NCBI RefSeq assembly: GCF_001677475.2 | Contig: NZ_CP015229.1 | DNA: 64,000 bases | Strand: one strand, 5' to 3' | DNA from: Escherichia coli | GTDB lineage: Bacteria; Pseudomonadota; Gammaproteobacteria; Enterobacterales; Enterobacteriaceae | Position numbers and translations under genes: made by a program | Notes under the pieces: generated by a model | The model's input: the letters and a program-made list of their open reading frames with translations, nothing else | Database searches by the model: none | Told to the model about the DNA's origin: nothing | Shown: positions 1 through 64,000 of the stretch, piece after piece | Layout: every line of letters starts with the position of its first letter | How positions within the stretch are numbered: the first letter of the stretch is position 1

Positions 1-15
1 AGAAAATATTGAAAA

Positions 16-2088
16 TTATTGTGTGTAAATGTCTCCCTTTAAAAAGTCTGGCCAGTTTTTTTCAAAGTAAATACCGTTAATACACGGTTGCATACGTAAA
101 GACTTTACTTCGGTAATAAAAGAACCTTGCGAATATTGAATTGTTAATTTGTGATTTTTATCTTCAGCGAGTTCAGAGCGAAAACGCCATTCTTCTTTTA
201 CGCCGCGACGAGTTTGTGGTAGGCATTTGCCTTGTGGATCAATAACCATCCGCGCCCCACGACTGCCGCCACCAGCATCAATATAATGCGTTAATTGTGT
301 TAATACCGCGGCAGAAGTCAGCGCCATATGCCGCCACATAAACAGCTCGGAAACTTCACCCACATGTTTGATTGCCAATCCATGCCGTTGGACAAATTCG
401 TTCAATAGCAGGGCATCGCGAGTGGCGCGTCGGACTTTATCGGCATGGCAAATAAATCCCGCATAGTCAGACATTCGTGCCTGAATTTTTTCTCTCACAA
501 CCGACAACGGCATCCCGGTCCCGTTATCGTGCGCCTGAGTAATGATCTCTCTTATAGAAGCCAGTGCCGGAGCTGCCAGCTGTGCTATATCTCCATCAAT
601 ATTCCGCTTTTGCGTGCAACCAATAAAACGTGCCAGACGCACGGCAAAAACCTGCCCGGCATTCAATGCCGCACCACCAGGGCGAGTGACGCCGTGTGTG
701 CCAGCAACTTCCCCCACTGCAAAACAACCGGGCAGAGATGTTTGTCCCCAGATATCCACTTCAATGCCGCCATTCATATGCTGATTATTCATGGCAAACT
801 GCAATGGCTGCGTGGTGAGATCGTAACCGTGCATCTTATACAGCGAGATAGACAGCGGATTCATTCGTTGCAGTCGTTCGATGGGCGATGGCGCCAGGGC
901 GTCGTTATTTTCCAGATACGCGCGAACGTCGTCGTCCAGTCGTTCTAATGAGAATGGCAGGTCACCCGGCACAGGTTCAGGATTGCGATTGAAATCCATA
1001 AATACCTGACGCCCTGATTGCTGCTCTTGCGCCACCGCCATATCTAACAAGCTGGAGCCAAAATCCATTACCCGCGTGGCGTGGAACGGCCACTGATAGC
1101 CTTTACGGAAGATGTTTGAAGCCAGCTCCTGGGTGGTGCGATAGTAATCTGCGAGGAAGTTATACTCGTTGCCCTCGGCATCCACGGAATAGATATATGG
1201 GATCACTTGTACATAGGTGCCGGACAAATTCCACGGAAACGTGCTGCGCGGCGTGCCTATACCAAACTGGCTTTCGGTCAGATTAGTTAGTGTCAGGCCT
1301 TCCTCCAGCGCCAGCCCCAGCGAGCCAAAACATTTGTGTGGGTACACACTGTCGCGATAAAGCTCGCCCGGCCCGCCTGTTGCCAGTACCACATTGGGCG
1401 CAGTCACAATTGCCAGCCCCCACGGGTTATGGGCGCGGGAACCGGTTGCGAGGATAGCCCCGGCCACACGATCTTCGCCGTTTTCACCGCGTTGATGCAG
1501 CAGTTTAATCACCGTTGCACTGGTCAACAGTGGGATGGCGAGGCGCTGCACTTCTTCGAGCAATACTTTCACCATCAGACGAGAAGTGCGCGGCCCACAG
1601 GAGGTTGCGCGTCCGGCTTCGTCATGGTCGGTCTGATAACGGAGAATTGCACCATAGCGATCTTCCGGTAATTCCAGACCGAGATATTGCAGCCCGCCAA
1701 GGGTATGTAGGGAACCGACCGCTTCGACATACGCCGTGTCGTGATCCATCGCACCGCCGCTCGCCAGTGCTTCAGCAAGTTTTGCGAAGTTATCGCCGTT
1801 GCCCGCCGTTGCGGCGGTAAACAGCGTCTGTTTATCGGAACCGGAGCAGGCCGATGTTCCCATGTATAACCCGGCGGTGGCGATTAGCACATTTTGCTGG
1901 CGACGTTTCAGTTCAACCGCCGCACGTAATCCTGCCGCGCCGCTACCAACGACCAGAGCATCTGTTTGCCAGAGCGGGTAATCAACACCGTCCACCGTGA
2001 CAATTGACGTTGGCTCTGCTGACACAAAACCCTTCGGGAAAGTGACGTGCGTCAGCGCATCGAGGATGGCGTCATCAGTCTGGCTCAT
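16..2088 (-). CDS. FAD-dependent oxidoreductase, fumarate reductase/succinate dehydrogenase flavoprotein-like (KstD/TcuA-type), 690 aa
   Basis: Full-length ORF; Rossmann motif VVGSGAAG about 45 aa from the N-terminus followed by a GTSACSGS motif; start overlaps the stop of the upstream CoA-transferase gene by 4 bp. Confidence 0.7.
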   Translation of the reverse strand: MSQTDDAILDALTHVTFPKGFVSAEPTSIVTVDGVDYPLWQTDALVVGSGAAGLRAAVELKRRQQNVLIATAGLYMGTSACSGSDKQTLFTAATAGNGDNFAKLAEALASGGAMDHDTAYVEAVGSLHTLGGLQYLGLELPEDRYGAILRYQTDHDEAGRATSCGPRTSRLMVKVLLEEVQRLAIPLLTSATVIKLLHQRGENGEDRVAGAILATGSRAHNPWGLAIVTAPNVVLATGGPGELYRDSVYPHKCFGSLGLALEEGLTLTNLTESQFGIGTPRSTFPWNLSGTYVQVIPYIYSVDAEGNEYNFLADYYRTTQELASNIFRKGYQWPFHATRVMDFGSSLLDMAVAQEQQSGRQVFMDFNRNPEPVPGDLPFSLERLDDDVRAYLENNDALAPSPIERLQRMNPLSISLYKMHGYDLTTQPLQFAMNNQHMNGGIEVDIWGQTSLPGCFAVGEVAGTHGVTRPGGAALNAGQVFAVRLARFIGCTQKRNIDGDIAQLAAPALASIREIITQAHDNGTGMPLSVVREKIQARMSDYAGFICHADKVRRATRDALLLNEFVQRHGLAIKHVGEVSELFMWRHMALTSAAVLTQLTHYIDAGGGSRGARMVIDPQGKCLPQTRRGVKEEWRFRSELAEDKNHKLTIQYSQGSFITEVKSLRMQPCINGIYFEKNWPDFLKGDIYTQ

Positions 2089-3626
2089 GCGTCCTCCATT
2101 GGCGTAAACAGGCTACTTTCCATCAGGCGCGGCTGGTTGATAATTGGACGGAAAGCCATGAACGGCAGAATGTCGCGGTCAATCTCCACGCCCGGCGCGA
2201 TTTCAATTAATTCAACGCCTTCTGCCGTTAACTGAAACACCGCGCGTTCAGTGATATACAACACTTCCTGACCGCTGTGCTGTGCGTAGGCGGCGCTAAA
2301 AGTGATTTTTTCCACCTGAGTAACCAGTTTAGGGATTTGACCTGACTGGGCGATATGCAAGCCATCTGGCGTTACATCAATCTTGCTGCCTTTGGCGTCG
2401 AACGTGCCGCAGAACACCACCTTACGGGCGTTTTGCGCAATTTCGAGAAATCCGCCGGGGCCAATCAGATTGCCATTGAGATGGGAGACGTTGACGTTAC
2501 CGTACTGATCCATCTCTCCCATGCCGAGGAAGGTGATATCGATCCCTCCGCCACTGTAGAACTCAAATTGATCGAGTGATGGAATAATGGCATCGGCGTT
2601 GCGGGCGCAGCCGAAAAACGCATCATCCAGCATCATACCGTTATGCACGCCTTGCTCGACGCTCAGCCATAAACTTTGGTAAGGCACGCCTTCGCGCAGC
2701 GCTACTCCTGGAATGCCGCCGGGAATACCAAAGCCAAAGTTGGTTGAAGCGCCAGCTACCAGTTCGCGTGCTGCCCGACGGGCAATCAGGCGACGTACCG
2801 GATGACTAACCAGTTCAATAGCGTCGTTAGAACTCAGACGGCGATGTTGGCCGCTGATGGTCAGGTCGTAACCGCCAAGATAGGTTTGTGGCTGTTCGCG
2901 GTGTTCAACGATGCCATCAACCAGAATGCCCGGTAATTTGACTCGGCGTGGTTCAATCGCGCCAGCTTCCAGCACATCGCGTACCTGTACAAACACTTTG
3001 CCGCCGCTGTTGTGTGCTGCCAGCGCCATGGAATAGCTATCCATATCAATCGCTTCTTCTTCAAGGCTGACGTTGCCCCGAGGATCGGCATAAGTGCCAC
3101 GCAAAATCGCGTAATCGACTTTGAAAGGGCGATAACGAAGTTTGGTTTCACCGTCGATTTCAATCAGTTCTACCAGGTCGTCGGTAGTGCATTCATTCGA
3201 CTTACCGCCGCCATTGCGTGGATCAACAAACGATCCCAGCCCAACGTGGGTAAAAAGCCCCGGACGTCCGGCGCCGATCTCCCGTAGCAGTGCCTGAATC
3301 ACGCCACCAGGAAAACAATAGGCTTCAATCGCGTTATTTTTTACCAGCGCCTGCATTTTGGGTGACCAGGTAAAGTGTCCGGCAATAATGCGTTTGAGCA
3401 TTTCAGCATGAGCGAAGCGGTTCGTGCCTTTGCAGTCGCGATCGCCAATGCCCAGCGAGTGGATTAATGTCAGATCGCGCGGGTGTCCGGTTTGCAGGAA
3501 GCGCGCTTCAATGGCTGCCAGAATATGGTCGGCTTCCACCATGCCGCCGCCGTTACCGCTAATGGCAATGGTTGCGCCATCCTGAATTTGCGCCGCCAGT
3601 GCCTCGGCGGTTGTTATCTTACGCAT
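2085..3626 (-). CDS. Family I CoA-transferase (acetyl-CoA hydrolase/transferase-like, fused subunits), 513 aa
   Basis: ORF with N-terminal AISGNGGG and a central glycine-rich region typical of fused CoA-transferases; 9-bp spacing to the upstream gene. Confidence 0.7.
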   Translation of the reverse strand: MRKITTAEALAAQIQDGATIAISGNGGGMVEADHILAAIEARFLQTGHPRDLTLIHSLGIGDRDCKGTNRFAHAEMLKRIIAGHFTWSPKMQALVKNNAIEAYCFPGGVIQALLREIGAGRPGLFTHVGLGSFVDPRNGGGKSNECTTDDLVELIEIDGETKLRYRPFKVDYAILRGTYADPRGNVSLEEEAIDMDSYSMALAAHNSGGKVFVQVRDVLEAGAIEPRRVKLPGILVDGIVEHREQPQTYLGGYDLTISGQHRRLSSNDAIELVSHPVRRLIARRAARELVAGASTNFGFGIPGGIPGVALREGVPYQSLWLSVEQGVHNGMMLDDAFFGCARNADAIIPSLDQFEFYSGGGIDITFLGMGEMDQYGNVNVSHLNGNLIGPGGFLEIAQNARKVVFCGTFDAKGSKIDVTPDGLHIAQSGQIPKLVTQVEKITFSAAYAQHSGQEVLYITERAVFQLTAEGVELIEIAPGVEIDRDILPFMAFRPIINQPRLMESSLFTPMEDA

Positions 3627-3635
3627 ACAATTTCC

Positions 3636-4412
3636 TTAGTGATTATGGAAGCTCACGCTACTTTTTTCGGCAAATGCCTGCGTCGCCTGCTGGCAATCCT
3701 GAGTGGCGGACATTAATCCAGCCAGTAACTGGTGTGGGTATTCAGCGTGTTTATTTTCCAGTGCCAGAATCAGCTGCTTAATATGCGCCAGTGCCACCGG
3801 ACCACATTTTTCCAGCTGCGCTAACTGGTTCGCCATCCAGCTTTCCACCTGTTCTTTTTCTACTACTTCATCAATTAAATTCGCCGCCTGGGCTTCATGC
3901 GCCGTCAGACGTTTACCTAGCATCAGCATCTGGCGACCGACCACTGGGCCGACCTGATTAATCACGCGTTCAATGCCCATCCAGCCAGGCACCATGCCGA
4001 GCATGACTTCCGGGTTAGAAAATTTCGCGCTGGGGCGAGCGATTCGAATATCGCAGCACAAGGCAAGTTCAATACCGCCGCCGATGGTATGACCGTTGAG
4101 ATTCGCAACCGTTAATTGCGGTAAATTGCGCAGGCGATTAAAAACGTCATTGCCGCGTTTAATCCATTTTCTGCCCATATCTAATGGCGAATAGGCCGAC
4201 CACGATTTAATATCACCGCCCGCACAAAAGAATTTATCGCCGATTGCCGTTAATTCGACTAATCGTAATGTGGTGTCGTTTTCAATTTCATTTAAATAAT
4301 GGTCGAGAGATTCAATCATCTCTTCGTTAATAGCATGACATTTCTCTTCACGGTTCAACGTCAGGCGGCAGGAAGCCGCCGCTCTGCTGAACAGAACGGG
4401 TTGGTCACTCAT
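3636..4412 (-). CDS. Enoyl-CoA hydratase/isomerase (crotonase fold), 258 aa
   Basis: ORF with crotonase-like motifs (FCAGGDI, HTIGGGIELAL). Confidence 0.75.
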   Translation of the reverse strand: MSDQPVLFSRAAASCRLTLNREEKCHAINEEMIESLDHYLNEIENDTTLRLVELTAIGDKFFCAGGDIKSWSAYSPLDMGRKWIKRGNDVFNRLRNLPQLTVANLNGHTIGGGIELALCCDIRIARPSAKFSNPEVMLGMVPGWMGIERVINQVGPVVGRQMLMLGKRLTAHEAQAANLIDEVVEKEQVESWMANQLAQLEKCGPVALAHIKQLILALENKHAEYPHQLLAGLMSATQDCQQATQAFAEKSSVSFHNH

Positions 4413-4421
4413 GATTATTCC

Positions 4422-5264
4422 TTAGCAATAATTCGCGATGCGATCGACGCTAATATCCAGCGTGTTGTTAATATCTTTCTGCCACCAGTACGGTGAGAAT
4501 ATTTCCAGTTCAATAGCGCCATTAAATCCGGCGTTTTCAACCAGTCGACGAATTGACGGAATATTTATCACGCCATCTCCCGGCATTCCCCGGTCATTGA
4601 CCAGATCGGTGGTCGGCACTAACCAGTCGGAAACATGAAACGCGAGAATACGTTTTCCGGCGCGCAGGAGCTGGCTGGCCAGATCCGGATCCCACCAGAC
4701 ATGGTAAACATCCACAGCCACGCCGAGGCCAAATTCGCCATCGGGATCGAGTTCATCACACCAGTCCAGCGCCTGGCGTAACGTGCACAGGCAAGAGCGA
4801 TCGGCGGCGGTCATTGGGTGCAGTGGCTCCAGCGCAATCGGCACGCCAACGTCTTTCGAATGTGGCAGTAACTGGCGTATCCCTTGTTTCACCTGTTCCC
4901 GTGCTTCATACAGATCTTTTGTGCCCTGCGGTAACCCGCCAACCACCTGCATATAACAGGCGGCGTTCAGCACCGCTGCGTCGTCCAGCGCCCGGCGGTT
5001 ATCATCAATTGCCAGTTTGCGTTCCGCCAGCGTCGGCGCGGTGTAGTAGGTGCTACGGCATAAACCGGAAACGCGCATGTTATTGACGGCAAGCTGGCGG
5101 GCGATCTGCTGAAGATCTTCACCCTGCAACTCTCTGCGCCAGGGGGCGATCGCACCGATACCGCGTGCGGCACAGGCATCAATAATGGCGGGTAGCGGCG
5201 TTTTATAGCCCAGTGTTGCGGTATTGATACTGAATAAATCCGGGCGTTGTAACAGATCTCTCAT
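4422..5264 (-). CDS. Sugar phosphate isomerase/epimerase (xylose isomerase-like TIM barrel), 280 aa
   Basis: ORF whose translation resembles the AP-endonuclease-2/xylose-isomerase-like TIM-barrel family. Confidence 0.65.
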   Translation of the reverse strand: MRDLLQRPDLFSINTATLGYKTPLPAIIDACAARGIGAIAPWRRELQGEDLQQIARQLAVNNMRVSGLCRSTYYTAPTLAERKLAIDDNRRALDDAAVLNAACYMQVVGGLPQGTKDLYEAREQVKQGIRQLLPHSKDVGVPIALEPLHPMTAADRSCLCTLRQALDWCDELDPDGEFGLGVAVDVYHVWWDPDLASQLLRAGKRILAFHVSDWLVPTTDLVNDRGMPGDGVINIPSIRRLVENAGFNGAIELEIFSPYWWQKDINNTLDISVDRIANYC

Positions 5265-5273
5265 GATTCAGCC

Positions 5274-6065
5274 TCAGAAGCGCGGCATACTTAAGCCGCC
5301 GTCGATGGCGACCGCCTGACCACAGGTGTAAATCAGTTTACCTTCCGCCATCGCGCGGACGGTGGAGGCAATATCAGCCGGATAACCCCAACGTCCCCAC
5401 GGCACCAGACCTTTGGCAATCAGTTCGTCGTAATAAGCCGTTGCTGGAATAGTCATATCGGTTTTGATGAGACCAGGGCGCACTTCATAGACGCCAATTT
5501 GTTCGTTGCAAAGGCGAGCAGCAAACAGACGAGCAGCGGCAGAAACGGCGGTTTTGGCAATTGTGTATTCGCCGCGATTCATCGCCAGCATGATGGCGTT
5601 GATGGAACTGACAAAAATAATTGAGCGGTGCGGGAATTCTGTTTCTGGTTTTGGCTGTGCGAGCAGACGTTTACTGAATGCCTGTGCAAGGAAGAACGGT
5701 GCGCGGGTGTTAATGGCAATATTTTGGTCGAAGCTGTCTGGTTCCAGGTCGAGAAGGTCACCGCGTTTTTTCACTGAAATGCCTGCGTTGTTGAGCAGGC
5801 AGTCCAGACGTCCCCACTGGTTTTGCGCTGCGTCGAGCATCTCTTCATGCAGGGAGAGATCGCCAACATCGGCAGGGAAGCAAATCACTTCCACGCCTTC
5901 CGCCAGACATTCTTGTTGTGTGACATGTAATTTTTCAACGCTATCGGCATCCGGACGATCATTAATCAGCAGATTAAATCCGCCACGCGCAAGCTCCAGC
6001 GCACAGCCCTTTCCAATACCACGAGCGGCTCCGGTAATCACGGCAACAGGACGAGTGGATTTCAT
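5274..6065 (-). CDS. Short-chain dehydrogenase/reductase (SDR), 263 aa
   Basis: N-terminal TGAARGIG cofactor motif and YxxxK catalytic motif (YTIAK); first gene of the five-gene operon. Confidence 0.8.
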   Translation of the reverse strand: MKSTRPVAVITGAARGIGKGCALELARGGFNLLINDRPDADSVEKLHVTQQECLAEGVEVICFPADVGDLSLHEEMLDAAQNQWGRLDCLLNNAGISVKKRGDLLDLEPDSFDQNIAINTRAPFFLAQAFSKRLLAQPKPETEFPHRSIIFVSSINAIMLAMNRGEYTIAKTAVSAAARLFAARLCNEQIGVYEVRPGLIKTDMTIPATAYYDELIAKGLVPWGRWGYPADIASTVRAMAEGKLIYTCGQAVAIDGGLSMPRF

Positions 6066-6133
6066 ACAATAGCTCTCTTTTTTTGAATTTTGTTTCCTTA
6101 GTGATGATTAGCTTGCGACTGGAGGATAAAAAG

Positions 6134-6155
6134 ATCAACCATCTAGTTGGTTGAT
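6134..6155. promoter_or_regulatory. Perfect 8-bp inverted repeat ATCAACCA-tctagt-TGGTTGAT in the divergent SDR/TetR promoter region; candidate TetR operator
   Basis: Palindrome read directly from the sequence; position between divergently transcribed regulator and operon. Confidence 0.4.
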
Positions 6156-6277
6156 ATGCGATGACGATCACAGGACATTTGATAACCTGATGAAAGTACA
6201 AGTTTTTGCCCTTTTTTCTGAAGCTGAAATCAAATCAGGTTATGATAGTCACCACGAAGAGGTCGTGGGGAAGCGTT

Positions 6278-6925
6278 ATGTATATTGATACCAGCAACGT
6301 ACAGAGCCTGAAGGAAAAGCTGCTGTTATGCGCGGTTAATGAATTTGCCGAATATGGTTATGAAGGGGCCAGGGTCGATAATATTGTTAAGTCTGCGGGG
6401 TGTAGTAAACAGACGGTTTATCACCACTTTGGTAATAAAGAAAATTTATTTATTGAAGTACTGGAATATACCTGGAACGATATTCGAAAAAAAGAAAAGG
6501 CCCTTGATTTCTCAGATCTTCCGCCACAAAAAGCCATTGAGAAAATTATTGATTTTACATGGGATTATTATATTGCTAATCCCTGGTTTTTAAAAATTGT
6601 GCATAGTGAAAATCAAAGTAAAGGTGTGCATTATGCAAAATCACAGCGTCTCTTAGAAATTAACCATGCGCACTTGCAGTTAATGGAATCCTTATTGGAG
6701 GAAGGGAAGAAACACAATATTTTTAAGCCAGATATCGACCCATTGCAGGTGAATATTAATATTGCTGCGCTTGGGGGATATTATTTGATCAACCAGCATA
6801 CGCTTGGCCTGGTTTATCACATCAGTATGGTTTCACCCCAGGCACTGGAAGCCAGACGTAAGGTCATCAAAGAGACGCTCCTTAGCTGGCTTTTGGTTGA
6901 CCCCTCATCTACCGCGCACGAATAA
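6278..6925 (+). CDS. TetR/AcrR-family transcriptional regulator (intact counterpart of the K-12 ytfA fragment, by recollection)
   Basis: N-terminal HTH region ([27 protein letters not shown]); ATG at 6278 preceded by a GGGGAAG Shine-Dalgarno-like sequence; the track ORF begins further upstream at a TTG. Confidence 0.75.
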
Positions 6926-7547
6926 AACTGCCATCCGGCTGACGGGTAAACAGGACCTGTTGATTATTCCCCGTATCAATGGTTAAGCCCGTCACCACGC
7001 CGCTGGCGTTCTGGCGGATTTTCACCATCTGCCCGTTTTGCAAATTACTCAGCGGCTTATCCGCGCCTTCTACCTGCGCCATTGCATAGACATCGGTAGC
7101 GGGCAGTCCGTGGTCGCGGAACAGCTGCGCCATCGTTTTACCGGGTTCGACACGGTAAGAGCGCCATTGATTATCAATTCCGCTATCTGGCTGGAATGGT
7201 TGCGTTTGGGTGGTTTGCGGCTGCTCTTCTGGCTGGCCTTCCTGTATTGGTTCTGGAGCGACCGGGGCCACCTGATCAGGATCATTTTGTGGCGTAACTA
7301 GCTGCGCCCGCAGCTGTTCTTCTGTCGGCAGTTGTGATTGCGACTGAATATCTAACTGCGCTTCACGCGTCACCACCGGCGCGTTGGGCGTATCATCAGA
7401 TGGAAGCAGAAATCCGACCACCAATACAATGGCGGCAATAATGATCCCCCGACGATGCATCGGCGGCAGCGGGTCCATGAAGCGAAAATTGTCCGGCGCG
7501 TGCCAGACTTTCTCCAGGGTTGGTTTTAGTTCAAAGCGCCCGGGCAT
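6909..7547 (-). CDS. ytfB: YtfB, OapA/LysM-domain cell-division-associated protein
   Basis: Translation matches the recalled YtfB (212 aa from MPGRFELKP); the track ORF is extended upstream. Confidence 0.85.
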
Positions 7548-7764
7548 GGTTTCCTCCTGCTCCGCGTCTTGTTCCTCAATCATAGCCTATGAATAAGCTA
7601 ACGCTATGATGTCCGTGGTAAACCCGCCTTTATTATATTCATACGGGATATTGCTATTGTTTCTTTTTCCCCGGGATTTGTCATCATTCCCGCGACAAAG
7701 TTTTACCCAAAGAAGTGTGGCTGATATGCTGCCCGCTACTTTATACCCTAAGAAAGGAAATACG

Positions 7765-8385
7765 ATGACCACCCCAACTTTTGACACCATCGAAGCGCAA
7801 GCAAGCTACGGCATTGGTTTGCAGGTAGGGCAACAACTGAGTGAATCTGGCCTGGAAGGGCTGCTGCCAGAAGCACTGGTTGCAGGCATTGCTGATGCGC
7901 TGGAAGGCAAACATCCGGCTGTTCCGGTTGATGTGGTGCACCGCGCGCTGCGTGAAATCCACGAACGCGCCGATGCCGTTCGTCGTCAGCGTTTCCAGGC
8001 GATGGCTGCTGAAGGTGTGAAATACCTGGAAGAAAACGCCAAAAAAGAAGGTGTAAATAGCACCGAATCTGGCCTGCAATTCCGCGTGATCAACCAGGGT
8101 GAAGGCGCAATTCCGGCACGTACCGACCGCGTTCGTGTTCATTACACCGGAAAACTGATCGACGGCACCGTGTTTGACAGCTCCGTCGCTCGCGGCGAGC
8201 CAGCTGAATTCCCGGTTAACGGCGTGATCCCTGGCTGGATTGAAGCACTGACTCTGATGCCGGTAGGTTCTAAATGGGAACTGACTATCCCGCAGGAACT
8301 GGCATATGGCGAGCGTGGCGCAGGCGCGTCCATCCCTCCGTTCAGCACCCTGGTGTTTGAAGTCGAACTGCTGGAAATCCTCTAA
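7765..8385 (+). CDS. fklB: FKBP-type peptidyl-prolyl cis-trans isomerase FklB
   Basis: 206-aa product starting [15 protein letters not shown] at 7765 inside the longer track ORF. Confidence 0.92.
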
Positions 8386-8692
8386 GCAGCGCATTCTGTT
8401 CCCCTCGAGCCAGAGGGGAGCAGGCATTCAGCAATAAACCCTTCAGTTTGCCAAACGGCGCTATTTTGTGTTGCAAAGACCCCGTAAGCGTGTATTTTTG
8501 TGAGCTGTTTCGCGTTATCACCGTGATATGACACTCACTTTAAACATAAAATTAACATTAGATCTAAATCTTAGTATTCATCCCGCGTATTGTTACCTAA
8601 TATCGATGAGTCCCGATACAGATTCGTCGTATCATAGACTGACTAAAGGCCGTAGAGCCTGAACAACACAGACAGGTACAGGAAGAAAAAAC

Positions 8693-10105
8693 ATGGTAGA
8701 TCAGGTAAAAGTCGTTGCCGATGATCAGGCTCCGGCTGAACAGTCGCTACGGCGCAATCTCACAAACCGACATATTCAGCTTATTGCCATTGGCGGTGCC
8801 ATTGGCACAGGGTTGTTTATGGGGTCCGGCAAAACGATTAGCCTTGCCGGGCCGTCGATCATTTTCGTTTATATGATCATTGGTTTTATGCTCTTTTTCG
8901 TGATGCGGGCAATGGGGGAATTGCTGCTTTCGAATCTGGAATACAAATCTTTTAGTGACTTCGCTTCCGATTTACTCGGGCCGTGGGCAGGATATTTCAC
9001 CGGCTGGACTTACTGGTTCTGCTGGGTTGTAACCGGTATGGCAGACGTGGTGGCGATCACGGCTTATGCTCAGTTCTGGTTCCCCGATCTCTCCGACTGG
9101 GTCGCCTCGCTGGCGGTGATAGTGCTGCTGCTGACGCTCAACCTCGCCACCGTGAAAATGTTCGGTGAGATGGAGTTCTGGTTTGCGATGATCAAAATCG
9201 TCGCCATTGTGTCGCTGATTGTCGTCGGCCTGGTCATGGTGGCGATGCACTTTCAGTCACCGACCGGTGTGGAAGCGTCATTCGCGCATTTGTGGAATGA
9301 CGGCGGCTGGTTCCCGAAAGGTTTAAGTGGCTTCTTTGCCGGATTCCAGATAGCGGTTTTCGCTTTCGTGGGGATTGAGCTGGTAGGTACAACAGCTGCG
9401 GAAACCAAAGATCCAGAGAAATCACTGCCACGCGCGATTAACTCAATTCCGATCCGTATCATTATGTTCTACGTCTTCGCGCTGATTGTGATTATGTCCG
9501 TGACGCCGTGGAGTTCGGTAGTCCCGGAGAAAAGCCCGTTTGTTGAACTGTTCGTGTTGGTGGGTCTGCCTGCTGCCGCCAGCGTGATCAACTTTGTGGT
9601 GCTGACCTCTGCCGCTTCTTCCGCTAACAGCGGCGTCTTCTCTACCAGTCGTATGCTGTTTGGTCTGGCGCAGGAAGGTGTGGCACCGAAAGCGTTCGCT
9701 AAACTCTCTAAGCGCGCAGTACCCGCGAAAGGGCTGACCTTCTCTTGTATCTGTCTGCTCGGCGGCGTGGTGATGCTGTATGTGAATCCCAGCGTGATTG
9801 GCGCGTTTACGATGATTACAACCGTTTCCGCGATTCTGTTTATGTTCGTCTGGACGATTATCCTTTGCTCGTACCTGGTGTATCGCAAACAGCGTCCGCA
9901 CCTGCATGAGAAATCAATCTACAAGATGCCGCTCGGCAAGCTGATGTGCTGGGTATGTATGGCATTCTTTGTGTTCGTGGTCGTGCTGCTGACACTGGAA
10001 GATGATACCCGCCAGGCGCTGCTGGTTACCCCGCTGTGGTTTATCGCTCTGGGGCTGGGCTGGTTGTTTATTGGTAAGAAGCGGGCTGCTGAACTGCGGA
10101 AATAA
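8693..10105 (+). CDS. cycA: D-serine/D-alanine/glycine transporter CycA (APC family)
   Basis: 470-aa multi-pass membrane ORF; synteny. Confidence 0.95.
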   Translation: MVDQVKVVADDQAPAEQSLRRNLTNRHIQLIAIGGAIGTGLFMGSGKTISLAGPSIIFVYMIIGFMLFFVMRAMGELLLSNLEYKSFSDFASDLLGPWAGYFTGWTYWFCWVVTGMADVVAITAYAQFWFPDLSDWVASLAVIVLLLTLNLATVKMFGEMEFWFAMIKIVAIVSLIVVGLVMVAMHFQSPTGVEASFAHLWNDGGWFPKGLSGFFAGFQIAVFAFVGIELVGTTAAETKDPEKSLPRAINSIPIRIIMFYVFALIVIMSVTPWSSVVPEKSPFVELFVLVGLPAAASVINFVVLTSAASSANSGVFSTSRMLFGLAQEGVAPKAFAKLSKRAVPAKGLTFSCICLLGGVVMLYVNPSVIGAFTMITTVSAILFMFVWTIILCSYLVYRKQRPHLHEKSIYKMPLGKLMCWVCMAFFVFVVVLLTLEDDTRQALLVTPLWFIALGLGWLFIGKKRAAELRK

Positions 10106-10149
10106 CCGCATTATCATGCTGGATGGCGCAATGCCATCCAGCTTTTAGA

Positions 10150-10812
10150 TCACTCACCCGCCAGTGCGCGCGGGAACAGCACATTATTTTCCAGACTAAT
10201 GTGATCCATCAGGTCATCAATCAATTCATTGATACCGTTATACATCGCTTTCCAGGTGGTGCAGGCTTCCGGCGGCGGTGTGACATTATTGGTGGTGTGT
10301 TTAATCACTTCCAGCAGTTCGCCCGCTTCATCGTGCTCGCTTTCCATTACGCTGATTGGCCCCATTGCCTGGCTGCCCATGCCTTGTTTGATCATCGGGA
10401 AGAGGATCTGCTCTTCTTTCATCATGTGGCTGGAAAGCTCTTCATGCAGCATAGTCAGGTATTTTGTCAGCCCTTTTGGCACGCTCGGTTTGTCGGCGTG
10501 AACGCGCTCGACTTTAGTCGCTTGCAGGATCAGCTCCGGCAGTTGCTCGCGGTGACGATCGTGGTAGCGCACGATGATATGGTCGATGATTTCTGCCAGC
10601 GGGGCGCTACGCCAGTCTTTCTCAATCGGTTGTTCAGCAAGCTTTGCCAGCTCAGCTTCAATGACCTCAACATCCAGCTCTTTACGTGCCGCCGCACGCG
10701 CCAGCGTTTGCTTACCGCCGCAGCAGTAATCCATATCATATTTACGAAACAGCGCTGAAGCGCGAGGAATAGAGAGCGCCAGTTCACCTAAAGGTTGGTC
10801 GCGATAAGCCAT
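10150..10812 (-). CDS. ytfE: Iron-sulfur cluster repair di-iron protein YtfE (RIC)
   Basis: 220-aa ORF with hemerythrin-like motifs; synteny. Confidence 0.95.
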
Positions 10813-10838
10813 AGCTGATACCTCATTCTTAATAAGAT

Positions 10839-10861
10839 AAGATGTATTTTAAATGCATCTT
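10839..10861. promoter_or_regulatory. NsrR operator (AAGATGTATTT-t-AAATGCATCTT, 11-1-11 inverted repeat) upstream of ytfE
   Basis: Near-perfect match to the recalled NsrR consensus, about 27 bp upstream of the ytfE start codon. Confidence 0.7.
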
Positions 10862-10919
10862 TAAGGCGAATGCTATAACCCTTACGTAGCAGAGGCTTAT
10901 TTAACTCACAGCCAGCATG

Positions 10920-11894
10920 TCAACTTTCTGAGACAGATTCAGTTAAAGGTTTTTCCGGTTTTGCTCTGACTGCAATGACCACGCCAACCACTAACAGCGC
11001 GATACCGCTCAGCGTCATCAGCGGCGGCATTTGCTGGCGGAGTAAAAAGGTGTACAGCAAACCTGCCAGTGTTTCGAAAACAATCAGCGGCCCGAGAATC
11101 ACTGTCGGTAATCGCTGGCTGGCGACGTTCCAGCAGAGTGCGCCGACCCATGAGCAAAGCACGGCTATCGCAATCATCAGACTAATAAACACCAGCGGGC
11201 GGGGGCCAAAGGGTAGGGAGAAGTCCGGCGTTTGCGTATTCAGCCAGTAACAAGCGACGAGATAGCCGATAAGTGAAACCGGCAGTGTGACCAGCGCCTG
11301 CGCCGTTGCCCACATCATCGGATGTTTGTCGGGATTTTCCCGCAGCCAGCGGGCGTTGCGCAGGGCATACCATGCCCAGCAGACCACGGAAACTAACGCC
11401 AGCACGATGCCAGAGGTATAACGTGCCCAGTCAAAATCGGGGAGTCCGTGGTTTAACTCAGCAATATTCACGCACGCCAGGCCGATGCCAATACAAATCA
11501 GTGCCGGGGCGAGTCTTCCCCACGCGAGTTTGCCGTCGCGCTGGCTATAAAGCAGATTGGCAAAGACAGGAATCACCACCGGCAGGGTGCCGATAATCAT
11601 CGTGGAAACAGGCGCGCCAGTACGTTGAATGGCACTGGCAAGGCAGAAGTAATAAATGAGGTTGCCCATCATAGTGAGCATCAAGGCGGTAAGCCAGTCC
11701 CGACGCGCCAACTGACGCAAACGCACGCGTCCCAGCCAGGCAATGGGTAGCGCAATTAACCCTAACGCCAGATAACGCCCCATCGACTGCAACATCGCCG
11801 GGTATTCCGGCACAATCAACGGCCCGACAAAAATAAGCCCCCACATCAACCCTGCTAACAGGGCGTACAGCACGCCGCTAATCATTACTGGCAT
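10920..11894 (-). CDS. ytfF: Inner-membrane EamA/DMT-family transporter YtfF
   Basis: Hydrophobic ORF; synteny; exact start uncertain. Confidence 0.85.
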   Translation of the reverse strand: MPVMISGVLYALLAGLMWGLIFVGPLIVPEYPAMLQSMGRYLALGLIALPIAWLGRVRLRQLARRDWLTALMLTMMGNLIYYFCLASAIQRTGAPVSTMIIGTLPVVIPVFANLLYSQRDGKLAWGRLAPALICIGIGLACVNIAELNHGLPDFDWARYTSGIVLALVSVVCWAWYALRNARWLRENPDKHPMMWATAQALVTLPVSLIGYLVACYWLNTQTPDFSLPFGPRPLVFISLMIAIAVLCSWVGALCWNVASQRLPTVILGPLIVFETLAGLLYTFLLRQQMPPLMTLSGIALLVVGVVIAVRAKPEKPLTESVSES

Positions 11895-11992
11895 CCATTG
11901 ATCTGTCAGAAGAAAGTTCAGGAAGCAGACATGATTGCTCCCGGCATCCCGTCATTATCAGAGAGGATGCGGGAGGATGCCACTTTAATTAA

Positions 11993-12853
11993 CTAGTTAT
12001 TAACATTAAAAAGATTGCTTACGCTTTCGGCTAACGTTGTCGTCGGGCGACCAATCAGTTTACTCAGCGTTTTGCTGTCATCAAACAGACCGCCTTTTGA
12101 CGCGCCAACGTCAGAATCCGCCAGCATATCCGCCAGTCCGTCGGGCAGTCCGACGCTTTTCAGCGCAGCGGCGAAATCGGCTTCGCTCAGATTTTGATAG
12201 GTAACCTGTTTGCCGCTCTGTTTGGTCAGCTCTGCCGCTAACTGTGTCAACGTCCAGGCGCTGTCGCCCGCCAGTTCGTAAACCTTGCCTTCGTGACCGG
12301 CTTCGCTAATCACGCGCGAGGCAGCGGCTGCATAATCTGCCCGCGTTGCTGAGGCAATTTTGCCATTGCCCGCCGCACCGATAAATACGCCGTGTTCCAC
12401 TGCTGCCGGGGCGCTGGCGAGGTAGTTTTCGGTGTACCAGCCGTTGCGCAGAAGGGTGTAAACGATGCCAGAATCAGCCAGCATTTTCTCCGTCTCGATG
12501 TGCTCATCGGCGAGGCCGAGCGGGGAGGTATCTGCATGTAGCAGGCTGGTATAAGCGATAAATTTCACGCCAGCCGTCTTTGCGGCATTAATAACATTAC
12601 GATGCTGCGGGGCACGTTGACCCACTTCGCTGGAAGAGATCAGCAGTAGTTTTTCCACTCCCTGAAGTGCAGATGTCAGTGCGGCTTCATCGCCGTAGTC
12701 AGCCTGACGCACGGTAATGCCTTGTGCTGCCAGGGCCTGGGCTTTTGCCGGATTACGAACGATAGCCACTATTTGGCTGGCAGGAACAGTTTTCATCAAG
12801 GATTCAATAACATAGTGACCAAGTTGGCCAGTGGCACCAGTAATAGCGATCAT
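11993..12853 (-). CDS. qorB: NAD(P)H:quinone oxidoreductase QorB (YtfG), NmrA-like
   Basis: 286-aa ORF with N-terminal ITGATGQLG Rossmann motif. Confidence 0.9.
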   Translation of the reverse strand: MIAITGATGQLGHYVIESLMKTVPASQIVAIVRNPAKAQALAAQGITVRQADYGDEAALTSALQGVEKLLLISSSEVGQRAPQHRNVINAAKTAGVKFIAYTSLLHADTSPLGLADEHIETEKMLADSGIVYTLLRNGWYTENYLASAPAAVEHGVFIGAAGNGKIASATRADYAAAASRVISEAGHEGKVYELAGDSAWTLTQLAAELTKQSGKQVTYQNLSEADFAAALKSVGLPDGLADMLADSDVGASKGGLFDDSKTLSKLIGRPTTTLAESVSNLFNVNN

Positions 12854-12941
12854 GGGAAGTCTCCATCGTTTTGTCTTGTGTTTAAATACGCTAACACCTA
12901 AACTTACTTTTAGTAAGTACGCACAAAAAGGTAAGTATGAA

Positions 12942-13322
12942 ATGAGTCAGGTTAGCCTGTCGCAACAACTGAAAGAGGGAAATCTCTTTGCGGAACAGTG
13001 CCCGTCGCGCGAGGTGTTGAAACACGTCACCAGCCGTTGGGGGGTATTGATTCTGGTGGCGCTACGCGAAGGCACTCATCGCTTTAGCGACCTGCGGCGC
13101 AAAATGGGCGGGGTGAGTGAAAAGATGCTTGCGCAGTCGTTACAGGCGCTAGAGCAGGATGGTTTTCTTAACCGTATAGCGTATCCGGTGGTGCCGCCGC
13201 ATGTGGAATATAGCCTCACGCCGTTGGGCGAGCAGGTGAGCGAAAAGGTTGCTGCACTGGCGGACTGGATTGAGTTGAATTTGCCCGAGGTGTTGGCGGT
13301 GCGGGATGAACGTGTGGCATAA
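12942..13322 (+). CDS. ytfH: HxlR-family transcriptional regulator YtfH
   Basis: 126-aa product from the ATG at 12942; divergent from qorB. Confidence 0.85.
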   Translation: MSQVSLSQQLKEGNLFAEQCPSREVLKHVTSRWGVLILVALREGTHRFSDLRRKMGGVSEKMLAQSLQALEQDGFLNRIAYPVVPPHVEYSLTPLGEQVSEKVAALADWIELNLPEVLAVRDERVA

Positions 13323-13323
13323 C

Positions 13324-13425
13324 TGCCGGATGCGCTGCGCTTATCTGGTCTACGGTGCATGGCTTGTAGGGCGGATAAGATGCGCCAGCATCGCATCCGC
13401 CAATAAATGCCGGATGCGGTTGATG
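13324..13425. repeat. REP/BIME palindromic repeat cluster
   Basis: GCCGGATGCG...CGCATCCGGC-type palindromic units in the ytfH/cpdB intergenic region. Confidence 0.7.
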
Positions 13426-13450
13426 ATTTATAGGCCGAAAAAGAAGTGTA

Positions 13451-15403
13451 TTACTTACTCAAATCCACCTGATAAATCGCAAACCCGATATCATCGGTCG
13501 CGACTTTATTCATCGGATATTGCCCTTTCTCTTTAATAAACGCTGCGGCTTTATCTGATGGAGAGGTTTCGAAACGGATATCCAGTTTCTTATCGCCAGC
13601 AATCGGTGCTAAACGCCAGTTGTTATCTGCCGCCGGGTGAATTTCCCCCGCACGTTTCGACTCATCAGCAATCCACGCTGCCAGCACCGAGCGGTTCTCA
13701 TCCGGTGAAGCAAAAGCGATATGGCTGTCGCCCGTACCAGCAAATTTGCCGCCGTAAGCGCGATAGTTATTGGTGGCAACGAGGAACATGGCGTTCGGAT
13801 CAATGGGTTTACCGTTAAAGGTCAGGTTCTTAATCCGCTCTGCATTGGCATTAACCACCTGACATTCACCGTCATAACGGGCGGGTTGGGTAACATCAAT
13901 CTGATAATTCACACCATCAATAACATCAAAGTTATAAGTGCGGAAACCATCCCAGTTGATGAGTGACTGTGGTTTCGTGCTGTTAGGATCAATCTGGTTA
14001 AACTGTCCGGCGGAGCACTCCAGCCACTCTTTCACCTCTTTACCGCTGGCTTTCACCACAATCAGCGTATTGGGGTAGAGATAAAGATCGGCGGCATTAC
14101 GGAAGGTCAACTGGCCTTTTTCCACCTCCACATAGCTTGCCGGGTCATTTTTGCGACCACCAACTTTAAACGGTGCGGCAGCTGAAAGCACCGGCAGTTT
14201 TGCCAGATCCGGATCGCCCTGAATGTAATGTTCGACATACGCTTTTTGCGCGTTGTTCACGACTTGCACGGTCGGATCGTCCTGCACCAGCGCCAGATAG
14301 CTATACATATTGTCGGCAGATTTACCGATTGGCTTGCTGACAAACTGGCGTGTGGCATCGTGATCGGCTTTGAGTGTTTCTACCAGCTTGCTATCTTCCG
14401 CCGCGAGGGATTTTTTATTAGCGATGTCGTAAATCGGCCGTGCTTCCGCTTTCGCCTGCATCACCTGCCATTTACCGCTGTCATTACTGAGTTACAAGTC
14501 GACCACACCAAGATGATCGCCCCACATGCCCGGCATTACCGCCGGAACACCATTCAGCGTGCCTTTCGCGATATCAGCCCCTTCGATATCAGCAAAATCT
14601 TTACCTGGGAAAACGGCGTGAGCATGGCCAAACATAATGGCGTTAACGCCCGGAATTTCACTGAGGTAATAAACTGAGTTTTCCGCCATCACTTTATACG
14701 GATCGGCAGACAGCCCGGAATGCGCCAGAACGACAACGAGATCGGCACCTTTCTCACGCATTTCAGGCACGTATTTGCGCACAGTTTCTGTTATATCGTT
14801 AACGGTGACTTTGCCGGACAAATTGGCTTTATCCCACCCCATAATCTGCGGCGGCACCACGCCAATATAGCCAATCTTTAACGTCTGTTTTTTTCCGTCT
14901 TTATCGACCACTTCGGTGTCTTTAATTAAATACGGTGTAAACATGGGCTGTTTGGTTTTTGCGTCGATGACGTTGGCATTTACATAAGGGAATTTCGCTC
15001 CCGCCAGCGCATTTTTCAGGTAATCCAGACCGTAGTTAAACTCGTGGTTGCCAAGCGTGCCGACGGTATAGTCCAGCGTATTTAATGCCTTATAGACCGG
15101 GTGAATATCGCCTGCTTTTAAACCTTTCGCCGACATGTAATCTGCCAGCGGACTCCCCTGAATCAAATCGCCGTTATCGACCAGTACGCTGTTTTTCACT
15201 TCATTGCGGGCATCGTTAATCAGGCTTGCGGTACGTACCAGTCCGAATTTTTCCGTAGCGGTGTCTTTGTAATAATCGAAATCCATCATGTTGCTATGCA
15301 GATCAGTGGTTTCCATGATACGCAGATCGACCGTCGCTGCATTTACACTGGCGGCAATCAGCGTGGCCAGGAGCGTTGCGCTAAACTTAATCATCAGGGA
15401 CAT
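13451..15403 (-). pseudogene. cpdB: cpdB (2',3'-cyclic-nucleotide 2'-phosphodiesterase / 3'-nucleotidase) interrupted by an in-frame TAA
   Basis: Two same-frame ORFs (14492..15403 and 13451..14464) separated only by a stop codon at 14492..14494 (minus strand); together they span the full-length protein. Confidence 0.85.
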
Positions 15404-15583
15404 CCTTTTATCATCGGGAATACGAAAGAAAAGGGAGAATAAACGTCTTACTTATAGAACAGTGAAGAATGCCACAATTTTACGCTTTGAAAATGATGAC
15501 ACTATCACAGTTGGCGCATTCATTAACGATAGGGTATAAGTAAAACAATAAGTTAACACCGCTCACAGAGACGAGGTGGAGAA

Positions 15584-16324
15584 ATGTTAGATCAAGTATG
15601 CCAGCTTGCACGGAATGCAGGCGATGCCATTATGCAGGTCTACGACGGGACGATACCGATGGACGTCGTCAGCAAAGCGGACAATTCTCCGGTAACGGCA
15701 GCGGATATTGCCGCACACACCGTTATCATGGACGGTTTACGTACGCTGACACCGGATATTCCGGTCCTTTCTGAAGAAGATCCTCCCGGTTGGGAAGTCC
15801 GTCAGCACTGGCAGCGTTACTGGCTGGTAGACCCGCTGGATGGTACTAAAGAGTTTATTAAACGTAATGGCGAATTCACCGTTAACATTGCGCTCATCGA
15901 CCACGGCAAACCGATTTTAGGTGTGGTGTATGCGCCGGTAATGAACGTAATGTACAGCGCGGCAGAAGGCAAAGCCTGGAAAGAAGAGTGCGGTGTGCGC
16001 AAGCAGATTCAGGTCCGCGATGCGCGCCCGCCGCTGGTGGTGATCAGCCGTTCCCATGCAGATGCGGAGCTGAAAGAGTATCTGCAACAGCTTGGCGAAC
16101 ATCAGACCACGTCCATCGGCTCTTCGCTGAAATTCTGCCTGGTGGCGGAAGGACAGGCGCAGCTGTACCCGCGCTTCGGACCAACGAATATTTGGGATAC
16201 CGCCGCTGGTCATGCTGTGGCTGCAGCTGCCGGAGCGCACGTTCACGACTGGCAGGGTAAACCGCTGGATTACACTCCGCGCGAGTCGTTCCTGAATCCG
16301 GGATTCAGAGTGTCTATTTACTAA
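15584..16324 (+). CDS. cysQ: 3'(2'),5'-bisphosphate nucleotidase CysQ
   Basis: 246-aa inositol-monophosphatase-family ORF. Confidence 0.95.
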
Positions 16325-16326
16325 AT

Positions 16327-16369
16327 TCAGATGGCAGAAACAGTGTATTTCCTGAATCTGCCATCCTGA
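16327..16369 (+). terminator. Hairpin downstream of cysQ (candidate terminator)
   Basis: GATGGCAG ... CTGCCATC stem directly after the cysQ stop; no strong T-run. Confidence 0.4.
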
Positions 16370-16535
16370 TTTCTCCCAACCTAAAAAGTTATAAATAAAA
16401 AGAGATTGTATTTAAAGTGCAAAAATTCAATTGCTAATAAGTTACATTTTAATAATGAGCGTTTTTTGATAGTTTACTTCTCTAATGAGATATTTAATGG
16501 CGACATAAAATAACCAAATAAAATAAGGTTGTCAT

Positions 16536-17447
16536 ATGTTACCCAGGATCAGACACAATAATTTTATTGGTGCGGTGGAGTTATTTGTAAAGTCTTCGTA
16601 TACAAAAACACATTCAAACAATTTTTTTAACAATATCCAGCATGCATTTAAGAAAAAAGATTGGATTTCAAATTATGATAGCCTGTTAACTTTGAGGGAG
16701 TTCTTTCGTTGCGCAACTCAGATTGATAAAAATAGTTATCAGGTACTTTCATCAAAAAATGAAACTGTTAACGCCATGGATAAGTTTCTTATCAGTTTCA
16801 GCCTTAAAGATAACGGTGCCGAATATATAATGACATTGCGAGGCAGTGGATTTGAATACGAAGAAATTCCCATAACAATAAATGAGTATAACTCATTCAT
16901 GGATTTCAAAAACCGCGAGTTTCCGTTAGAACAAAACAGAAGATTGTATGCCTGGGATATTCTGCAGAAAAAACAGTCTGACATACCGGAAAGGATTAAA
17001 GGTTATATTCGCCAGGCGTTTGGTGACGTGTCTTTAGGTTATGCTGTATTGGATGATATAGTAAGTAAATTAAAACGGGGTAAATTTGACCTCCAAATAC
17101 CAGGAGGTGGAATTAAAGAATGCGATGGATGGTATATTTACGAAAAAATAATTGATGATAATTTTGCCATAGTCATAGAATCTTTGGGCTTTGCGCTTAA
17201 AATCTATGGAGGGGATGAACGTTTTCGTAATGGTTCCTCTGTTGTTTTGGAGGATGAAGATTACTCTCTTATTTATAATTTTCTGGTTAATGCAGGTTGC
17301 CAACAAGTCGAATTAGCCGAACAAGTGGATGCGATAGTAAGTGCGAATCTGGCCGCAGATAGTGATATTACCGAAGAAAAGATTTGCGAGAAATATAAAT
17401 CGACCATTGAGGCGTTTAAAAAAAAGCAACTAGCGTTACCAGTATGA
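16536..17447 (+). CDS. ytfI: Uncharacterized protein YtfI (AT-rich orphan gene)
   Basis: 303-aa ORF with strongly reduced GC (roughly one third by eye) compared with its neighbours; position matches K-12 ytfI. Confidence 0.8.
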   Translation: MLPRIRHNNFIGAVELFVKSSYTKTHSNNFFNNIQHAFKKKDWISNYDSLLTLREFFRCATQIDKNSYQVLSSKNETVNAMDKFLISFSLKDNGAEYIMTLRGSGFEYEEIPITINEYNSFMDFKNREFPLEQNRRLYAWDILQKKQSDIPERIKGYIRQAFGDVSLGYAVLDDIVSKLKRGKFDLQIPGGGIKECDGWYIYEKIIDDNFAIVIESLGFALKIYGGDERFRNGSSVVLEDEDYSLIYNFLVNAGCQQVELAEQVDAIVSANLAADSDITEEKICEKYKSTIEAFKKKQLALPV

Positions 17448-17515
17448 GTTCGGCGTAAGAACTCAGAGGCTTAATTCCCCTATCCCATAGATAACGATAG
17501 GGGAAAATTATTTTT
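17446..17515. terminator. Bidirectional terminator region between convergent ytfI and ytfJ
   Basis: Two hairpins (GAGTTC-ggcgtaa-GAACTC and CCCCTATC...GATAGGGG) followed by an AT/T-rich tract. Confidence 0.55.
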
Positions 17516-17536
17516 GCAGAATTTATGTTATTGCCA

Positions 17537-18091
17537 TTATTTGAGCAACTTTTGCAGCAGGTCCATCACTTGCTGCACCTCTTCCGGTGTGAGCGCCCCG
17601 TCTTTGGCCCATTGCACGCGACCGTCTTTATCCAGCACCACTACAGCGGAACTTTCTTCATCCAGCTGCCAGGCACCGCGCGCGACGCCATTGCTATCGA
17701 CAATAAACTGCGACCAGGGATAAAGCTTTTTATTACTCTCCAGACTGCTGCGCACAAACATGCCGGAACCCGGAATTGCGTCGTCGGTGTTAACAATGGT
17801 GGTGGTCTGGTAACGATCGTGCGGTAACTTCGCTGATTTAATCGCTTCAATCAGCGTCGCGTTTTTCTCTTTTGCAGAGGTGCGACCAGCAATATGTTGC
17901 AGTACTCGCACTTTTCCCACTAACTGCGCGCTGTTCCAGGTTTTGTAGCTAAACTGATCTTTATCAAGCACCAACTCGCCACGATCGGTAATGCCAATCG
18001 GCGGCACTCGCTGACCGGTTTCGAACTGATGTGCGGAAGCCATCATCGGCAACAGCAGGCAGGTGAGTGCCAGAATCTTGCGTAGGGTCAT
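17537..18091 (-). CDS. ytfJ: Periplasmic protein YtfJ
   Basis: 184-aa ORF with N-terminal signal peptide; synteny. Confidence 0.9.
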   Translation of the reverse strand: MTLRKILALTCLLLPMMASAHQFETGQRVPPIGITDRGELVLDKDQFSYKTWNSAQLVGKVRVLQHIAGRTSAKEKNATLIEAIKSAKLPHDRYQTTTIVNTDDAIPGSGMFVRSSLESNKKLYPWSQFIVDSNGVARGAWQLDEESSAVVVLDKDGRVQWAKDGALTPEEVQQVMDLLQKLLK

Positions 18092-18415
18092 GGTGTTTCC
18101 TTCTTATGATATGCAGGTGATCCGACCACTTAGGTCTGAGTTTTAATCATATGTGCTATTTATCGAATTTCCCGCAAGTGTGATACCAGTTTGCGGTCAA
18201 GCGCACAAATCATATGAAAAATGAATGCTTATACTGAAGACCGCGCTTCGGTAAAAAGATAATTCTGAATAATTGTAACCTTTAGGTAAATAAAGTTATA
18301 CGCGGTGGAAACATTGCCCGGATAGTCTATAGTCACTAAGCATTAAAATTTGCGCCTCATAATAGTTGGGCCGATTGTGGCACCGCACAGGCGTAATACT
18401 CAGCAGGAGATAACA

Positions 18416-18622
18416 ATGAAAATTTTCCAACGGTACAACCCACTTCAGGTGGCGAAGTACGTAAAGATCCTGTTCCGTGGACGGTTATACATCAAGGACG
18501 TTGGCGCTTTTGAATTTGATAAGGGTAAGATTCTTATCCCAAAAGTGAAGGATAAGCTGCATTTGTCAGTGATGTCCGAAGTTAACCGTCAGGTTATGCG
18601 TCTGCAAACAGAGATGGCTTAA
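18416..18622 (+). CDS. ytfK: Small protein YtfK (68 aa)
   Basis: ATG at 18416 preceded by GGAGA; product [17 protein letters not shown]... Confidence 0.85.
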
Positions 18623-18683
18623 CCAAAGTGCTATGCAGTAATAAGACGGCTCCTGATTCAGGAGCCGTTGATGTTTCTGGGGG

Positions 18684-20027
18684 TTACGCGACGCTTTCTT
18701 CTTTATCTTTAGCGTCAGGCAGTTTTGGCGAAAGGGCGGTGGCCTTGCTGTCGATCCGGGTCACCAGCAGCTGGTCGATACGGTAGTTATCGATATCCAC
18801 CACTTCAAATTTGTAGCCGGCGAATTTCACCGAATCGGTGCGTTTCGGGATCTTACGCAGCATAAACATCATAAAGCCGCCGATGGTTTCGTAGTTGCCC
18901 GACTGCGGGAACTCGTCAATATCCAACACGCGCATGACGTCGTCAATCGGGGTGCCGCCGTCAATCAGCCATGAGTTCTCATCACGGGCGACAATCTGCT
19001 CTTCCAGCCCCTGACCGACCAGATCGCCCATCAGCGTGGTCATCACGTCGTTGAGGGTGATGATCCCCACTACCAGCGCGTACTCGTTCATGATCACCGC
19101 GAAGTCTTCACCTGCGGTTTTAAAACTTTCCAACGCCTCTGAAAGGGTTAACGTATCCGGCACAATCAGCGTGTTGCGAATTTGTACGCCGCTGTTCAGT
19201 GCCAGGCTTTGGTTAGCCAGCACGCGGTTCAGCAGGTCTTTAGAATCGACATAGCCGATGATGTGGTCAATATCTTCATTACAGACGAGGAACTTAGAGT
19301 GCGGATGTTCCGCCACCTTATTCTTCAGACTTTGCTCATCTTCGTGGAGATCAAACCAAATCACGTTTTCACGCGGTGTCATTGAAGACGGAACGGTACG
19401 GGATTCCAGCTCAAAGACGTTTTCAATCAGCTCGTGTTCCTGTTTACGTAACACGCCCGCCAGCGCACCGGCTTCCACTACCGCGTAGATGTCATCAGAA
19501 GTGATGTCATCTTTACGTACCATTGGCAGTTTGAAAATACGGAAGATTATGTTCGCCAGTCCGTTGAAGAACCACACCAGCGGGGTGCAAACGTACAGGC
19601 AGAAGCGCATCGGGTTGATGATACGCAAAGCCACCGCTTCTGGCGCAATCATACCGATGCGTTTCGGGGTTAAATCCGCAAACAGGATAAACATGCCAGT
19701 CACTAACGAGAAAGAGAGAATAAAGCTCAGTTGCTCAGAAAGTTCTGCCGACATATAGCGGGAGAACAGGCTGTGAAAAGCTGGAGAAAATGCCGCATCA
19801 CCGACGATACCGCCGAGAATCGCCACTGCGTTCAGACCGATTTGGACCACGGTAAAGAACATGCCGGGATTTTCCTGCATATTCAGAACGCGTTGGGCAT
19901 TTATATTGCCTTCATCAGCCAGCAGTTTAAGTTTGATTTTGCGTGAGGCGGCAAGCGAGATCTCGGACATCGAGAAGAACGCACTTACAGCGATCAAACA
20001 GAGTATGACTAAAATACTGTTTAACAT
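18684..20027 (-). CDS. ytfL: UPF0053 inner-membrane protein YtfL (CNNM/CorC-type with CBS domains)
   Basis: 447-aa ORF; synteny. Confidence 0.9.
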   Translation of the reverse strand: MLNSILVILCLIAVSAFFSMSEISLAASRKIKLKLLADEGNINAQRVLNMQENPGMFFTVVQIGLNAVAILGGIVGDAAFSPAFHSLFSRYMSAELSEQLSFILSFSLVTGMFILFADLTPKRIGMIAPEAVALRIINPMRFCLYVCTPLVWFFNGLANIIFRIFKLPMVRKDDITSDDIYAVVEAGALAGVLRKQEHELIENVFELESRTVPSSMTPRENVIWFDLHEDEQSLKNKVAEHPHSKFLVCNEDIDHIIGYVDSKDLLNRVLANQSLALNSGVQIRNTLIVPDTLTLSEALESFKTAGEDFAVIMNEYALVVGIITLNDVMTTLMGDLVGQGLEEQIVARDENSWLIDGGTPIDDVMRVLDIDEFPQSGNYETIGGFMMFMLRKIPKRTDSVKFAGYKFEVVDIDNYRIDQLLVTRIDSKATALSPKLPDAKDKEESVA

Positions 20028-20204
20028 ATCTTATCCGACCTTTCAGGCCAGATCCTCGGAAGGGGAAGTTGATTAATTTGTGTGAAATACACATTGAAAG
20101 CCGATTCGAAGAAAGTGAACCGGCATTTTCAGTGGCTAGTATAGCGTAAGGTACTGTAAAGCCGCCAGAGTGTTAAAATTCAGACTGCTGATAAATGAAA
20201 AACT

Positions 20205-20295
20205 GGCTGATGCGCTATGCCGATCAGGCCTACGCAGTCCCCACAATATATTGATTTTGGACGATTTTGTAGGCCTGGCAAGGCGTTTACGCCGC
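20205..20295. repeat. REP/BIME palindromic repeats
   Basis: GCTGATGCG...GATCAGGCCTAC and GTAGGCCTGG...GCCGCATCCGGCA units. Confidence 0.7.
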
Positions 20296-20349
20296 ATCCG
20301 GCATAAACAAAACGCACTTTGTCAACAATCTACATTTGTACCCGTAACG

Positions 20350-20988
20350 CTATGCTTCCGGCGGCAGACAGACGCCAATTCCGCCAATTCCACAGTAACC
20401 ATACGGGTTTTTATGCAGATATTGCTGGTGGTCATCTTCGGCATAATAAAACGGTGTGGCGTTAGCAATTTCCGTGGTGATGCGACGATCGTCATCGGCG
20501 GCAAGCATCGCTGCCTGAAAACGTTCCAGACTGGCGCGAGCTGCGGCATCCTGTTCTGGGGTCAGCGGATAAATCGCTGAACGATACTGCGTGCCGTGGT
20601 CATTGCCCTGACGCATTCCCTGGGCGGGATCGTGATTCTCCCAAAATACTTGTAGCAACTGTTCATAGCTGATGACGGAAGGATCGTAAACAATGCGTAC
20701 CGCTTCGGCATGACCCGTATCACCGGAGCACACTTCCCGATAAGTCGGATTTGGCGTATAGCCGCCGGTATAGCCTGCGGCGGTGCTGTAAACGCCGGGT
20801 AACTGCCAGAACAGACGCTCCACACCCCAGAAACAACCCATCGCAAAAATGGCAATCTCCATTCCGTCAGGTACATTGGTCATTGAGTGACCGTTGACTG
20901 TATGCAGCGTGGCTACGGGCATCGGGGTGTTACGTCCAGGCAGGGCATCGGCGGGGGAAACCAGATGCTTTTTATCAAATAAACTCAT
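20350..20988 (-). CDS. msrA: Peptide methionine sulfoxide reductase MsrA
   Basis: 212-aa product with the GCFWG active-site motif; start at MSLFDKK inside the longer track ORF. Confidence 0.92.
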
Positions 20989-21151
20989 GGTATCGCTCTC
21001 CCGAAAATCGGTCATTGGGGTTAAGGTTGTAACAAGAGGCGTATTTGCACACAATAACCGCCGTGAATAGGTCTAAAGTAAAACATAAGAAATATTTGGG
21101 GTTTAGTCTGCTTTTTAATCCATATTACTGGATTTTTGTTAAGCCGTTTAA

Positions 21152-26703
<5,552 letters not shown>

Positions 26704-26705
26704 CA

Positions 26706-27047
26706 ATGCGAATATTTGTCTACGGCAGTTTACGCCACAAACAAGGCAACAGTCACTGGATGACCAATGCCCAGTTACTGGGCGATTTCAGTATCGATAA
26801 CTACCAGTTGTATAGCCTGGGCCACTATCCAGGCGCAGTTCCGGGGAACGGAACAGTACACGGTGAAGTTTATCGTATTGACAACGCCACGCTGGCCGAA
26901 CTTGATGCCTTGCGCACCAGGGGCGGTGAATACGCGCGCCAGTTGATTCAGACGCCGTACGGGAGTGCATGGATGTACGTTTATCAACGACCCGTCGATG
27001 GATTAAAGCTAATTGAAAGCGGCGACTGGTTAGACAGGGATAAGTAA
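26706..27047 (+). CDS. ytfP: Gamma-glutamylcyclotransferase-like protein YtfP
   Basis: 113-aa ORF directly after tamB. Confidence 0.85.
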   Translation: MRIFVYGSLRHKQGNSHWMTNAQLLGDFSIDNYQLYSLGHYPGAVPGNGTVHGEVYRIDNATLAELDALRTRGGEYARQLIQTPYGSAWMYVYQRPVDGLKLIESGDWLDRDK

Positions 27048-27057
27048 TAATAAAAGC

Positions 27058-27084
27058 ACGCCACCTTCGGGTGGCGTTGTTTTA
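27058..27084 (+). terminator. Rho-independent terminator after ytfP
   Basis: ACGCCACC-ttcg-GGTGGCGT hairpin followed by TGTTTT. Confidence 0.7.
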
Positions 27085-27371
27085 TGCGATGTATCTCGCG
27101 ATTTTTTTTGTAACTTTCCCATCTTTTGCTTTTCTCTCCGAGCCGCTTTCCATATCTGCAATCGCATAAAAAACTCTGCTGGCGTTCACAAATGTGCAGG
27201 GGTAAAACGGGGGCACGCTTTGAACGGTGAGTATGAGTGAGGTCGGCTAACTTCCAGCAAGTGGCTATGAACAGCAAAATGGTGGTCGAGTTTAGCTTGT
27301 TCTTACCGTTCAAGCCTTTCAACTGCTGAAAATAATAATAGTGGAGTAGATAGTTTATAAATTGCGGGCAT

Positions 27372-27410
27372 AAAAAAACCCTTACTAACCGAAGCCCGGT
27401 GTTCAGGGTT
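27372..27410 (-). terminator. Rho-independent terminator after ppa
   Basis: AACCCT...AGGGTT hairpin followed by a T7 run on the minus strand, just 3' of the ppa stop. Confidence 0.65.
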
Positions 27411-27426
27411 ATTACGCTAGAAGAAC

Positions 27427-27957
27427 TTATTTATTCTTTGCGCGCTCGAAGGAGGCAACGATTTCAGCTTTAGCGGCTTCTGCGTTTTCCCAACCTTCAA
27501 CTTTCACCCACTTGCCTTTTTCGAGGTCTTTGTAGTGCTCGAAGAAGTGAGCGATCTGCGCTTTCAGCAGCTCTGGCAGATCGTTAACGTCTTTAATGTG
27601 ATCGTATTCTTTGCTCAGCTTGGTGTGCGGAACAGCAATCAGTTTCGCATCTTCACCGGCTTCGTCGGTCATTTTCAGAACGCCAACCGGACGGCAGCGG
27701 ATCACAGAACCAGGCTGCAGCGGGTACGGAGTCGGGACCAGTACATCAACCGGGTCACCGTCCAGAGACAGGGTGTGGTTGATGTAACCGTAGTTGCACG
27801 GATAGAACATCGCGGTGGACATGAAGCGGTCAACGAACAGTGCGCCGCTCTCTTTGTCGATTTCGTATTTGATCGGATCTGCGTTAGCCGGGATCTCAAT
27901 AACAACGTAGATGTCTTCCGGCAGATCTTTACCCGCAGGGACGTTGAGTAAGCTCAT
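27427..27957 (-). CDS. ppa: Inorganic pyrophosphatase
   Basis: 176-aa ORF, family I soluble pyrophosphatase. Confidence 0.95.
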
Positions 27958-28266
27958 GTCTGTTTCCTTTAAAAATATGTGGCAAACAAGTGCCGAGTAT
28001 TATAGCCAACTCGCGCCGAATGTCTTCGCTTGTTTTCGTCTTCATTTTCCTTTTTCGCCAGTTTTAAGACGGTATGCAGAGCAGAAAAATCCATAACCGT
28101 AGCCGCATTTTTCATAGTGAGATGAAAGCGATTACAAACTTGTGATTAACGTTTTATTTACTTTTTTGAAGTGTGATGTAACGCAATCCGTTACATAACG
28201 AATTGTCTATAGTTTTTTCGCGAACATCTTTTCACCAATAATAATTACCCCGACGAGGACAACCCT

Positions 28267-28677
28267 ATGTGGAAACGCTTACTTGTAGTCTCTGCAGTCT
28301 CGGCAGCCATGTCGTCTATGGCGTTGGCCGCTCCTTTAACCGTAGGATTTTCGCAGGTCGGATCGGAATCCGGCTGGCGCGCAGCAGAAACCAATGTGGC
28401 GAAAAGTGAGGCCGAAAAACGCGGAATTACGTTGAAAATCGCCGATGGTCAGCAAAAGCAGGAAAACCAGATTAAAGCGGTACGTTCCTTCGTTGCACAA
28501 GGGGTGGATGCGATCTTTATCGCTCCGGTGGTTGCGACGGGTTGGGAACCGGTATTAAAAGAGGCGAAAGATGCCGAAATCCCGGTCTTTTTGCTCGATC
28601 GTTCCATCGATGTGAAAGACAAATCTCTCTATATGACCACTGTTACTGCTGACAACATCCTCGAAGGTAAGTTATGA
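28267..28677 (+). pseudogene. ytfQ: ytfQ 5' fragment (galactofuranose-binding periplasmic protein), truncated by an IS insertion
   Basis: Signal peptide and N-terminal 135 residues up to ...ILEGKL, then a stop created at the IS junction. Confidence 0.85.
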
Positions 28678-28765
28678 GACGACAATAACTCAGTCCGCCT
28701 GGCGCCGATTATTCTGGCCGGTTTTGTAACCTGAGTGTCATTTACATGATCCAACAGGAAATGGC

Positions 28766-30265
28766 GTGACGCTCAATACTTCTCAGGTCAGTTACTATAT
28801 GACTCAGCGTAAGAAAGGTATAACTCAGCATATCTCGGCCATGAAGGCTGGTATCTCAGTCCGTTCTGGTCGTCGGATCGAAAAAGGAGAGTGGGCAAAA
28901 AACAGTGTTCGGCACTGGCGCACACGCAAAGATCCTCTGGAAGCTGTGTGGGACAGCATGCTTGTTCCTCTGTTGAAAGAGAGGCCGGCTCTGACACCAA
29001 CAACTCTACTGGAGATGCTACAGGATAAATATCCCGGCCAGTACCCCAACAGCCTTCGAAGAACAATGCAACGGCGGGTTCGCGAATGGAAACTACAGTA
29101 TGGTACAGAGCAGGAGGTCATGTTCCGCCAGCAACATCAGCCCGGCCTGCGAGGCCTGTCGGACTTTACTGAACTGAAAGGTGTAGTTGTCACCATCGCC
29201 GGTAAGTTGTTGGCGCATAAGTTGTATCACTTCCGTCTGGAATGGAGCCACTGGAGCTGGATGCGGGTTGTTCTGGGTGGTGAGAGCTTCTCTGCTCTGG
29301 CTGAAGGCCTGCAGGAAGCCCTCGGACAACTGGGCGGAGTGCCGGTAGAACATAAAACGGACAGCCTGAGGGCAGCATGGAAACAACAGGGCGAAGATGG
29401 ACGCCGCGAGCTGACTGAGCGTTATGCTACTCTCTGTCAGCACTACGGAATGCAGGGCGTACACAATAATGCCGGTCGGGGCCACGAAAATGGCTCGGTT
29501 GAAAGTGCCCACGGACATCTGAAAAGGCGTATCTGTCAGGCGCTGATACTGCGGGGCAGTAACGACTTCAGCACCATAGAAGAATATCAGGCCTTCATCA
29601 CTCAGCAGGTTATGCGGCACAACCGTAACAATCAGGATCTGGTCAAGGAAGAACGTCTTCATCTGAAACCGCTGCCGCTTCGTCGCAGTGCTGACTATGA
29701 TGAGCTGACTGTGAGGGTTAGTCGCAGCAGTACCATCAATGTGAAGCACGTCGTCTACAGCGTACCTTCCCGGCTTGTAGGTCAACTGTTACGGGTCAGG
29801 TTATGGGACGATCGTCTGAGCTGTTACGTTGGCAGCAGCGAGGTCATGAGCTGCCCTCGCGTCAGACCAGAAAAAGGGAAGACGCGGGCCCGTCGTATCG
29901 ACTTCCGACATGTGATCGACAGTCTGGCAAAAAAGCCCGGTGCGTTCTGCCATGCAACGCTGAGAAATGACATCCTGCCGGACGATGAATGGCGGAGGCT
30001 GTGGCGTCGCTTATGTAATCATCTGGAGCCCGATATGGCAGGAAGGCTGATGGTACATGCCCTGAAACTGGCTGCAGGATACGACGATATCTCAGTCGTG
30101 GCAAAAGGTATGGAGCAGATGCTGAATACCCCGGGAAACGTGGATCTGCACCGGCTGATGCGCTTCCTGGGTATAAAAGAAAAGGCGTTGCCGGTAGTCA
30201 ATGTGATACAGCATAACCTGAGCAGTTATGAGCAACTACTGCGTGGCAAGGGAGGTTCGCAGTGA
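28766..30265 (+). CDS. istA: IS21-family transposase IstA
   Basis: 499-aa ORF (GTG start) with an N-terminal HTH-like region; followed by overlapping istB. Confidence 0.8.
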   Translation: MTLNTSQVSYYMTQRKKGITQHISAMKAGISVRSGRRIEKGEWAKNSVRHWRTRKDPLEAVWDSMLVPLLKERPALTPTTLLEMLQDKYPGQYPNSLRRTMQRRVREWKLQYGTEQEVMFRQQHQPGLRGLSDFTELKGVVVTIAGKLLAHKLYHFRLEWSHWSWMRVVLGGESFSALAEGLQEALGQLGGVPVEHKTDSLRAAWKQQGEDGRRELTERYATLCQHYGMQGVHNNAGRGHENGSVESAHGHLKRRICQALILRGSNDFSTIEEYQAFITQQVMRHNRNNQDLVKEERLHLKPLPLRRSADYDELTVRVSRSSTINVKHVVYSVPSRLVGQLLRVRLWDDRLSCYVGSSEVMSCPRVRPEKGKTRARRIDFRHVIDSLAKKPGAFCHATLRNDILPDDEWRRLWRRLCNHLEPDMAGRLMVHALKLAAGYDDISVVAKGMEQMLNTPGNVDLHRLMRFLGIKEKALPVVNVIQHNLSSYEQLLRGKGGSQ

Positions 30266-31017
30266 GCAATATCCATCACCTTGAACATAGCCTGCGTAAA
30301 CTACGCCTGACACGAGTTGGAGCTGAATGGCACGCTCTGGAAAAACGAGCGCTGGCAGAAGGCTGGACACCATCGCGCTATCTTCTGACGCTATGCAATG
30401 AAGAACTCCTGTGGCGCGAGAGTGAAAAACTGCGTCGTTATAAAAAGGAGGCCCGGTTGCCAGTTGCCAAAACGCTGAGCGAATACGACTTCAGTCAGGT
30501 GCCGGAACTGAATGGAGCTCAGTTCCGGCAACTCTGTGAAACGACAGACTGGGTTGATGCAGGAGAAAACGTTCTGCTGTTCGGAGCCAGCGGGTTGGGG
30601 AAAAGCCATCTGGCGGCAGCGATCGTGGATGGCGTAGTAGGTCAGGGCTACCGGGCCCGGTTCTACAGCGCAGGAGAGCTGTTGCAGGAACTACGTAAAG
30701 CCAGAGCTCAGTTGAAACTGAATGAGCTGCTACTGAAACTGGATCGCTACCGGGTGATAGTGGTGGATGATCTTGGCTATGTCAAACGCGATAGTGCCGA
30801 AACGGGTGTGCTGTTCGAGTTAATAGCGCATCGCTATGAACGTGGGAGCCTGGTGATAACCAGTAACCATCCGTTCAGCATGTGGGGCAGCATCTTCGTG
30901 GATGAGACTATGGCGGTGGCTGCGGCAGACAGGCTGATCCATCACGGATATATGTTCGAACTGAAAGGGGAAAGCTACAGGAAAAAGACAGCGAAGGCAG
31001 TAACAAGCGCGACTTGA
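30262..31017 (+). CDS. istB: IS21-family helper ATPase IstB
   Basis: 251-aa ORF with Walker A GASGLGKSHLA; start overlaps the istA stop. Confidence 0.85.
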   Translation: MSNIHHLEHSLRKLRLTRVGAEWHALEKRALAEGWTPSRYLLTLCNEELLWRESEKLRRYKKEARLPVAKTLSEYDFSQVPELNGAQFRQLCETTDWVDAGENVLLFGASGLGKSHLAAAIVDGVVGQGYRARFYSAGELLQELRKARAQLKLNELLLKLDRYRVIVVDDLGYVKRDSAETGVLFELIAHRYERGSLVITSNHPFSMWGSIFVDETMAVAAADRLIHHGYMFELKGESYRKKTAKAVTSAT

Positions 31018-31084
31018 TGTCGCCCTGAAGGGTGCGGCCAGTATAGTTGGCGCGAGTCGGCAAAACTAGTTGACGTCTAATAGT

Positions 31085-31639
31085 AAGTTGATTGGTGACT
31101 GGCTGGTAAAAGAAGTCAACGGCAAACCGTGTAACGTGGTTGAGTTGCAGGGGACGGTTGGGGCAAGCGTTGCCATTGACCGTAAAAAAGGCTTTGCCGA
31201 AGCCATTAAGAGTGCGCCAAACATCAAAATCATCCGCTCACAGTCCGGTGACTTCACCCGTAGTAAAGGCAAAGAAGTGATGGAGAGCTTTATCAAAGCG
31301 GAAAACAACGGCAAAAACATCTGCATGGTTTACGCCCATAACGACGACATGGTGATTGGCGCAATTCAGGCAATTAAAGAAGCGGGACTGAAACCGGGCA
31401 AAGATATCCTCACGGGTTCCATTGACGGCGTGCCGGATATCTACAAAGCGATGATGGATGGCGAAGCGAACGCCAGCGTTGAATTGACGCCGAACATGGC
31501 AGGCCCCGCTTTTGACGCGCTGGAGAAATACAAAAAAGACGGCACTATGCCTGAAAAGTTGACCCTGACCAAATCCACCCTTTACCTGCCTGATACTGCA
31601 AAAGAAGAGTTAGAGAAGAAGAAAAATATGGGGTATTGA
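31085..31639 (+). pseudogene. ytfQ: ytfQ 3' fragment
   Basis: Reading frame resumes at ...KLIGDWLVKEVNGKPCNVVELQG... and runs to the native stop; the track ORF begins at a TTG inside the IS end (31070). Confidence 0.85.
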
Positions 31640-31649
31640 GGGACATCAA

Positions 31650-31805
31650 TACCTGATGCCGACTTGTACGCCGCCGGATAAGGCGTTTATGCCGCATCCG
31701 GCGGTTGTGTGCGGATGCCTGATGCGACGCTGGCGCGTCTTATCATGCCTACGAGTTCGATACTCTGTGTAGGCCGGATAAGGCGTTCACGCCGCATCCG
31801 GCAGT
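31650..31805. repeat. REP/BIME cluster (at least three palindromic units)
   Basis: Repeated GCCGGATAAGGCG...GCCGCATCCGGC-type units between ytfQ and ytfR. Confidence 0.75.
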
Positions 31806-31839
31806 TGTGCAGTACCGGACTTAACACCATGCACAATCT

Positions 31840-31879
31840 GTCCCCTCGCCCCTTCGGGGAGAGGGTTAGGGTGAGGGGG
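31840..31879. repeat. GC-rich hairpin repeat, copy 1 (TCCCCTCGCCCCTTCGGGGAGAGGGTTAGGGTGAGGGGG)
   Basis: A near-identical element recurs at 41350..41389. Confidence 0.6.
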
Positions 31880-31951
31880 ACAAACGGCGCAGCTCTTAAC
31901 ATCAGGCACGATCTATTCCCAGACTTTTAGAGCGTGGCTAAGGGGGAAACC

Positions 31952-33454
31952 ATGACGACCGACCAACACCAGGAAATCCTCCGCACCGAAGGATTAAGTA
32001 AATTTTTCCCCGGCGTCAAAGCGTTAGATAACGTTAATTTCAGCCTGCGCCGTGGCGAAATCATGGCGCTGCTCGGTGAAAACGGGGCGGGAAAATCAAC
32101 GCTAATCAAAGCATTAACCGGTGTATACCACGCCGATCGCGGCACCATCTGGCTGGAAGGCCAGGCTATCTCACCGAAAAATACCGCCCATGCACAACAA
32201 CTCGGCATCGGCACCGTCTATCAGGAAGTCAACCTGCTACCCAATATGTCGGTTGCTGATAATCTATTCATAGGTCGCGAACCCAAACGTTTCGGCCTTC
32301 TACGCCGTAAAGAGATGGAAAAGCGCGCCACCGAACTGATGGCATCTTACGGTTTCTCCCTCAACGTGCGCGAACCGCTCAACCGCTTTTCAGTCGCGAT
32401 GCAGCAAATCGTTGCCATCTGCCGGGCTATCGATCTCTCTGCCAAAGTGCTGATCCTCGATGAACCCACCGCCAGTCTCGACACCCAGGAAGTGGAATTA
32501 TTATTTGGCCTGATGCGTCAGCTTCGCGATCGCGGCGTCAGCCTGATCTTTGTCACTCACTTTCTCGATCAGGTCTATCAGGTCAGCGATCGGATCACCG
32601 TCTTACGCAACGGCAGTTTCGTAGGCTGTCGGGAAACGCGCGAGCTACCGCAGATCGAACTGGTAAAAATGATGCTGGGGCGCGAGCTGGATACCCACGC
32701 GCTACAGCGTGCCGGGCGAACGTTACTGAGCGACAAACCCGTTGCCGCGTTTAACAATTACGGCAAGAAAGGAACGATCACGCCGTTTGATCTCGAAGTA
32801 CGCCCCGGCGAGATCGTCGGCCTGGCTGGCCTGCTGGGTTCCGGGCGTACCGAAACCGCCGAAGTGATCTTCGGGATCAAACCCGCCGACAGCGGCACGG
32901 CGCTGATCAAAGGCAAACCGCAAACCCTGCGATCGCCACATCAGGCTTCGGTTCTTGGCATCGGCTTTTGCCCGGAAGACAGGAAAACCGATGGCATCAT
33001 CGCCGCCGCCTCGGTGCGGGAAAATATCATCCTGGCGCTACAGGCCCAGCGCGGCTGGCTGCGACCAATTTCCCGCAAAGAACAGCAAGAAATTGCCGAA
33101 CGCTTTATCCGCCAGCTTGGCATTCGCACCCCTTCCACTGAACAGCCGATAGAGTTTCTCTCCGGTGGCAATCAGCAAAAAGTGTTGCTCTCACGCTGGC
33201 TGCTCACCCGACCGCAATTTCTGATCCTCGACGAGCCAACCCGCGGCATTGATGTTGGTGCCCACGCCGAGATCATTCGCCTGATTGAAACGCTGTGCGC
33301 CGACGGTCTGGCGCTGCTGGTGATCTCCTCCGAACTGGAAGAGCTGGTAGGCTATGCCGATCGGGTGATCATCATGCGCGATCGCAAACAGGTGGCGGAG
33401 ATCCCGCTGGCAGAGCTTTCCGTTCCGGCGATCATGAACGCCATTGCGGCGTAA
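31952..33454 (+). CDS. ytfR: ABC transporter ATP-binding protein YtfR (tandem ATPase domains)
   Basis: Two Walker A motifs (GENGAGKST, GLLGSGRTE); start taken at the ATG at 31952 (500 aa). Confidence 0.9.
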   Translation: MTTDQHQEILRTEGLSKFFPGVKALDNVNFSLRRGEIMALLGENGAGKSTLIKALTGVYHADRGTIWLEGQAISPKNTAHAQQLGIGTVYQEVNLLPNMSVADNLFIGREPKRFGLLRRKEMEKRATELMASYGFSLNVREPLNRFSVAMQQIVAICRAIDLSAKVLILDEPTASLDTQEVELLFGLMRQLRDRGVSLIFVTHFLDQVYQVSDRITVLRNGSFVGCRETRELPQIELVKMMLGRELDTHALQRAGRTLLSDKPVAAFNNYGKKGTITPFDLEVRPGEIVGLAGLLGSGRTETAEVIFGIKPADSGTALIKGKPQTLRSPHQASVLGIGFCPEDRKTDGIIAAASVRENIILALQAQRGWLRPISRKEQQEIAERFIRQLGIRTPSTEQPIEFLSGGNQQKVLLSRWLLTRPQFLILDEPTRGIDVGAHAEIIRLIETLCADGLALLVISSELEELVGYADRVIIMRDRKQVAEIPLAELSVPAIMNAIAA

Positions 33455-33464
33455 GGAGAACAGT

Positions 33465-34490
33465 GTGATGCCTCAATCTCTCCCGGACACCACGCCGCCA
33501 AAAAGGCGCTTTCGCTGGCCGACGGGGATGCCGCAGCTGGTAGCGCTATTGCTGGTGCTGCTGGTCGACAGCCTGGTGGCCCCGCATTTCTGGCAGGTGG
33601 TGCTTCAGGATGGGCGTTTGTTCGGTAGCCCTATCGACATTCTTAACCGTGCGGCTCCCGTTGCGCTGTTGGCTATCGGAATGACGCTGGTGATCGCAAC
33701 AGGTGGGATTGATCTCTCTGTGGGGGCGGTGATGGCTATCGCCGGAGCCACAACGGCTGCGATGACGGTCGCGGGATTCAGCCTGCCGATTGTTTTGTTA
33801 AGCGCCCTGGGCACCGGCATCCTGGCGGGATTGTGGAACGGCATACTGGTAGCGATCCTCAAAATTCAGCCGTTTGTCGCCACCTTGATCCTGATGGTCG
33901 CCGGGCGCGGCGTGGCGCAACTGATCACCGCCGGGCAGATCGTCACGTTTAACTCGCCGGATCTCTCATGGTTTGGCAGTGGATCGCTATTGTTCCTGCC
34001 AACACCAGTCATTATTGCGGTACTGACGCTTCTCCTGTTCTGGCTGTTGACCCGCAAAACGGCACTGGGGATGTTTATCGAAGCCGTTGGTATCAACATT
34101 CGGGCGGCAAAAAATGCCGGGGTAAACACGCGAATCATCGTCATGCTCACCTACGTGTTGAGCGGGCTATGTGCGGCGATTGCGGGCATTATCGTGGCGG
34201 CGGATATTCGCGGTGCCGATGCCAACAACGCCGGATTATGGCTGGAGCTGGACGCAATTCTCGCGGTGGTGATTGGCGGCGGATCGCTGATGGGCGGGCG
34301 CTTTAACCTGCTGCTTTCAGTGGTGGGGGCGCTGATTATTCAGGGAATGAACACCGGAATTTTGCTTTCTGGCTTTCCGCCGGAGATGAACCAGGTCGTA
34401 AAAGCGGTGGTGGTGCTTTGCGTGCTGATTGTCCAGTCGCAACGCTTTATCAGTCTGATTAAAGGGGTACGTAGCCATGATAAAACGTAA
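33465..34490 (+). CDS. ytfT: ABC transporter permease YtfT
   Basis: Hydrophobic ORF; AAGGAG Shine-Dalgarno-like sequence before the GTG/ATG at 33465/33468. Confidence 0.88.
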   Translation: MMPQSLPDTTPPKRRFRWPTGMPQLVALLLVLLVDSLVAPHFWQVVLQDGRLFGSPIDILNRAAPVALLAIGMTLVIATGGIDLSVGAVMAIAGATTAAMTVAGFSLPIVLLSALGTGILAGLWNGILVAILKIQPFVATLILMVAGRGVAQLITAGQIVTFNSPDLSWFGSGSLLFLPTPVIIAVLTLLLFWLLTRKTALGMFIEAVGINIRAAKNAGVNTRIIVMLTYVLSGLCAAIAGIIVAADIRGADANNAGLWLELDAILAVVIGGGSLMGGRFNLLLSVVGALIIQGMNTGILLSGFPPEMNQVVKAVVVLCVLIVQSQRFISLIKGVRSHDKT

Positions 34491-35472
34491 TTTGCCACTG
34501 ATGATCACCATCGGCGTCTTTGTGCTGGGCTATCTCTACTGTCTGACCCAGTTTCCCGGTTTTGCTTCCACAAGAGTGATCTGCAATATCCTGACCGATA
34601 ATGCCTTTCTTGGGATAATCGCCGTTGGCATGACCTTTGTGATCCTCTCCGGTGGGATCGATCTCTCCGTCGGTTCGGTGATCGCCTTTACTGGCGTGTT
34701 TCTGGCAAAAGTGATTGGCGATTTCGGCCTCTCGCCGCTGCTGGCGTTTCCGCTAGTGCTGGTGATGGGCTGTGCCTTCGGCGCATTTATGGGGCTTCTG
34801 ATCGACGCCCTGAAGATCCCGGCATTTATCATTACGCTTGCGGGGATGTTCTTTTTGCGCGGCGTCAGCTATCTCGTTTCGGAAGAGTCGATCCCGATAA
34901 ACCATCCCATTTATGACACGCTCTCAAGCCTTGCGTGGAAAATCCCTGGCGGCGGTCGCTTAAGTGCGATGGGACTGCTGATGTTGGCGGTGGTGGTTAT
35001 CGGCATATTCCTCGCGCATCGTACCCGTTTTGGTAATCAGGTATACGCCATTGGCGGCAACGCAACGTCGGCGAATCTGATGGGGATTTCCACTCGCAGC
35101 ACCACTATTCGCATTTATATGCTCTCCACCGGACTGGCAACGCTGGCGGGGATTGTCTTCTCGATTTATACCCAGGCCGGATATGCGCTGGCGGGCGTAG
35201 GAGTGGAACTGGATGCTATCGCCTCAGTGGTAATTGGCGGTACGCTTTTGAGCGGTGGCGTTGGAACGGTATTAGGGACGCTTTTTGGCGTGGCGATTCA
35301 GGGACTGATTCAGACTTACATAAACTTTGATGGCACGCTGAGCTCATGGTGGACGAAAATCGCCATCGGTATTTTGTTGTTTATTTTTATAGCATTACAG
35401 CGTGGATTAACGGTGCTGTGGGAGAATCGTCAGAGTTCGCCTGTGACAAGAGTCAACATTGTGCAGCGATAA
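34477..35472 (+). CDS. yjfF: ABC transporter permease YjfF
   Basis: 331-aa hydrophobic ORF overlapping the ytfT 3' end. Confidence 0.9.
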   Translation: MIKRNLPLMITIGVFVLGYLYCLTQFPGFASTRVICNILTDNAFLGIIAVGMTFVILSGGIDLSVGSVIAFTGVFLAKVIGDFGLSPLLAFPLVLVMGCAFGAFMGLLIDALKIPAFIITLAGMFFLRGVSYLVSEESIPINHPIYDTLSSLAWKIPGGGRLSAMGLLMLAVVVIGIFLAHRTRFGNQVYAIGGNATSANLMGISTRSTTIRIYMLSTGLATLAGIVFSIYTQAGYALAGVGVELDAIASVVIGGTLLSGGVGTVLGTLFGVAIQGLIQTYINFDGTLSSWWTKIAIGILLFIFIALQRGLTVLWENRQSSPVTRVNIVQR

Positions 35473-35504
35473 AAACGCCTCTCCGTGTGGAGAGGCGCAG
35501 GAGA

Positions 35505-36503
35505 TTACGCGTCCGGGAACTCACGGATAAAGCGTTCGACATCTTCAACCATATGGTCGTTGCCGACAAAGAATGAACGGCGCTGGTGCAGGGTTTCCGG
35601 GATGATATCCAGAATACGCTCTTTGCCATCGCTCGCTTTACCGCCCGCTTGTTCCGCCAGGAATGCCATCGGGTTGCACTCATACAGCAAACGCAGTTTG
35701 CCGTCCGGGTGGCTGGCGGTACTTGGGTAGAGATAAATACCGCCTTTCAGCAGGTTACGGTGGAAATCCGCAACCAGTGAGCCGATATAACGTGAGGTAT
35801 ACGGGCGGTTGGTGGACTTATCTTCTTCCTGGCAGAATTTAATGTACTTCTTCACCCCGTTCGGAAACTTAATGTAGTTTCCTTCGTTGATGGAGTAGGT
35901 TTTGCCTTTCTCCGGGAAGCGCATCCGTTCCTGGCACAGACAGAAAACGCCGAGCGAAGGATCGTAAGTAAAGGCGTGAACACCGCATCCGGTGGTGTAA
36001 ACCAGCATGGTAGAGGAGCCGTATACCACGTAACCTGCCGCAACCTGCTTGTTACCAGGCTGGAGGAAATCTTCTTCCGTTACCGGCGTGCCAACAGGCG
36101 TAACGCGGCGGTAGATGGAGAAAATGGTACCGACAGAGACGTTAACATCGATGTTGGACGAGCCATCCAGGGGGTCCATCAGCACCACGTATTTTGCGTG
36201 TTCACAGCCTTCAAAGACGACAATCTCATCTTCTTCTTCAGAGGCAATGCCCGCAACGATATCGCGTGCTTTCAGTGCGGCTTTCAGTTTTTCATTAGCG
36301 AACAAGTCGAGTTTCTGCTGAACCTCGCCCTGCACATTCTCAGCACCGCTGGCACCCAGGATATCAACCAGTCCTGCTTTGTTGATATCGCGATGGATAA
36401 TCTTGGCGCCCAGTTTTATTGCCGACAGCAAAGCAGTGAGCTCACCGGTAGCATGAGAAAACTCGTGCTGCTTTTCGACAATAAATTCACCTAACGTTTT
36501 CAT
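35505..36503 (-). CDS. fbp: Fructose-1,6-bisphosphatase class 1
   Basis: 332-aa product from [12 protein letters not shown]; the track ORF is extended upstream. Confidence 0.93.
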
Positions 36504-36678
36504 AAAACTTTCCCTGCAATGTTTATGGAGTAAAGCGACCGCAACAATCTTAACAAATAATCTCAATGTTGCGCTCAGGTGAATCGCGCCAGCAAATTGC
36601 GGATTATCCTGAAATGCGTTTCTCACTTGCCCGACATATGCGTAAAATGAGCGGCAGATTAAAAAAGGATAGTGACGT

Positions 36679-38052
36679 ATGCGCATTCATATTTTAGGAA
36701 TTTGTGGCACGTTTATGGGCGGTCTGGCGATGCTGGCGCGCCAGTTAGGCCATGAAGTAACGGGTTCGGACGCCAATGTGTATCCGCCGATGAGCACCTT
36801 ACTTGAGAAGCAAGGCATTGAACTGATTCAGGGTTACGATGCCAGCCAGCTCGACCCGCAGCCGGATCTGGTGATTATTGGCAACGCCATGACCCGTGGA
36901 AATCCGTGTGTGGAAGCGGTACTGGAAAAAAACATCCCTTATATGTCAGGTCCGCAGTGGCTGCACGATTTTGTGCTGCGCGACCGCTGGGTGCTGGCCG
37001 TTGCCGGTACACACGGCAAAACCACCACGGCGGGAATGGCGACCTGGATTCTGGAACAGTGTGGTTACAAACCGGGATTTGTGATCGGCGGTGTGCCGGG
37101 GAACTTTGAGGTTTCGGCGCGTCTGGGCGAAAGCGACTTCTTTGTTATCGAAGCGGATGAGTATGACTGCGCCTTCTTCGACAAACGCTCTAAATTTGTC
37201 CATTACTGCCCGCGTACGCTGATCCTCAACAACCTTGAGTTCGATCACGCCGATATCTTTGACGACCTGAAAGCGATCCAGAAACAGTTCCACCATCTGG
37301 TGCGTATCGTTCCGGGGCAGGGGCGTATTATCTGGCCGGAAAACGACATCAACCTGAAACAGACCATGGCGATGGGCTGCTGGAGCGAGCAGGAGCTGGT
37401 GGGCGAGCAAGGTCACTGGCAGGCGAAAAAGCTGACCACCGATGCTTCCGAATGGGAAGTCTTGCTGGATGGCGAAAAAGTGGGCGAAGTGAAATGGTCG
37501 CTGGTAGGCGAACATAATATGCACAATGGCCTGATGGCGATTGCGGCGGCTCGCCATGTTGGTGTAGCGCCGGCAGATGCCGCTAACGCGCTGGGTTCGT
37601 TTATTAATGCTCGTCGCCGTCTGGAGTTGCGTGGTGAAGCGAATGGCGTCACGGTATATGACGATTTTGCCCATCACCCGACGGCGATTCTGGCAACGCT
37701 TGCGGCGCTGCGTGGCAAAGTTGGTGGTACGGCGCGCATTATTGCTGTGCTGGAGCCGCGTTCGAATACCATGAAAATGGGGATCTGCAAAGATGATTTG
37801 GCACCGTCACTAGGTCGTGCCGATGAAGTCTTCCTGCTGCAACCGTCGCATATTCCGTGGCAGGTGGCAGAAGTGGCAGAAGCCTGCGTTCAGCCTGCAC
37901 ACTGGAGCGGCGATGTGGATACGCTGGCAGATATGGTGGTGAAAACCGCTCAGCCTGGCGACCATATTCTGGTGATGAGCAATGGCGGTTTTGGTGGGAT
38001 CCATCAGAAACTGCTGGATGGACTGGCGAAGAAGGCGGAAGCTGCGCAGTAA
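36679..38052 (+). CDS. mpl: UDP-N-acetylmuramate:L-alanyl-gamma-D-glutamyl-meso-diaminopimelate ligase (murein peptide ligase)
   Basis: 457-aa Mur-ligase-family ORF divergent from fbp. Confidence 0.93.
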
Positions 38053-38075
38053 TTCGGCTTCAGCATGATATAGCA

Positions 38076-38108
38076 TTGCCGGATAAGGCGTTTACGCCGC
38101 ATCCGGCA
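38076..38108. repeat. REP element
   Basis: TGCCGGATAAGGCGTTTACGCCGCATCCGGCA palindromic unit. Confidence 0.75.
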
Positions 38109-38134
38109 AACCATACTCACATCAACAACGAAAA

Positions 38135-38686
38135 TTACCCTTCGTTCTCCGCTAACTCGCGCAGATACTGGAAAATCTGGCGTGCGGATTTCGGCGGCTT
38201 ATTCCCTTCTTTCTCTTTCTTCGCGTTGCGGATCAGAGTACGCAGTTGCTGACGATCGGCATCGGGCCACAGATTTAATACTTCAGCGATGGCGTCATCA
38301 CCTTGATCGATCAGACGATCGCGCAGGTTTTCCAGTTTATGGAACAGTACCACCTGCTGGTTGTGACGGTTTTTCAGATTATCCAGCGCCTGACGGATCG
38401 GTTCAACATCGCGCTGGCGCAGCATCTTACCGATGAGCTGCAACTGGCGGCGGCGACCTTCCATCTTAATACGCTGGGCGAGCTCAATAGCCGCGCGCAG
38501 ATCCGCATCTAACGGGATCTTATCCAGCGCGTTTTTCCCCAGATCAACAATTTCCGCGCCAAGGCGTTTTAGCTCTTCGGCATCGCGTTTAATTTCACTT
38601 TTACTGACCCAGATAATTTCATCGTCTTCGTCTTCGATGTCATCACCGGGAACGTCGTCGAGCCAGTCTTCGGGCTGCTTAGTCAT
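38135..38686 (-). CDS. yjgA: Ribosome-associated protein YjgA (DUF615)
   Basis: 183-aa acidic/basic ORF; synteny. Confidence 0.9.
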
Positions 38687-38779
38687 CTCAGGCTCCTTAA
38701 AAAAAGAGGCTAATGTTACCAGTTAAGATGCGCACTGAAAAACGGTTCTCTGTTAGACTTCAGAGAAACTCTCTACATT

Positions 38780-40132
38780 ATGGCACTTGCAATGAAAGTA
38801 ATCTCTCAAGTTGAAGCGCAGCGCAAGATTCTGGAAGAAGCAGTTTCCACTGCGCTGGAGTTGGCCTCAGGCAAATCGGACGGTGCGGAAGTTGCCGTCA
38901 GCAAGACCACCGGCATTAGCGTAAGCACGCGTTATGGTGAAGTGGAGAATGTTGAATTCAATAGCGATGGCGCGCTGGGGATCACTGTTTATCACCAGAA
39001 CCGCAAAGGTAGCGCATCGTCTACCGATTTAAGCCCGCAGGCCATTGCCCGCACCGTACAGGCGGCGCTGGATATTGCCCGTTATACCTCGCCAGATCCC
39101 TGTGCCGGCGTGGCAGACAAAGAGCTGCTGGCCTTTGACGCACCGGATCTCGACTTGTTCCACCCTGCGGAAGTTTCCCCTGATGAAGCCATTGAACTGG
39201 CGGCCCGCGCTGAACAGGCGGCATTGCAGGCGGACAAACGCATCACCAATACCGAAGGTGGCAGCTTTAACAGCCACTACGGTGTCAAAGTTTTTGGCAA
39301 CAGCCACGGCATGTTGCAGGGTTACTGCTCTACGCGTCATTCGCTCTCCAGCTGTGTAATTGCTGAAGAAAATGGCGATATGGAGCGTGATTACGCCTAC
39401 ACCATTGGTCGTGCGATGAGCGATCTGCAAACGCCAGAGTGGGTTGGGGCCGACTGTGCTCGCCGTACTTTATCGCGCCTGTCACCGCGTAAACTCTCCA
39501 CCATGAAAGCGCCGGTCATTTTTGCCAATGAAGTGGCAACCGGGCTTTTTGGGCATCTGGTGGGGGCGATAGCGGGTGGATCGGTTTACCGTAAATCTAC
39601 CTTCCTGCTGGATTCGCTGGGTAAACAAATTCTGCCGGACTGGCTGACCATTGAAGAGCATCCGCATCTGCTGAAAGGGCTGGCCTCTACGCCATTCGAC
39701 AGCGAAGGTGTGCGCACCGAGCGTCGCGATATTATTAAAGATGGCATTCTGACTCAGTGGCTGCTGACCAGCTACTCGGCGCGGAAACTGGGGCTGAAAA
39801 GCACCGGGCATGCGGGCGGTATTCACAACTGGCGGATTGCCGGACAAGGTCTAAGCTTCGAGCAGATGCTCAAAGAGATGGGCACCGGGCTGGTGGTGAC
39901 GGAATTGATGGGCCAGGGCGTGAGTGCAATTACCGGTGATTATTCCCGTGGTGCGGCGGGCTTCTGGGTAGAAAACGGCGAAATTCAGTATCCGGTTAGC
40001 GAAATCACCATCGCAGGTAATTTAAAAGATATGTGGCGCAATATTGTCACCGTCGGTAACGATATTGAAACACGCAGTAATATACAGTGTGGTTCTGTGC
40101 TGTTGCCGGAGATGAAAATCGCCGGGCAGTAA
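38780..40132 (+). CDS. pmbA: Metalloprotease PmbA (TldE)
   Basis: 450-aa ORF; synteny. Confidence 0.93.
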
Positions 40133-40310
40133 AAAACTGGCGCGACCTGCCGCGCTTAAACTAAAAAATTACACAAAATCATTCGCACTGCATCGAGACG
40201 GAAAGTGAATGAGAGCCGGGGAGCGTACTCGTAGTACGTGACTCGGGCGAATGAGCGTAGCCGTCGATGAGGTGGTGTGAAGGATGAAGTGTAAATAAAA
40301 AAGGAAGTGA

Positions 40311-40700
<390 letters not shown>

Positions 40701-40744
40701 TTCCTTATTTCCCTGTTGCCTGCACTCAGGTAACAGGGAACTTA

Positions 40745-41209
40745 TCATCGCAAATGATGCACCACCTGATTGCTGCTGCCGCGCCAGATCAGGGAAGGGT
40801 CTTTTAAATCCTGCACAAATTTGCCGTCGACCAGCACGTTAATCAAATCAACAACCTGCATTTGCGCAGCGTTGAGTTCGTCGAGTTTATACCCTGTCCA
40901 CACCCAGATGTCTTTACCCGGACACTCGGCGCGGATGCGTTGTACCAGTTTCAGAATATCCGGCACGTTTTGCGGATGCAGCGGATCGCCGCCGGAGAGG
41001 GAAATCCCCTGGCGTTTGATGCGAGTGTCATTCAGATCGTTAATGATCTGGTCTTCCATTGCTTTGGTAAATGGCTGACCGGAATTTACCCGCCAGGTGC
41101 TTTTGTTATAGCAACCGGGGCATTCATGAACACACCCGGAGACAAACAGGGTGCAGCGAGTGCCGGGGCCGTTGACGATGTCGACAGGATAGTACTGATG
41201 AAAGTTCAT
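40745..41209 (-). CDS. nrdG: Anaerobic ribonucleoside-triphosphate reductase activating protein (radical SAM)
   Basis: 154-aa ORF with a CxxxCxxC-type cysteine cluster. Confidence 0.93.
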   Translation of the reverse strand: MNFHQYYPVDIVNGPGTRCTLFVSGCVHECPGCYNKSTWRVNSGQPFTKAMEDQIINDLNDTRIKRQGISLSGGDPLHPQNVPDILKLVQRIRAECPGKDIWVWTGYKLDELNAAQMQVVDLINVLVDGKFVQDLKDPSLIWRGSSNQVVHHLR

Positions 41210-41349
41210 TTTCGCTTCTCAATTGACGCCATGACTGCTCTGGTGCGTACGGGCGAAGTCCCCCGATGCTACGCATTTGCCTCCTTGCGACGACAAAAAC
41301 TGGCCAGAGGCAATTCATTATGTCGGGAATCAGGAAGGGGCACGAAACG

Positions 41350-41389
41350 GTCCCCTCTCCCTTGAGGGAGAGGGTTAGGATGAGGGTGG
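41350..41389. repeat. GC-rich hairpin repeat, copy 2 (TCCCCTCTCCCTTGAGGGAGAGGGTTAGGATGAGGGTGG)
   Basis: Near-identical to the element at 31840..31879; contains a 9-bp perfect stem CCCTCTCCC/GGGAGAGGG; lies between nrdD and nrdG. Confidence 0.6.
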
Positions 41390-41394
41390 AAGGA

Positions 41395-43533
41395 TTAACC
41401 TATCTGCCCATTTCCCAAATGTTTAACGCGGCGCTTAACTTCTTCCTGCTTACCAGCGTTAAACGGACGTGCATCCGGGCTACCTAAATATCCGCACACG
41501 CGGCGAGTCACCGACACACGGGAGGCGTCATGGTTACCACATTTCGGGCAAGTGAAGCCTTTGCTGGTGCACTCGAACTCGCCAGTAAAGCCACACTCGT
41601 AGCACTCATCGATCGGCGTATTGGTGCCGTAATACGGTACATGCTGATAGCTGTAATCCCAGACATCTTCCAGCGCCTTCAGGTTGTGCTGAATGTTTGG
41701 ATACTCGCCGTAGCAAATGAAACCACCGTTCGCCAGCGGCGGGTAAGGCGCTTCAAAGTCGATCTTGTCGTACGGGTTCACCTTCTTCTCCACATCGAGG
41801 TGGAAACTGTTGGTGTAGTAACCTTTATCGGTTACGCCCGGCACCACGCCAAACTCAGCAGTATCGAGACGGCAGAAGCGGTCGCACAGGTTTTCACTTG
41901 GCGTGCTGTAGAGACTGAAACCATAACCCGTTTCTTCTTTCCACTGATCCACTGCCTGACGCAGACGTTCAACAATCGCGATACCTTTCGCGCGAAGCTG
42001 CTCGTTGTCGTAAACATGTTCGCCGCCGAACAGCGCGTTAATGGTTTCGTGGATGCCGATGTAACCCAGCGAAATAGACGCACGACCGTTTTTGAAGATT
42101 TCAGAAACGTCGTCGTCAGCATTCAGACGCACGCCACAAGCGCCTTCCATATAGAGGATCGGGGCTACGCGCGCTTTCACGCCTTCGAGACGAGCGATAC
42201 GGGTCATCAGTGCCTTACGTGCCAGCACCAGACGTTCATCCAGCAGCTTCCAGAAGGTGGCTTCATCGCCTTTTGCTTCCAGAGCAATACGCGGCAGGTT
42301 CAGGCTGATCACGCCGAGGTTGTTACGACCATCGTGGATCTGCTCGCCGTTTTCATTTTCCCACACGCCGAGGAAGCTGCGGCAGCCCATCGGGGTTTTA
42401 AACGAACCGGTGACTTTCACTACCTGATCGTAGTTCAGGATATCCGGATACATGCGCTTGCTTGCGCACTCCAGCGCCAGCTGTTTGATGTCGTAGTTCG
42501 GATCGCCTTTTTTATGGTTCAGGCCATCGCGAATCGCAAACACCAGTTTCGGGAACACCGCCGTTTTACGGTTTTTACCGAGGCCGGCGATACGGTTACG
42601 CAGGATAGATTCCTGAATCAGGCGCGACTCCCAGCTGGTGCCCAGACCAAAACCAAAGGTTACAAACGGCGTTTGACCGTTGGCGGTATGCAGGGTGTTT
42701 ACTTCGTACTCCAGCGACTGGAAGGCATCGTAGCACTCTTTGATGGTACGAGAGTTAGCGTAGCCTTCGGCGTCCGGGATGTTCCACTCTTCCGCGGTCT
42801 TGCGATGTTTGTTGTAGCTGGCGGTGACAAATGGTGCCAGCACTTCATCGATACGGTTAATGGTGGTGCCGCCATAAATATGGCTGGCAACCTGAGCAAT
42901 AATCTGCGCAGTTACAGCGGTTGCCGTAGAGATCGACTTCGGCGGTTCAATCTCGGCGTTCCCCATTTTAAAGCCCTGGGTCAGCATGCCTTTCAGGTCG
43001 ATCAACATGCAGTTGAACATCGGGAAGAACGGCGAGTAATCGAGATCGTGATAGTGAATATCGCCACGCTCATGTGCCTGCACCACGTCACGCGGCAGCA
43101 GGTGCTGGCGTGCATAGTGTTTAGCCACGATCCCGGCCAGCAGGTCGCGCTGGGTTGGAATCACCTTGCTGTCTTTGTTGGCGTTTTCGTTGAGTAACGA
43201 GGAGTTGGTCTGCTCGACCAGACCACGGATCTCCTGGTTCAGGCGACCGCGTTTTTCACGTTCAATGTCGCGATCGTGACGGTACTCGATGTAAGCACGA
43301 GCCAGTTGTTTGTATGGACCTGACATCAGCTGGTTTTCAACTGCGGTCTGGATCTCATTGATATCCACTTGGTTGCGGCCCTGCATCTGCTCGCTGACAA
43401 CCGCGGCAACAGTGGCGCAATAATCGGCATCATCGACTTCCGCTGCTTTAGCTGCACGCAGAATCGCTTCTTTGATGCGCTCTGATTTAAACGGCACTTT
43501 GCAGCCGTCTCGTTTCATCACATGCGGTGTCAT
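41395..43533 (-). CDS. nrdD: Anaerobic ribonucleoside-triphosphate reductase (class III RNR)
   Basis: 712-aa ORF with C-terminal glycyl-radical region and CxxC zinc ribbon. Confidence 0.95.
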   Translation of the reverse strand: MTPHVMKRDGCKVPFKSERIKEAILRAAKAAEVDDADYCATVAAVVSEQMQGRNQVDINEIQTAVENQLMSGPYKQLARAYIEYRHDRDIEREKRGRLNQEIRGLVEQTNSSLLNENANKDSKVIPTQRDLLAGIVAKHYARQHLLPRDVVQAHERGDIHYHDLDYSPFFPMFNCMLIDLKGMLTQGFKMGNAEIEPPKSISTATAVTAQIIAQVASHIYGGTTINRIDEVLAPFVTASYNKHRKTAEEWNIPDAEGYANSRTIKECYDAFQSLEYEVNTLHTANGQTPFVTFGFGLGTSWESRLIQESILRNRIAGLGKNRKTAVFPKLVFAIRDGLNHKKGDPNYDIKQLALECASKRMYPDILNYDQVVKVTGSFKTPMGCRSFLGVWENENGEQIHDGRNNLGVISLNLPRIALEAKGDEATFWKLLDERLVLARKALMTRIARLEGVKARVAPILYMEGACGVRLNADDDVSEIFKNGRASISLGYIGIHETINALFGGEHVYDNEQLRAKGIAIVERLRQAVDQWKEETGYGFSLYSTPSENLCDRFCRLDTAEFGVVPGVTDKGYYTNSFHLDVEKKVNPYDKIDFEAPYPPLANGGFICYGEYPNIQHNLKALEDVWDYSYQHVPYYGTNTPIDECYECGFTGEFECTSKGFTCPKCGNHDASRVSVTRRVCGYLGSPDARPFNAGKQEEVKRRVKHLGNGQIG

Positions 43534-43768
43534 GATCGCTCCATATTTTTAAGAACAGGTTATCCACAGAAATTGGGAAAGGCGTTTTCCGGTTTTTTTG
43601 TTTCGTTTTCCGGTGCTTTCCGCAATCGCCATCCGCTTATCCACAACGCCGCACCTTTTTCGTGGGGAGCTGTAGTAGCAATTATAGTCGATTAATACAA
43701 CATATTGGGTTGGGACGCATTTTAAAGTCTATATATAGTGCTTTGCATCAAGGATGTTTGAACTTTTT

Positions 43769-43782
43769 TTGATGTAGCTCAA
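43769..43782. promoter_or_regulatory. Candidate FNR binding site TTGAT-gtag-CTCAA in the nrdDG promoter region
   Basis: 9/10 match to the FNR consensus TTGAT-N4-ATCAA upstream of an anaerobically induced operon. Confidence 0.45.
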
Positions 43783-43926
43783 AGTAAAAAGCAGAGCGTA
43801 CGGATGACGGGCGCTACAGCGATATGTAAATTTTTTAATGAATTTTTTGATTATAAAATCAACAAAAACAACATACTGACAGGCAAAACCCCGGAATGAC
43901 AGGCATTACCGGGGCTTAGGGAAGAT

Positions 43927-45582
43927 TTACTTCTGTAACCACCAGACAGCCTCAAAAGGCCGTAAATTCATGGCACAGGGTTGTGGTGAGGCTTCTTCGT
44001 AGTTATGCATCACAAGCTGCCAGTTGCCGCGCATTTGCCCTGGCTGCCAGGGTTGGATCTCACGGCTAAGGTTGGCAATGACCAGCAAGGTTTGTCCCTT
44101 CCATTCACGGCGATAGCACCACAATACAGGGCTGTTTGGCAGCAGATCCTGGTAATTACCCCATGTCAGAACGGCTTCTTGCTTACGCAGTGCGATTAAC
44201 TTTTGGTAGGTGTAAAACACCGAGGACTCATCGGCCAGCGCGGCTTCTACGTTGATTTGTTGATAGTTATCGCCCAGGCCAATCCACGGTTCGCCAGCCG
44301 TAAACCCGGCATTATCGCCGTTGCTCCATTGCATGGGCGTGCGGCTGTTGTCACGGGATTTACTGGCGAGGATTGCCAATAACTCGTCGGCATCACGCCC
44401 ATCGTTGCGCAGCTCGGCAAACATATTGAGGCTCTCTACGTCGCGATAGTCAGTAATGCGCGTGAAATGCGGGTTGGTCATGCCAATCTCTTCGCCCTGG
44501 TAGATATACGGCGTTCCCTGCATGCCATGCAGCACCATCGCCAGCATTTTTGCCGCAGGCACGCGGTATTCACCTTCATCACCAAAGCGAGAAACAATGC
44601 GCGGCTGATCGTGGTTACACCAGAACAAGGCATTCCATGCCACGTTGTGCATTCCTTGTTGCCAGTGGCGGAACAATGTTTTCAACGCCACAAAGTCAGG
44701 TTTAGCCAGCGTCCATTTTTCACCGCCTGGATAATCGACCTTCAGGTGATGAAAATTAAAGGTCATCGACAATTCACTACCTGTCAGAGCCGCGTATCGC
44801 TGGCAATGCTCAAGGCTGGTGGAGGACATTTCACCTACGGTCATTAACCCGCGTGGCGTAAACACATCGCGGTTCATCTCGTGCAAAAACTCGTGTGCTC
44901 GTGGCCCGTCAGTGTAGAAGCGACGCCCGTCGCCATCCAGGTCTTCAGGGAAACGCGGGTCTTTGGAGATCAGATTCACCACATCCAGGCGCAACCCGTC
45001 GACCCCACGATCGGCCCAGAAATCACAGACTTTTTTCAGCTCTGCGCGTACCGCTGGATTCTCCCAGTTGAGATCCGCCTGTTCTGGTGCAAAGAGATGC
45101 AAATAGTACTGTTCGCTTTCCGCATGCCAGCGCCACGCACTACCGCCAAATTTTGAACGCCAGTTGTTCGGTGGCGTTTCTGGTTCGCCATCGCGCCAGA
45201 TATAAAACTGGCGGTAAGGGCTTTCTTTGTTCAGCGCCTCGCGAAACCAGGCATGTTGGGTAGAGGTATGGTTAAACACCATATCGAGAATGATACGAAT
45301 CCCGCGCGATTTTGCCTGCGTCACCAGTTCGTCAAAATCGTCCAGCGTGCCGTAGGTGGGATCAATCGCCGTATAGTTCGCTACATCGTAACCGTTATCG
45401 ACCTGCGGAGAGACATAAAAGGGGGTTAGCCAGATGGCATCAACGCCCAGTTTATGCAGATAGTCCAGGCGTTGGATAACGCCACGTAAATCGCCGGTGC
45501 CGCTACCCGTGGTGTCCTGAAAACTCTTTGGATAAATCTGGTAGATAACGCCGTTTTGCCACCAGTGGGGAAGATGAGTCAT
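43927..45582 (-). CDS. treC: Trehalose-6-phosphate hydrolase
   Basis: 551-aa GH13 ORF from MTHLPHWWQNGVIYQIYPKSF. Confidence 0.93.
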   Translation of the reverse strand: MTHLPHWWQNGVIYQIYPKSFQDTTGSGTGDLRGVIQRLDYLHKLGVDAIWLTPFYVSPQVDNGYDVANYTAIDPTYGTLDDFDELVTQAKSRGIRIILDMVFNHTSTQHAWFREALNKESPYRQFYIWRDGEPETPPNNWRSKFGGSAWRWHAESEQYYLHLFAPEQADLNWENPAVRAELKKVCDFWADRGVDGLRLDVVNLISKDPRFPEDLDGDGRRFYTDGPRAHEFLHEMNRDVFTPRGLMTVGEMSSTSLEHCQRYAALTGSELSMTFNFHHLKVDYPGGEKWTLAKPDFVALKTLFRHWQQGMHNVAWNALFWCNHDQPRIVSRFGDEGEYRVPAAKMLAMVLHGMQGTPYIYQGEEIGMTNPHFTRITDYRDVESLNMFAELRNDGRDADELLAILASKSRDNSRTPMQWSNGDNAGFTAGEPWIGLGDNYQQINVEAALADESSVFYTYQKLIALRKQEAVLTWGNYQDLLPNSPVLWCYRREWKGQTLLVIANLSREIQPWQPGQMRGNWQLVMHNYEEASPQPCAMNLRPFEAVWWLQK

Positions 45583-45631
45583 TACGTTATTCCTGCAAAT
45601 GCGAGGGGGCGCAATTGCGCCCCGAAGAAAA

Positions 45632-47053
45632 TTAAACAATGTCCAGCGTGCCCAGGCGGTATTTCCGCTGATAGATAAACGAGGTGAGTACAATCGGGAT
45701 GATGATGGCGATAGCCATTGCCAGCGCAAACACCTGCCAGTAGCTCGGTTGAATCGAGAGAATTCCCGGCAGGCCGCCTACGCCGATGCCATTCGCCATA
45801 ACGCCGTTCAGGCCGCAGAGCAATCCTGCCAGACCAGAACCAATCATCGCGCACAGCATCGGGAAGCGATATTTCAGGTTGATGCCGTACATTGCAGGCT
45901 CAGTGACCCCAAGCCAGGCGGAGATCGCCGCAGGCACGGAGATCTCGCGTTCATTGTGCTTGCGGCTGGAAATGATAATGCCTATCACGGCGGAGCCCTG
46001 AGCGATATTCGACAGCGCAATCAGCGGCCACACTGGCGTACCACCCATGCTTTGAATCATCTGCAAATCAATAGCAAGCGTGGTCTGGTGTACCCCGGTG
46101 ATCACCAGCGGGGCGTACAGGAAGCCAAACAATGCCGCGCCAATCGGAGCAAAGCTGCCGGTCATCAGGTGACGGACCGCAAAGGCAACCCCATCGCCAA
46201 TCATGCGCCCAAACGGACCAATCAGTGCATGGGCGAGGAACACCGCGAGGATCAGCGAACAGACGGGCACCACCACCAGATAGAGGTAATCCGGCACGAT
46301 GCGTTTAAGGCGAGTTTCAATAACGCCCAGCGCCAACCCGGCTAACAGTGCCGGGATCACCTGCGCCTGATAGCCCACTTTAGCGATGCTGAACATGCCA
46401 AAGTCCCACACTTCCGGCAGCTGCTGCCCGAGCAGATAAGCGTTCATCAGCTGTGGAGAAACCAGCGTTACGCCAAGCACGATACCAAGGATCGGCGTGC
46501 CGCCCATTTTTTTCACCGCGGACCAGCAAATCCCGACCGGCAGGTAGAAGAAGATCGCTTCACCGATCAACCACAGAAAATCGTAGATCGTTTGCAGGGA
46601 AGGGTACATTTGTGCCAGCGTTTGACCGTTGCTCATGGGCAAATCGCCGATCACATTGCGAAAACCGAGGATCAAACCGCCGCTAATCAACGCGGGCAGC
46701 AACGGGAAGAAGATCTCCGCGAAATGAGAGATCAACTGCTCATGCCATTTCATATTCTGCCGGGCGGCTTTTTTTACCTGCTCTTTATCAACCTGCGCCT
46801 GTCCGGTTGACGCTATCAGTGCTTGATAGTAATCACCCACGTTGGTGCCAATCACCACCTGAAATTGCCCGGCATTGGTGAAACAGCCTTTCACCATGGG
46901 GAGTTGCTCAATTTCTTTCGGTCTGGCATTGGCCGGTTGGTTGAGGACAAAGCGCAGACGAGTAATACAGTGGCTCACCGTCGCAATATTGCCGCGCCCG
47001 CCGACCAGTTCAATCAACCGATCGATATCCGTTTGGTTTATTTTGCTCATCAT
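45632..47053 (-). CDS. treB: PTS trehalose-specific EIIBC component
   Basis: 473-aa ORF with N-terminal EIIB cysteine motif and a membrane domain. Confidence 0.93.
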   Translation of the reverse strand: MMSKINQTDIDRLIELVGGRGNIATVSHCITRLRFVLNQPANARPKEIEQLPMVKGCFTNAGQFQVVIGTNVGDYYQALIASTGQAQVDKEQVKKAARQNMKWHEQLISHFAEIFFPLLPALISGGLILGFRNVIGDLPMSNGQTLAQMYPSLQTIYDFLWLIGEAIFFYLPVGICWSAVKKMGGTPILGIVLGVTLVSPQLMNAYLLGQQLPEVWDFGMFSIAKVGYQAQVIPALLAGLALGVIETRLKRIVPDYLYLVVVPVCSLILAVFLAHALIGPFGRMIGDGVAFAVRHLMTGSFAPIGAALFGFLYAPLVITGVHQTTLAIDLQMIQSMGGTPVWPLIALSNIAQGSAVIGIIISSRKHNEREISVPAAISAWLGVTEPAMYGINLKYRFPMLCAMIGSGLAGLLCGLNGVMANGIGVGGLPGILSIQPSYWQVFALAMAIAIIIPIVLTSFIYQRKYRLGTLDIV

Positions 47054-47118
47054 AAAGCCCCATGGCAGATGACATTTTTGGTTGGCTGCAGAATATATTG
47101 CGCTGAAAAATTTAAAAA

Positions 47119-47132
47119 CGGGAACGTTCCCG
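47119..47132. promoter_or_regulatory. Candidate TreR operator (palindrome CGGGAACGTTCCCG) in the treB promoter
   Basis: Perfect 14-bp LacI-family-type palindrome about 65 bp upstream of the treB start. Confidence 0.6.
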
Positions 47133-47171
47133 AAACGCAGCGAAGATCACAATTTATCGTTCAGGAAACGA

Positions 47172-48119
47172 TCAGGACAGGGTGGCGGGGATGATGATTT
47201 GTTGCGGTTCGCTGCGCCCGGTTACCTGCGCGATCAACTGGCAGGCCGCCTGGCGTCCAGCTTCGGCGTAACCGGGATCTACGGTGACGATCTCCGGATG
47301 GAGGAATTTCATTAACGGCGTATTACCGACGCTCGCTAGTTGCAAGGTGTCGATGCGTTGCTCTTGCAGGTATTTACTTGCACCAAGTGCCAGCGTGTCG
47401 GTTGCGCACAGTAAGGCGGTAGTTTCAGGCGTAATCACTTTTGCTACGTTCTCATAGCCTTGCTTCATAGCAAGGCCTGGCAGGGCGGCAACGGGATGCA
47501 GTTTATGCGCTTTGCAGAACGCCAGGTAGGCTTCGTGACGTCGCTTACCGGTCGTCACGTCACAGTGCGGCACGCCGAGATAACTGATATTACGATGCCC
47601 CTGGTCATACAGCCGTTGCATCAGGATCTTGATTGCCCCTTCGTCGTCATAACAGACCGAAGCAAAGCCTTTTGCGTCACGCGCCAGCAGAACCAGCGAT
47701 GACTGCCAGTGGGTTAACATTTCTTCTGTTATGCCAGTAAAACCGAACAGCACTACGCCGTCGATATTACGCCGTTTCAGCACCCCCAAATGTTCGGCAA
47801 CTAATTGCGGGGAAAACTGACTTTCCATCATGATTGGATCGTAACCTTGTTCATAGAACGCTGGCAGCATGGTTTGAACGGCGAGATTTTCTGACAACGA
47901 ATCCAGGCGGGTAACAATGATGGCGACCACTTTATCGCTTTGCCCACGCATAGCGCGTGCAGAGCGGGAAGGGGAAAATCCATGCTGATTCATCACTGCT
48001 TCAACACGCTCGCGGGTGCGCTGGCTCACGCCGCTTTCGTTATTCAGCACCCGGGAAACTGTAGATTTCCCCACGCCGCTTAAGCGCGCGATGTCTTTGA
48101 TGGTCAGCCGATTTTGCAT
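47172..48119 (-). CDS. treR: Trehalose operon repressor (LacI family)
   Basis: 315-aa ORF with N-terminal HTH. Confidence 0.93.
   Translation of the reverse strand: MQNRLTIKDIARLSGVGKSTVSRVLNNESGVSQRTRERVEAVMNQHGFSPSRSARAMRGQSDKVVAIIVTRLDSLSENLAVQTMLPAFYEQGYDPIMMESQFSPQLVAEHLGVLKRRNIDGVVLFGFTGITEEMLTHWQSSLVLLARDAKGFASVCYDDEGAIKILMQRLYDQGHRNISYLGVPHCDVTTGKRRHEAYLAFCKAHKLHPVAALPGLAMKQGYENVAKVITPETTALLCATDTLALGASKYLQEQRIDTLQLASVGNTPLMKFLHPEIVTVDPGYAEAGRQAACQLIAQVTGRSEPQQIIIPATLS

Positions 48120-64000: not shown

Follow-up and report, generated by a model that had tools for sequence, protein, structure and literature searches.

Here we show that the gene cluster at positions 16–6,925 of the window (the whole stretch of Escherichia coli DNA analysed, 64,000 nt of contig NZ_CP015229.1) is a real, well-conserved operon of six to seven genes, which in the model we propose is repressed by a TetR-family regulator. 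Our best explanation, a tentative one that is plausible though short of probable, is that it would serve the catabolism of an imported carboxylate, most likely a sugar-derived acid of the keto-, deoxy- or uronic type, by way of two enzyme modules that share a flavoprotein hub.

Layout, conservation and control of the operon

Five genes listed as open reading frames run in one direction on the minus strand (16–6065). From the operon's first gene onwards they encode a classical short-chain dehydrogenase (SDR; 263 aa, 5274–6065), a xylose-isomerase-like TIM barrel (Pfam AP_endonuc_2; 280 aa, 4422–5264), a crotonase-family enoyl-CoA hydratase/dehydratase (258 aa, 3636–4412), a fused family-I CoA-transferase of the YdiF / propionate-CoA-transferase / FadX type (513 aa, 2085–3626) and a flavoprotein of the SdhA/FrdA/NadB superfamily (690 aa, 16–2088; Pfam FAD_binding_2, 2e-28), whose gene we call FAD. 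The three upstream spacers are exactly 9, 9 and 9 bp, in each of which the stop codon leads into a ribosome-binding site of the GGA type (TGAGGCTGAATCATG, TAAGGAATAATCATG, TAAGGAAATTGTATG), and the CoA-transferase and FAD genes overlap by 4 bp (ATGA). The compact layout with a divergent TetR gene described in the first-pass annotation is thus borne out by the reading frames and by the protein families, which were confirmed by profile and structure matches as well as the Pfam annotation of their counterparts in Klebsiella and Salmonella. Furthermore, dN/dS is 0.03–0.10 for all six genes against their E. coli, Klebsiella and Salmonella orthologues; such strong purifying selection indicates that the genes are real.

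The suspicion that the operon continues past the left edge also proved correct. Positions 1–15 (minus strand) begin the spacer between the FAD gene and the operon's last gene, an MFS transporter, which lies 92 nt downstream in Klebsiella, Salmonella and E. coli FDAARGOS_497 (WP_001033613.1, starting 92 nt 3' of the FAD stop codon).

Among 5426 complete E. coli genomes, 3112 carry the cluster. It has a genome-like G+C content, and Escherichia, Klebsiella and Salmonella all have it at one site, rplI-ytfB. MG1655 lacks it and has yjfZ and the ytfA pseudogene at the locus, just as the annotation stated, together with ytfB. A decayed SDR remnant of 102 bp persists in K-12. Because of the common site, the genome-like G+C and this remnant, we conclude that the cluster is ancestral to the Escherichia-Salmonella-Klebsiella group and was deleted in K-12, so the earlier label "accessory", which suggests acquisition, does not fit.

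The TetR gene (plus strand, 6278–6925) is the intact counterpart of ytfA, whose K-12 fragment matches only 6521–6925. Its start is most likely the ATG at 6278, giving 215 aa in agreement with the RefSeq annotation of an orthologue; the first in-frame TTG, at 6206, was set aside in its favour. The gene converges on ytfB, with which its 3' end shares 17 bp. Orthologues bear TetR_N and TetR_C_29 domains, and matches to named TetR regulators are weak, the best being the acyl-CoA-sensing Bacillus FadR. A divergent control region (6066–6277) separates the SDR gene from the TetR gene; for it eight intergenic regions were aligned, and it harbors a 22-bp inverted repeat, ATCAACCATCTAGTTGGTTGAT (6134–6155), that occurs once in the window with 0 chance matches expected; no confident sigma-70 match was found within 6066–6277. 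The core of the palindrome is exact in the E. coli and Salmonella loci, the palindrome is kept in E. albertii and Klebsiella, and Pseudescherichia has related TCAAC(T/C)A...T(A/G)GTTGA palindromes. We therefore regard it as a candidate operator through which, we infer, TetR represses the operon. Both the TetR gene and the palindrome are kept across cluster types, including those lacking CoA enzymes, which argues that the TetR effector is not a CoA ester.

Enzymes of the operon

The SDR scores 419 bits against NF009386, a name-only family, which is over the cut-off, and also resembles glucose 1-DH, FabG and KduD models. It carries the motifs TGAARGIG, D36, NNAG, S153/154 and Y167-x3-K171, and since Asp36 is typical of NAD+-preferring catabolic SDRs, it is probably NAD+-preferring. 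The TIM barrel matches PDB 3qc0/3ju2 (SMc04130, function unknown) at 3e-86 and 7vpf at 6e-61; its NCBIfam matches are weak (IolO 5-keto-L-gluconate epimerase, 7e-7; hydroxypyruvate isomerase, 1e-5), and the Klebsiella orthologue bears PF01261. We propose it as a putative metal-dependent keto-sugar (or keto-sugar acid) isomerase, epimerase or dehydratase.

The CoA-transferase is a paralogue of YdiF encoded in a separate operon. It shares the full-length fused architecture of YdiF, Clostridium propionate CoA-transferase and S. aureus FadX, and matches YdiF (PDB 2ahu) across residues 6–508 (8e-114, 384 bits), with the catalytic Glu (YdiF VE333TG, here VE324QG) and the GXGGF motif (GPGGF at 389) both kept; against the NCBIfam FadX equivalog it reaches 382 bits, under the 750-bit cut-off. 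The crotonase matches short-chain enoyl-CoA hydratase models (1e-43) and, among solved structures, 3-hydroxypropionyl-CoA dehydratase best (5zai, 2.7e-39), and has both catalytic Glu residues (GGGIE115, NPE135) and the FCAGGD oxyanion motif. Both enzymes resemble ordinary short-chain enzymes and could take a small C3-C4 by-product rather than the main substrate. A precedent for such a pair acting on a free acid is AcuN-AcuK, in which a CoA-transferase and a crotonase hydrate a free enoate with recycled CoA (PMC5651017). There too the CoA-transferase adjoins the crotonase with no ligase, acyl-CoA dehydrogenase or thiolase, and the E. coli crotonase is likewise nearest to 3-hydroxypropionyl-CoA dehydratase and short-chain hydratases; unlike AcuN-AcuK, the E. 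coli pair is embedded among genes for an SDR, a TIM barrel and an SdhA-like flavoprotein and for a transporter of the sugar-acid type.

The flavoprotein (AlphaFold model pLDDT 94) has SdhA/FrdA as its best PDB folds at 14–19% identity, with TM-scores of 0.63–0.68 (query-normalised) or 0.70–0.81 (target-normalised) and a Foldseek E of about 1e-31, and shares the four-domain fold and FAD_binding_2 domain of SdhA/FrdA/NadB. Aligned to E. coli FrdA with hhalign, it has, unlike SdhA/FrdA, neither the His that binds FAD covalently nor the catalytic His/Arg of the cap domain (H44→S79, H232→G276, R287→S345/S346), but retains the FAD-domain His/Arg pair with which FrdA/NadB bind the substrate carboxylate (H355→H437, R390→R469). 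It extends roughly 90 residues past the FrdA C-terminus and has no signal peptide, and its locus encodes no Fe-S partner or membrane subunit such as SdhA/FrdA systems possess. The family, collected as 418 representatives at E<=1e-30, has invariant motifs of its own (GSDKQT, TDHD, WNLSGxY, KGYQWPF), and all AFDB50 neighbours are nameless. We place the protein in an uncharacterised SdhA-like family.

Separable modules in related clusters

Gene neighbourhoods were compared by tblastn on 80 loci with up to 10 kb of flank and home-made ORF calling, a sample rather than a full census. SDR, TIM barrel and FAD genes, with or without a Gfo/Idh/MocA gene, occur together, unaccompanied by genes for CoA enzymes, in Brenneria, Pseudescherichia, Phytobacter, Mangrovibacter, Lentisphaeria and Opitutia; the enterobacterial orthologues (47–74%, 51–70% and 58–60% identity, respectively) stand with a related TetR gene. 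Conversely, CoA-transferase, crotonase and FAD genes form single-strand operons in Rhizobium, Rhizobiales, Rhodobacteraceae, Devosia and Comamonadaceae, alongside a glucose-type ABC transporter (binding protein matching PDB 4r2b at 3.6e-161; GtsA-like, 1e-104), two GMC oxidoreductases, an aldehyde dehydrogenase, a Gfo protein resembling levoglucosan dehydrogenase and a PfkB resembling KDG kinase. The SDR is the commonest neighbour of the flavoprotein family in both of its clades. The flavoprotein is the hub common to two separable modules. In a neighbour-joining tree the enteric clade adjoins the Brenneria SDR-TIM-FAD cluster, and the adjacent crotonase and CoA-transferase genes, placed between TIM and FAD, may be an insertion into an older SDR-TIM-FAD cluster.

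These distributions give only partial support to the first-pass scheme of CoA-thioester activation followed by hydration and redox steps: the gene content is as the annotation described, but a linear CoA-ester route does not match the comparison of clusters. SDR, TIM and FAD occur lacking CoA enzymes, and the E. coli operon has neither acyl-CoA dehydrogenase nor thiolase. A self-contained version resembling beta-oxidation, in which the CoA-transferase activates, the flavoprotein forms the enoyl-CoA in place of an acyl-CoA dehydrogenase, the crotonase hydrates it, the SDR is a 3-hydroxyacyl-CoA dehydrogenase and a housekeeping thiolase ends the route, would draw on the intact CoA-transferase, crotonase and FabG-like SDR, on translational coupling of CoA-transferase and FAD through the ATGA overlap, on the FadR match, weak as it is, and on the co-occurrence of CoA-transferase, crotonase and FAD in alpha-, beta- and deltaproteobacteria. 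We consider it unlikely, as betaproteobacterial and Desulfobacterales clusters hold a true acyl-CoA dehydrogenase beside the flavoprotein (with EtfAB in the former), the TIM barrel would have no role, and we know of no SdhA/NadB-type flavoprotein that acts on CoA thioesters.

The same betaproteobacterial genes, an acryloyl-CoA-reductase-like dehydrogenase plus EtfAB, could instead point to an anaerobic reductive electron sink, with carnitine respiration in E. coli (CaiB/CaiD/CaiA) and the acrylate pathway as analogues. Here a beta-hydroxy acid, once joined to CoA, would lose water at the crotonase, whose best solved relative is a dehydratase, and the fumarate-reductase-like flavoprotein would reduce the enoate or enoyl-CoA. 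In a distant anaerobe clade (36–41% identity), about 12 of ~35 loci place a flavoprotein of the OYE type or an OYE/Fe-S/GltD-like NAD(P)H oxidoreductase beside the FAD gene, and in one family member, P0148, OYE is fused directly to FAD, a layout typical of NADH-dependent enoate reductases. However, in E. coli the operon supplies neither an electron-donor module nor another electron-transfer partner for the flavoprotein; the flavoprotein's nearest relatives are in aerobes, beside GMC, ALDH and Gfo oxidases/dehydrogenases, and Asp36 suggests a catabolic SDR. We judge such an electron sink quite unlikely.

A proposed route for a sugar-derived acid

Returning to the imported carboxylate, the transporters argue for such a substrate, since all are of carboxylate-importing types: the E. 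coli and Klebsiella ones belong to the D-galactonate/ACS sugar-acid subfamily of the ExuT/DgoT type (WP_001033613.1 scores 315 bits against TIGR00893), the Brenneria cluster has an aromatic-acid:H+ symporter and the betaproteobacterial cluster a TRAP system. Transporters of the AAHS type, and some of the ACS type, accept aromatic acids as well. That the acid is sugar-derived, which we favour just as tentatively, is suggested by neighbouring genes and transporter families, no substrate being known in the flavoprotein family or among close TIM and SDR homologues.

Module 1 (SDR and TIM barrel) would act on the free acid, the SDR converting a secondary alcohol to a ketone with NAD+ and the metal-dependent TIM barrel isomerising, epimerising or dehydrating beside it. 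Such oxidise-eliminate chemistry is known from levoglucosan (Lgd), 3-keto-glycoside and inositol (Iol) pathways, in which a Gfo/Idh/MocA dehydrogenase is partnered by a TIM barrel resembling xylose isomerase. Sister clusters similarly combine SDR, Gfo/Idh/MocA dehydrogenase and TIM barrel, and alpha-type clusters carry a levoglucosan-dehydrogenase-like gene (308 bits; all such scores lie under curated cut-offs), whereas the known pathways have neither SdhA-like flavoprotein nor CoA enzymes. More specifically, SDR and TIM barrel might be analogues of KduD and KduI, taking a compound of the 5-keto-4-deoxyuronate type, released by lyases that act on pectin, alginate or glycosaminoglycans, to a 2-keto-3-deoxy acid and on to KdgK/Eda, with the CoA enzymes and flavoprotein handling a variant or side product. 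The SDR does match KduD models (1e-33), yet its 116 bits fall well under the cut-off of 339 and unrelated SDRs score equally; the TIM barrel's only named relatives perform aldose-ketose or epimerase reactions on keto acids; Phycisphaerae FAD clusters join the SDR to an aldolase resembling Eda, a PfkB resembling KDG kinase and a secreted beta-propeller of the BNR_4 type; alphaproteobacterial clusters put a KDG-kinase-like gene directly 3' of FAD; and the transporter is of the ExuT/DgoT subfamily. As E. coli already has kduI/kduD and the hub flavoprotein would gain no defined job, we judge this variant improbable.

In the broader two-module reading, module 2 (CoA-transferase and crotonase) would use CoA catalytically: acetyl-CoA or the product of the pathway itself would donate CoA to the acid, hydration or dehydration across C2-C3 would follow, and the CoA would then move on. 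The flavoprotein may dehydrogenate the C-alpha/C-beta bond, or catalyse the opposite reduction, next to a carboxyl or carbonyl held by His437/Arg469, with catalytic residues differing from those of fumarate reductase. The operon contains no kinase, aldolase or thiolase giving an exit to central metabolism. Another enterobacterium, Klebsiella michiganensis, degrades the sugar acid 2-deoxyribonate through CoA thioesters and likewise employs MFS transporters (PMC6365646), but its CoA synthetase, beta-hydroxyacyl-CoA dehydrogenase, thiolase, lactonase and glycerate kinase have no counterparts in the E. coli operon.

In keeping with the annotation's failure to recognise a named E. coli pathway, no named pathway emerged for the cluster: literature searches yielded no paper, and the curated models no entry, that gives the operon a function, and the names in NCBIfam and AFDB were generic. 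As part of the same tentative explanation, the flavoprotein would be a new SdhA-like enzyme joining two modules. Members of its family also occur in gene clusters for sugar use across many further bacteria.

Operon structure, local control and loss from K-12

An ORF scan of the window places five genes on the minus strand, encoding an SDR of 263 aa (5274-6065), a TIM barrel protein of 280 aa (4422-5264), a crotonase of 258 aa (3636-4412), a CoA-transferase of 513 aa (2085-3626) and a 690-aa flavoprotein (16-2088), with a divergent plus-strand TetR gene that encodes 215 aa from an ATG at 6278, a start supported by the RefSeq start of the orthologue, and ends at 6925. Three intergenic spacers are exactly 9 bp long, each stop codon continuing into a GGA ribosome-binding site, and an ATGA overlap joins the CoA-transferase and flavoprotein (FAD) genes. 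These features, together with dN/dS values of 0.03-0.10 for all six genes (measured against orthologues from E. coli FDAARGOS_497, Klebsiella oxytoca and Salmonella enterica), show that the genes are real and under selection and that their description in the first-pass annotation was accurate. A separate E. coli protein of 1078 aa (P0008) carries FAD_binding_2 and CoA_trans domains in one chain, a fusion that probably arose by loss of the ATGA stop/start junction.

The first-pass annotation had suspected that the operon runs on past the left edge of the window. Indeed, in FDAARGOS_497 the FAD gene is followed by an MFS transporter gene and then by yjfZ, and the operon therefore exceeds that edge. 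The transporter exists in two versions, 51% identical to each other and both of the D-galactonate/ACS subfamily (7646-8923 of the fetched locus L001 versus 12128-13405 of L003 and 12127-13404 of L004); the Klebsiella transporter is the 51%-identical counterpart of the FDAARGOS_497 one, and the locus of E. coli SCPM-O-B-8794 (L009) does not have the FDAARGOS-type version.

Control of the operon is predicted to be local. TetR_N and TetR_C_29 domains are present in orthologues of the regulator, and an N-terminal helix-turn-helix, a divergent gene and an intergenic palindrome as candidate operator are what would be expected of a TetR-family local repressor. The palindrome (22 bp, 6134-6155) lies between the SDR and TetR genes, occurs once in the window and is kept in Escherichia, Salmonella and Klebsiella; furthermore, related palindromes precede the TetR genes in more distant types of cluster. 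On the minus strand, a terminator scan flags the same element as a hairpin resembling a terminator, with a T-run after it. A sigma-70 promoter scan of the intergenic region returned no confident match. The TetR gene has a G+C content of 0.40, below both the 0.51 of the window and the 0.49-0.55 range of the five enzyme genes, and its 3' end overlaps that of the convergent ytfB by 17 bp (6909-6925), as is likewise annotated in FDAARGOS_497.

Among 5426 complete E. coli genomes, 3112 carry at least 80% of window positions 1-7000 at 92-94.4% identity, ST131, LF82, O121 and ETEC strains among them; the remaining genomes hold just the part from about 6521 on. The same seven genes lie between rplI and ytfB in K. 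oxytoca and S. enterica. The corresponding locus of K-12 MG1655 consists of yjfZ, the ytfA pseudogene and ytfB, with a 102-bp remnant of the SDR gene (79% identical; 2588-2689 of the MG1655 locus L092, matching 14875-14976 of L001) between yjfZ and ytfA. Direct comparison resolves two deletions in K-12 with this remnant between them, and its position beside the ytfA fragment implies that the cluster was removed by those two deletions and that the leftover decayed. The cluster is thus ancestral at the rplI-ytfB site and was lost rather than gained. Origin as a horizontal island was ruled out by the shared site in three genera, flanks free of mobile genes and a G+C content (0.49-0.55) around the 0.51 of the window. 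In many genomes that lack the cluster, O157:H7 included, the ytfA fragment (equivalents of 6523-7000) is split by an IS609 / IS200-IS605 element encoding tnpA and a TnpB/InsQ RNA-guided nuclease.

Measured against an E. coli allele, dS in the cluster is 0.13-0.33. Among the 5426 genomes, the closest backbone (8000-15000) is 97.5% identical and the closest operon (1-7000) 94.4%; the source of the window thus looks like a somewhat divergent Escherichia lineage, with an operon allele that has diverged further than the sequence around it.

The five enzymes

The SDR holds all classical motifs (TGAARGIG at 11, NNAG at 92, S153/154, Y167 and K171), and its Asp36 suggests a preference for NAD+. The TIM barrel protein belongs to its family by PF01261 on the orthologue and by matches to PDB 3qc0/3ju2 (3e-86) and 7vpf (6e-61); 3qc0 and 3ju2, the latter being SMc04130, are structural-genomics entries without an assigned function, no characterised enzyme is among the protein's close homologues, and its matches to named NCBIfam families, of keto-acid epimerases and isomerases, are weak (7e-7 at best). 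Both catalytic glutamates (GGGIE115 and NPE135) and the oxyanion-hole motif FCAGGD at 62 are found in the crotonase, which matches hydratase models at 1e-43, short-chain hydratases and 3-hydroxypropionyl-CoA dehydratase being nearest. The CoA-transferase, a full-length family-I enzyme of the YdiF type, is a single fused alpha/beta chain, in line with the ~520 aa typical of such chains; its residues 6-508 align to 17-518 of YdiF (E 8e-114), E324 falls on the catalytic E333 that forms the enzyme-CoA thioester, and GPGGF at 389 corresponds to the GXGG(A/F) motif.

The 690-aa flavoprotein contains FAD_binding_2 (Pfam, 2e-28), and its predicted model (pLDDT 94) has the four-domain fold of SdhA/FrdA/NadB flavoproteins, with SdhA/FrdA as the nearest solved folds (14-19% identity, Foldseek E about 1e-31). 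Its active site departs from theirs. In a profile alignment to E. coli FrdA, H44, which carries the covalent 8-alpha-histidyl FAD, is replaced by Ser79 of a GTS79 motif, and the cap-domain residues H232 and R287 used in dicarboxylate chemistry give way to G276 and S345/S346, residues that do not vary within the new family. Since these cap-domain and covalent-flavin positions are replaced, the protein is not a fumarate, succinate or aspartate enzyme; all three substrates were ruled out on the missing cap-domain His/Arg. The FAD-domain pair His355/Arg390 of FrdA is retained as His437/Arg469, and the flavoprotein probably still anchors a carboxylate or carbonyl beside the flavin. No gene for an Fe-S protein was found in the operon by the ORF scan of the window or in the FDAARGOS_497 annotation.

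The flavoprotein family has 418 representatives at E<=1e-30. Fold searches of AFDB50 and the PDB gave no named close relative, and the AFDB50 neighbours, all unnamed, come from Proteobacteria, Firmicutes, Coriobacteriia, spirochaetes and an Asgard archaeon.

Gene neighbourhoods and the proposed route

A scan of species genomes yielded 80 flavoprotein loci, which were then analysed by tblastn, ORF clustering and a tree. Brenneria combines TetR, SDR (74%), TIM (70%) and FAD (59%) with an aromatic-acid-type MFS transporter and has no CoA genes. In Pseudescherichia, Phytobacter and Mangrovibacter the set is TetR, SDR, a Gfo/Idh/MocA dehydrogenase, TIM, MFS and FAD, and SDR/Gfo/TIM/FAD recurs in Lentisphaeria, Opitutia and a betaproteobacterium. 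About 20 alpha-proteobacterial loci hold a sugar ABC transporter, two GMC oxidoreductases, a Dabb protein, LacI, a levoglucosan-dehydrogenase-like Gfo (308 bits), FAD and a KDG-kinase-like PfkB (243 bits). In Phycisphaerae, FAD and PfkB accompany an OYE/Fe-S/GltD-like oxidoreductase, an SDR, an Eda-like aldolase and a BNR_4 protein; of two recurrent neighbours searched against Pfam, one matched BNR_4 and the other nothing.

Such KDG-kinase and aldolase neighbours would suit a KduI/KduD-like role for the SDR and TIM barrel proteins. That role seems very doubtful to us and leaves some genes of the operon unaccounted for. Moreover, unlike the enzyme of the 5-keto-4-deoxyuronate pathway, the SDR reaches only 116 bits to KduD models against a cut-off of 339, and the locus has no gene for a cupin, the class of the KduI isomerase. 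In a distant clade, about 12 loci also have an OYE-type protein beside the FAD gene, and such partners in anaerobes would fit a reductive electron sink, a reading that likewise strands some of the genes and that we hold to be improbable. A metagenomic protein of 1084 aa (P0148) has an OYE-like domain fused N-terminal to a family member.

The CoA pair, CoA-transferase plus crotonase, is not peculiar to E. coli. Within 10-kb loci it lies near FAD in Devosia, two Rhodobacteraceae, a betaproteobacterium, whose cluster adds TRAP, MaoC, acyl-CoA dehydrogenase, EtfAB and TIM, and a Desulfobacterales genome. Several rhizobial 10-kb loci had a crotonase at their extreme edge, and longer flanks were fetched, revealing three operons with every gene on one strand. 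That of Rhizobium sp. CG5 runs from LacI through CoA-transferase, crotonase, aldehyde dehydrogenase, binding protein, two permeases, ATPase and two successive GMC genes to FAD; the fetched Comamonadaceae stretch holds Gfo, CoA-transferase, crotonase, aldehyde dehydrogenase, binding protein, permeases, ATPase and two GMC genes, with FAD and PfkB further downstream on the same contig (L043); and a Rhizobiales genome adds Dabb and Gfo to the same core. The binding protein that these operons encode is similar to PDB 4r2b (3.6e-161) and to GtsA-like glucose-binding proteins (1e-104). The 10-kb loci had suggested that the GMC and CoA pairs are mutually exclusive alternatives in alpha-proteobacteria, an idea refuted by the longer flanks, which put the CoA pair upstream in the same operons.

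These recurrent contexts make the flavoprotein the hub of two separable partnerships, SDR with TIM and CoA-transferase with crotonase, which the E. coli operon unites. In the tree, the enteric clade stands beside the three-gene cluster of Brenneria; this position and the gene order suggest to us that the CoA pair entered by insertion between TIM and FAD.

The first-pass annotation had favoured a linear scheme, in which a substrate is activated as its CoA ester and then undergoes hydration and redox steps. The scheme keeps some standing but is in our judgement unlikely: sister clusters exist without CoA genes, two lineages have true acyl-CoA dehydrogenases alongside the flavoprotein, and the TIM barrel protein is left without a role. 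Furthermore, neither an acyl-CoA dehydrogenase nor a thiolase gene is present in the operon of the window, E. coli, Klebsiella or Salmonella, and the genes do not make up a beta-oxidation cycle.

Instead, we tentatively propose an imported sugar-derived carboxylate as the presumed input. The SDR and TIM barrel proteins would generate a ketone and catalyse an isomerisation, epimerisation or dehydration beside it; the CoA pair would add or remove water across C2-C3 with recycled CoA, as AcuN-AcuK do when they hydrate acrylate by CoA-transferase and crotonase (PMC5651017); and the flavoprotein would perform a C-alpha/C-beta redox step. What the substrate is, in which order the steps follow, which way the flavoprotein reaction runs and what accepts its electrons are inferences. 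A bolder reading, which we consider less likely than not, is that the 690-aa protein founds an unstudied branch of the succinate-dehydrogenase/aspartate-oxidase superfamily and that this branch carries out the common step of an undescribed carbohydrate-acid route, in which catalytic CoA, handled by the CoA-transferase and crotonase, replaces the classical sugar-acid dehydratase or kinase. If true, most E. coli would have the pathway, as would K. oxytoca-group strains, some Salmonella, rhizobia, roseobacters and PVC bacteria, and it would have been overlooked because K-12 deleted the operon.

Relation to known systems and significance

The deoxyribonate acyl-CoA pathway of Klebsiella michiganensis, whose cluster encodes a CoA synthetase, a beta-hydroxyacyl-CoA dehydrogenase, a thiolase and a glycerate kinase, was rejected as a match since its gene set differs from that of the operon (PMC6365646). 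Literature searches by ytfA/yjfZ, RefSeq accessions, 7VPF/3QC0/3JU2/SMc04130, product names and aldonyl-CoA names, and the GapMind gaps paper, turned up no paper on the operon, nor did we find a curated family model or named structure that would give it a function. Because every enzyme falls in a known superfamily, the system is not categorically new; what is new is a catabolic operon for an orphan substrate with an uncharacterised flavoprotein branch.

The operon is strongly conserved and present in more than half of complete E. coli genomes, and its substrate has never been assigned because the model strain does not have it. With a local TetR repressor, a clear candidate operator, a transporter and soluble enzymes, the question is tractable by ordinary genetics. 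Knowing the substrate would reveal a further nutrient niche, one that sets many E. coli, commensal as well as pathogenic, apart from the K-12 and O157 lineages. It would also assign a role to a flavoprotein family whose hundreds of diverged members span Proteobacteria, PVC bacteria and Firmicutes; a CoA-cycling solution to sugar-acid chemistry might emerge as well.

Follow-up and report, generated by a model that had tools for sequence, protein, structure and literature searches.

The 64,000-nucleotide stretch of Escherichia coli DNA analysed here (the window) carries at positions 16..2088, on the minus strand, the coding sequence of a 690-amino-acid FAD flavoprotein, which ends in a TAA stop codon (18-16). 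A sequence-only reading had placed a 690-residue flavoprotein there without naming the strand. The gene is present in the ORF list, the same gene model is found in E. coli, Klebsiella and Salmonella, and the NCBI annotation of E. coli uses the identical start codon. The Pfam FAD_binding_2 match (PF00890; residues 43-475; 101.5 bits against a cutoff of 20.4, E = 8e-29) places the protein in this superfamily and, together with thousands of homologues, establishes the ORF as a genuine gene and no chance ORF. Direct reading of the sequence, together with the ORF coordinates, showed that the start codon ATG (2088-2086) and the stop codon TGA (2087-2085) of the upstream CoA-transferase gene share bases in an ATGA (2085..2088, minus strand), as had been noticed earlier. 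A Shine-Dalgarno sequence, GGAGGA (2092..2097, minus strand), was likewise read directly 3 nt before the ATG, within the CoA-transferase coding sequence. The overlap and the ribosome-binding site inside the upstream gene fit co-translation in one operon, in keeping with the translational coupling first suggested.

The flavoprotein gene (FAD) is part of a regulated six-gene operon with the order SDR-TIM-ECH-CoAT-FAD plus a transporter. The upstream neighbour (CoAT; 2085..3626, minus strand) encodes a fused class I CoA-transferase of 513 aa that is YdiF/FadX-like (Pfam CoA_trans; PDB 2AHU, YdiF, E = 8e-114). The ECH gene (3636..4412, minus strand) encodes an enoyl-CoA hydratase of 258 aa (Pfam ECH_1, E = 3.7e-46) whose translation contains GGGIELAL and NPEVMLG; motifs of this type hold the two catalytic Glu of crotonases, and both are present. 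The 280-aa TIM-barrel enzyme (4422..5264, minus strand) is xylose-isomerase-like by Pfam AP_endonuc_2 and by similarity to PDB 3QC0/3JU2 (E = 3e-86), both uncharacterised; synteny marks it as a core partner of the flavoprotein in the closer tier of relatives. Assignment of this protein as a 3-dehydroshikimate dehydratase or IolE was rejected for lack of sequence support: its strong matches are only to the uncharacterised structures 3QC0, 3JU2 and 7VPF, and its weak ones include IolI (1e-5) and, as the best NCBIfam model, IolO (7e-7). The SDR dehydrogenase (263 aa; 5274..6065, minus strand) matches NCBIfam PRK12745 with 418.7 bits against a cutoff of 250. A TetR-family regulator (Pfam TetR_N and TetR_C_29) is encoded divergently at 6278..6925 on the plus strand; its mechanical ORF runs from 6206, and 6278 is the ATG annotated in E. 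coli. This regulator is the full-length version of the K-12 ytfA pseudogene. The divergent promoter region contains a 22-bp inverted repeat, ATCAACCATCTAGTTGGTTGAT (6134..6155, strandless), a candidate TetR operator that occurs once in the window (0.01 expected) and whose core, unlike its flanks, is shared by E. coli, E. albertii, Klebsiella and Salmonella. The transporter of the window operon is an MFS protein of the D-galactonate subfamily, other E. coli strains have a TRAP DctQMP system, and a related locus in Brenneria has a PcaK-like aromatic-acid symporter; together these point to a carboxylate as the substrate. No gene for an Fe-S subunit or anchor lies next to the flavoprotein gene in the operon, which holds only the SDR, TIM, ECH, CoAT, FAD and transporter genes. 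A Pfam search found no acyl-CoA dehydrogenase (ACAD) in the enterobacterial operon, and the Escherichia operon has no gene for an electron donor or acceptor of the flavoprotein.

The operon occupies a constant place in the chromosome and occurs in ~58% of the complete genomes of E. coli as well as in Klebsiella (oxytoca group) and some Salmonella. It is deleted in K-12, which is probably why it was never studied. The flavoprotein belongs to a large uncharacterised subfamily, with 418 representatives (clusters) at E ≤ 1e-30, mostly of 600-700 aa, from Proteobacteria, Planctomycetota, Lentisphaerota, Firmicutes and others. A genome scan found a relative encoded in 596 of 600 candidate stretches. 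The literature searched, by gene names, annotations, structures and candidate pathways, yielded no characterised member. Two family tiers were distinguished, a closer one of 53-60% relatives and a distant one of 36-41%.

The sequence-only reading had taken the length of the protein as a sign of unusual extra regions at both ends. However, 690 residues is an ordinary size for the complex-II/NadB flavoprotein fold, and the architecture is the standard four-domain one plus an N-terminal lead. The C-terminal part, which had been singled out for domain search and structure prediction, consists of standard complex-II/NadB domains: a helical domain (residues 473-604; 277..672, minus strand), as in SdhA/FrdA/NadB, and in the AF2 model a beta-rich domain (residues 605-690; 19..276, minus strand) with an SRG motif at 609-611. 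The latter is conserved to residue ~688 in both tiers and equals the FrdA tail in length. With the helical and C-terminal domains included, the protein has the four-domain fold of the complex II flavoproteins SdhA/FrdA, and the short FAD_binding_2 class of KstD/TcuA type (two domains, without the helical domain) was rejected as its closest structural class. The extended N-terminus does hold up. The Rossmann dinucleotide-binding motif VVGSGAAG occupies residues 46-53 in the translation (1930..1953, minus strand; G48 and G50 invariant), matching the earlier estimate of about 45 residues from the N-terminus, and GxGxxG thus starts at residue 48; in E. coli FrdA it starts at residue 12, and the median for the distant tier is 26.5. 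Within this lead, a beta-hairpin at residues 27-43 (1960..2010, minus strand; AF2 strands 28-32 and 35-41, pLDDT >90) occurs in both tiers and packs ahead of Rossmann strand 1 in the model. A clade-specific motif, AILDALTHVTFPKG (residues 7-20; 2029..2070, minus strand; consensus ILDxLTxVxxP), is kept throughout the 53-60% relatives, which range from Escherichia to alpha-proteobacteria and Lentisphaeria, and is missing from the 36-41% tier; AF2 confidence over it is low (pLDDT 44-69). The lesson for such scans is that the flagged trait, length, is usual for the fold, and that the true oddities are a rewired active site and a comparative context that is not CoA-linked.

Every NCBIfam model scored well under its cutoff for this protein. 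The top match, to the thiol:fumarate reductase TfrA, reached 124.5 against 718 in two partial stretches, and TfrA was rejected also in view of the lack of a TfrB-like gene in the operon. The SdhA/FrdA models TIGR01812 (81 against 567.3) and PRK09231 (43.4 against 854) and the NadB model TIGR00551 (98.8 against 452.75) likewise failed. The active site was compared using the framework of Motifs I-III from 10.1101/2022.01.20.477176. In alignments with SdhA and FrdA, the family signature GTSACSGSDKQT (residues 77-88; 1825..1860, minus strand; S79, G83, S84, D85, K86, Q87 and T88 invariant) occupies the position of the covalent-FAD loop 'RSHT..AQGG' without its His. Residues 70-90 contain no His that could form an 8-alpha-histidyl FAD linkage (FrdA His44, SdhA His45); the corresponding position falls on Thr78 or Cys81, depending on the alignment, with N/C/M as the family pattern. 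The substrate-binding motif QFHPT/QYHPT is replaced by QFG (residues 274-276; 1261..1269, minus strand; Q274 and G276 invariant) in alignments with NadB, SdhA and FrdA. With the HPT tripeptide deleted and QFG invariant, the dicarboxylate-binding His/Thr (FrdA His232/Thr234; Fcc3 Motif II) is absent: every family member aligned has Gly where FrdA has His232, and the NadB His244 position is Gly276, for which reason, with the model score, L-aspartate oxidase was also rejected. Since the covalent-FAD His is lacking, QFHPT has become QFG and all curated models fail, the protein, as judged from these alignments, is no fumarate reductase, SdhA or NadB. Some database entries nevertheless name orthologues 'succinate dehydrogenase flavoprotein subunit', wrongly, and others 'FAD-binding protein'.

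The capping domain is poorly alignable to FrdA, so that hhalign pairings there come from a low-similarity region. Two motifs stand out in it: WNLSGTYVQVIP (residues 286-297; 1198..1233, minus strand; W286, N287, S289, G290, Q294 and P297 invariant), where FrdA Thr244/Glu245 pair with Gln294/Val295, and KGYQWPF (residues 329-335; 1084..1104, minus strand; K329, G330, Y331, W333 and P334 invariant), which sits where FrdA has the 'LGPRD' segment with the catalytic Arg287. In this low-similarity alignment FrdA Arg287, Glu245 and Arg248 (Fcc3 Motif III) correspond to Phe335, Val295 and a gap, and the flavoprotein appears to lack an Arg287-type acid/base. Two further motifs are invariant in the alignments, QHMNGG (residues 436-441; 766..783, minus strand) and GEVAGTHGVTRPGGAALNAGQ (residues 459-479; 652..714, minus strand), and these hold the His/Arg pair for the distal carboxylate: His437 aligns with FrdA His355, NadB His351 and Fcc3 His504, and Arg469 with FrdA Arg390, NadB Arg386 and Fcc3 Arg544, both invariant in 48 sequences. 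The family alignment contains no invariant Cys. We propose that the His437/Arg469 pair would clamp an anionic or carbonyl activating group beside flavin N5, and that the rest of the fumarate/aspartate site may have been swapped for the subfamily's own invariant motifs rich in Trp, Asn, Gln, Lys, Tyr and Asp.

The gene-context survey covered the best 80 of ~600+ genomic loci. The relatives examined are all encoded in clusters for the catabolism of carbohydrates or organic acids, and carboxylate transporters are among their conserved neighbours. Family-wide, the most persistent partner of the flavoprotein is an SDR (31/82 loci, both tiers). Closer-tier partners are the TIM barrel and a Gfo/Idh/MocA dehydrogenase; alpha-proteobacterial loci bring GMC oxidoreductases, an LGDH-like dehydrogenase and a KdgK-like kinase, and Phycisphaerae loci an Eda aldolase, a KdgK-like kinase and GH28. 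IF-2B-family and UvrA genes beside the Phycisphaerae clusters are MtnA and UvrA, and were set aside as syntenic bystanders. A GltD-like gene near the Pseudescherichia loci is probably not an electron partner: it lies on the opposite strand beside a 1486-aa ORF, in a layout that suggests gltBD, the domain check having covered the 472-aa ORF alone. From tier to tier the contexts change (hexuronate/KDG-like, cyclitol-like, aromatic-acid transporter), so family members may differ in their substrate and perhaps also in the chemistry they carry out.

Our best reading of the protein, to which we assign a probability of about one half, is a soluble ene-reductase/desaturase with non-covalent FAD that acts on a hydroxylated organic acid, probably as the free acid. 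The enzyme would be cytoplasmic, with FAD-binding, capping, helical and C-terminal domains, and would transfer hydride between flavin N5 and the carbon beta to a carboxylate or ketone, either reducing a conjugated C=C bond or carrying out the reverse desaturation in an acid of the sugar-acid or hydroaromatic-acid type. This acid would be brought in by the operon's carboxylate transporter, and the flavoprotein step would lie downstream of an NAD(P)-dependent alcohol dehydrogenase (the SDR; Gfo/Idh/MocA in other taxa) and the TIM barrel acting as an isomerase or dehydratase. The CoA-transferase and enoyl-CoA hydratase may have been added, in Escherichia, Klebsiella and Salmonella, as a branch for an acid of the same pathway.

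We infer that a free acid and not a CoA ester is most likely the substrate on four grounds. First, relatives of 57-60% identity in Brenneria, Pseudescherichia, Phytobacter, Mangrovibacter, a Lentisphaeria MAG and a beta-proteobacterium are encoded in SDR/TIM(/GFO) operons without any CoA genes. Second, the Escherichia/Klebsiella/Salmonella clade, which has the CoA operon, leaves 158 of 163 family-conserved columns unchanged; the five altered (P139E, A413S, E430Q, V433M and G482A) include no motif position, and a specialised enterobacterial active site was accordingly rejected. Third, flavoproteins with a neighbouring CoA-transferase are polyphyletic, scattered among CoA-free relatives, and their nearest relatives (72-76% identity) are CoA-free. 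Fourth, at a Desulfobacterales locus (L066) two true acyl-CoA dehydrogenases stand beside the flavoprotein.

On these grounds the 'redox step on the CoA-ester intermediate' of the sequence-only reading is doubtful. The pathway assumed there would be a beta-oxidation-like CoA module, in which the CoA-transferase activates the imported acid, the flavoprotein desaturates the acyl-CoA or reduces an enoyl-CoA in the role usually taken by an acyl-CoA dehydrogenase, the crotonase hydrates and the SDR oxidises the 3-hydroxyacyl-CoA. Analogous steps are those of CaiB/CaiD/CaiA in carnitine metabolism and of AliB/BadK/BadH in cyclohexanecarboxylate degradation. The gene order and the ATGA overlap speak for such a module, as do the conservation of the operon in Klebsiella and Salmonella, the lack of an acyl-CoA dehydrogenase in it and the hydratase with both catalytic Glu motifs intact. 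The flavoprotein is also less similar to its Brenneria counterpart (59%) than are the SDR (74%) and the TIM barrel (70%), and the enterobacterial enzyme could on these identities have diverged functionally. The CoA-transferase and hydratase have joined the flavoprotein gene at least four separate times, being found beside it in Rhodobacter (L037), Rubellimicrobium (L042), Devosia (L028) and the Desulfobacterales locus; this recruitment shows that the pathway touches CoA chemistry and, with the start of the Escherichia gene embedded in the CoA-transferase gene, makes a thioester substrate possible. However, the module conflicts with the four points above and with the carbohydrate and organic-acid enzymes that are the family's conserved partners, it leaves the TIM-barrel enzyme without a role, and the characterised relatives retrieved by fold and sequence search use free acids, ketones or aspartate, not thioesters; to our knowledge, no member of the FrdA/NadB-fold family uses acyl-CoA. 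We therefore consider it rather unlikely. The acyl-CoA pathway for deoxyribonate in Klebsiella michiganensis was considered and rejected as a different locus, since its cluster encodes a CoA-synthetase, beta-hydroxyacyl-CoA dehydrogenase, thiolase, CoA-transferase and glycerate kinase (PMC6365646).

A less probable alternative is C-N or C-O oxidation by a NadB-like amine or 2-hydroxy-acid oxidase/dehydrogenase, converting an amino- or hydroxy-sugar acid to a 2-keto acid for phosphorylation and cleavage (by KdgK and Eda in other taxa). The predicted non-covalent FAD and the lack of an Fe-S partner would resemble NadB, and the KdgK-like kinases and Eda aldolases downstream take 2-keto-3-deoxy acids. 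Yet the Gly at the NadB His244 position and the NadB score are at odds with it; genes for aminotransferases, deaminases or ammonia handling are absent from all 80 contexts (the best 80 of ~600+ loci), and the OYE-type partners in the distant tier imply electron input, that is reduction, and not an oxidase.

Similarly speculative is a more far-reaching proposal, in which the flavoprotein, SDR and TIM barrel would be the central enzymes of a pathway, so far undescribed, that breaks down a ring-shaped hydroxy acid. The flavoprotein would then have a new activity, as an ene-reductase/desaturase whose substrate is a carboxylate or ketone that is cyclic and alpha,beta-unsaturated. A hydroaromatic compound of the quinate/shikimate/3-dehydroshikimate type is one possibility for the acid. 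If so, the family would supply genes for the long-known gut-microbial reduction of shikimate/quinate towards cyclohexanecarboxylate, for which the literature searched names none, and the enterobacterial CoA-transferase and hydratase would carry out later thioester steps. In another version of this idea, the Planctomycete relatives would serve a uronate-to-KDG route not recognised before.

An extra paralogue of fumarate reductase, succinate dehydrogenase or aspartate oxidase, or else a complex-II-like or thiol:fumarate-reductase-like subunit, as the overall fold, the best matches and some database names would suggest, is highly improbable given the failed curated models, the loss of the covalent-FAD His, the HPT His/Thr and (in the low-similarity alignment) the Glu245/Arg248/Arg287 equivalents, the operon without an Fe-S or membrane-anchor gene, and the intact frdABCD at another site in the same genomes.

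Identifying the substrate of the proposed ene-reductase/desaturase would add a strain-variable nutrient niche to the gut ecology of E. coli, Salmonella and Klebsiella, establish a reaction new to the fumarate-reductase/aspartate-oxidase fold, and permit the right annotation of the 'FAD-binding protein' and 'succinate dehydrogenase flavoprotein subunit' entries.

Among the closest known systems are the complex II flavoprotein subunits (E. coli FrdA/SdhA; PDB 1KF6, 5VPN, 1NEK, 6LUM). NadB (PDB 1CHU, 1KNR, 5KXJ) differs in its His244, which is Gly in the window protein, and in a capping domain that is unalignable by sequence; the window protein is ~150 residues longer, and its gene lies in a catabolic operon and not among NAD biosynthesis genes. 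The soluble NADH:enoate reductases (K. pneumoniae NADH:fumarate reductase, FRD; Vibrio harveyi acrylate reductase, ARD; urocanate reductase, UrdA) have a catalytic domain of the same Pfam family, and the window protein resembles them in keeping the Motif I His/Arg and altering Motif II, the route by which the FRD/ARD/UrdA-type group diversifies its substrate specificity (10.1101/2022.01.20.477176). In the NADH:fumarate and NADH:acrylate reductases, an OYE-like NADH-oxidising domain feeds the FAD_binding_2 domain (10.1101/2022.01.20.477176). An OYE-like/FMN_bind electron-input domain is absent from the window protein and operon. An OYE-type flavoprotein adjoins the distant-tier relatives in 19/39 loci and is fused in one (P0148), mirroring the OYE-like domain of FRD and ARD, which points to reductase-type electron input in these relatives.

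KstD-type desaturases act right after an alcohol dehydrogenase has yielded a ring ketone. The pairing of an SDR or Gfo/Idh/MocA dehydrogenase with the flavoprotein follows the same gene logic as in the ketone alpha,beta-desaturases (3-ketosteroid delta1-/delta4-dehydrogenases, cyclohexanone dehydrogenase; PDB 4C3X, 4AT2, 8AM3), which share the FAD_binding_2 fold. The carnitine cai operon of E. coli combines a transporter, the CoA-transferase CaiB, the crotonase CaiD and the flavin reductase CaiA for an organic acid, and the window operon likewise joins genes for transport, CoA transfer, enoyl-CoA hydration and a flavin enzyme. However, CaiA has the acyl-CoA-dehydrogenase fold and CaiB is a class III transferase, whereas here the flavoprotein, which lacks the ACAD fold in a Pfam search, shares its fold with FrdA and NadB, and the transferase is a YdiF-like one of class I. 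Unlike cai, the window operon also encodes the conserved partners of the flavoprotein, the SDR and the TIM-barrel enzyme.

The flavoprotein gene (16-2088, minus strand, 690 codons) is, judging from its reading frame, its Pfam FAD_binding_2 match (residues 43-475, E 8e-29) and homologues numbering in the thousands in database searches, a real gene. The sequence-only reading had placed a Rossmann motif near the N-terminus and a start overlapping the stop codon of a CoA-transferase gene, and both points hold: VVGSGAAG occupies residues 46-53, and the ATG (2088-2086) shares an ATGA with the TGA (2087-2085). A Shine-Dalgarno sequence, GGAGGA (2097-2092, minus strand), lies 3 nt 5' of the ATG, and the same start is used in the NCBI E. 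coli annotation and in the Klebsiella and Salmonella gene calls. Two relatives, P0008 (1078 aa, matching both CoA_trans and FAD_binding_2) and P0029 (1043 aa, matching only CoA_trans, yet aligning with 88% of the flavoprotein), resemble ORFs of E. coli assemblies in which the CoA-transferase and the flavoprotein are fused, perhaps through loss of the ATGA stop or through miscalling.

The other operon members, all on the minus strand, encode an SDR dehydrogenase (5274-6065), a xylose-isomerase-like TIM barrel (4422-5264), an enoyl-CoA hydratase (3636-4412) and a fused class I CoA-transferase of 513 aa (2085-3626; YdiF, PDB 2AHU, E 8e-114). The structures near the SDR (4DA9, 4ONE, 5VN2) and the TIM barrel (3QC0, 3JU2 (SMc04130), 7VPF) are structural-genomics entries with no assigned function. 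A TetR-family regulator gene is divergent from the operon (plus strand, 6206-6925); its mechanical ORF opens at TTG 6206, the annotated E. coli start is ATG 6278, and at its 3' end it shares 17 nt with the convergent ytfB-like gene (6909-7583, minus strand). Between the regulator gene and the operon lies a 22-bp palindrome, ATCAACCATCTAGTTGGTTGAT (6134-6155), which occurs once in the 64-kb window and whose core is kept in E. coli, E. albertii, Klebsiella and Salmonella against a background of diverging intergenic sequence on either side; the palindrome is a likely operator. A terminator scan also marks the palindrome because of the T-run that follows it.

The window stops 15 nt past the flavoprotein stop codon. 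In E. coli FDAARGOS_497 the downstream gene encodes an MFS transporter of the D-galactonate (anion:cation symporter) subfamily, and in another strain TRAP DctQMP takes its place, with a permease nearest to YiaN, the 2,3-diketo-L-gulonate transporter (MFS variant, locus L001, 7646-8923; DctQ-DctM-DctP, locus L003, 12103-14946). Of 5426 complete E. coli genomes, 3161 carry the operon, which is situated between yjfZ and ytfB and shows 90-95% nucleotide identity to the window; it occupies the same chromosomal site in the Klebsiella oxytoca group and Salmonella. In K-12 MG1655, all that remains between yjfZ and ytfB is a 402-bp ytfA pseudogene (L087, 4427694-4428095), and the whole operon was therefore deleted in K-12.

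A family alignment of 48 sequences gave a high-confidence AlphaFold2 model (pLDDT 92, pTM 0.93; pLDDT <50 only at residues 1-12). Foldseek against the PDB returned FrdA and SdhA over ~665-690 alignment columns (E 4.5e-30, TM 0.78 normalised to FrdA, 15-18% identity), and hhalign matched E. coli FrdA with 99.5% probability over residues 39-623. From these matches, residues 473-604 and 605-690 of the model are assigned as the helical and C-terminal domains common to all SdhA/FrdA/NadB-class proteins. The extra C-terminal region proposed earlier was thus an artefact of comparison with KstD/TcuA; the tail past the SRG motif measures 79 residues, vs 71 in FrdA, and the protein's length is ordinary for the fold. 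The N-terminal extension is real and consists of two parts. One, a beta-hairpin (residues ~27-43, pLDDT >90), occurs across the whole family, GxGxxG beginning at a median residue of 26.5 in distant members vs 12 in FrdA. In the other, a further ~22 residues, an ILDxLTxVxxP motif is conserved (residues 7-20), though only among relatives of at least 53% identity, which range from Escherichia to alpha-proteobacteria and Lentisphaeria.

Searched exhaustively, 1.84 billion representatives yielded 418 at E<=1e-30, mostly of 600-700 aa and many aligning to residue ~688. A scan of species-representative genomes gave at least 596 loci, the best 80 of which were analysed; these relatives fall into a closer tier (53-60% identity) and a distant one (36-41%). 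In the closer tier, Brenneria has TetR divergent from SDR-TIM-FAD (74%, 70% and only 59% identical to the window, respectively); in Brenneria roseae (L005) a PcaK-like aromatic-acid/H+ symporter gene (12248-13645) lies immediately 3' of the flavoprotein gene, adjoined on the opposite strand by an anaerobic C4-dicarboxylate (Dcu) transporter (13845-15188). Pseudescherichia, Phytobacter and Mangrovibacter have TetR divergent from SDR-Gfo/Idh/MocA-TIM-MFS-FAD, and in Lentisphaeria and a beta-proteobacterium TIM, Gfo/Idh/MocA (GFO) and SDR genes immediately precede FAD. Many Rhizobium, Devosia and Rhodobacteraceae show sugar ABC transporter-GMC-GMC-Dabb-LacI-levoglucosan-dehydrogenase-like GFO-FAD-KdgK-like kinase. 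The distant tier (Phycisphaerae, Planctomycetota, Lentisphaerae, Firmicutes and others) usually has an OYE-type flavoprotein (OYE), or OYE fused to a GltD-like Fe-S/FAD module, followed by SDR-Eda aldolase-FAD-KdgK-like kinase, some loci also carrying GH28 pectinases, GH4 or another TIM barrel. OYE adjoins the flavoprotein in 19 of 39 distant-tier loci vs none of 43 closer-tier loci, and in P0148 OYE and flavoprotein are fused. In Phycisphaerae-type loci (L056, L059, L061, L068, L070, L071, L077, L079) the cluster is headed by an ~880-aa protein in which an OYE-type FMN domain is joined to a module of GltD type (Fer4_20 + Pyr_redox_2). In five Phycisphaerae loci (L045, L056, L059, L070, L079) the Eda-type aldolase and flavoprotein genes are separated by a gene for an ~500-aa BNR_4-repeat protein, for which NCBIfam gave no match.

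The active site was interpreted through the motifs of Fcc3, as set out in 10.1101/2022.01.20.477176, together with alignments to NadB, SdhA and FrdA. The Motif I His/Arg pair is kept and invariant (His437, Arg469). FrdA Thr244/Glu245 align with Gln294/Val295, Arg248 falls opposite a gap, and Arg287 maps into the family motif KGYQWPF, in a region where the alignment is weak. The invariant signatures are GTSxxxGSDKQT, YxTDxD, GPxTS, WNLSGTYxQxxP, KGYxWPF, SSxxD and SRG; the family alignment contains no invariant Cys.

The characterised members of the fold met in the fold and literature searches, such as SDH/FRD, UrdA (urocanate reductase), acrylate reductase (ARD), NadB, KstD and cyclohexanone dehydrogenase, all transfer hydride between flavin N5 and a carbon (or C-N) in the position beta to an activating carboxylate or ketone. 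His437 and Arg469 would form the retained clamp for the activating group, and the remaining pocket, rebuilt with Trp, Asn, Gln, Lys, Tyr and Asp, would be suited to binding a polyhydroxylated compound. An alcohol dehydrogenase, the constant partner, would make a ketone, usually with a TIM-barrel isomerase/dehydratase alongside, and the transporters of enterobacterial-type operons are all carboxylate carriers (ACS-MFS, TRAP or AAHS-MFS). By analogy with NADH:fumarate reductase (FRD) and ARD (10.1101/2022.01.20.477176), the distant-tier OYE partner suggests reduction driven by NAD(P)H. From the clamp, pocket, dehydrogenase, carriers and OYE, we infer, with a probability of about 0.5, that the enzyme either reduces a C=C bond or desaturates a C-C bond in a hydroxylated organic acid, which it most likely takes in free form.

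The flavoprotein had earlier been read as probably the redox step on a CoA ester, which we consider doubtful. CoA-transferase and hydratase homologues (~40% identity) do recur near the flavoprotein in Devosia (L028), Rhodobacter (L037), Rubellimicrobium (L042) and Desulfobacterales (L066), so the pathway repeatedly touches CoA chemistry; the L037 genes overlap in the order GST-GFO-FAD-kinase-CoAT-ECH-aldehyde dehydrogenase-ABC transporter, and L066 reads MalK-SDR-SDR-MaoC-ADH-CoAT-MaoC-ACAD-FAD-ACAD-IlvD/Edd. However, the CoA-linked flavoproteins are scattered rather than forming a clade, the nearest relatives (72-76% identity) being CoA-free; L066 already has its own acyl-CoA dehydrogenases; and the Escherichia/Klebsiella/Salmonella clade differs at only 5 of 163 family-conserved columns (P139E, A413S, E430Q, V433M, G482A). 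These comparisons argue that the flavoprotein performs the family's common reaction, with the CoA enzymes as an add-on branch. Oxidation of a C-N or C-O bond appears quite improbable beside reduction or desaturation of the free acid.

While the fold, cofactor and general chemistry are already known, no description of the subfamily, its active-site motifs, the N-terminal motif or the pathway was found in the literature searched. The only published candidate pathway, that for deoxyribonate in K. michiganensis, is at a different locus. The gene points to a regulated catabolic operon of E. coli, Klebsiella and Salmonella that varies from strain to strain and has gone unstudied, and to an orphan family of enzymes with a wide distribution. 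That it encodes a canonical enzyme of the fold is scarcely credible: with the active-site changes, including loss of the Motif II His, and scores far under cutoff for the NCBIfam models of TfrA, NadB, SdhA/FrdA and flavocytochrome c, fumarate reductase, succinate dehydrogenase and aspartate oxidase are ruled out. The flavoprotein shares its fold with the complex II flavoproteins FrdA and SdhA, but in the alignments it lacks their covalent-FAD His and has an invariant QFG in place of QFHPT.

Follow-up and report, generated by a model that had tools for sequence, protein, structure and literature searches.

The near-palindromic element at positions 6134-6152/6155, located between an SDR operon and the divergently oriented TetR-family gene ytfA, is probably the operator of the adjacent regulator YtfA, which would thereby repress a CRP-dependent promoter of the operon. 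We put the probability of this reading at about 0.7. All positions refer to the window, by which we mean the whole 64-kb stretch of Escherichia coli DNA that was analysed. The identity of the binding protein we infer from one line of evidence only, the co-inheritance of the site with ytfA.

The window is a segment of an Escherichia chromosome, with ytfB, fklB, cycA and ytfE to the right of the locus; in relatives rplI lies to its left. The flanking genes were described in the sequence-only reading as an SDR operon and a TetR gene, and Pfam domains identified them as such. Between the SDR start codon (ATG at 6065, minus strand) and the TetR start codon (ATG at 6278) lies an intergenic region of 212 bp (6066-6277). 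In relatives the operon continues beyond the start of the window with an MFS transporter gene, which in one E. coli strain is replaced by a TRAP transporter. With respect to the function of the operon, an NCBIfam search of its proteins yielded generic names only, and nothing specific was found in the literature searched. The PDB relatives of the TIM-barrel protein were uncharacterised, and for the FAD flavoprotein no PDB relative was found at E < 1e-10.

The regulator gene is a full-length ytfA. It has been listed among the uncharacterised TetR-family regulators of E. coli and Salmonella (PMC6790063), and the name ytfA is also used in PMC4287617. K-12-type strains retain only a C-terminal pseudogene remnant of ytfA, and yjfZ is found in place of the cassette. 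A natural ytfA allele disrupted by an IS element occurs in strain MDR_56, and ETEC H10407, E. coli B and ATCC 8739 are examples of strains with the cassette. The full cassette locus was detected in 3140 of 5426 complete E. coli genomes (approx. 58%), and also in Salmonella, Klebsiella and other enterobacteria. Among the relatives it was found in different chromosomal contexts, and we concluded that it therefore moves as a unit.

Both Pfam domains of YtfA scored above cut-off (TetR_N, E = 4e-14; TetR_C_29, E = 3e-30). The AF2 model consisted entirely of helices, with a pLDDT of 91.7, and the top PDB folds retrieved with it all belonged to the TetR family. Over the range of 56-97% identity the helix-turn-helix, in the stretch ending with [FY]GNKENLF, was nearly invariant, which matches the invariance of the palindrome arms described below.

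Table. Coordinates of genes and of observed, predicted and proposed regulatory elements in the window.
Feature	Position	Strand	Remarks
Target operon	16..6065	-	Five genes, divergent from ytfA
FAD flavoprotein gene	16-2088	-	Operon member, 690 aa
CoA transferase gene (fused)	2085-3626	-	Operon member
Enoyl-CoA hydratase gene	3636-4412	-	Operon member
Xylose-isomerase-like TIM barrel gene	4422-5264	-	Operon member
SDR gene	5274-6065	-	Operon member
Predicted -10 of SDR-operon promoter, CAAGCT	6110..6115	-	Exactly 17 bp from -35
Predicted -35 of SDR-operon promoter, TTGATC	6133..6138	-	Formed by outer end of left arm
Near-palindromic 22-mer ATCAACCATCTAGTTGGTTGAT	6134..6155	.	ATCAACCA-TCTAGT-TGGTTGAT; 8-bp perfect arms
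Conserved 19-bp core, proposed YtfA operator	6134..6152	.	ATCAACCA-nn-TRGTTGGTT; 2-nt spacer 6142-6143 variable
CRP-binding site core TGCGA-tgacga-TCACA	6157..6172	.	TGCGAtgacgaTCACA; 22-bp extent 6154-6175, centre 6164.5
Predicted -10 of regulator's promoter, TATGAT	6241..6246	+	37 bp before ATG, about 96 bp from operator
TetR-family regulator gene ytfA	6278..6925	+	Full length, 215 aa; TetR_N and TetR_C_29

The 22-mer that had been pointed out in the sequence-only reading was found exactly at its place. There it was called a perfect palindrome situated midway between the two genes, and neither description could be kept. By direct count 20 of the 22 positions (10 of 11 pairs) were symmetric, and the repeat finder returned 11-nt arms with 91% complementarity. 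The 8-bp arms are perfectly complementary to each other. The palindrome as a whole is not perfect because the 6-nt centre is symmetric only in its inner CTAG, its outer positions placing T opposite T. From the centre of the palindrome the distance is 79 bp to the start codon of the SDR gene and 133 bp to that of the TetR gene; the palindrome is therefore not midway.

To follow the site among relatives we used 23 cassettes, which originated from E. coli lineages, E. whittamii, E. albertii, Salmonella, Klebsiella spallanzanii, Leminorella, Entomohabitans and metagenomic relatives. The identity of their regulators ranged from 56 to 97%, with 56-66% for the metagenomic relatives. A scan of genome contigs gave 10 loci, and most of the diversity came from exact-protein look-ups. 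Loci that keep the operon and lack the palindrome had been named as an observation that would speak against an operator. The site was present in all 23 cassettes, in each case co-inherited with ytfA. The core idea of a candidate operator of the adjacent TetR regulator holds.

Within the intergenic region the site was the best-conserved block in the 23 loci. In a palindrome-anchored alignment of 13 non-redundant loci the mean pairwise identity was 0.85 in the site versus 0.42 elsewhere, and the best 22-column windows of this alignment fell on the site. The only 6-mers common to all 14 non-redundant intergenic regions were CAACCA and GTTGGT. A 32-nt query around the site was found in 3143 of the 5426 complete E. 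coli genomes, at one place in each, compared to 3140 genomes with the cassette, and the site was confined to cassette carriers. None of the 3143 occurrences was annotated, and the sequence of the site was not found in any paper of the literature searched. These observations support the view that the palindrome would act like a protein-recognition element travelling with the TetR gene.

A PWM scan of the window and of all loci returned one site per cassette, with the exception of a second site in L020, AACCAACC-ATTC-GGTTGGTT, which is a doubled site of the form (AACC)2-N4-(GGTT)2. Upstream of two homologues with 35% identity (L009 and L011) neither a related motif nor an inverted repeat was found. 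Motifs of the type AAC[CT]A...T[AG]GT-T[AG]GT adjoin two unrelated TetR genes, which had been recovered by peptide patterns of the N-terminal domain, one in a Spirochaete efflux operon (L012) and the other in a Clostridiaceae MAG (L013).

The information content was computed by position from the 11 distinct primary sites in the 23 loci. Positions 1, 3-7 and 13-18 carried 2 bits and positions 2, 8, 11 and 19 about 1.6 bits. Position 12, which is A or G, carried about 1.0 bit. The values were lower for positions 9 and 10 (0.68 bits), position 20 (0.65 bits) and position 22 (0.43 bits), and the right outer bases of the 22-mer, GAT in the window, become GGT, GGA, AAG, AAA or TAG in relatives. Therefore the conserved element is 19 bp long, with arms at positions 1-8 and 11-18 around a free dinucleotide. 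The 22-bp dyad of the 8-6-8 type, on which the sequence-only reading was based, is accordingly replaced by a conserved dyad of 18-19 bp with a 2-nt spacer. That left outer bases are conserved and right outer bases are variable would be explained by the end of the left arm forming the predicted -35 hexamer. The pattern of invariant arms and a free central dinucleotide is that of a protein site and not of an RNA stem.

On the SDR side the predicted operator overlaps the sole conserved promoter-like arrangement. The predicted -35 hexamer TTGATC matches the -35 consensus in 4 of 6 positions and was found in 14 of 17 non-redundant loci; in the remaining three its place is taken by TTGATT or TTGTTC. 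The predicted -10 is poor, with 2-3 of 6 matches, and reads CATCTT, CATTTT, CATCGT or TAAGTT in relatives. Within its general form, CAnnnT, the A at -11 and the T at -7 are invariant. The 17-bp spacer showed no indels in 17 of 17 non-redundant loci, while its sequence itself is variable. When all positions were scanned, no promoter-like arrangement other than TTGATC-17-CAnnnT kept one fixed position in 17 of 17 loci. No promoter was found in the region by the promoter-scan tool. From this arrangement the transcription start of the operon is predicted near 6103. The distance from the centre of the site to the SDR ATG was 75-81 bp in 22 of 23 loci.

Immediately beside the palindrome lies a CRP-binding site, which is a match to TGTGA-N6-TCACA. 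Its core matches 9 of 10 positions and is the sole such match in the window. Measured from centre to centre, it lies 20 bp to the right of the palindrome. Each of the 18 loci examined at the outset has a CRP site 19-20 bp from the palindrome centre, with 8-10 of 10 matches. It was recognisable in four of five later loci as well, the right half being degenerate in L026, which gives a total of 22 of 23. The CRP centre lies 49.5-50.5 bp from the invariant -11 A of the predicted -10; therefore it would be located at -60.5/-61.5, the canonical class I position, given the predicted start.

CRP binding at the orthologous site has been observed in vivo. In Table 1 of Haycocks et al. 2015 a high-confidence CRP ChIP-seq peak of ETEC H10407 is given with the site TGTGATCACTATCGCA, between 'ETEC-specific' and ytfA (PMC4287617). 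We mapped TGTGATCACTATCGCA in NC_017633.1, where it lies immediately to the right of the palindrome ATCAACCATCTGGTTGGTTGAT. The coordinates of PMC4287617 are approx. 190 bp below the RefSeq positions, and a control site, yjfY/rpsF, was shifted equally; with this offset taken into account, the peak centre falls within about 7 bp of the CRP site. We concluded that CRP occupies the orthologous neighbouring site in vivo in this related strain. A class II model, with CRP at -41.5 and a start near 6123, was also considered and rejected, since no conserved -10-like hexamer was present where it would be required. The adjacent CRP site had been missed in the sequence-only reading.

From this geometry we propose the following mechanism. 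The SDR/CoA-pathway operon would have a weak minus-strand promoter of the sigma-70 type (-35 at 6138-6133, 17-bp spacer, -10 at 6115-6110), which would need CRP-cAMP bound at the class I position -61.5. A dimer of YtfA occupying about -31 to -48/-52 would lie over the -35 hexamer and over the stretch that separates RNA polymerase from CRP, so that both polymerase binding and CRP-dependent activation would be blocked. A ligand would release YtfA, the likeliest candidates being the organic acid that is transported or one of the CoA-thioester intermediates of the pathway. Expression of the operon would then require both the substrate and the absence of glucose. The gene ytfA would be read from its own promoter, about 150 bp away and without overlap with the operator, with a predicted start near 6253.

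The sequence-only reading had assigned to the operator the control of both promoters. Such an arrangement, in which one palindrome represses the promoters of operon and regulator in the manner of tetR/tetA, agrees with the divergent orientation of the genes and the single conserved palindrome between them. To judge it we followed the predicted -10 of the regulator's promoter, which is conserved 33-44 bp before the ATG as TATGAT in the window, TGn-TATAGT in the distant group and TATAAT in L003 and L020. Its distance from the operator is constant, 95.5-96.5 bp, in the group of Escherichia, Salmonella, Klebsiella and Leminorella, which also speaks for a shared operator. Against it, L020 has a distance of 85.5 bp, the distant group one of 107.5-114.5 bp, and L003, L008 and L026, where AT-rich insertions of 150-210 bp lie between the site and the regulator's -10, one of 255 to about 330 bp. 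In the window a weak plus-strand promoter, TTGATA (6151-6156)-17-GACATT, can be drawn with the right arm as -35, but it was rejected because it is not conserved outside Escherichia: it is missing from Salmonella and the distant group, and the right outer bases vary.

No second operator-like sequence was found near the regulator's promoter in the PWM scan of the window and the loci. An inverted repeat at 6182-6191/6234-6243 (I3) was rejected as a real or second operator, the pair being lost in Salmonella and Klebsiella. Hence the proposed operator, unlike those of the tetR/tetA type, does not overlap the predicted core promoter of the regulator, and steric autoregulation is not expected. We consider the control of both promoters by one shared operator unlikely, and the corresponding part of the sequence-only reading is not supported.

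In a second reading of the site, YtfA remains the binding protein and the operator would be dual-register. Here the left arm ATCAACCA would pair alternatively with parts of a tandem array. Two registers with spacers of 2 nt and 6 nt are both palindromic because the right side consists of a tandem array, TRGT-TGGT-TGAT. In the 2-nt-spacer register 6-7 of 8 pairs are kept in all loci, and in the 6-nt-spacer register 8 of 8 pairs are found in the window and 5-6 of 8 in the distant group. The sole symmetric double change, A8G with T11C in L020, preserves the 2-nt-spacer dyad. Tandem arrays are also present in L012 and L013, and they are doubled in L020. YtfA would then use both registers, or bind as a pair of staggered dimers, and wedge CRP from RNA polymerase, its own gene being unregulated. 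The effect would be anti-activation by uncoupling CRP from RNA polymerase, rather than simple blocking of the -35. We regard this reading as tentative and on the whole rather improbable.

We also considered whether the palindrome could be bound mainly by a host factor instead of YtfA, such as RutR, a chromosomal TetR paralogue. Among characterised proteins, RutR of E. coli comes closest in fold to the YtfA model (TM 0.73-0.79). The two proteins are both of the TetR family, and share an identity of only about 20%. The RutR box is a 16-bp sequence, TTGACCAnnTGGTCAA, with a critical A at position 4 and a critical T at position 13, and sites with 9 of 14 matches to its consensus were bound in vitro (PMC2475637). 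The box shares the ACCA-nn-TGGT core and the 2-nt spacing with the conserved register of the YtfA site. Compared with the RutR consensus, the site in the window has 8 of 14 matches and the common CTGG variant 9 of 14, both critical positions (4 and 13) being correct; some cross-binding by RutR or another host factor may therefore occur. The neighbouring CRP site, too, shows that host factors act at the locus.

Against a host factor stands the exchange of the outer bases, which are TTG...CAA in the RutR box and an invariant TCA...TGG in the YtfA site. Unlike the RutR box, the YtfA site carries an extra TGGT repeat on the right side, creating the second register with the 6-nt spacer. The strict co-inheritance of the site with ytfA across genomic contexts and genera likewise argues against such a factor. 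RutR targets pyrimidine genes, a regulon without an evident link to this operon, whereas the predicted target of YtfA is a CoA-dependent catabolic cassette. A host factor as the main binding protein is thus quite improbable.

Divergent pairs with a TetR-family regulator are represented by TetR-tetO, QacR-IR1 and AcrR-acrAB. The ytfA locus resembles them in its divergent regulator gene and in the palindromic candidate operator between the genes, which overlaps the promoter of the target, a predicted one here. By analogy with the classical TetR pairs, induction by release upon ligand binding would be expected for YtfA. In tetR/tetA the operators overlap both promoters within a short intergenic region. 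In contrast, the two predicted promoters of the ytfA locus stand back to back at a distance of about 150 bp, the candidate operator overlaps that of the operon only, and the target promoter is predicted to depend additionally on CRP.

A repressor that sits beside CRP and blocks activation at a CRP-dependent promoter is known from CytR at deoP2. The YtfA site similarly lies between the CRP site and the core promoter, adjoining CRP, and by analogy this layout may provide an AND-logic, in which the substrate has to be present and glucose absent. CytR belongs to the LacI family, has to contact CRP directly and sits between two CRP sites. The ytfA locus differs in having a single CRP site and a TetR-family protein, and the mechanism suggested here is deduced from geometry only.

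The acyl-CoA-responsive TetR proteins Bacillus FadR, Thermus FadR/PfmR and KstR2 regulate CoA-thioester pathways, as is predicted for the target of YtfA. Against the NCBIfam FadR model YtfA gave E = 2e-12, which is below the cut-off, and the weak similarity extends into the ligand domain. Weak similarity in sequence and fold was also found to PDB 3vpr, 3whb and 5gp9. YtfA reaches no cut-off for the acyl-CoA-responsive families, and their operators are unrelated in sequence.

The proposed YtfA operator is well supported and ordinary in kind, and no published description of it was found. General principles of gene regulation are unchanged by it. The operator and the promoter model with CRP and a repressor provide a direct experimental handle on the cassette. 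A reporter on the operon promoter in a ytfA+ strain could reveal the inducer and hence the substrate of the pathway. The 19-bp site and YtfA are also a candidate orthogonal pair of repressor and operator.

The remaining explanations do not involve an operator. In the first of these the palindrome would be an intrinsic, possibly bidirectional, terminator or an RNA hairpin, formed by a stem of 8 bp and a loop of 6 nt together with a minus-strand T-run. The terminator scan indeed flagged the palindrome on the minus strand, and the hairpin has a predicted energy of -9 kcal/mol (z = -3.35). The hairpin is nevertheless weak, with only three G-C pairs in the stem, and no minus-strand gene is transcribed towards it. 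The conserved promoter-like elements are, moreover, found downstream of the palindrome. Conservation concerns the sequence and not the pairing: no compensatory changes accompany those at the outer stem positions 20-22, the distant group being left with 5-6 of 8 pairs, and a search of 5900-6450 yielded no Rfam match or RNA family. We judged a terminator or hairpin function to be very improbable. A further hairpin, I5 in the 5' UTR of ytfA, was rejected as well, since no consensus structure was obtained in 9 relatives.

Coding constraint was considered as another origin of the conservation, in the form of a 13-codon ORF on the plus strand (TTG/ATG at 6113 ... ATC AAC CAT CTA GTT GGT TGA). Most loci have an in-frame ATG at a fixed distance, the stop codon of the ORF (TGA or TAA) falls within the right arm, and the two variable codons change mostly conservatively (H/Q and L/I/M). 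Against this, the ORF has only 4-6 codons in Salmonella (L014), L003 and L008. In the window it starts with TTG instead of ATG, and it is without a preceding Shine-Dalgarno sequence. The conserved ATG is at the same time the CAT of the -10 hexamer on the other strand. Third-codon positions are invariant within the arms, which points to a constraint at the DNA level. A small coding sequence hence hardly comes into question.

Finally, the palindrome could have arisen by chance and have no function, given that the 64-kb window contains 38 inverted repeats with 8-bp perfect arms and spacers of 0-10 nt. A 22-mer with at least 10 of 11 pairs occurs three times in the whole window and turned up in only 0.25% of cases when the 212-bp intergenic region was shuffled 20,000 times; for CAACCA-N6-TGGTTG, with at most one mismatch, the window has one occurrence where 0.14 would be expected. 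A chance origin, to which we give next to no weight, is already contradicted by the conservation data, in which the core is invariant in 23 loci and the 22-mer of E. coli SL124 is identical to that of the window, though the rest of the intergenic region is essentially unalignable.

The CRP ChIP-seq peaks that Haycocks et al. 2015 (PMC4287617) list in their Table 1 were compared with the genome of ETEC H10407. At both loci checked, the peak coordinates were found to lie approx. 190–197 bp below the positions that the named CRP sites occupy in the RefSeq record (NC_017633.1; compared loci L022 and L024).

Upstream of ytfA a perfect 10-nt inverted repeat was detected, the right arm of which overlaps the predicted -10 element of ytfA. 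Its left block, ATAAC[CT], is located approx. 10 bp to the right of the CRP site and was moderately conserved. Pairing of the two arms was also looked for in Salmonella and Klebsiella and was absent from both. A second inverted repeat was found in the 5' UTR of ytfA, and it could mask the ribosome-binding site of this gene; RNAalifold over 9 relatives gave no consensus structure for this repeat. At the other end of the regulator gene, ytfA (+, stop at 6925) and ytfB (-, 6909-7583) converge with an overlap of their 3' ends of 17 bp (window 6909-6925).

Inverted repeats of the ytfA upstream region and other near-perfect or perfect 22-nt palindromes in the window (n = 2)
Feature	Window position	Sequence or arms	Remark
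Perfect 10-nt inverted repeat	6182-6191 + 6234-6243	ATAACCTGAT / ATCAGGTTAT	42 nt between the arms
9-nt inverted repeat	6249-6271	TCACCACGA / TCGTGGGGA	ytfA 5' UTR
22-nt palindrome	41353-41374	CCCTCTCCCTTGAGGGAGAGGG	
22-nt palindrome	61812-61833	AGGCCGGAGCATGCTCCGGCCT	

Operator-like sites were also observed at other loci. The metagenomic relative L020 carries two of them on the SDR side (4238-4263 and 4288-4309); the additional site, nearer to the SDR start, is a doubled palindrome, AACCAACC-ATTC-GGTTGGTT. Similar motifs of the form AAC[CT]A...T[AG]GT-T[AG]GT adjoin two distant TetR genes, one in an efflux operon of a Spirochaete (L012, 3931-3952) and one in a Clostridiaceae MAG (L013, 9-30 and 820-841). 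Both TetR genes share the N-terminal domain pattern. The motifs hint at a broader class of operators with right-hand tandem repeats.

In E. coli SL124 (L003) the SDR and TetR alleles are approx. 80% identical to those of the window, at an unchanged chromosomal position, and the intergenic region between them comprises 366 bp (L003 7867-8232). Similarly enlarged intergenic regions were found in Entomohabitans (L008, 423 bp), which shares the divergent type of SL124, and in the metagenomic contig L026 (377 bp). The SL124-type locus looks like an allelic replacement through horizontal transfer, in which AT-rich DNA is inserted to the right of the CRP site, ahead of the promoter of ytfA.

The operon ends in a transporter that was found to be exchanged, being of the MFS type in most strains (L001 2447-3724) whereas E. 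coli 07-4299 contains TRAP permease genes (L002 1-1787). This replacement suggests a carboxylate as substrate. E. coli KC-Dl-1 carries a hipBA-type toxin-antitoxin pair between rplI and the cassette (L001 542-2304), a pair that the other strains lack.

In K-12-type E. coli, yjfZ takes the place of the cassette together with its operator and CRP site, and the ytfA pseudogene consists of the C-terminal part of the regulator gene only, matching window 6523-6818 (K-12-type locus L023). The TetR gene of E. coli MDR_56 (NZ_CP019903.1 1719340-1722478) is split by an IS4-like element of the ISVsa5 family; this allele represents a natural ytfA knock-out, in which derepression of the operon could be tested.

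Follow-up and report, generated by a model that had tools for sequence, protein, structure and literature searches.

The ytfE locus and its upstream repeat

An inverted repeat lies at 10839-10861, just upstream of the minus-strand ytfE gene, in the 64,000-nucleotide stretch of Escherichia coli DNA analysed here (contig NZ_CP015229.1; the whole stretch is referred to as the window). The question raised by this locus is whether the repeat is the operator through which NsrR controls ytfE, and how it is positioned with respect to the ytfE promoter. We are very confident that the repeat is an NsrR operator at the ytfE promoter, and nothing in the evidence contradicts that reading. The site has been described before as the NsrR operator of ytfE and occurs here in its K-12 form, which makes it textbook biology and not a discovery.

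The regulated gene occupies 10150-10812 on the minus strand and encodes a di-iron RIC protein of 220 aa, which scores 416.7 bits against the NCBIfam equivalog NF008221 (YtfE; cut-off 254) and is annotated as ytfE in 5415 E. coli genomes. Its neighbours are cycA (8693-10105, plus strand) and ytfF (10920-11894, minus strand), the order cycA-ytfE-ytfF-qorB being that of E. coli, and from ytfA to valS the window is collinear with K-12 at ~97-98% identity. By sequence identity, the source is a somewhat divergent Escherichia lineage, since the best complete E. coli genome match over a 12-kb stretch reaches only 97.7%; the nearest GTDB representative is likewise 97.7% identical, and E. albertii 92.5%. 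A tblastn search of the 64-kb window with a K-12 NsrR query found no nsrR (best E-value 7.6). This result is uninformative because in K-12 nsrR lies ~25 kb upstream of ytfE, outside the equivalent interval.

Upstream of the gene, a Shine-Dalgarno sequence GAGG is found at 10821-10824 on the minus strand, 8 nt before the ATG, followed at a distance of 26 nt from the ATG (10812) by the end of the repeat, which therefore spans -49 to -27 relative to that codon. The plus strand of the window reads AAGATGTATTTTAAATGCATCTT at 10839-10861 and the strand of ytfE reads AAGATGCATTTAAAATACATCTT. The inverted-repeat search returned this as the sole inverted repeat within 10700-11000, with arms of 11 nt each (10839-10849 and 10851-10861) that are 91% complementary (10/11) around a 1-nt spacer. 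The almost perfect 11-1-11 repeat proposed by the initial annotation is thus borne out, with its coordinates exact, and its geometry is that of NsrR sites as defined, after Partridge 2009, in PMC5320621. The lone mismatch between the arms falls on the y/r position, which is degenerate in the published consensuses (gATGyAT-N5-ATrCATc, PMC1274295). With a half-site matrix, the promoter-distal half-site AAGATGCATTT (10851-10861, minus strand) scores 15.5 of 15.57 bits and is the top-scoring half-site of the whole 64-kb window, and the promoter-proximal half-site (10839-10849, plus strand), which reads AAGATGTATTT outward from the centre, scores 14.68 bits.

The palindrome geometry alone is statistically unremarkable: after shuffling, a 64-kb window holds on average 0.5 11-1-11 repeats with ≤1 mismatch, and 40% of shuffles contain at least one. 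The rarity of the palindrome was accordingly dropped as an argument for the operator. The only other such repeat in the window (ACGGCTCCTGATTCAGGAGCCGT, 18646-18668) is unrelated in sequence, and it is probably a bidirectional terminator hairpin, as it is GC-rich and lies between the convergent ytfK and paeA homologues.

Agreement with known NsrR sites

The identity of the sequence, and not its symmetry, carries the assignment. The pattern AAGATGYATTTNAAATRCATCTT, searched with ≤3 mismatches, has a single match in the window, which is the operator, and none in 100 shuffles. A symmetric NsrR weight matrix was built from 25 other distinct published CFT073 sites, the ytfE site being left out to avoid circularity, and with this leave-one-out matrix the operator scores 30.58 of 31.57 bits, above all 25 training sites, the next-highest being hcp at 26.5 bits. 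The picture is the same when only ChIP-positive sites make up the matrix (29.63 bits). Among 200 shuffled windows, the top score averaged 12.55 and peaked at 22.25, and the runner-up 23-bp match in the window itself reached 16.8 bits. In addition, the operator agrees with the consensus that PMC1274295 derived independently by comparative genomics, at each of its 14 specified positions.

The initial annotation had named a direct comparison with curated NsrR sites as the check that could refute it, and the assignment came through this comparison. The ytfE operator of K-12 MG1655 (upstream of b4209) is identical at 23/23 positions, stands at the same ATG distance and has the same flanks, cycA and ytfF; the 5 substitutions between K-12 and the window in the ~180 bp compared are confined to the flanks of the operator, none falling inside it. 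The CFT073 site AAGATGCATTTAAAATGCATCTT agrees at 22/23 positions, with the same geometry and position, and differs at position 17, where CFT073 has a G that makes the palindrome perfect whereas the window and K-12 have an A. Both bases are common across genera, and this position is the degenerate r of the published consensus (PMC1274295). The CFT073 site is the best of 27 predicted 11-1-11 NsrR sites (ln P = -25.13; PMC5320621 Table 4) and lies under a ChIP-seq peak with its summit 50 bp upstream of the start codon (PMC5320621), which places the summit (-50) one base outside the operator.

Among other E. coli targets, the hmp, hcp and ygbA operators are likewise 11-1-11 repeats controlled by NsrR and share 18-19 of 23 positions with the ytfE site, but are more degenerate (18-26 bits vs 30.6). 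Also, hmp and hcp are co-regulated by FNR (PMC5320621, PMC1274295), whereas consensus searches found no second regulator site at ytfE. A more distant comparison is offered by the crystal structure of Streptomyces coelicolor [4Fe-4S]-NsrR on the hmpA1 operator (PMC9338935), a protein of the same family that binds an imperfect palindrome as a dimer and in an NO-labile manner. Its DNA-contacting residues differ, however, and it does not bind EcNsrR-specific sequences (PMC9338935), so that the structure can model the binding mode only and not base recognition. The type 1 operators of IscR are likewise conserved inverted repeats at which an Fe-S Rrf2 dimer represses, but their sequence is different, the IscR type 1 consensus showing >8 mismatches in the ytfE upstream region.

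Several weaker matches elsewhere in the window were inspected. The runner-up at 59319-59341 (AAAATTCAATTTATATGGATGAT, 16.8 bits) was considered as a second full NsrR operator and rejected; it lies between argI and rraB, an intergenic region in which one would look for AT-rich ArgR boxes, and it is probably not an NsrR site, given this location and a score within the shuffle range. A lone NsrR-type half-site AACATGCATTA (12.1 bits) is found at 54948-54958 between the divergent bdcA and bdcR homologues, whose intergenic region spans ~54925-54996. The Reg-Seq study reports a known NsrR binding location at bdcA-bdcR that regulates both promoters, and the window therefore has a second NsrR target, of the half-site type. 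The proximal half-site AAGATGTATTT (14.7 bits) recurs without change at 60129-60139 on the minus strand, as a lone half-site within the coding sequence of the yjgM homologue. Altogether 10 half-sites of at least 12 bits are present in the window against 3.1 ± 2.0 in shuffles, an excess that may reflect AT-rich intergenic composition.

Conservation across Enterobacteriaceae

A scan of one genome per species gave 395 stretches that encode YtfE. The best 80 of these 395 were retained, and together with the window they make up the 81 sequences referred to below. The 80 include Escherichia, Enterobacter, Citrobacter, Klebsiella, Raoultella, Kluyvera, Kosakonia, Lelliottia, Buttiauxella, Cedecea, Trabulsiella, Yokenella, Phytobacter and Pluralibacter, among others. 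Taking the best matrix match in the 200 bp upstream of ytfE, the operator was found in 80/80 of these best 80 of 395 loci, at 23-31 bits, and its end lies 24-27 nt from the ATG in every one of them; 64 of the 81 sequences have a distance of exactly 26 nt. A position that is constant within 3 nt across all 80 loci examined, the best 80 of 395, is one point that the present analysis adds. There are 26 distinct operator variants, and the changes cluster at positions that the matrix tolerates. In the alignment of the 130 nt upstream of ytfE, the 23 operator columns average 1.80 bits per column, compared with 1.42 in the leader and 1.17, 0.67 and 0.44 in successive upstream segments; the Shine-Dalgarno GAGG is invariant. 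No other element upstream of ytfE is under as strong a constraint as the operator, and its sequence, near-consensus match, position and deep conservation are direct observations.

Promoter elements and alternative explanations

The position of the operator relative to the promoter was approached through candidate elements. A strict consensus scan found no sigma-70 promoter in 10700-11000, and a weighted -35/spacer/-10 scan over the 81 species, set against a shuffle null of 9.0 ± 2.0, gave three recurrent -10 candidates, none of them above that null, so that all three stand as candidates. One putative -10 is TAAAAT on the minus strand at the operator centre (10846-10851): the central hexamer is TAAAAT in 55 sequences, TAATAT in 24 and TATAAT in 2, so that a -10-like TAnnnT is kept at the operator centre in 81/81, a further addition of this work. 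Another is TATCTT (10834-10839, minus strand), starting at the last base of the operator, the equivalent of which is TATATT in most other genera within a highly conserved TTATATT; TATCTT/TATATT is the commonest top-scoring sigma-70 candidate (30/81). The remaining hexamer, TAGCAT (10870-10875, minus strand), possibly serves the central -10 as a weak -35, 18 bp away, or is itself a third -10, and belongs to a partly conserved TAkCnT pattern 7-8 nt upstream of the operator. All three candidate -10 hexamers thus lie inside the operator or within 8 nt of it.

Primers for the EDL933 PytfE reporter (PMC7336997), mapped onto the window, delimit an equivalent 181-bp fragment at 10802-10982 on the minus strand, and the ytfE promoter must fall inside it. 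The initial annotation had placed the operator over the ytfE promoter, and this holds in substance, though not to the single base, as all three candidates put the operator in the region covered by RNA polymerase. Text searches of papers other than the original ytfE/NsrR studies retrieved neither a published start site nor a -10 element for ytfE, and ytfE is not listed in the ROSE supplement. In the primary paper by Bodenmiller and Spiro (2006), the repeat reportedly overlaps the -10 element.

The exact steric mode would be one of -10 occlusion, as opposed to blocking of the -35/spacer region or of the start site. The promoter could instead lie upstream, with TAGCAT as its -10, and NsrR would then block at or just downstream of the start. 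We regard this arrangement as rather unlikely. TAkCnT is the top sigma-70 candidate in 9 of the 81 species, T1, A2 and T6 are conserved in many genera, and the literature searches retrieved no start site; however, several genera have a degenerate form of the hexamer (TAGCGC, TTCCCT), the -35 region belonging to it is not conserved, the primary paper reportedly sets the repeat over the -10, and the central hexamer keeps TAnnnT throughout the 81 sequences.

A further alternative would be that the palindrome is bound by another regulator, such as FNR, Fur, IscR, NarL/NarP or CRP, its likeness to NsrR sites being secondary. The reported derepression of ytfE in fnr and fur mutants (PMC9268430) and the fact that IscR is an NsrR paralogue of the same Rrf2 family speak for this, but consensus searches of the ytfE upstream region for FNR, Fur, IscR type 1, CRP, NarL/P and NorR gave no convincing match. 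The closest FNR-like sequence departs from the consensus at 4 of 10 specified positions, the Fur box and IscR type 1 comparisons each give >8 mismatches and CRP gives 3, and only single heptamers of the NarL type, with 1 mismatch each, were seen. The review that reports the mutant phenotypes recognises no Fur or FNR sites at ytfE and regards the effect as indirect (PMC9268430). With the operator nearly equal to the NsrR consensus as well, binding of the palindrome by another regulator instead appears very improbable. Still less probability, close to none, attaches to a reading without operator function, in which the repeat is an AT-rich palindrome that arose by chance or forms a hairpin in the ytfE leader RNA. 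The frequency of chance repeats given above is what favours it. Against it, the sequence-specific match was never reached in shuffles, the operator is kept at a fixed ATG distance in all of the best 80 loci out of 395, and a single-nucleotide spacer is too short for the loop of a hairpin; conservation and motif score effectively refute it. An RNA hairpin from the palindrome was also tried as a fold and rejected, as the minimum-energy structure leaves the arms unpaired and is weak (-6.3 kcal/mol, z = -1.78).

Nitric oxide-responsive control of ytfE

NsrR is an Rrf2-family, Fe-S-containing and NO-sensitive repressor (PMC5320621, PMC1274295, PMC9052748), described as a [4Fe-4S] repressor that is inactivated by NO (PMC9052748), and it recognises the 11-1-11 repeat (PMC5320621). 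Direct NsrR control of ytfE is documented (PMC9268430), and the gene belongs to the core of the NsrR regulon (PMC5320621, PMC1274295, PMC9268430, PMC2884951); a personal communication quoted in PMC1274295 holds that the inverted repeat is involved in NsrR repression of ytfE, and binding of NsrR to the K-12 ytfE promoter in ChIP-chip is mentioned, as a cited result, in PMC5320621. On the side of expression, ytfE is up 544-fold in a Salmonella nsrR mutant (PMC2884951) and 69.6-fold in CFT073 given a physiological NO source (PMC5320621), and a PytfE reporter that runs from the ytfF 3' end to the ytfE start codon suffices for tight repression when NO is absent and for strong induction when an NO donor is added (PMC7336997). 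The expectation of NO-responsive NsrR control is well supported by this literature. For the present strain, NsrR occupancy and NsrR/NO-dependent expression would follow by analogy with these identical or 22/23-identical sites.

The mechanism would then run as follows. Without NO, holo-NsrR, an Fe-S homodimer, would bind the 23-bp palindrome with one monomer on each 11-bp half-site. Because the operator at -49 to -27 would overlap or abut every plausible -10 hexamer, bound NsrR would exclude or block RNA polymerase and ytfE would be almost silent. On exposure, NO would nitrosylate the NsrR cluster, NsrR would leave the DNA, and ytfE would be derepressed by one to two orders of magnitude. Given its intact near-consensus operator, the strain very probably retains the canonical NO-responsive switch at ytfE, the same switch that others have already used as an in vivo NO reporter (PytfE).

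The description of ytfE as an Fe-S repair gene agrees with its standard annotation as a RIC protein, but that role is contested, a 2022 study having argued that the physiological activity of YtfE is that of a nitrite reductase, and that the NO it makes goes on to derepress promoters under NsrR control (PMC9052748). The operator assignment is independent of which role applies, Fe-S repair or nitrite reductase. As YtfE may itself make NO from nitrite (PMC9052748), its control by NsrR could give rise to a positive feedback loop, a thought drawn from the literature and not a finding of this analysis.

A conserved block upstream of the operator

A second conserved block just upstream of the operator is also added by the alignment. 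In the window it reads AAGGGTTATA at 10874-10883 on the minus strand, 13-22 nt upstream of the operator, and its consensus AAGGGkTATA is near-invariant across the 81 enterobacterial ytfE upstream sequences. In many genera a C-run further upstream could base-pair with the block (CCCC-GAAA-GGGG, in some cases with the compensatory CCTC/GAGG), and the block is conserved as sequence even where the possible hairpin partner is not, as in Escherichia. A reading as the ytfF terminator hairpin was rejected: the register shifts between genera, the stem is only 3 bp in Escherichia and no T-run follows. The consensus searches of the ytfE upstream region gave nothing that explains AAGGGkTATA. We tentatively suggest, without attaching much likelihood to it, that the block is a further cis element in the control of ytfE, not described before. 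An activator might bind it, or the factor behind the "indirect" FNR and Fur effects, or it could be an unusual -35/UP-type element; the latter, if true, would explain derepression of at least 70-fold from a promoter without a recognisable -35.

Other features of the window

Beyond the ytfE region, the window departs from K-12 in several places. The segment 1-6522 has no counterpart in the K-12 interval 4419000-4492000 and carries five minus-strand genes, for an FAD-dependent oxidoreductase, a CoA transferase, an enoyl-CoA hydratase, a sugar-phosphate isomerase-like TIM barrel protein and a short-chain dehydrogenase; of 5426 complete E. coli genomes, 3168 have this cluster, but at only ~94% identity, vs 97-98% elsewhere in the window. 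Between ytfP and ppa (27209-27353), the K-12 chpS-chpB toxin-antitoxin pair (~650 bp) is missing and ~143 bp of unrelated sequence stands in its place. Between ppa and ytfQ lies a 2.4-kb insertion relative to K-12 (28673-31085) with two ORFs, one of 499 aa with a Mu-transposase C-terminal domain and one for an IstB-like ATPase of 251 aa, which looks like an IS21-family element. The yjgL-argI-rraB segment (56971-59867) is 94.8% identical to K-12 vs 97-98% elsewhere, contains an internal 196-bp repeat-like secondary match and may be a recombination patch.

The search for tRNA genes found none in the 64-kb window. Four Rfam matches in the window reach the gathering score, namely the sRNA ES239 (15395-15517, plus strand), the sRNA STnc450 (20089-20146, minus strand), naRNA4, a nucleoid-associated RNA/REP-type element (31672-31749, plus strand), and the magnesium riboswitch of the mgtA leader (48289-48404, plus strand).

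Follow-up and report, generated by a model that had tools for sequence, protein, structure and literature searches.

CpdB, a periplasmic, nucleotide-degrading enzyme, is a 2′,3′-cyclic-nucleotide 2′-phosphodiesterase/3′-nucleotidase. In the 64-kb window considered here, by which we mean the whole stretch of DNA that was analysed, the place of its gene is taken by two open reading frames (ORFs) lying in the same frame of the minus strand, one of 303 aa that begins at an upstream ATG (14492..15403) and one of 337 aa that begins at a GTG (13451..14464). The locus raises the question of whether these are two genes or one broken gene and, if the latter, whether the break is genuine, how old it is, and what it would mean for the enzyme and for the organism.

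The cpdB locus and its lesion

The gene order ytfH-cpdB-cysQ is the same as in E. coli, which puts the locus in the orthologous position, and a megablast match to the gene was obtained in 5,420 of 5,426 complete E. coli genomes, where the annotation is always cpdB. The RefSeq annotation of cpdB describes a protein of 647 aa that begins MIKF, and that start corresponds to window position 15394. With Q301 restored, the encoded protein scores 1243 bits against TIGR01390 (cut-off 883), placing it within that equivalog family, and 1207 bits against NF006938 (cut-off 486); Pfam finds Metallophos at residues 24-260 followed by 5_nucleotid_C at 357-549, the expected two-domain architecture. Scored separately, the two fragments reach 540 and 667 bits against TIGR01390, both below the cut-off. 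Relative to E. coli CpdB (TIGR01390/PRK09420), amino acid identity is 98.6% across the 647 codons, with the signal peptide and both domains alike, and at the DNA level the best of the 5,426 complete genomes differs by 2.6% from the background in which the gene lies. The difference that matters is at codon 301, which is CAA in E. coli cpdB but TAA in the window, where the product ends at residue 300; the uninterrupted frame required for a full-length exported CpdB is therefore broken at this codon. The right label is a cpdB pseudogene (nonsense, Q301*), one locus rather than two genes, with the following parts:

13451..15394, minus strand: cpdB pseudogene, a 647-codon frame whose sole defect is one nonsense codon
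14495..15394, minus strand: N-terminal fragment of 300 aa (exact sequence P0001), retaining the Metallophos core behind a 19-aa signal peptide
14492..14494, minus strand: premature TAA at codon 301, CAA (Gln) to TAA, a coding-strand C to T change
13451..14461, minus strand: C-terminal remnant of 336 codons from ATG 312 plus the normal stop (exact sequence P0016), with the linker and 5_nucleotid_C, without a signal peptide

An earlier note on this DNA had claimed that a single in-frame TAA at 14492-14494 splits cpdB, and that this is a point lesion, a CAA-to-TAA change, rather than a deletion. The lesion can be read directly and agrees with that description. Translation of the minus strand from 15403 to 13451 gives a single frame with one internal stop, in the context GTG GTC GAC TTG TAA CTC AGT AAT GAC, in which TAA occupies 14494-14492; on the plus strand the nonsense change is G to A at 14494. 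Alignment with the intact A31 and IAI1 alleles is ungapped, showing CAA to TAA at nt 901 and zero indels, alongside 45-48 synonymous differences and 4-5 other amino acid changes. The position given for the break in the note, after residue 303, is right when counted from the ATG at 15403 but not in standard numbering from 15394, in which the change is Q301*. The first start codons beyond the stop are GTG at codon 311 and ATG at codon 312, 10-11 codons downstream.

In the intergenic region between cpdB and cysQ, Rfam reports a match to the ES239 sRNA (157 bits; 15395-15517, plus strand). It lies on the strand opposite to cpdB, immediately next to the start codon of that gene, and takes in the upstream ATG from which the frame reads MSLM.

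Occurrence, derivation and age of the stop codon

The exact sequences of both cpdB fragments, P0001 and P0016, are found on 8-10 other contigs from NCBI and Logan, 8 for either fragment in the public protein collection and 10 for P0001 by the index. Two assemblies with the TAA allele, a 12.9-kb Logan assembly of SRR25145098 (L003) and 6.9 kb of GCA_033753315.1 (L004), match the window at every base, the stop codon among them. The lesion is reproducible across assemblies and is very unlikely to be an artefact of one of them. The reconstructed 647-aa protein carrying Q301 (P0031) is also found as such, on 24-30 contigs, where it is named E. coli CpdB. Because codon 301 is CAA in all intact relatives (L001, L002, and L005-L009), the stop is the derived state.

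The nearest relative with an intact cpdB, GCA_016118575.1 (L007; hereafter the sister), differs from the window by 2 SNPs over 21,944 bp, one of them at 14494. Extending the comparison to ~36 kb gives 3 SNPs, all of which are protein-changing: the cpdB nonsense change, YtfI Y224H, and YjgA N103K. Genomes that parted very recently typically show such a pattern, purifying selection not yet having had time to act. The dN/dS of cpdB against E. coli alleles is 0.02-0.04, alike upstream and downstream of the stop, which indicates strong purifying selection over nearly the whole history of the gene, up to very recent times. We considered and rejected an old pseudogene, given these ratios on both sides, a frame free of further lesions, and a sister only 2 SNPs away. 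Judged from these comparisons, the stop is a very recent event in a single clone, and the Q301* allele is seen in that clone only. The 79-bp region around the stop had no match above 96.2% among the 5,426 complete E. coli genomes, and a 42-mer spanning the TAA had no match in a scan of GTDB species representatives. As a separate observation, ~20 of the 32 differences over 6.9 kb between the window and another close relative (L006) are clustered in a 200-bp stretch inside cpdB (14740-14945), a cluster that looks like a short recombination patch.

Compared with the best of the 5,426 complete E. coli genomes, the window shows 96.9-97.8% identity in three segments that span its full length. We infer from this divergence that the window comes from a deep-branching E. 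coli lineage outside that complete-genome collection; that the lineage might be a cryptic clade, clade I, is a guess. YtfI, MgtA, and the insertion sequence (IS) proteins have exact matches labelled E. coli, which occur also on an NCBI contig of 5,498,453 bp; CpdB does not have an exact match there.

Several other features of the window were recorded. A six-gene accessory cluster at 16-6925 encodes an FAD-dependent oxidoreductase, a CoA-transferase, an enoyl-CoA hydratase, a sugar-phosphate isomerase, a 3-ketoacyl reductase, and a TetR regulator. Coverage of the window's first 25 kb reaches 80% or more in only 3,101 of the 5,426 E. coli genomes, and this end therefore appears to be variable. 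The 303-aa ORF ytfI (16536-17447, plus strand) lies between cysQ and ytfJ and has no Pfam or NCBIfam match; it is missing from A31 and IAI1, where cysQ and ytfJ overlap, and it is split into 182 and 106 aa in one relative (L009). The Y224H difference from the sister falls in this ORF. The product of yjgL (56308-58224, plus strand) is 638 aa long against 608 aa in the reference, with 86% identity, whereas its neighbours are at 97-100%. Three Rfam matches are expected in E. coli: the Mg riboswitch at 48289-48404 upstream of mgtA, the STnc450 sRNA at 20089-20146 upstream of paeA, and the REP-derived element naRNA4 at 31672-31749, directly beyond ytfQ.

Predicted consequence for CpdB

Dissection of E. 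coli CpdB has defined a 19-aa signal peptide, an N domain that together with a 20-aa linker occupies residues 20-354, and a C domain at residues 355-647 (PMC7922932). The isolated CpdB_Ndom (20-354) has almost wholly lost activity on 3′-AMP and on linear and cyclic dinucleotides, but still hydrolyses 2′,3′-cNMPs and bis-4-NPP, and the isolated CpdB_Cdom is inactive, the C domain being the substrate-binding one (PMC7922932). The crystallised CpdB N domains of other Enterobacteria (PDB 3jyf and 5eqv) are from constructs that span residues 16-354. Q301* removes residues 301-647, comprising the end of the N domain (~34 residues) and the linker at 301-354 and the entire substrate-binding domain at 355-647.

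Translation would halt after residue 300, giving a product that still has its signal peptide and the region matched by Pfam Metallophos. The 3′-nucleotidase and the dinucleotide and cyclic-dinucleotide phosphodiesterase activities would go, and the truncated N fragment is probably unstable too, which would leave the cell without periplasmic CpdB. On the basis of domain boundaries and the published enzymology of truncated forms, Q301* is most likely a loss-of-function change, and probably a total one. The loss may be less than complete, as the N fragment keeps its signal peptide and Metallophos 24-260 and the slightly longer 20-354 construct is active as a 2′,3′-cNMP phosphodiesterase.

The natural break has its closest functional analogue in the engineered CpdB_Ndom and CpdB_Cdom (Lopez-Villamizar et al. 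2021, PMC7922932), where a catalytic N part is likewise separated from a substrate-binding C part, and the engineered pair predicts that 3′-nucleotidase activity and activity on dinucleotides, cyclic or not, are lost without the C domain. It differs in that the break at residue 300 lies 54 residues ahead of the engineered boundary at 354, so that the N fragment is an incomplete domain, and in that the C remnant (312-647) has extra N-domain and linker residues relative to CpdB_Cdom and no export signal. A break at residue 300 is probably destabilising.

Restart of translation at GTG 311 or ATG 312 would yield a C-terminal piece without a signal peptide, useless for a periplasmic enzyme. The ATG that results from T312M was considered as a rescue start for the C half and rejected; M312 is already present in the intact relatives L006 and L007, and ATG 312 is therefore no compensatory change. 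Since no further gene follows cpdB in the same direction and ytfH lies convergent beyond it, a polar effect of the stop on neighbouring genes is not expected.

Might the enzyme nevertheless be made, in whole or in part? A sequencing or assembly error hiding a true CAA would leave exactly a single-base difference from a near-identical genome, as is found; the TAA is not in a homopolymer, however, and the exact truncated products on the other contigs, together with the two base-identical assemblies (GCA_033753315.1 and SRR25145098), make an error so unlikely that we give it hardly any credence. Just as little attaches to continued production of full-length CpdB through readthrough or an ochre suppressor tRNA. 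The base after the stop is C, and E. coli has stronger termination contexts than TAA-C, but of its stop codons UAA terminates most efficiently, and UAA recoding is not known in Enterobacteria. A suppressor tRNA nearby was looked for and dismissed, the 64-kb window containing zero tRNA genes. Less improbable than either, but still distinctly unlikely, is a remodelled CpdB, in which the secreted 300-aa fragment serves only as a 2′,3′-cyclic-mononucleotide phosphodiesterase or the halves reassemble after reinitiation at M312. The signal peptide and Metallophos 24-260 of the fragment, the in-frame ATG beyond the stop, and the residual hydrolysis of 2′,3′-cNMPs and bis-4-NPP by isolated CpdB_Ndom (PMC7922932) would fit such an enzyme. 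Yet that active construct and the crystallised N domains reach to about residue 354, and ~34 domain residues and the linker are gone here; a C remnant lacking a signal peptide would be left in the cytoplasm, apart from the exported N fragment, and the C domain is in any case inactive alone (PMC7922932). M312 is, moreover, older than the stop, and nothing suggests selection for a restart. We therefore retain loss of CpdB function as the reading of this allele.

The ytfQ insertion and the standing of the allele

The earlier note had also pointed to an insertion in ytfQ, which encodes a galactofuranose-binding periplasmic protein, and this too is correct, the gene being interrupted by ISEc10:

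28674..31084, plus strand: ISEc10 (IS21 family) in ytfQ, 2.41 kb, with istA at 28766-30265 and istB at 30262-31017

ISEc10 encodes an IstA of 499 aa and an IstB of 251 aa, sits at about codon 137, and is flanked by the direct repeat (GT)AAGTT; ytfQ is thereby split across 28267-31639, with ytfR, ytfT, and yjfF intact downstream. Removal in silico of ISEc10 and one AAGTT copy gives the sequence of the sister, with 1 SNP in 20,957 bp, and the sister (L014, GCA_016118575.1) encodes an intact YtfQ. Both Q301* and ytfQ::ISEc10 are absent from this nearest sampled relative, and because it differs by so few SNPs and has both genes intact, both lesions are young and clone-specific. Draft contigs identical to the window stop exactly at the ISEc10 junction, as computed from record coordinates, which indicates that the two lesions travel together in one clone.

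From this pair of lesions the note had proposed relaxed selection on periplasmic scavenging and genome decay of the Shigella type, and neither proposal finds support in the window or around it. When 52 reference proteins, which together span most of the window, were used in a tblastn search, cpdB and ytfQ proved disrupted and the other 50 full-length and free of stops, and the IS count in the 64 kb is 1. In the reductive evolution of Shigella and enteroinvasive E. coli (EIEC), with its IS expansion and mass pseudogenisation, lesions are far denser, although a nonsense pseudogene lying within 17 kb of an IS-disrupted gene is a likeness. A further difference is that decay of that type has its lesions fixed in a host-restricted lineage, whereas those of the window are absent from the nearest sister, distant relatives are intact, and the matching proteins are labelled E. 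coli. As to Shigella or EIEC identity, no sequence of the window speaks for or against the presence of pINV.

A directional origin of the stop, whether as Shigella-like reduction or as relaxed or positive selection against periplasmic scavenging acting jointly with ytfQ::ISEc10, is accordingly unlikely in our estimation. It draws on the periplasmic nature of both proteins disrupted in the one clone, on the multicopy state of ISEc10 in the 5.5-Mb genome, which has identical IS proteins (at least 4 IstA accessions), and on the fact that 3 of 3 SNPs between clone and sister change a protein. Against it stand the single IS and the small number of disrupted genes, the low dN/dS of cpdB, the intact state of both genes in the sister, the E. 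coli names of the matching proteins, and a related genome that at 5.5 Mb is larger, not reduced; none of the 5,426 complete E. coli genomes, moreover, comes closer to the window than 2-3% divergence. Protein-changing SNPs are expected to be in excess when genomes have only just diverged, and "periplasmic" is a category picked after the fact, with n = 2. More improbable than a directional origin is that Q301* and ytfQ::ISEc10 are adaptive rather than accidental and give the clone a niche advantage. If they were, loss of CpdB would shift periplasmic or extracellular levels of 2′,3′-cNMPs and c-di-NMPs or, in another version, the short exported N fragment would act as a cNMP-only phosphodiesterase.

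Very probably, then, Q301* is a genuine and very recent loss-of-function allele of cpdB, neutral or mildly deleterious, in one clone of a deep-branching E. coli lineage. Selection would simply not yet have purged it, cpdB being dispensable in some settings, and we infer that it lacks selective significance; having been sampled about ten times, it is at least not strongly deleterious. It is an ordinary young, clone-specific pseudogene. The practical upshot is mostly one of annotation, namely the merging of two ORFs into a cpdB pseudogene (Q301*), and the allele is usable as a clone-specific marker.

Other split cpdB alleles are found in E. coli (L029-L032): one of 462 and 135 aa on at least 20 contigs and one of 475 and 135 aa in GCA_003303255.1. 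Further remnants are 361 and 302 aa long, and a 135-aa remnant lies on the 5.36-Mb scaffold of GCA_000155005.1. These are likewise disruptions of a non-essential gene in wild isolates, arisen independently and with break points that differ from Q301*. No relevant paper on cpdB pseudogenes, whether of E. coli or of Shigella, came up in a literature search, and according to one survey cpdB-like genes are present in 176 of 176 Shigella genomes (PMC9958556). A pro-virulent role of CpdB has been reported for Salmonella and for avian pathogenic E. coli (PMC9958556). The clone described here is predicted to be without periplasmic 3′-nucleotidase and 2′,3′-cNMP phosphodiesterase, and this natural cpdB null and its near-isogenic intact sister GCA_016118575.1 could form a convenient comparison, in which the sister differs at ytfQ too. 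The independent split alleles indicate that loss of the gene is tolerated and recurs in the species; occasional loss of cpdB is a normal feature of E. coli.

What the first reader, a model, noticed from the sequence alone, without database searches (positions are those of the whole stretch)
16536..17447. AT-rich orphan gene ytfI inside a GC-normal core region
ytfI has much lower GC than the flanking cysQ and ytfJ genes, has no domain I can recognise, and is bracketed by terminator hairpins on both sides. This is the composition expected of a horizontally acquired, probably H-NS-silenced gene. Its function is unknown.
Basis: partly seen in the sequence, partly recalled or inferred. Interest (0 to 1): 0.45.

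Follow-up and report, generated by a model that had tools for sequence, protein, structure and literature searches.

The report
Old AT-rich orphan gene islet, ytfI
ytfI is a real protein-coding gene found only in Escherichia, sitting in a 1.2-kb AT-rich insert between two core genes; its H-NS binding is already published, so it is an ordinary silenced foreign-type gene of unknown function.

Summary
The ORF at 16536-17447 (303 aa) has 35.8% GC, against 50.8% for the window and 52-55% for cysQ and ytfJ. It matches no Pfam or NCBIfam model, and stable hairpins flank it on both sides.

Higashi et al. 2016 show ytfI as a K-12-specific inserted segment that binds H-NS.

What I add:
- **Ancestral state.** In Salmonella, E. 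fergusonii, E. marmotae and about 70% of E. coli, cysQ and ytfJ overlap tail to tail by 11 bp. The 1212-bp islet splits that overlap.
- **A second cargo.** E. albertii carries an unrelated AT-rich pentapeptide-repeat gene at the same site.
- **No relatives.** About 15 billion proteins, 100,044 species genomes, phages and plasmids yield nothing outside Escherichia and Shigella.
- **It codes for a protein.** dN/dS is 0.11-0.16 in the N-terminal half and 0.23-0.62 in the C-terminal half.
- **It is old.** A 70%-identical allele sits at the same site in a divergent Escherichia lineage, with dS (0.69) close to that of the flanks (0.54-0.58).

What the protein does remains unknown. Interest is low to moderate.

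The parts
16313..16324 (+). Last codons and stop of cysQ (TCTATTTACTAA). This is the left copy of the ancestral cysQ/ytfJ overlap segment.
   Evidence: Empty sites read TCTATTTATTAA followed directly by the ytfJ tail; the islet begins right after this TAA.
16325..17536 (.). The AT-rich islet, 1212 bp at 34.6% GC. It is present or absent as one block.
   Evidence: 1621-1623 of 5426 complete E. coli genomes carry it. In the rest, cysQ-ytfJ spans 1288 bp instead of 2508 bp. The end hairpins are single-copy and occur only together with ytfI.
16327..16369 (+). Left hairpin, directly after the cysQ stop. Probably a cysQ terminator or insulator.
   Evidence: dG -19.6 kcal/mol, z -5.3. Its core (ATGGCAGAAACAGTGTATTTCCTGA.TCTGCCAT) is invariant in 5 alleles apart from one position, including the allele with dS 0.69. 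The terminator scan did not call it.
16466..16494 (+). Sigma-70-like promoter candidate: TTGATA, 17 nt, GATATT, with TG upstream.
   Evidence: 9 of 12 matches, TG extension. The -35 hexamer is identical in all 5 alleles; the -10 is GATATT or AATATT. The scan as a whole is not above chance (6 sites found, 4.5 expected), so this is a candidate only.
16524..16528 (+). Shine-Dalgarno-like TAAGG, 7 nt before the ATG.
   Evidence: Read from the sequence. AGG is conserved in all alleles.
16536..17447 (+). ytfI coding sequence: 303 aa, soluble, pI 5.35, no transmembrane segment.
   Evidence: dN/dS is 0.22-0.40 overall; 0.11-0.16 for codons 1-150 and 0.23-0.62 for codons 151-300.
17445..17505 (+). Two hairpins (17445-17465 and 17475-17505) between the ytfI stop and the ytfJ stop. 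Probably a two-way terminator.
   Evidence: dG -23.6 kcal/mol, z -3.7 on the + strand; -24.4 kcal/mol, z -2.7 on the - strand. The CCCCTA...TAGGGG stem is conserved in all alleles. Not called by the terminator scan.
17537..17560 (-). Remodelled 3' end of ytfJ (…LLQKLLK*, 184 aa). This is the right copy of the ancestral overlap segment.
   Evidence: All occupied sites have this ending. Empty sites and outgroups have LLHKL(L/I)(N/S)(K/R)*, 185 aa.

Best explanation
ytfI is the only gene of a 1.2-kb AT-rich islet. The islet was inserted into the 11-bp tail-to-tail overlap of the core genes cysQ and ytfJ, after Escherichia split from Salmonella and E. fergusonii.

The islet looks like a self-contained unit. 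It starts with a strongly conserved hairpin just after the cysQ stop. A 211-bp leader at 28% GC follows, carrying a conserved promoter-like site and a ribosome-binding site. Then come the ORF and two hairpins before the ytfJ stop. A short piece of the old overlap is present on both sides, so both neighbours stayed intact.

In K-12 the islet is coated by H-NS, which spreads onto the neighbouring genes (published). I infer that ytfI is normally kept silent and is expressed only when H-NS repression is relieved.

The product is a soluble 35-kDa alpha/beta protein with no detectable relative by sequence or fold. It is under purifying selection, strong in the N-terminal half and relaxed in the C-terminal half. 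It is dispensable: about 70% of E. coli lack it, and some carriers have it truncated or disrupted.

The islet is old. It persists as a presence/absence polymorphism that homologous recombination in the flanks moves between lineages.

My best guess for function is a conditionally useful accessory protein that acts by binding a partner (a stress, immunity or defence type of role) rather than as an enzyme. That last step is a guess, not a result.
For: Shown here:
- Composition.
- The islet is all-or-none, present in 1621-1623 of 5426 genomes.
- The ancestral 11-bp overlap is present in E. marmotae, E. fergusonii, Salmonella and the empty E. coli sites. Those empty sites share the outgroup states His, 185 aa and the overlap.
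- The same site is occupied by a 70%-identical allele in a divergent Escherichia lineage, with dS 0.69 against 0.58 and 0.54 in the flanks.
- dN/dS is below 1 everywhere.
- The leader is more conserved than the ORF: 83.8% against 78.5%.
- The hairpins are stable.
- There are no relatives.
- There is no transmembrane segment.

From the literature:
- H-NS binds ytfI and spreads to the neighbours in K-12 only (PMC4720273).
- Overexpression of ytfI from the ASKA plasmid library gave HOCl resistance in a screen (PMC8228696).
- The ytfI region gives strong, disputed ChIP signals (PMC3870955).
Against: - No expression data were examined, so silencing is inferred from binding.
- The promoter and terminator roles rest on consensus and folding only. 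The promoter scan is not above chance, and the terminator scan missed the hairpins.
- The H-NS nucleation motif is not enriched in the islet.
- No donor, integrase, IS, tRNA, terminal repeat or clear target duplication explains the insertion.
- Many carriers hold truncated forms: a 251-aa N-truncated cluster with 729 members, shortened Shigella forms and an IS1 disruption. This fits partial decay.
- The protein's function is not supported by any homology. Model confidence is low: pLDDT 53.6 for the full length and 68 for the C-terminal domain.
Confidence: 0.75

Rival explanations
1. ytfI is ancestral to Escherichia, and the 'empty' sites are deletions.
For: A 70%-identical allele sits at the same site in a divergent lineage, with dS similar to the flanks. 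IS1-mediated loss of most of ytfI does occur.
Against: Salmonella, E. fergusonii and E. marmotae all have the 11-bp overlap. Empty E. coli sites share the outgroup character states: the overlap, the His codon and the extra codon (185 aa). A deletion could not rebuild these.
Confidence: 0.04
2. ytfI is a functionless ORF in decaying junk DNA, kept only because H-NS silencing makes it harmless.
For: It is absent from about 70% of E. coli. Truncated and disrupted forms are common. The C-terminal half has dN/dS up to 0.62. It has no homologues and only a low-confidence fold.
Against: The reading frame is intact across dS of about 0.7. The N-terminal half has dN/dS 0.11-0.16 in every pair compared. 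The leader and hairpins are more conserved than synonymous sites.
Confidence: 0.12
3. The islet is a recent horizontal transfer from a low-GC donor such as a phage or plasmid. This is the usual reading of AT-rich islands.
For: GC and GC3 are far below host values. The distribution is patchy.
Against: Allele divergence tracks or exceeds flank divergence: dS 0.075 against 0.05-0.07 within E. coli, and 0.69 against 0.54-0.58 between lineages. No phage, plasmid or IMG/VR copy exists, and no donor appears in about 15 billion proteins. GC stays at 32-35% in all alleles, so there has been no drift towards the host's composition.
Confidence: 0.05
4. YtfI is a member of a known functional class hidden by divergence: an anti-phage defence protein, a toxin-immunity protein, or a type III secretion effector of the VirA/EspG type.
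Against: All scores lie in the noise range. The T4 gp32 match (E 0.037) vanished when the family profile was used. The models are of low confidence. ytfI occurs in K-12, which as far as I recall has no working type III system (my own knowledge). It has no partner gene and is not in a defence island.
Confidence: 0.08

Closest known systems
H-NS-bound strain-specific segments of E. coli (Higashi et al. 2016, PLoS Genet, PMC4720273). ytfI itself is their S10 Fig example.
   Same: This is the same gene and the same locus. It is AT-rich, absent from strains SE11 and SE15, and bound by H-NS, with spreading onto cpdB, cysQ, ytfJ and ytfK.
   Different: That paper treats it as a K-12-specific insertion. 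Here it turns out to be in about 30% of E. coli, in Shigella, in Escherichia clade I and in one further Escherichia lineage. It is old and under purifying selection.
Taxonomically restricted (orphan) genes of enterobacteria
   Same: There is no homologue outside the genus, GC is low, evolution is fast, and the gene is dispensable.
   Different: Coding constraint can be shown here over a large divergence, and the insertion site and ancestral state are defined to the base.
The E. albertii islet at the same cysQ/ytfJ junction (385-aa pentapeptide-repeat protein)
   Same: It sits at the same insertion point in the 11-bp overlap. It is a single gene at 33% GC, with a hairpin next to the cysQ stop, and the ytfJ tail is remodelled to 184 aa.
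   Different: The DNA and protein are unrelated, the gene is on the opposite strand, and it has a recognisable domain (Pfam PF00805, E 7e-12).
Classical genomic islands and integrative elements
   Same: A foreign-composition block sits between conserved core genes.
   Different: There is no integrase, tRNA target, IS, terminal inverted repeat or clean direct repeat, and the block is only 1.2 kb with one gene.
VirA/EspG type III effectors

Membership tests
Xenogeneic (horizontally acquired) H-NS-silenced gene | G+C content clearly below the host genome | tested here: met
   35.8% against 50.8%; GC3 0.33 against 0.59.
Xenogeneic (horizontally acquired) H-NS-silenced gene | Derived insertion: absent from relatives that keep an intact ancestral site | tested here: met
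   The 11-bp cysQ/ytfJ overlap is present in Salmonella, E. fergusonii, E. marmotae and about 70% of E. coli.
Xenogeneic (horizontally acquired) H-NS-silenced gene | H-NS occupancy in vivo | not testable with these tools
   Published for K-12 by ChAP-seq (PMC4720273, S10 Fig). The nucleation motif TCGATAAATT is not enriched in the islet.
Xenogeneic (horizontally acquired) H-NS-silenced gene | De-repression of transcription when H-NS is removed | not tested
   No expression data were available to me.
Xenogeneic (horizontally acquired) H-NS-silenced gene | Identifiable donor or vector | tested here: not met
   No copy in phages, plasmids, IMG/VR or non-Escherichia genomes.
Orphan / taxonomically restricted protein-coding gene | No homologue outside a narrow taxon | tested here: met
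   18 hits among 5.8 billion clusters, all Escherichia or Shigella. Exhaustive HMMER against 1.84 billion representatives found only short, high-scoring fragments, which I take to be the same family. 2 loci in 100,044 species genomes: one a mis-binned E. coli-like contig, the other a divergent Escherichia.
Orphan / taxonomically restricted protein-coding gene | Evidence that the ORF is translated or selected as a protein | tested here: met
   dN/dS 0.22-0.40 overall and 0.11-0.16 in codons 1-150; the frame is intact at dS 0.69. Native protein was not examined.
Classical genomic island / mobile element | Integrase or transposase, tRNA or att site, terminal repeats | tested here: not met
   There is only one ORF of any size, and no terminal inverted or direct repeats at the islet ends. 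Only a short diverged copy of the overlap segment lies on each side.
Known anti-phage defence systems (PADLOC) | Significant match to a defence protein model | tested here: not met
   Only Cas6b at E 1.2e-3, 16.7 bits, over 41 residues.
T4 gp32-like single-stranded-DNA-binding proteins | Sequence similarity to the gp32 core | tested here: not met
   E 0.037 with the single sequence. The hit is absent when the 6-allele profile is used.
VirA/EspG type III effectors | Shared fold at a significant score | tested here: inconclusive
Intrinsic (Rho-independent) terminators flanking the gene | G+C-rich stem-loop followed directly by a U-run | tested here: inconclusive
   Stable hairpins are present. 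No adjacent T-run or short loop was found, so the scan did not call them.

The most novel reading that the evidence does not exclude
YtfI may be the founder of a new protein fold that Escherichia has kept as a balanced presence/absence polymorphism for the whole history of the E. coli lineage, because it gives a conditional benefit such as phage defence, toxin immunity or host interaction. The 11-bp cysQ/ytfJ overlap may also be a recurrent capture site for insulated single-gene AT-rich cassettes, taken up by a mechanism without an integrase. ytfI in E. coli and a PipB2-like pentapeptide-repeat gene in E. albertii would be two independent examples.
Probability: 0.1. Interest if true: 0.55.

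Novelty: already known. Interest (0 to 1): 0.3.

Why it matters
In itself it matters little. ytfI is an annotated K-12 gene of unknown function, and its status as an H-NS-bound inserted segment is already in the literature.

Its use is as a clean model. It is a one-gene, 1.2-kb foreign-type islet with base-exact boundaries, a known ancestral state, natural carrier and non-carrier strains, and alleles spanning 70-99% identity. That makes it convenient for three questions:
- How H-NS spreads from an insert onto core genes.
- Why AT-richness persists over long residence.
- What orphan proteins under selection actually do.

It is also a caution that low GC does not mean recent transfer.

Tried and rejected
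- **Family libraries.** Pfam and NCBIfam at E<=10 gave nothing. PADLOC and PHROGs gave only weak hits on residues 82-152.
- **Solved structures by sequence.** A T4 gp32 core match at E 0.037 was rejected, because the family profile loses it and finds only nitrogenase at E 0.83.
- **Homologue searches.** The 5.8-billion-cluster word-indexed search, the exhaustive HMMER profile search of 1.84 billion representatives, the scan of 100,044 species genomes, tblastn against phages and plasmids and the IMG/VR scan found no relative outside Escherichia/Shigella. The four 'plasmid' hits are chromosome-sized records or one 655-kb record.
- **Internal duplication.** None between the two halves.
- **RNA families.** Rfam gave nothing credible.
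- **Mobile-element signatures.** No repeats mark the islet ends. The flanking hairpins are not dispersed repeats; there is one copy per genome, and only with ytfI.
- **H-NS nucleation motif.** Not enriched.
- **Relation to the E. albertii cargo.** None at the DNA or protein level.
- **Positive selection in the variable C-terminal half.** No 50-codon window exceeds dN/dS 1.
- **Literature.** 12 papers mention ytfI and none characterises it.

Full report
**1. The observation**

The window matches the E. coli K-12 map cpdB-cysQ-ytfI-ytfJ-ytfK-paeA at the same coordinates. The window's exact YtfI protein is on record from E. coli.

An ATG-to-TGA ORF runs from 16536 to 17447 on the + strand and encodes 303 aa. 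It lies between cysQ (15584-16324, +) and ytfJ (17537-18091, -). In K-12 the TGA is TTA, so the annotated protein has 9 more residues (312 aa). Other alleles end at 303, 306 or 307 aa, so the extreme C-terminus is not conserved.

The composition claim holds:

| Region | GC |
|---|---|
| ytfI ORF | 35.8% |
| 211-bp leader | 28.0% |
| Whole 1212-bp spacer | 34.6% |
| Window | 50.8% |
| cysQ | 55.1% |
| ytfJ | 52.4% |

GC3 is 0.33 against 0.59 in both neighbours. Only 3.2% of 912-bp windows are as AT-rich. The drop in GC begins and ends at the two flanking stop codons.

Stable hairpins flank the gene. The left one is at 16327-16369 (dG -19.6 kcal/mol, z -5.3). The right pair is at 17445-17465 and 17475-17505 (dG -23.6 kcal/mol, z -3.7). 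A strict terminator scan does not call them, so a terminator role is inferred rather than shown.

**2. The islet is a derived insertion into an 11-bp gene overlap**

Of 5426 complete E. coli genomes, 5420 have cysQ and ytfJ, but only 1621-1623 have ytfI. In the others, cysQ to ytfJ spans 1288 bp instead of 2508 bp, and the two genes overlap tail to tail by 11 bp.

E. marmotae, E. fergusonii and Salmonella enterica have the same 11-bp overlap.

YtfJ ends in LLHKLL(S/N)(K/R) and is 185 aa in Salmonella, Citrobacter, Raoultella, E. marmotae and E. fergusonii. It ends in LLHKLINK (185 aa) in empty E. coli sites. It ends in LLQKLLK (184 aa) in every ytfI-carrying site examined.

Empty sites therefore carry the ancestral states, and deletion of the islet could not recreate them. 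ytfI is an insertion.

The islet starts immediately after the cysQ stop codon. A diverged copy of the overlap segment, (C/T)TATTT, lies on each side, which is what allowed both neighbours to stay intact. The ytfJ tail beside the islet (GAGCAACTT) looks more like the E. marmotae sequence (AAGCAACTT) than like the empty E. coli one (TTAATTT).

There is no integrase, IS, tRNA or terminal repeat. The two end hairpins are single-copy and occur only with ytfI.

**3. The same site holds a different cargo in E. albertii**

In E. albertii, and in a record labelled E. coli whose cysQ is 99.7% identical to that of E. albertii, the junction holds a 1504-bp spacer at 33% GC. It carries a 385-aa pentapeptide-repeat protein on the ytfJ strand, and the ytfJ tail is again remodelled (LLHKLLT, 184 aa). 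Its DNA and protein are unrelated to ytfI.

The overlap has therefore been hit at least twice. The simplest reason is that an insertion between two convergent gene ends disturbs no promoter. I found no shared mechanism.

**4. The islet is old, not recent**

A 70%-identical allele (306-308 aa) sits between cysQ and ytfJ in a divergent Escherichia lineage (L005). Its cysQ is 87-90% identical to that of E. coli, E. marmotae and E. albertii.

| Comparison | dS ytfI | dS cysQ | dS ytfJ |
|---|---|---|---|
| Window vs L005 | 0.69 | 0.58 | 0.54 |
| Window vs K-12 | 0.075 | 0.066 | 0.048 |

A 78%-identical allele belongs to strains named as Escherichia clade I, such as TW15838. Shigella also carries ytfI, often shortened.

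GC stays at 32-35% in all alleles. Low GC has thus persisted through long residence. The presence/absence state must have been passed between lineages by recombination in the flanks, or kept as a long-lived polymorphism.

**5. It codes for a protein under selection**

dN/dS is 0.22-0.40 over the whole gene, against 0.01-0.2 for cysQ and ytfJ.

| Region | dN/dS | Mean pairwise aa difference (approx.) |
|---|---|---|
| Codons 1-150 | 0.11-0.16 | 6-16% |
| Codons 151-300 | 0.23-0.62 | 14-41% |

No 50-codon window exceeds 1.

The 211-bp leader is more conserved than the ORF (83.8% against 78.5% identity to L005). The core of the left hairpin is invariant, apart from one position, across all five alleles. 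A promoter-like site (TTGATA, 17 nt, GATATT with a TG extension, at 16466-16494) and a TAAGG ribosome-binding site are conserved.

Decay also occurs. An N-truncated 251-aa form has 729 database members, one strain lost most of the gene to IS1, and Shigella has shortened forms.

**6. What the protein is remains open**

YtfI is soluble, with pI 5.35 and no transmembrane segment.

- Pfam and NCBIfam give nothing.
- The weak PADLOC, PHROG and gp32 hits all fall on residues 70-163 and are noise. The gp32 hit disappears when the family profile is used.
- Searches of 5.8 billion clusters and 1.84 billion representatives (exhaustive HMMER), 100,044 species genomes, phages, plasmids and IMG/VR find nothing outside Escherichia/Shigella.
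- The AlphaFold2 models are weak: pLDDT 53.6 for the full length, and 68 with pTM 0.61 for residues 148-303, which form a helix, a five-strand meander and further helices.
- There is no internal repeat.

**7. Literature**

Higashi et al. 2016 (PMC4720273, S10 Fig) use ytfI as their example of a strain-specific inserted segment. It binds H-NS in K-12, with spreading onto cpdB, cysQ, ytfJ and ytfK. No such binding occurs in SE11 and SE15, which lack ytfI.

Overexpressing ytfI from the ASKA plasmid library gave growth at three times the HOCl MIC in a screen, where it is listed as uncharacterised (PMC8228696). The region gives strong but disputed ChIP-chip signals for sigma-32 and SeqA (PMC3870955). 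No paper characterises the protein.

**8. Verdict**

New here:
- The base-exact anatomy and the ancestral state of the site.
- The age of the islet and its spread across lineages.
- The evidence for coding constraint.
- The second, unrelated cargo at the same site in E. albertii.
- The breadth of the negative homology result.

The most likely account is an old, H-NS-coated, self-contained one-gene islet encoding a dispensable, genus-restricted protein with a conditional role. Function remains a guess. Interest is low to moderate.

Noticed in passing
L009:3852-5009 (-) and L013:3792-4949 (E. albertii): At the same cysQ/ytfJ junction, E. albertii carries a 385-aa, 33%-GC pentapeptide-repeat protein (Pfam PF00805, E 7e-12). 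It has weak, below-cut-off matches at corresponding positions to the type III effectors PipB2 and PipB, and an N-terminus rich in Ser, Thr and Asn. It could be an uncharacterised effector.
   Followed up: partly
window 5457-6970: Another AT-rich patch, with 912-bp windows below 40% GC. By the K-12 map it covers yjfZ (DUF2686 family) and a truncated TetR-family pseudogene.
   Followed up: no
window 55976-58717 and 60193-61919: These are the most AT-rich parts of the window, with a minimum of 29% GC near 57239. The first covers a 638-aa ORF at 56308-58224 and the second a 407-aa ORF at 60578-61801. These probably correspond to K-12 yjgL and yjgN. They look like further low-GC accessory genes.
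   Followed up: no
L006:2501-3317 (E. coli XJ5.2): An IS1A copy replaces all but the first 63 bp of ytfI, and a second IS1 truncates cpdB. The islet region is a target for IS-mediated loss.
   Followed up: partly
window 16289-16309 vs 16349-16369: The cysQ 3' end (TTCCTGAATCCGGGATTCAGA) and the 3' arm of the left islet hairpin (TTCCTGAATCTGCCATCCTGA) share 16 of 21 bases, 60 bp apart. The E. albertii hairpin beside cysQ also contains TTCCTGAAT. This may be chance or a trace of the insertion event.
   Followed up: partly
L004 (JAIJJM010000759.1): A 1501-bp contig binned into a 'Collinsella sp.' metagenome-assembled genome is 97% identical to the window's cysQ-ytfI-ytfJ region. This is almost certainly a mis-binned E. 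coli contig.
   Followed up: yes
window 16331-16369: The left hairpin contains a 12-codon ATG-to-TGA mini-ORF (MAETVYFLNLPS) whose stop position is conserved in all five alleles. It has no Shine-Dalgarno sequence, and its nucleotides are almost invariant. The conservation therefore looks structural rather than coding.
   Followed up: partly

What the first reader, a model, noticed from the sequence alone, without database searches (positions are those of the whole stretch)
27048..27426. No chpS/chpB toxin-antitoxin pair between ytfP and ppa
In K-12, as I recall, the chpSB module lies between ytfP and ppa. Here the interval is about 380 bp, bounded by two clear terminators, and the only ORF in it (track ORF 26984..27322) has no resemblance to ChpS or ChpB. 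This looks like an empty site, consistent with chpSB being an accessory module.
Basis: partly seen in the sequence, partly recalled or inferred. Interest (0 to 1): 0.35.

Follow-up and report, generated by a model that had tools for sequence, protein, structure and literature searches.

The report
Decayed chpB toxin remnant, not empty site
The chpS/chpB toxin-antitoxin pair is indeed missing between ytfP and ppa, but the gap holds a dead, unannotated fragment of the chpB toxin gene; about 42% of complete E. coli genomes and E. albertii carry the same fragment, so this is an ordinary, largely known case of toxin-antitoxin loss.

Summary
The window has ytfP (26706-27047, +) and ppa (27427-27957, -) separated by 379 bp. 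K-12 carries chpS-chpB in an 886-bp interval at the same place.

The interpretation "empty site, no resemblance to ChpB" does not hold. Window 27219-27349 (+) is a decayed chpB. It keeps chpB nt 19-145 (75% nucleotide identity, E 3e-16; ChpB residues 15-48 at 59% identity, E 1.5e-6) plus the last codon and stop. It has two in-frame stops and a frameshift.

Two deletions made it:
- About 312 bp, taking the operator/-10 palindrome, all of chpS and the first six chpB codons.
- An in-frame 201 bp between TGGTGG direct repeats.

Distribution:
- The same scar is in 2297 of 5426 complete E. coli genomes. Intact chpSB is in 3100.
- E. albertii and another Escherichia species carry the scar with identical junctions.
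- Intact chpSB sits at the same spot in five other genus-level lineages, so presence looks ancestral and absence derived.
- Species with no trace of chpSB at this site have only 93-188 bp here.

The presence/absence polymorphism at this locus was published in 2013 (PMC3735183). Only the remnant and its age add detail. Interest is low.

The parts
26706..27047 (+). ytfP (gamma-glutamylcyclotransferase family), left boundary gene
   Evidence: ORF list; 100% protein identity to K-12 YtfP
27058..27084 (+). ytfP intrinsic terminator (8-bp GC-rich stem, TTCG loop, T-run)
   Evidence: Terminator scan. The hairpin is the only part of the interval conserved in nearly all Enterobacteriaceae loci.
27085..27209 (+). 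Retained spacer that lies between ytfP and chpS in chpSB-bearing strains. Homology to K-12 stops at GGGGTAAAACG, 49 bp before the chpS ATG.
   Evidence: blastn: 131/152 identical to K-12 over 27058-27209; 97% to the spacer of chpSB-bearing Escherichia sp. L004; alignment
27210..27218 (+). 9-nt junction filler (GGGGCACGC) at the site of deletion 1. That deletion removed the chpSB -10/operator palindrome, chpS and chpB codons 1-6 (312 bp of K-12).
   Evidence: Alignments. The same junction is in E. albertii and L005.
27219..27344 (+). chpB pseudogene fragment, equivalent to chpB nt 19-145 (codons 7-48). It has in-frame stops at 27248-27250 (TAA) and 27293-27295 (TAG), a frameshift between 27228 and 27245, and a 3-nt deletion.
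   Evidence: blastn 75% identity, E 3e-16; tblastn 59% over ChpB 15-48, E 1.5e-6; multiple alignment with 11 chpB genes; closest to Escherichia chpB (71-74%) versus 47-59% for other genera
27345..27349 (+). Remains of the last chpB codon plus stop (GAG TAG in the window, GAA TAA in K-12; the G at 27344 completes the GAG codon). It lies just after deletion 2, a 201-bp in-frame loss of codons 49-115 between TGGTGG repeats.
   Evidence: Alignment; TGGTGG at chpB nt 140 and 341 in K-12 and other Escherichia alleles
27353..27426 (-). chpB-ppa spacer containing the ppa terminator (hairpin about 27372-27411 on the minus strand, then U7)
   Evidence: 69/74 identical to K-12; RNA fold -17.8 kcal/mol
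27427..27957 (-). ppa (inorganic pyrophosphatase), right boundary gene
   Evidence: ORF list; 99% protein identity to K-12 Ppa

Best explanation
The interval is a deletion scar of the chpS-chpB type II toxin-antitoxin operon, not a site that never held it. An ancestral Escherichia chromosome carried chpSB between the convergent terminators of ytfP and ppa. Two deletions then destroyed it. One took about 312 bp: the promoter -10/operator palindrome, all of chpS and the first six codons of chpB. The other took 201 bp in frame, chpB codons 49-115, between 6-bp direct repeats (TGGTGG). What survives is the upstream spacer, about 126 nt of the chpB 5' region and the last codon with the stop. These have since drifted: about 25-29% divergence from intact chpB, two nonsense codons and a frameshift. 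With no promoter/operator, no start codon, no antitoxin and no toxin core, the remnant is inferred to be inert. Shown: the homology, the junctions, the disruption, the distribution. Inferred: the order of events, slippage between the repeats as the cause of the 201-bp deletion, and the lack of function. Because losing chpS alone would free the toxin, the toxin was probably inactivated first or in the same event. The first deletion removes promoter, antitoxin and toxin start together, which would be a safe route.
For: K-12 has chpSB here. chpB homology in the window: blastn E 3e-16 and tblastn E 1.5e-6 with in-frame stops. The fragment is colinear, in the same orientation, and flanked by the same spacer sequences as intact chpB. 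The operator palindrome GTTATACTTTGTATAAC is invariant in 11 chpSB loci from six genus-level lineages and absent here. TGGTGG repeats sit exactly 201 bp apart at the deletion endpoints. The remnant is nearest to Escherichia chpB, 71-74%, against 47-59% for other genera. The same scar is in 2297/5426 E. coli genomes, and in E. albertii and another Escherichia species with identical junctions. Intact chpSB is in 3100/5426. chpSB lies at the same position, about 212 bp after ytfP, in Lelliottia, Enterobacter, Pseudocitrobacter, Kluyvera and isolate RIT691. Its four-fold-site divergence is 0.13-0.23 within Escherichia and 0.54-0.69 between genera, which scales with the flanking genes. Different, independent fragments survive in Citrobacter sedlakii (ChpB residues 63-107) and Enterobacter cloacae (ChpS residues 9-31). 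Loci with no trace of chpSB have only 93-188 bp between ytfP and ppa.
Against: A repaired conceptual translation of the remnant does not reach Pfam PemK_toxin at E<=1, so the identification rests on direct comparison with chpB, not on a family profile. The 9 nt at the left junction have no identifiable origin. The order and mechanism of the two deletions cannot be read from extant sequences. Lack of transcription or function was not tested. Across Escherichia species the interval is less diverged (about 13%) than four-fold sites of tamB (0.34), although it matches those of ytfP (0.13) and ppa (0.165).
Confidence: 0.9

Rival explanations
1. A truly empty site: this lineage never had chpSB, and K-12-type strains gained the module by insertion between ytfP and ppa.
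For: chpSB is variably present in E. coli. TA modules are often horizontally acquired (review PMC7167474). The ytfP-ppa gap is a hot spot that also receives esiB and larger islands.
Against: The interval contains chpB-derived sequence and the chpSB upstream spacer. It is 190-290 bp longer than the intervals with no chpSB trace in 25 other species. chpSB is syntenic across six genus-level lineages, with divergence that scales with the host.
Confidence: 0.03
2. The remnant has been co-opted. Its persistence in about 42% of E. coli and across Escherichia species would reflect a function, such as a small RNA, a small protein or an element affecting ppa 3' end formation, rather than neutral decay.
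For: The same scar persists in three species-level lineages. The interval differs by only about 13% between the window and E. albertii, while tamB four-fold sites differ by 34%. In the commoner E. coli variant a 50-aa ORF is annotated as a hypothetical protein in one genome.
Against: The local neutral yardsticks (four-fold sites of ytfP 0.13 and ppa 0.165) equal the interval's divergence. There is no Rfam match at E<=1. Promoter-like sites are at chance level, 1 found against 0.7 expected. Reading frames differ between haplotypes: a TAG stop in the window, a 1-nt deletion in others. The 50-aa ORF runs through the ppa terminator.
Confidence: 0.05
3. The fragment comes from a different mazF/pemK-family gene that landed here independently, for example from a plasmid pemK or mazF, and not from in-situ decay of chpB.
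For: It is only about 75% identical to E. coli chpB, far below the 96-98% of the flanking genes.
Against: It has the same orientation and register as chpB. It is followed by the chpB stop codon region and the same chpB-ppa spacer. It is preceded by the same upstream spacer. It is nearer to Escherichia chpB than to any other genus's chpB. The low identity fits long neutral drift.
Confidence: 0.02

Closest known systems
chpS-chpB (ChpBI-ChpBK) type II toxin-antitoxin operon of E. coli K-12 (MazEF/PemIK family; Masuda et al. 1993, cited in PMC7167474)
   Same: Same chromosomal position between ytfP and ppa, same orientation, same upstream spacer and downstream spacer. 126 nt are homologous to chpB codons 7-48, plus the terminal codon and stop.
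   Different: No chpS, no operator/-10 palindrome, no start codon, and toxin residues 49-115 deleted. The frame is broken by two stops and a frameshift. It is not a functional module.
Published three-state polymorphism of the ytfP-ppa (esiB) locus: esiB, chpBS or neither (Pastorello et al. 2013, mBio, PMC3735183)
   Same: The window is the 'both esiB and chpBS absent' state, reported in 32% of 47 genomes. Here that state (scar-type interval, including the esiB carriers) is 42% of 5426 genomes, chpSB is 57% and esiB is 3.5%.
   Different: The passage of that paper retrieved here describes the state simply as absence and mentions no chpB remnant. Here the 'absent' state, and the esiB state as seen in strain SCU-301, carry the same chpB scar.
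Decay of chromosomal TA systems in E. coli, e.g. ccdO157 (Mine et al. 2009, Genetics; discussed in PMC7167474)
   Same: A chromosomal type II TA at a conserved location, degenerating by deletion and nonsense mutation, with intact and decayed alleles coexisting in the species.
   Different: A different TA family and locus. Here the decayed allele shares its junctions with E. albertii and another Escherichia species, which implies a single old origin.

Membership tests
chpSB / MazEF-PemIK type II toxin-antitoxin module (functional member) | Intact toxin ORF with a PemK/MazF-like domain | tested here: not met
   Only ChpB residues 15-48 align, with two in-frame stops. A repaired translation gives no PF02452 hit at E<=1, whereas K-12 ChpB scores 90 bits.
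chpSB / MazEF-PemIK type II toxin-antitoxin module (functional member) | Antitoxin gene (chpS) immediately upstream of, and overlapping, the toxin gene | tested here: not met
   No ChpS match better than E 0.6 in the interval and none in the whole window.
chpSB / MazEF-PemIK type II toxin-antitoxin module (functional member) | Autoregulated promoter with the operator palindrome (GTTATACTTTGTATAAC, which includes a TATACT -10) upstream of chpS | tested here: not met
   The palindrome is invariant in 11 chpSB loci and lies inside the deleted segment here. Its operator role is inferred from conservation and position, not tested.
chpB pseudogene / decayed TA remnant | Significant sequence homology to chpB at the syntenic position and in the same orientation | tested here: met
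   blastn E 3e-16; tblastn E 1.5e-6; colinear with the K-12 flanks.
chpB pseudogene / decayed TA remnant | Coding capacity destroyed (truncations, stops, frameshift) | tested here: met
   Deletions of 312 bp and 201 bp, TAA at 27248, TAG at 27293, and a frameshift.
Naive empty site (never occupied) | The interval consists only of the two terminators and spacer found in species that lack the module, with no module-derived sequence | tested here: not met
   25 species have 93-188 bp between ytfP and ppa. The window has 379 bp, including the chpSB spacer and the chpB fragment.

The most novel reading that the evidence does not exclude
The intact and dead alleles of chpSB form an old presence/absence polymorphism. 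The scar arose once, before the radiation of the genus Escherichia. Its divergence from intact chpB is roughly three times the divergence between the E. coli and E. albertii copies of the scar. Both alleles have since persisted side by side in several species: E. coli has 57% intact and 42% scar; E. albertii and species L005 carry the scar; E. whittamii and three other species carry the intact module. Recombination has shuffled the upstream spacer between the two alleles. This would point to long-term balancing selection on carrying versus lacking a MazF-type toxin, or to repeated inter-species exchange.
Probability: 0.3. Interest if true: 0.4.

Novelty: already known. Interest (0 to 1): 0.15.

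Why it matters
It matters little for biology at large. chpSB is already known to be present in only some E. coli strains, and this locus has already been described as holding esiB, chpBS or neither.

The useful corrections are practical:
- Strains scored "chpSB-negative" at this locus are not blank. They carry an unannotated chpB pseudogene, with no feature annotated under it in 29 of the 30 listed RefSeq genomes.
- PCR or k-mer typing and pangenome tools can therefore misjudge the site.
- The direction of evolution is loss, not gain.

The shared junctions across Escherichia species give a clean marker for one old deletion allele. They also offer a small natural example of how a toxin-antitoxin operon can be lost safely, with promoter, antitoxin and toxin start removed together and the toxin core deleted.

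Tried and rejected
- Rfam scan of 26900-27500 at E<=1: no RNA family.
- Promoter scan: one weak minus-strand site, at chance level. I did not pursue a transcript.
- Pfam scan of a stop-repaired conceptual translation of the remnant: no PemK hit, so profile methods do not see the fragment.
- Search for a chpS trace: none.
- Microhomology at the left deletion junction: GGTAAA occurs both in the spacer and at the chpB start, but the 9-nt filler does not fit. I left this undecided.
- A conserved small ORF or element in the 212-bp spacer upstream of chpS: the spacer is conserved only within Escherichia. The window's 45-aa minus-strand ORF is closed by a stop at codon 3 in K-12. Rejected.
- Clustering of the upstream spacer by allele (scar versus intact): it does not cluster that way. 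The window's spacer is 97% identical to that of a chpSB-bearing species, and L005 (scar) is 96% identical to L006 (intact). The spacer therefore cannot date the polymorphism.
- Fiedoruk et al. 2015 and Ramisetty & Santhosh 2016, the papers most likely to mention chpB decay, are not in the held library. Text searches found no paper describing the remnant.
- The source organism of the window could not be identified.

Full report
**What is at the coordinates**

The window carries tamB (22924-26703, +), ytfP (26706-27047, +) and ppa (27427-27957, -).

A terminator hairpin for ytfP lies at 27058-27077 and is followed by a T-run. The ppa terminator is a bulged hairpin followed by U7 on the minus strand, at about 27372-27411. 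It folds at -17.8 kcal/mol with an unremarkable z-score, and the simple scan did not flag it.

**The interval is not empty**

A sensitive blastn of the 379 bp against the K-12 interval gave three colinear blocks:
- 27058-27209 matches the spacer between ytfP and chpS (131/152 identical).
- 27353-27426 matches the spacer between chpB and ppa (69/74 identical).
- 27219-27325 matches chpB nt 19-129 (83/111 identical, E 3e-16).

At protein level, 27242-27343 translates to VG*LPASGYEQQNGGRV*LVLTVQAFQLLKIIIV. This is 20/34 identical to ChpB residues 15-48, with E 1.5e-6 against the whole 64-kb window. A multiple alignment with eleven intact chpB genes extends the match to 27344 (chpB nt 145). It also shows that the next bases, GAG TAG, correspond to the last chpB codon and the stop.

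No trace of chpS was found, and no other ChpB-like sequence exists in the window.

**How the scar was made**

Homology to K-12 ends at GGGGTAAAACG (27209), 49 bp before the chpS ATG. It resumes at chpB codon 7 after nine unassignable bases. This first deletion corresponds to 312 bp of K-12. It removed:
- the palindrome GTTATACTTTGTATAAC, which contains a TATACT -10-like hexamer,
- all of chpS,
- the chpB start.

The palindrome is invariant in all eleven chpSB loci examined, from six genus-level lineages. I take it to be the operator/promoter core. That reading is an inference from conservation and position.

The second deletion joins chpB nt 145 to nt 347. The hexamer TGGTGG occurs at nt 140 and nt 341 of chpB in K-12 and other Escherichia alleles. 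The 201-bp in-frame loss of codons 49-115 is therefore what slippage or illegitimate recombination between 6-bp direct repeats would produce. That mechanism is inferred, not observed.

The surviving fragment has a TAA at 27248-27250, a TAG at 27293-27295, a frameshift near 27228-27245 and a 3-nt deletion. A stop-repaired translation is too short and degraded for Pfam PemK_toxin, while intact ChpB scores 90 bits.

**Distribution in E. coli**

Among 5426 complete genomes:
- The scar-specific segment (27200-27365) is present once per genome in 2297 genomes (42%). 678 of these are 95-99% identical to the window and 1619 are 90-95% identical.
- K-12 chpSB is present in 3100 genomes (57%), with 3098 covering at least 80% of the query.
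- About 29 genomes have neither.

In 29 of the 30 RefSeq genomes listed, no feature is annotated under the scar; one has a hypothetical protein there. Both states occur in familiar laboratory strains: a derivative of E. coli B has the scar and K-12 has chpSB.

Further alleles exist at this locus:
- esiB is inserted between ytfP and the scar, as seen in strain SCU-301. esiB is present in 188 genomes.
- A beta-glucoside PTS island with an integrase occupies the site in strain N50.
- A recent K-12-like partial chpB is annotated as a pseudogene in strain HH45.

**Beyond E. coli**

A scan of one genome per GTDB species with YtfP returned 80 loci. The results:
- Intact chpSB lies at the same position, starting about 212 bp after ytfP, in four other Escherichia species-level lineages, including E. 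whittamii. It is also at that position in Lelliottia, Enterobacter asburiae, Pseudocitrobacter (two species), Kluyvera genomosp. 1 and isolate RIT691.
- The scar, with the same junctions, is in E. albertii NBRC 107761 and in a further Escherichia lineage (L005).
- Different fragments survive in Citrobacter sedlakii (ChpB residues 63-107) and Enterobacter cloacae (ChpS residues 9-31). Decay has therefore happened independently more than once.
- In 25 species the ytfP-ppa gap is only 93-188 bp and keeps nothing but the terminators. That is what a site with no remains looks like.
- Many other species have unrelated insertions at this site.

**Direction and age**

Four-fold-site divergence of chpS and chpB between K-12 and other Escherichia species is 0.13-0.23. 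Against Enterobacter and Lelliottia it is 0.54-0.69. For tamB the corresponding values are 0.16-0.31 and 0.47-0.48. The module has therefore diverged roughly in step with its hosts. That fits long residence at this site and makes absence the derived state.

The remnant is closest to Escherichia chpB (71-74%) and much further from other genera's chpB (47-59%). It therefore derives from the Escherichia gene.

The scar copies of the window and E. albertii differ by 16% in the chpB-derived part and about 13% over the whole interval. This matches the four-fold sites of the adjacent ytfP (0.13) and ppa (0.165), though it is lower than tamB (0.34). I read this as neutral drift at the local rate, and found no sign of constraint.

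The scar differs from intact chpB by 26-29%. That is several times the amount accumulated since the E. coli / E. albertii split, so the pseudogene probably predates the radiation of the genus.

The upstream spacer does not sort by allele. The window's spacer is 97% identical to that of chpSB-bearing lineage L004, and L005 (scar) is 96% identical to L006 (intact). Recombination has therefore moved the alleles or the spacer between backgrounds. With these data I cannot separate long-term persistence of both alleles from inter-species exchange.

**What is known**

Pastorello et al. 2013 (PMC3735183) already described this locus as having three states: esiB (15%), chpBS (53%) or neither (32%) in 47 genomes. 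The review PMC7167474 states that chromosomal TA locations in E. coli are conserved and that some systems are degenerating, citing Fiedoruk 2015 and Mine 2009. Another study links ChpB-ChpS presence to phylogroup B1 (PMC5422975). I found no text describing the chpB fragment in the "absent" state, but the two most relevant papers are not in the held library.

**Verdict**

The absence of a functional chpSB is real and already known as a common polymorphism. The reading as an "empty site" is wrong. The interval is an old, unannotated chpB deletion scar shared across Escherichia. It is an ordinary example of TA decay, with a modest evolutionary footnote about its age.

Noticed in passing
window 28674-31084 (ytfQ starts at 28267): A 2411-bp IS21-family element interrupts ytfQ, the galactofuranose ABC transporter binding-protein gene. 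It has a 5-bp target duplication, AAGTT, at 28669-28673 and 31085-31089. It is 99.9% identical to copies annotated ISEc10 (istA 28766-30265, istB 30262-31017).
   Followed up: partly
window 20000-28700 and 38000-46000: The best identity to any of 5426 complete E. coli genomes is only 98.3% and 98.1% over two 8-kb samples. The window therefore comes from a lineage not represented in that collection, possibly a Shigella or an under-sampled E. coli group. The source was not identified.
   Followed up: partly
L087 (E. coli SCU-301) 1693-3727; L088 (strain N50); L086 (strain HH45) 1465-1626: The ytfP-ppa gap is a multi-allelic hot spot in E. coli. esiB is inserted just after a duplicated ytfP-terminator-like hairpin and upstream of the same chpB scar (esiB is in 188 genomes). 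Strain N50 has a beta-glucoside PTS island with a phage integrase. Strain HH45 has a recent K-12-like truncated chpB that PGAP calls a pseudogene.
   Followed up: partly
L024 (Citrobacter sedlakii) 3430-3562; L030 (Enterobacter cloacae DSM 26481) 5100-5168: Independent chpSB remnants exist in other genera at the same locus. C. sedlakii keeps a C-terminal ChpB fragment (residues 63-107). E. cloacae keeps an N-terminal ChpS fragment (residues 9-31) next to ppa.
   Followed up: partly
L001 (K-12) 4420-4436 and the equivalent positions in L002-L004, L006, L028, L037, L046, L064, L066, L081: The 17-bp palindrome GTTATACTTTGTATAAC, just upstream of the chpS ribosome-binding site, is invariant across six genus-level lineages while the rest of the 212-bp spacer is poorly conserved. 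It is probably the ChpS operator overlapping the -10. The spacer length is also nearly constant (211-217 bp).
   Followed up: no
L085 (E. coli 2017-19-1CC) 568-720; equivalent to window about 27267-27420: The scar variant of E. coli B (L084), L005 and E. albertii has a 1-nt deletion that removes the TAG stop. The 1619 genomes at 90-95% identity probably carry this variant. It opens a 50-aa ORF running through the ppa terminator. In the one listed genome where a feature is annotated there, it is the hypothetical protein WP_001297254.1. It is probably spurious.
   Followed up: no

Follow-up and report, generated by a model that had tools for sequence, protein, structure and literature searches.

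A complete IS21-family element, assigned to ISEc10, interrupts ytfQ within codon 136 in a strain of Escherichia coli

Two parts of YtfQ are encoded on the + strand of the Escherichia coli DNA considered here (the window, i.e., the whole stretch of 64,000 nucleotides that was analysed), and they are separated by some 2.4 kb of other sequence. The locus raises the questions of what lies between the two parts, at which base the gene is broken, and whether the ABC transporter encoded by ytfQ, ytfR, ytfT and yjfF can be expected to work. Function names for YtfQ and the transporter (galactofuranose binding, import) were taken from NCBIfam and RefSeq annotation. The two parts of the gene were located as follows:

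28267–28672, + strand: ytfQ 5′ fragment, codons 1–135 and the first base of codon 136 (NF041827 positions 2–138, E=3.7e-74)
31089–31639, + strand: ytfQ 3′ fragment, remainder of codon 136 to the stop codon (NF041827 positions 135–320, E=2e-111)

Against the YtfQ equivalog model NF041827 the two halves scored 249.5 and 371.9 bits, respectively, the cut-off for the full model being 510. When the insert and one copy of the flanking duplication were removed (28267–28672 joined to 31089–31639), an unbroken ytfQ of 957 nt and 318 aa was obtained. The reconstructed protein was identical to E. coli YtfQ (WP_000265933.1) at 316 of 318 positions in an end-to-end alignment, and it matched PDB 2vk2, a structure of two lobes that spans residues 22–318, with E=3.5e-193; judged by the equivalog model and the solved structure, it is a full-length YtfQ once the IS is taken out. 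The IS interrupts ytfQ inside codon 136 and has the same orientation as the gene. A split of ytfQ by an istA/istB element of about 2.4 kb, as given in a preliminary description of this DNA, is borne out by the ORFs and by the YtfQ model matches on both sides; its placement after codon 135 was right to within one base, the actual break following the first base of codon 136. The upstream ORF (28267–28677, 136 aa) enters the IS, where its frame reads TTA TGA and ends at the stop codon TGA (28675–28677).

Two genes were found within the insert:

28766–30265, + strand: istA, transposase, 499 aa (1,500 nt), GTG start codon preceded by AGGAA (NF033546)
30262–31017, + strand: istB, AAA+ helper ATPase, 251 aa (756 nt) (NF038214, PF01695, 8q3w)

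A long istA is thus followed on the same strand by a short, overlapping istB, which is the two-gene arrangement of the IS21 family; the GTG start codon of istB overlaps the TGA stop codon of istA (GTGA), and an overlap of this type fits the translational coupling common in that family. The start and length of istA agreed with those given by PGAP for istA in other ISEc10 copies. IstA scored 226.4 bits against the IS21 transposase equivalog NF033546 (cut-off 160, model positions 2–293 of 294) and the score of IstB against NF038214, the equivalog for the IstB helper ATPase, was 266.7 bits (cut-off 200), so that the earlier recognition of an IS21-family istA/istB element was confirmed. The sole Pfam match of IstA was to Mu-transpos_C_2 (residues 311–366). 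Neither the Pfam model rve (DDE integrase core) nor, by sequence and even at E≤10, any solved structure in the PDB was matched by IstA, and for this reason its DDE triad is put forward only as a set of candidate residues picked by eye, namely D133 (SDFTE), D199 (KTDSL) and E246 (GSVES). The NF033546 model, which spans the catalytic core, matched IstA end to end. IstB matched Pfam IstB_IS21 (PF01695) with E=1e-61 and the solved IstB structures of IS5376 (8q3w, 8q4d and 5bq5; best E=3.7e-45, with 8q3w). Its Walker A (GASGLGKS, residues 108–115) and Walker B (VIVVDDLG, residues 165–172) motifs are those of an AAA+ ATPase akin to DnaC and IS5376 IstB. The exact IstA protein was present on 100 contigs and the exact IstB protein on 308; four of the GenBank accessions for IstA have a prefix in common. 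The copy in ytfQ is apparently transposition-competent; the indirect signs of this are the occurrence of its protein variants in many contexts and the de novo ISEc10 insertions reported for CFT073 (PMC7482066).

The element as a whole was delimited as follows:

28673–31082, + strand (same orientation as ytfQ): ISEc10, IS21 family, complete copy of 2,410 bp (full-length matches to annotated copies; ends set by independent copies)

By nucleotide identity the insert is assigned to ISEc10, a known active IS of the IS21 family, of which it is a complete copy. Query positions 1–2409/2410 aligned at 98.5–99.9% with hundreds of PGAP-annotated copies, identity being 98.5% with the CFT073 copy and up to 99.9% with copies in strains OkiPb01695 and RM9088. 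The name ISEc10 rests on copies labelled by PGAP as “IS21-like element ISEc10 family” (transposase and IstB), those of CFT073 included. Under the ISfinder rule, isoforms share >95% of their amino acids or >90% of their nucleotides, and relative to the PGAP-labelled copies the element lies within this limit over its full length. A nucleotide search returned 951 records with ISEc10 sequence in 898 of 5,426 complete E. coli genomes, and some strains carry the element in many copies (up to 14 places per genome). It was also found on 553 plasmids in PLSDB (Salmonella, Escherichia, Klebsiella, Shigella and others), and relatives with 86–88% identity on Salmonella and Morganella plasmids measure exactly 2,410 bp and share the boundaries. 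Elsewhere in the 64-kb window, no second copy of the left-end sequence of the IS was detected.

The ends of the element and the duplicated target were assigned as follows:

28667–28672, no strand: target-site duplication, left copy, GTAAGT (junctions compared with 16 other complete ISEc10 copies)
31083–31088, no strand: target-site duplication, right copy, GTAAGT (junctions compared with the same 16 copies)
28673–28720, no strand: left terminal inverted repeat (IRL), 48-nt arm, 71% complementary to 31035–31082
31035–31082, no strand: right terminal inverted repeat (IRR), 48-nt arm pairing with IRL

For this purpose 18 ISEc10 copies were fetched, eight from complete genomes and ten from places encoding an identical IstA; one was without a recognisable right end, one was a 2,409-bp variant, and the other 16 were 2,410 bp long. 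All 16 of these complete copies started with TATGAGACG and finished with CGTCTAATA, whatever the flank, with TAT at the start and ATA at the finish. Because the other complete copies start in this way, the T at 28673 is a base of the IS, and the element therefore extends from 28673 to 31082; with the left end at 28673, the target duplication is the 6-bp sequence GTAAGT. The right end had been placed correctly at 31082 in the preliminary description, and by the 16 other copies its left end (28674) was off by 1 bp, the full length being 2,410 bp. Its 7-bp duplication GTAAGTT has to be replaced with the 6-bp GTAAGT in view of the ends of independent copies; the additional T had been counted since the IS happens to begin with T, the same base as the native one at 31089. 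The terminal inverted repeats of ISEc10 are imperfect, with TATNAGACGNCAA and GCGCCNANTATNCTGGCCG as two conserved blocks. Pairing was best in the register that places the start of the left arm at 28673 (36 of 57 positions, versus 10–19 in other registers), in agreement with this left end.

Six base pairs is the usual target duplication of ISEc10. Among the 16 other complete copies it measured 6 bp in ten, 7 bp in three and 5 bp in two, and was absent in one; when all 17 other copies with both ends located were counted, the corresponding figures were ten, three, two and two. Three copies with 7 bp are roughly the number that chance extension predicts. Elements of the IS21 family give duplications of 4–8 bp (ISfinder), and both a short duplication and imperfect terminal repeats, as in this family, were found for the copy in ytfQ. 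Base-exact ends drawn from independent copies (2,410 bp, 5′-TATGAGACG...CGTCTAATA-3′), together with the usual 6-bp duplication, are useful for the annotation of junctions, in that an error of one base is avoided.

That a single ISEc10 transposed into ytfQ with its usual 6-bp duplication, splitting the gene in codon 136 and costing the strain this importer, is in our judgement very probable, with little room left for doubt. The steps ascribed to IstA and IstB are inferred from established IS21-family biology. IstB, an AAA+ ATPase whose translation the GTGA overlap would couple to that of IstA, would assemble with ATP on the target DNA and recruit IstA; the latter, a DDE transposase, would bind the imperfect terminal repeats and then cut and join the ends, and repair of the staggered cut would leave GTAAGT in duplicate. 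The upstream ytfQ frame, halted at the TGA two codons past the junction, would give a 136-aa stub that keeps the signal peptide and only part of the N-terminal lobe, and the C-terminal 183 codons would be cut off from the start signals. From this we firmly infer the loss of a functional galactofuranose-binding protein. The YtfQRT–YjfF ABC importer should be non-functional as well, since importers of the ABC type depend on their binding protein.

The remainder of the operon was found downstream of the insertion:

31672–31749, + strand: REP/BIME-type repeat in the 312-bp ytfQ–ytfR spacer (Rfam RF02564 naRNA4, 73 bits versus a gathering score of 59.5)
31952–33454, + strand: ytfR, ABC ATPase, intact, 500 aa (496 of 500 positions identical to the E2865 protein, no internal stops)
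33468–34490, + strand: ytfT, annotated by the galactofuranose ABC transporter family name, intact, 340 aa (339 of 340 identical)
34477–35472, + strand: yjfF, permease, intact, 331 aa (330 of 331 identical)

Comparison with E. coli proteins showed ytfR, ytfT and yjfF to be of full length and free of stops, and their state bears on how far the damage reaches. Only the binding protein would be lost, with little or no polarity, if these three genes were still expressed through read-through from the ytfQ promoter or istAB, or from an outward promoter of the IS. Read-through into ytfRT–yjfF could persist, since the IS points the same way as the operon and a scan of 28000–32100 gave no convincing intrinsic terminator on the + strand. 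In addition, the hexamer TTGACG occurs at 31070–31075, 8 nt from the right end of the IS; however, in a search for an IS21-style junction or outward promoter, no usable −10 was seen by eye 16–18 nt past it, and a promoter scan gave no sigma-70-like site on the + strand at the right end. Downstream of the IS there follow about 560 nt of ytfQ 3′ fragment and then the 312-bp spacer with its REP elements, and the fragment, being untranslated, would favour Rho-dependent termination. Precedents for ISEc10 point both ways: insertions upstream of ampC are cited as raising expression (quoted in PMC7482066), whereas expression was lowered by de novo insertions close to lpp, obtained by experimental selection in CFT073 (PMC7482066), and by the insertion that occurs naturally in the ST131 afa promoter (PMC8764528). 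Continued expression with little polarity is regarded as unlikely, though worth keeping in mind, and polarity on ytfRT–yjfF as plausible. Even if the membrane components were made, an ABC importer deprived of its binding protein would not be expected to work.

The insertion is evolutionarily recent, because neither the reconstructed YtfQ nor the three downstream genes show decay. The comparison with an uninterrupted ytfQ allele that the preliminary description had proposed was run on complete E. coli genomes: a ytfQ match was obtained in 5,424 of 5,426, an uninterrupted allele (no less than 80% of the gene in a single place) in 5,422, and the gene is practically core in the species. ISEc10 in ytfQ was found in none of the 5,426 (no place covering at least 80% of the ytfQ::IS query). 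An identical left junction was present in one NCBI draft assembly (contig NJSK01000019.1, GCA_002516285.1), which is identical to the window over all available 6,468 nt and stops 60 nt into the IS; no literature on this assembly was found. The junction 38-mer is CATCCTCGAAGGTAAGTTATGAGACGACAATAACTCAG, and the exact junction gave no match in 100,044 GTDB species-representative genomes. When the exact 136-aa stub was looked up, the true junction was found only in L010, the contig that stops 60 nt into the IS. Contigs with the same stub were rejected as further carriers: L009 ends where a stretch of N begins, and L011–L016 have native ytfQ and merely stop 5 nt past the site.

The sequences flanking the IS were 98–98.5% identical to E. 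coli chromosomes, which marks the host as E. coli. Sliding identity to E. coli references showed an apparent fall from about 98% to about 91–93% exactly at the IS. The idea that the IS had come in together with foreign DNA was considered and dropped: the SNP-dense patch (ytfQ approximately 324–600) lies on both sides of the IS, so that there is no breakpoint at the element. SNP mapping placed the differences within the patch almost all at third codon positions. At the nucleotide level the ytfQ allele is at most 95.8% identical to that of any of the 5,426 complete genomes, the protein being nearly identical, and it is best described as a mosaic allele with no IS-linked breakpoint. It could be supposed that ytfQ::ISEc10 was a selected event and marks a small clone (the window and GCA_002516285.1) of a lineage that is rare among complete genomes and has an unusually diverged mosaic ytf operon; we consider this very unlikely. 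If it were true, the insertion might represent adaptive loss of galactofuranose/arabinofuranose uptake, or else the co-oriented IS might keep the YtfRT–YjfF membrane components expressed for another binding protein.

A further reading concerns the downstream fragment of ytfQ, which is contained in one additional ORF:

31070–31639, + strand: mechanical hybrid ORF of 189 aa, TTG start codon inside IRR, holding the ytfQ 3′ fragment (six-frame ORFs)

The hybrid ORF that had been described earlier as starting from a TTG in the IS end does exist, as a mechanical ORF beginning at 31070. It is in frame and TTG-initiated, and with its 189 aa it might be supposed to yield the C-terminal part of YtfQ, with a function that is either residual or new; but nothing like a Shine–Dalgarno sequence lies ahead of the TTG (GTCGGCAAAACTAG), a scan for promoter-like sites gave none, and the product would be devoid of the signal peptide and of the N-terminal one of the two lobes seen in 2vk2. 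ORFs of this kind, moreover, come out of any six-frame scan. The hybrid ORF is probably not expressed, and a functional product from it is held to be highly improbable.

An assembly artefact, in which a repeat-induced misjoin would have placed a multi-copy IS into an intact ytfQ, might be suggested by the number of places, up to 14 in one genome, at which ISEc10 is present in some strains and by the breaking of short-read contigs at ISEc10 (L010 stops 60 nt into the IS), but it is scarcely credible, given that the element is flanked by a perfect 6-bp duplication of its typical length, which a misjoin would not make, that both junctions are exact to the base, and that an independent draft assembly has the identical left junction.

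Transposition of one ISEc10 copy into ytfQ is the preferred reading, and no observation spoke against the insertion itself. The allele ytfQ::ISEc10 is ordinary and strain-specific: a known IS has entered a known gene, an event of an already known kind. The strain is predicted to be unable to import galactofuranose through YtfQRT–YjfF, in a species of which ytfQ is essentially a core gene, and ISEc10 has been active recently in this lineage. Beyond the annotation of this strain the insertion has little significance.

In comparison with ISEc10 of CFT073, of ST131 and of many plasmids, the copy in ytfQ has the same length (2,410 bp), the same termini (TATGAGACG...CGTCTAATA), an istA of 1,500 nt, an istB of 756 nt, the GTGA overlap and a 6-bp target duplication; it differs only in its insertion site. 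TG...CA termini are common in the IS21 family, and IS21 itself gives a target duplication of 4 bp; ISEc10, in contrast, has TA...TA termini and a duplication of 6 bp. IS21 (plasmid R68.45) and IS5376 (Geobacillus) resemble ISEc10 in the istA–istB pair, the AAA+ IstB, the imperfect terminal inverted repeats and the short target duplication. For IS5376, IstB and transpososome structures have been solved, and IstB of ISEc10 resembles IS5376 IstB (37–45% similar region, E=3.7e-45), whereas its IstA has diverged too far for a sequence match in the PDB or to Pfam rve. The same element, inserted near lpp in CFT073 (PMC7482066) or into the ST131 afa promoter (PMC8764528), changes the expression of a neighbouring chromosomal gene; those insertions are intergenic or regulatory, whereas the insertion in ytfQ is intragenic and truncates the coding sequence.

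The ytfQ allele that carries the ISEc10 insertion was found to be a mosaic. A dense run of differences lies at gene positions ~324-600, corresponding to window 28590-28672 and 31089-31285 on either side of the element, and nearly all of the changes relative to two E. coli references fall at third codon positions. The two references agree with one another across this patch, where the allele in the window departs from them. Among 5,424 complete E. coli genomes, the highest identity over the whole gene was only 95.8%, and the YtfQ protein was identical at 316 of 318 positions despite this divergence of the gene. A divergence of ~4-5% was likewise recorded for ytfR, ytfT, and yjfF, with ~2% in the flanks. 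An import out of a diverged Escherichia lineage is suggested by these differences.

The contigs with native ytfQ that were retrieved with the 136-aa ytfQ stub (Logan contigs L011-L016, derived from several separate sequencing runs) share one endpoint, at native ...GGCAAGTTGAT. Their common end (position 6410) is equivalent to window ~31093, 5 nt beyond the insertion point in the window, and is devoid of IS sequence. It could reflect either a graph branch where the diverged ytfQ patch starts or insertions in those samples.

The ytfQ-ytfR spacer (window 31640-31951) measures 312 bp, against ~140 bp for its equivalent in strain E2865, and contains repeats of the REP/BIME type. The Rfam gathering score is attained by one of them:

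31672-31749, naRNA4 (RF02564), REP/BIME-type repeat

The ytfP-ppa spacer (window 27048-27426) is a variable hotspot: it is bare (379 bp) in the window and in strain PCP07014, is occupied by the chpS-chpB toxin-antitoxin pair in E2865 and L013 and by a 490-aa ORF in L011, L014, L015, and L016, and holds a P2-like prophage end plus the TA pair in L012.

The target duplication is missing from two ISEc10 copies at other sites, L005 (NZ_AP021946.1) and L021. The L005 copy (2,409 bp) has a frameshifted istB and adjoins another IS21-family istB, an arrangement that suggests insertion into IS copies or recombination between them.

Window 1-6925 is occupied by an accessory metabolic cluster without counterpart at the same place in PCP07014, in which the TetR gene at the cluster site is interrupted by an IS200/IS605 element:

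16-2088, FAD flavoprotein
2085-3626, CoA-transferase
3636-4412, enoyl-CoA hydratase
4422-5264, 280-aa protein without NCBIfam match
5274-6065, SDR reductase
6206-6925, divergent, TetR regulator

A 638-aa ORF at window 56308-58224 gave no NCBIfam match at E<=1e-10. Compared with PCP07014, window 56906-58155 shows divergence (88%) or rearrangement, and the counterpart in that strain is a frameshifted "DNA-binding protein" gene.

The following expected RNA elements, all of them ordinary in E. coli, were located in the window:

15395-15517, ES239 sRNA
20089-20146, minus strand, STnc450 sRNA
48289-48404, Mg2+ riboswitch upstream of mgtA
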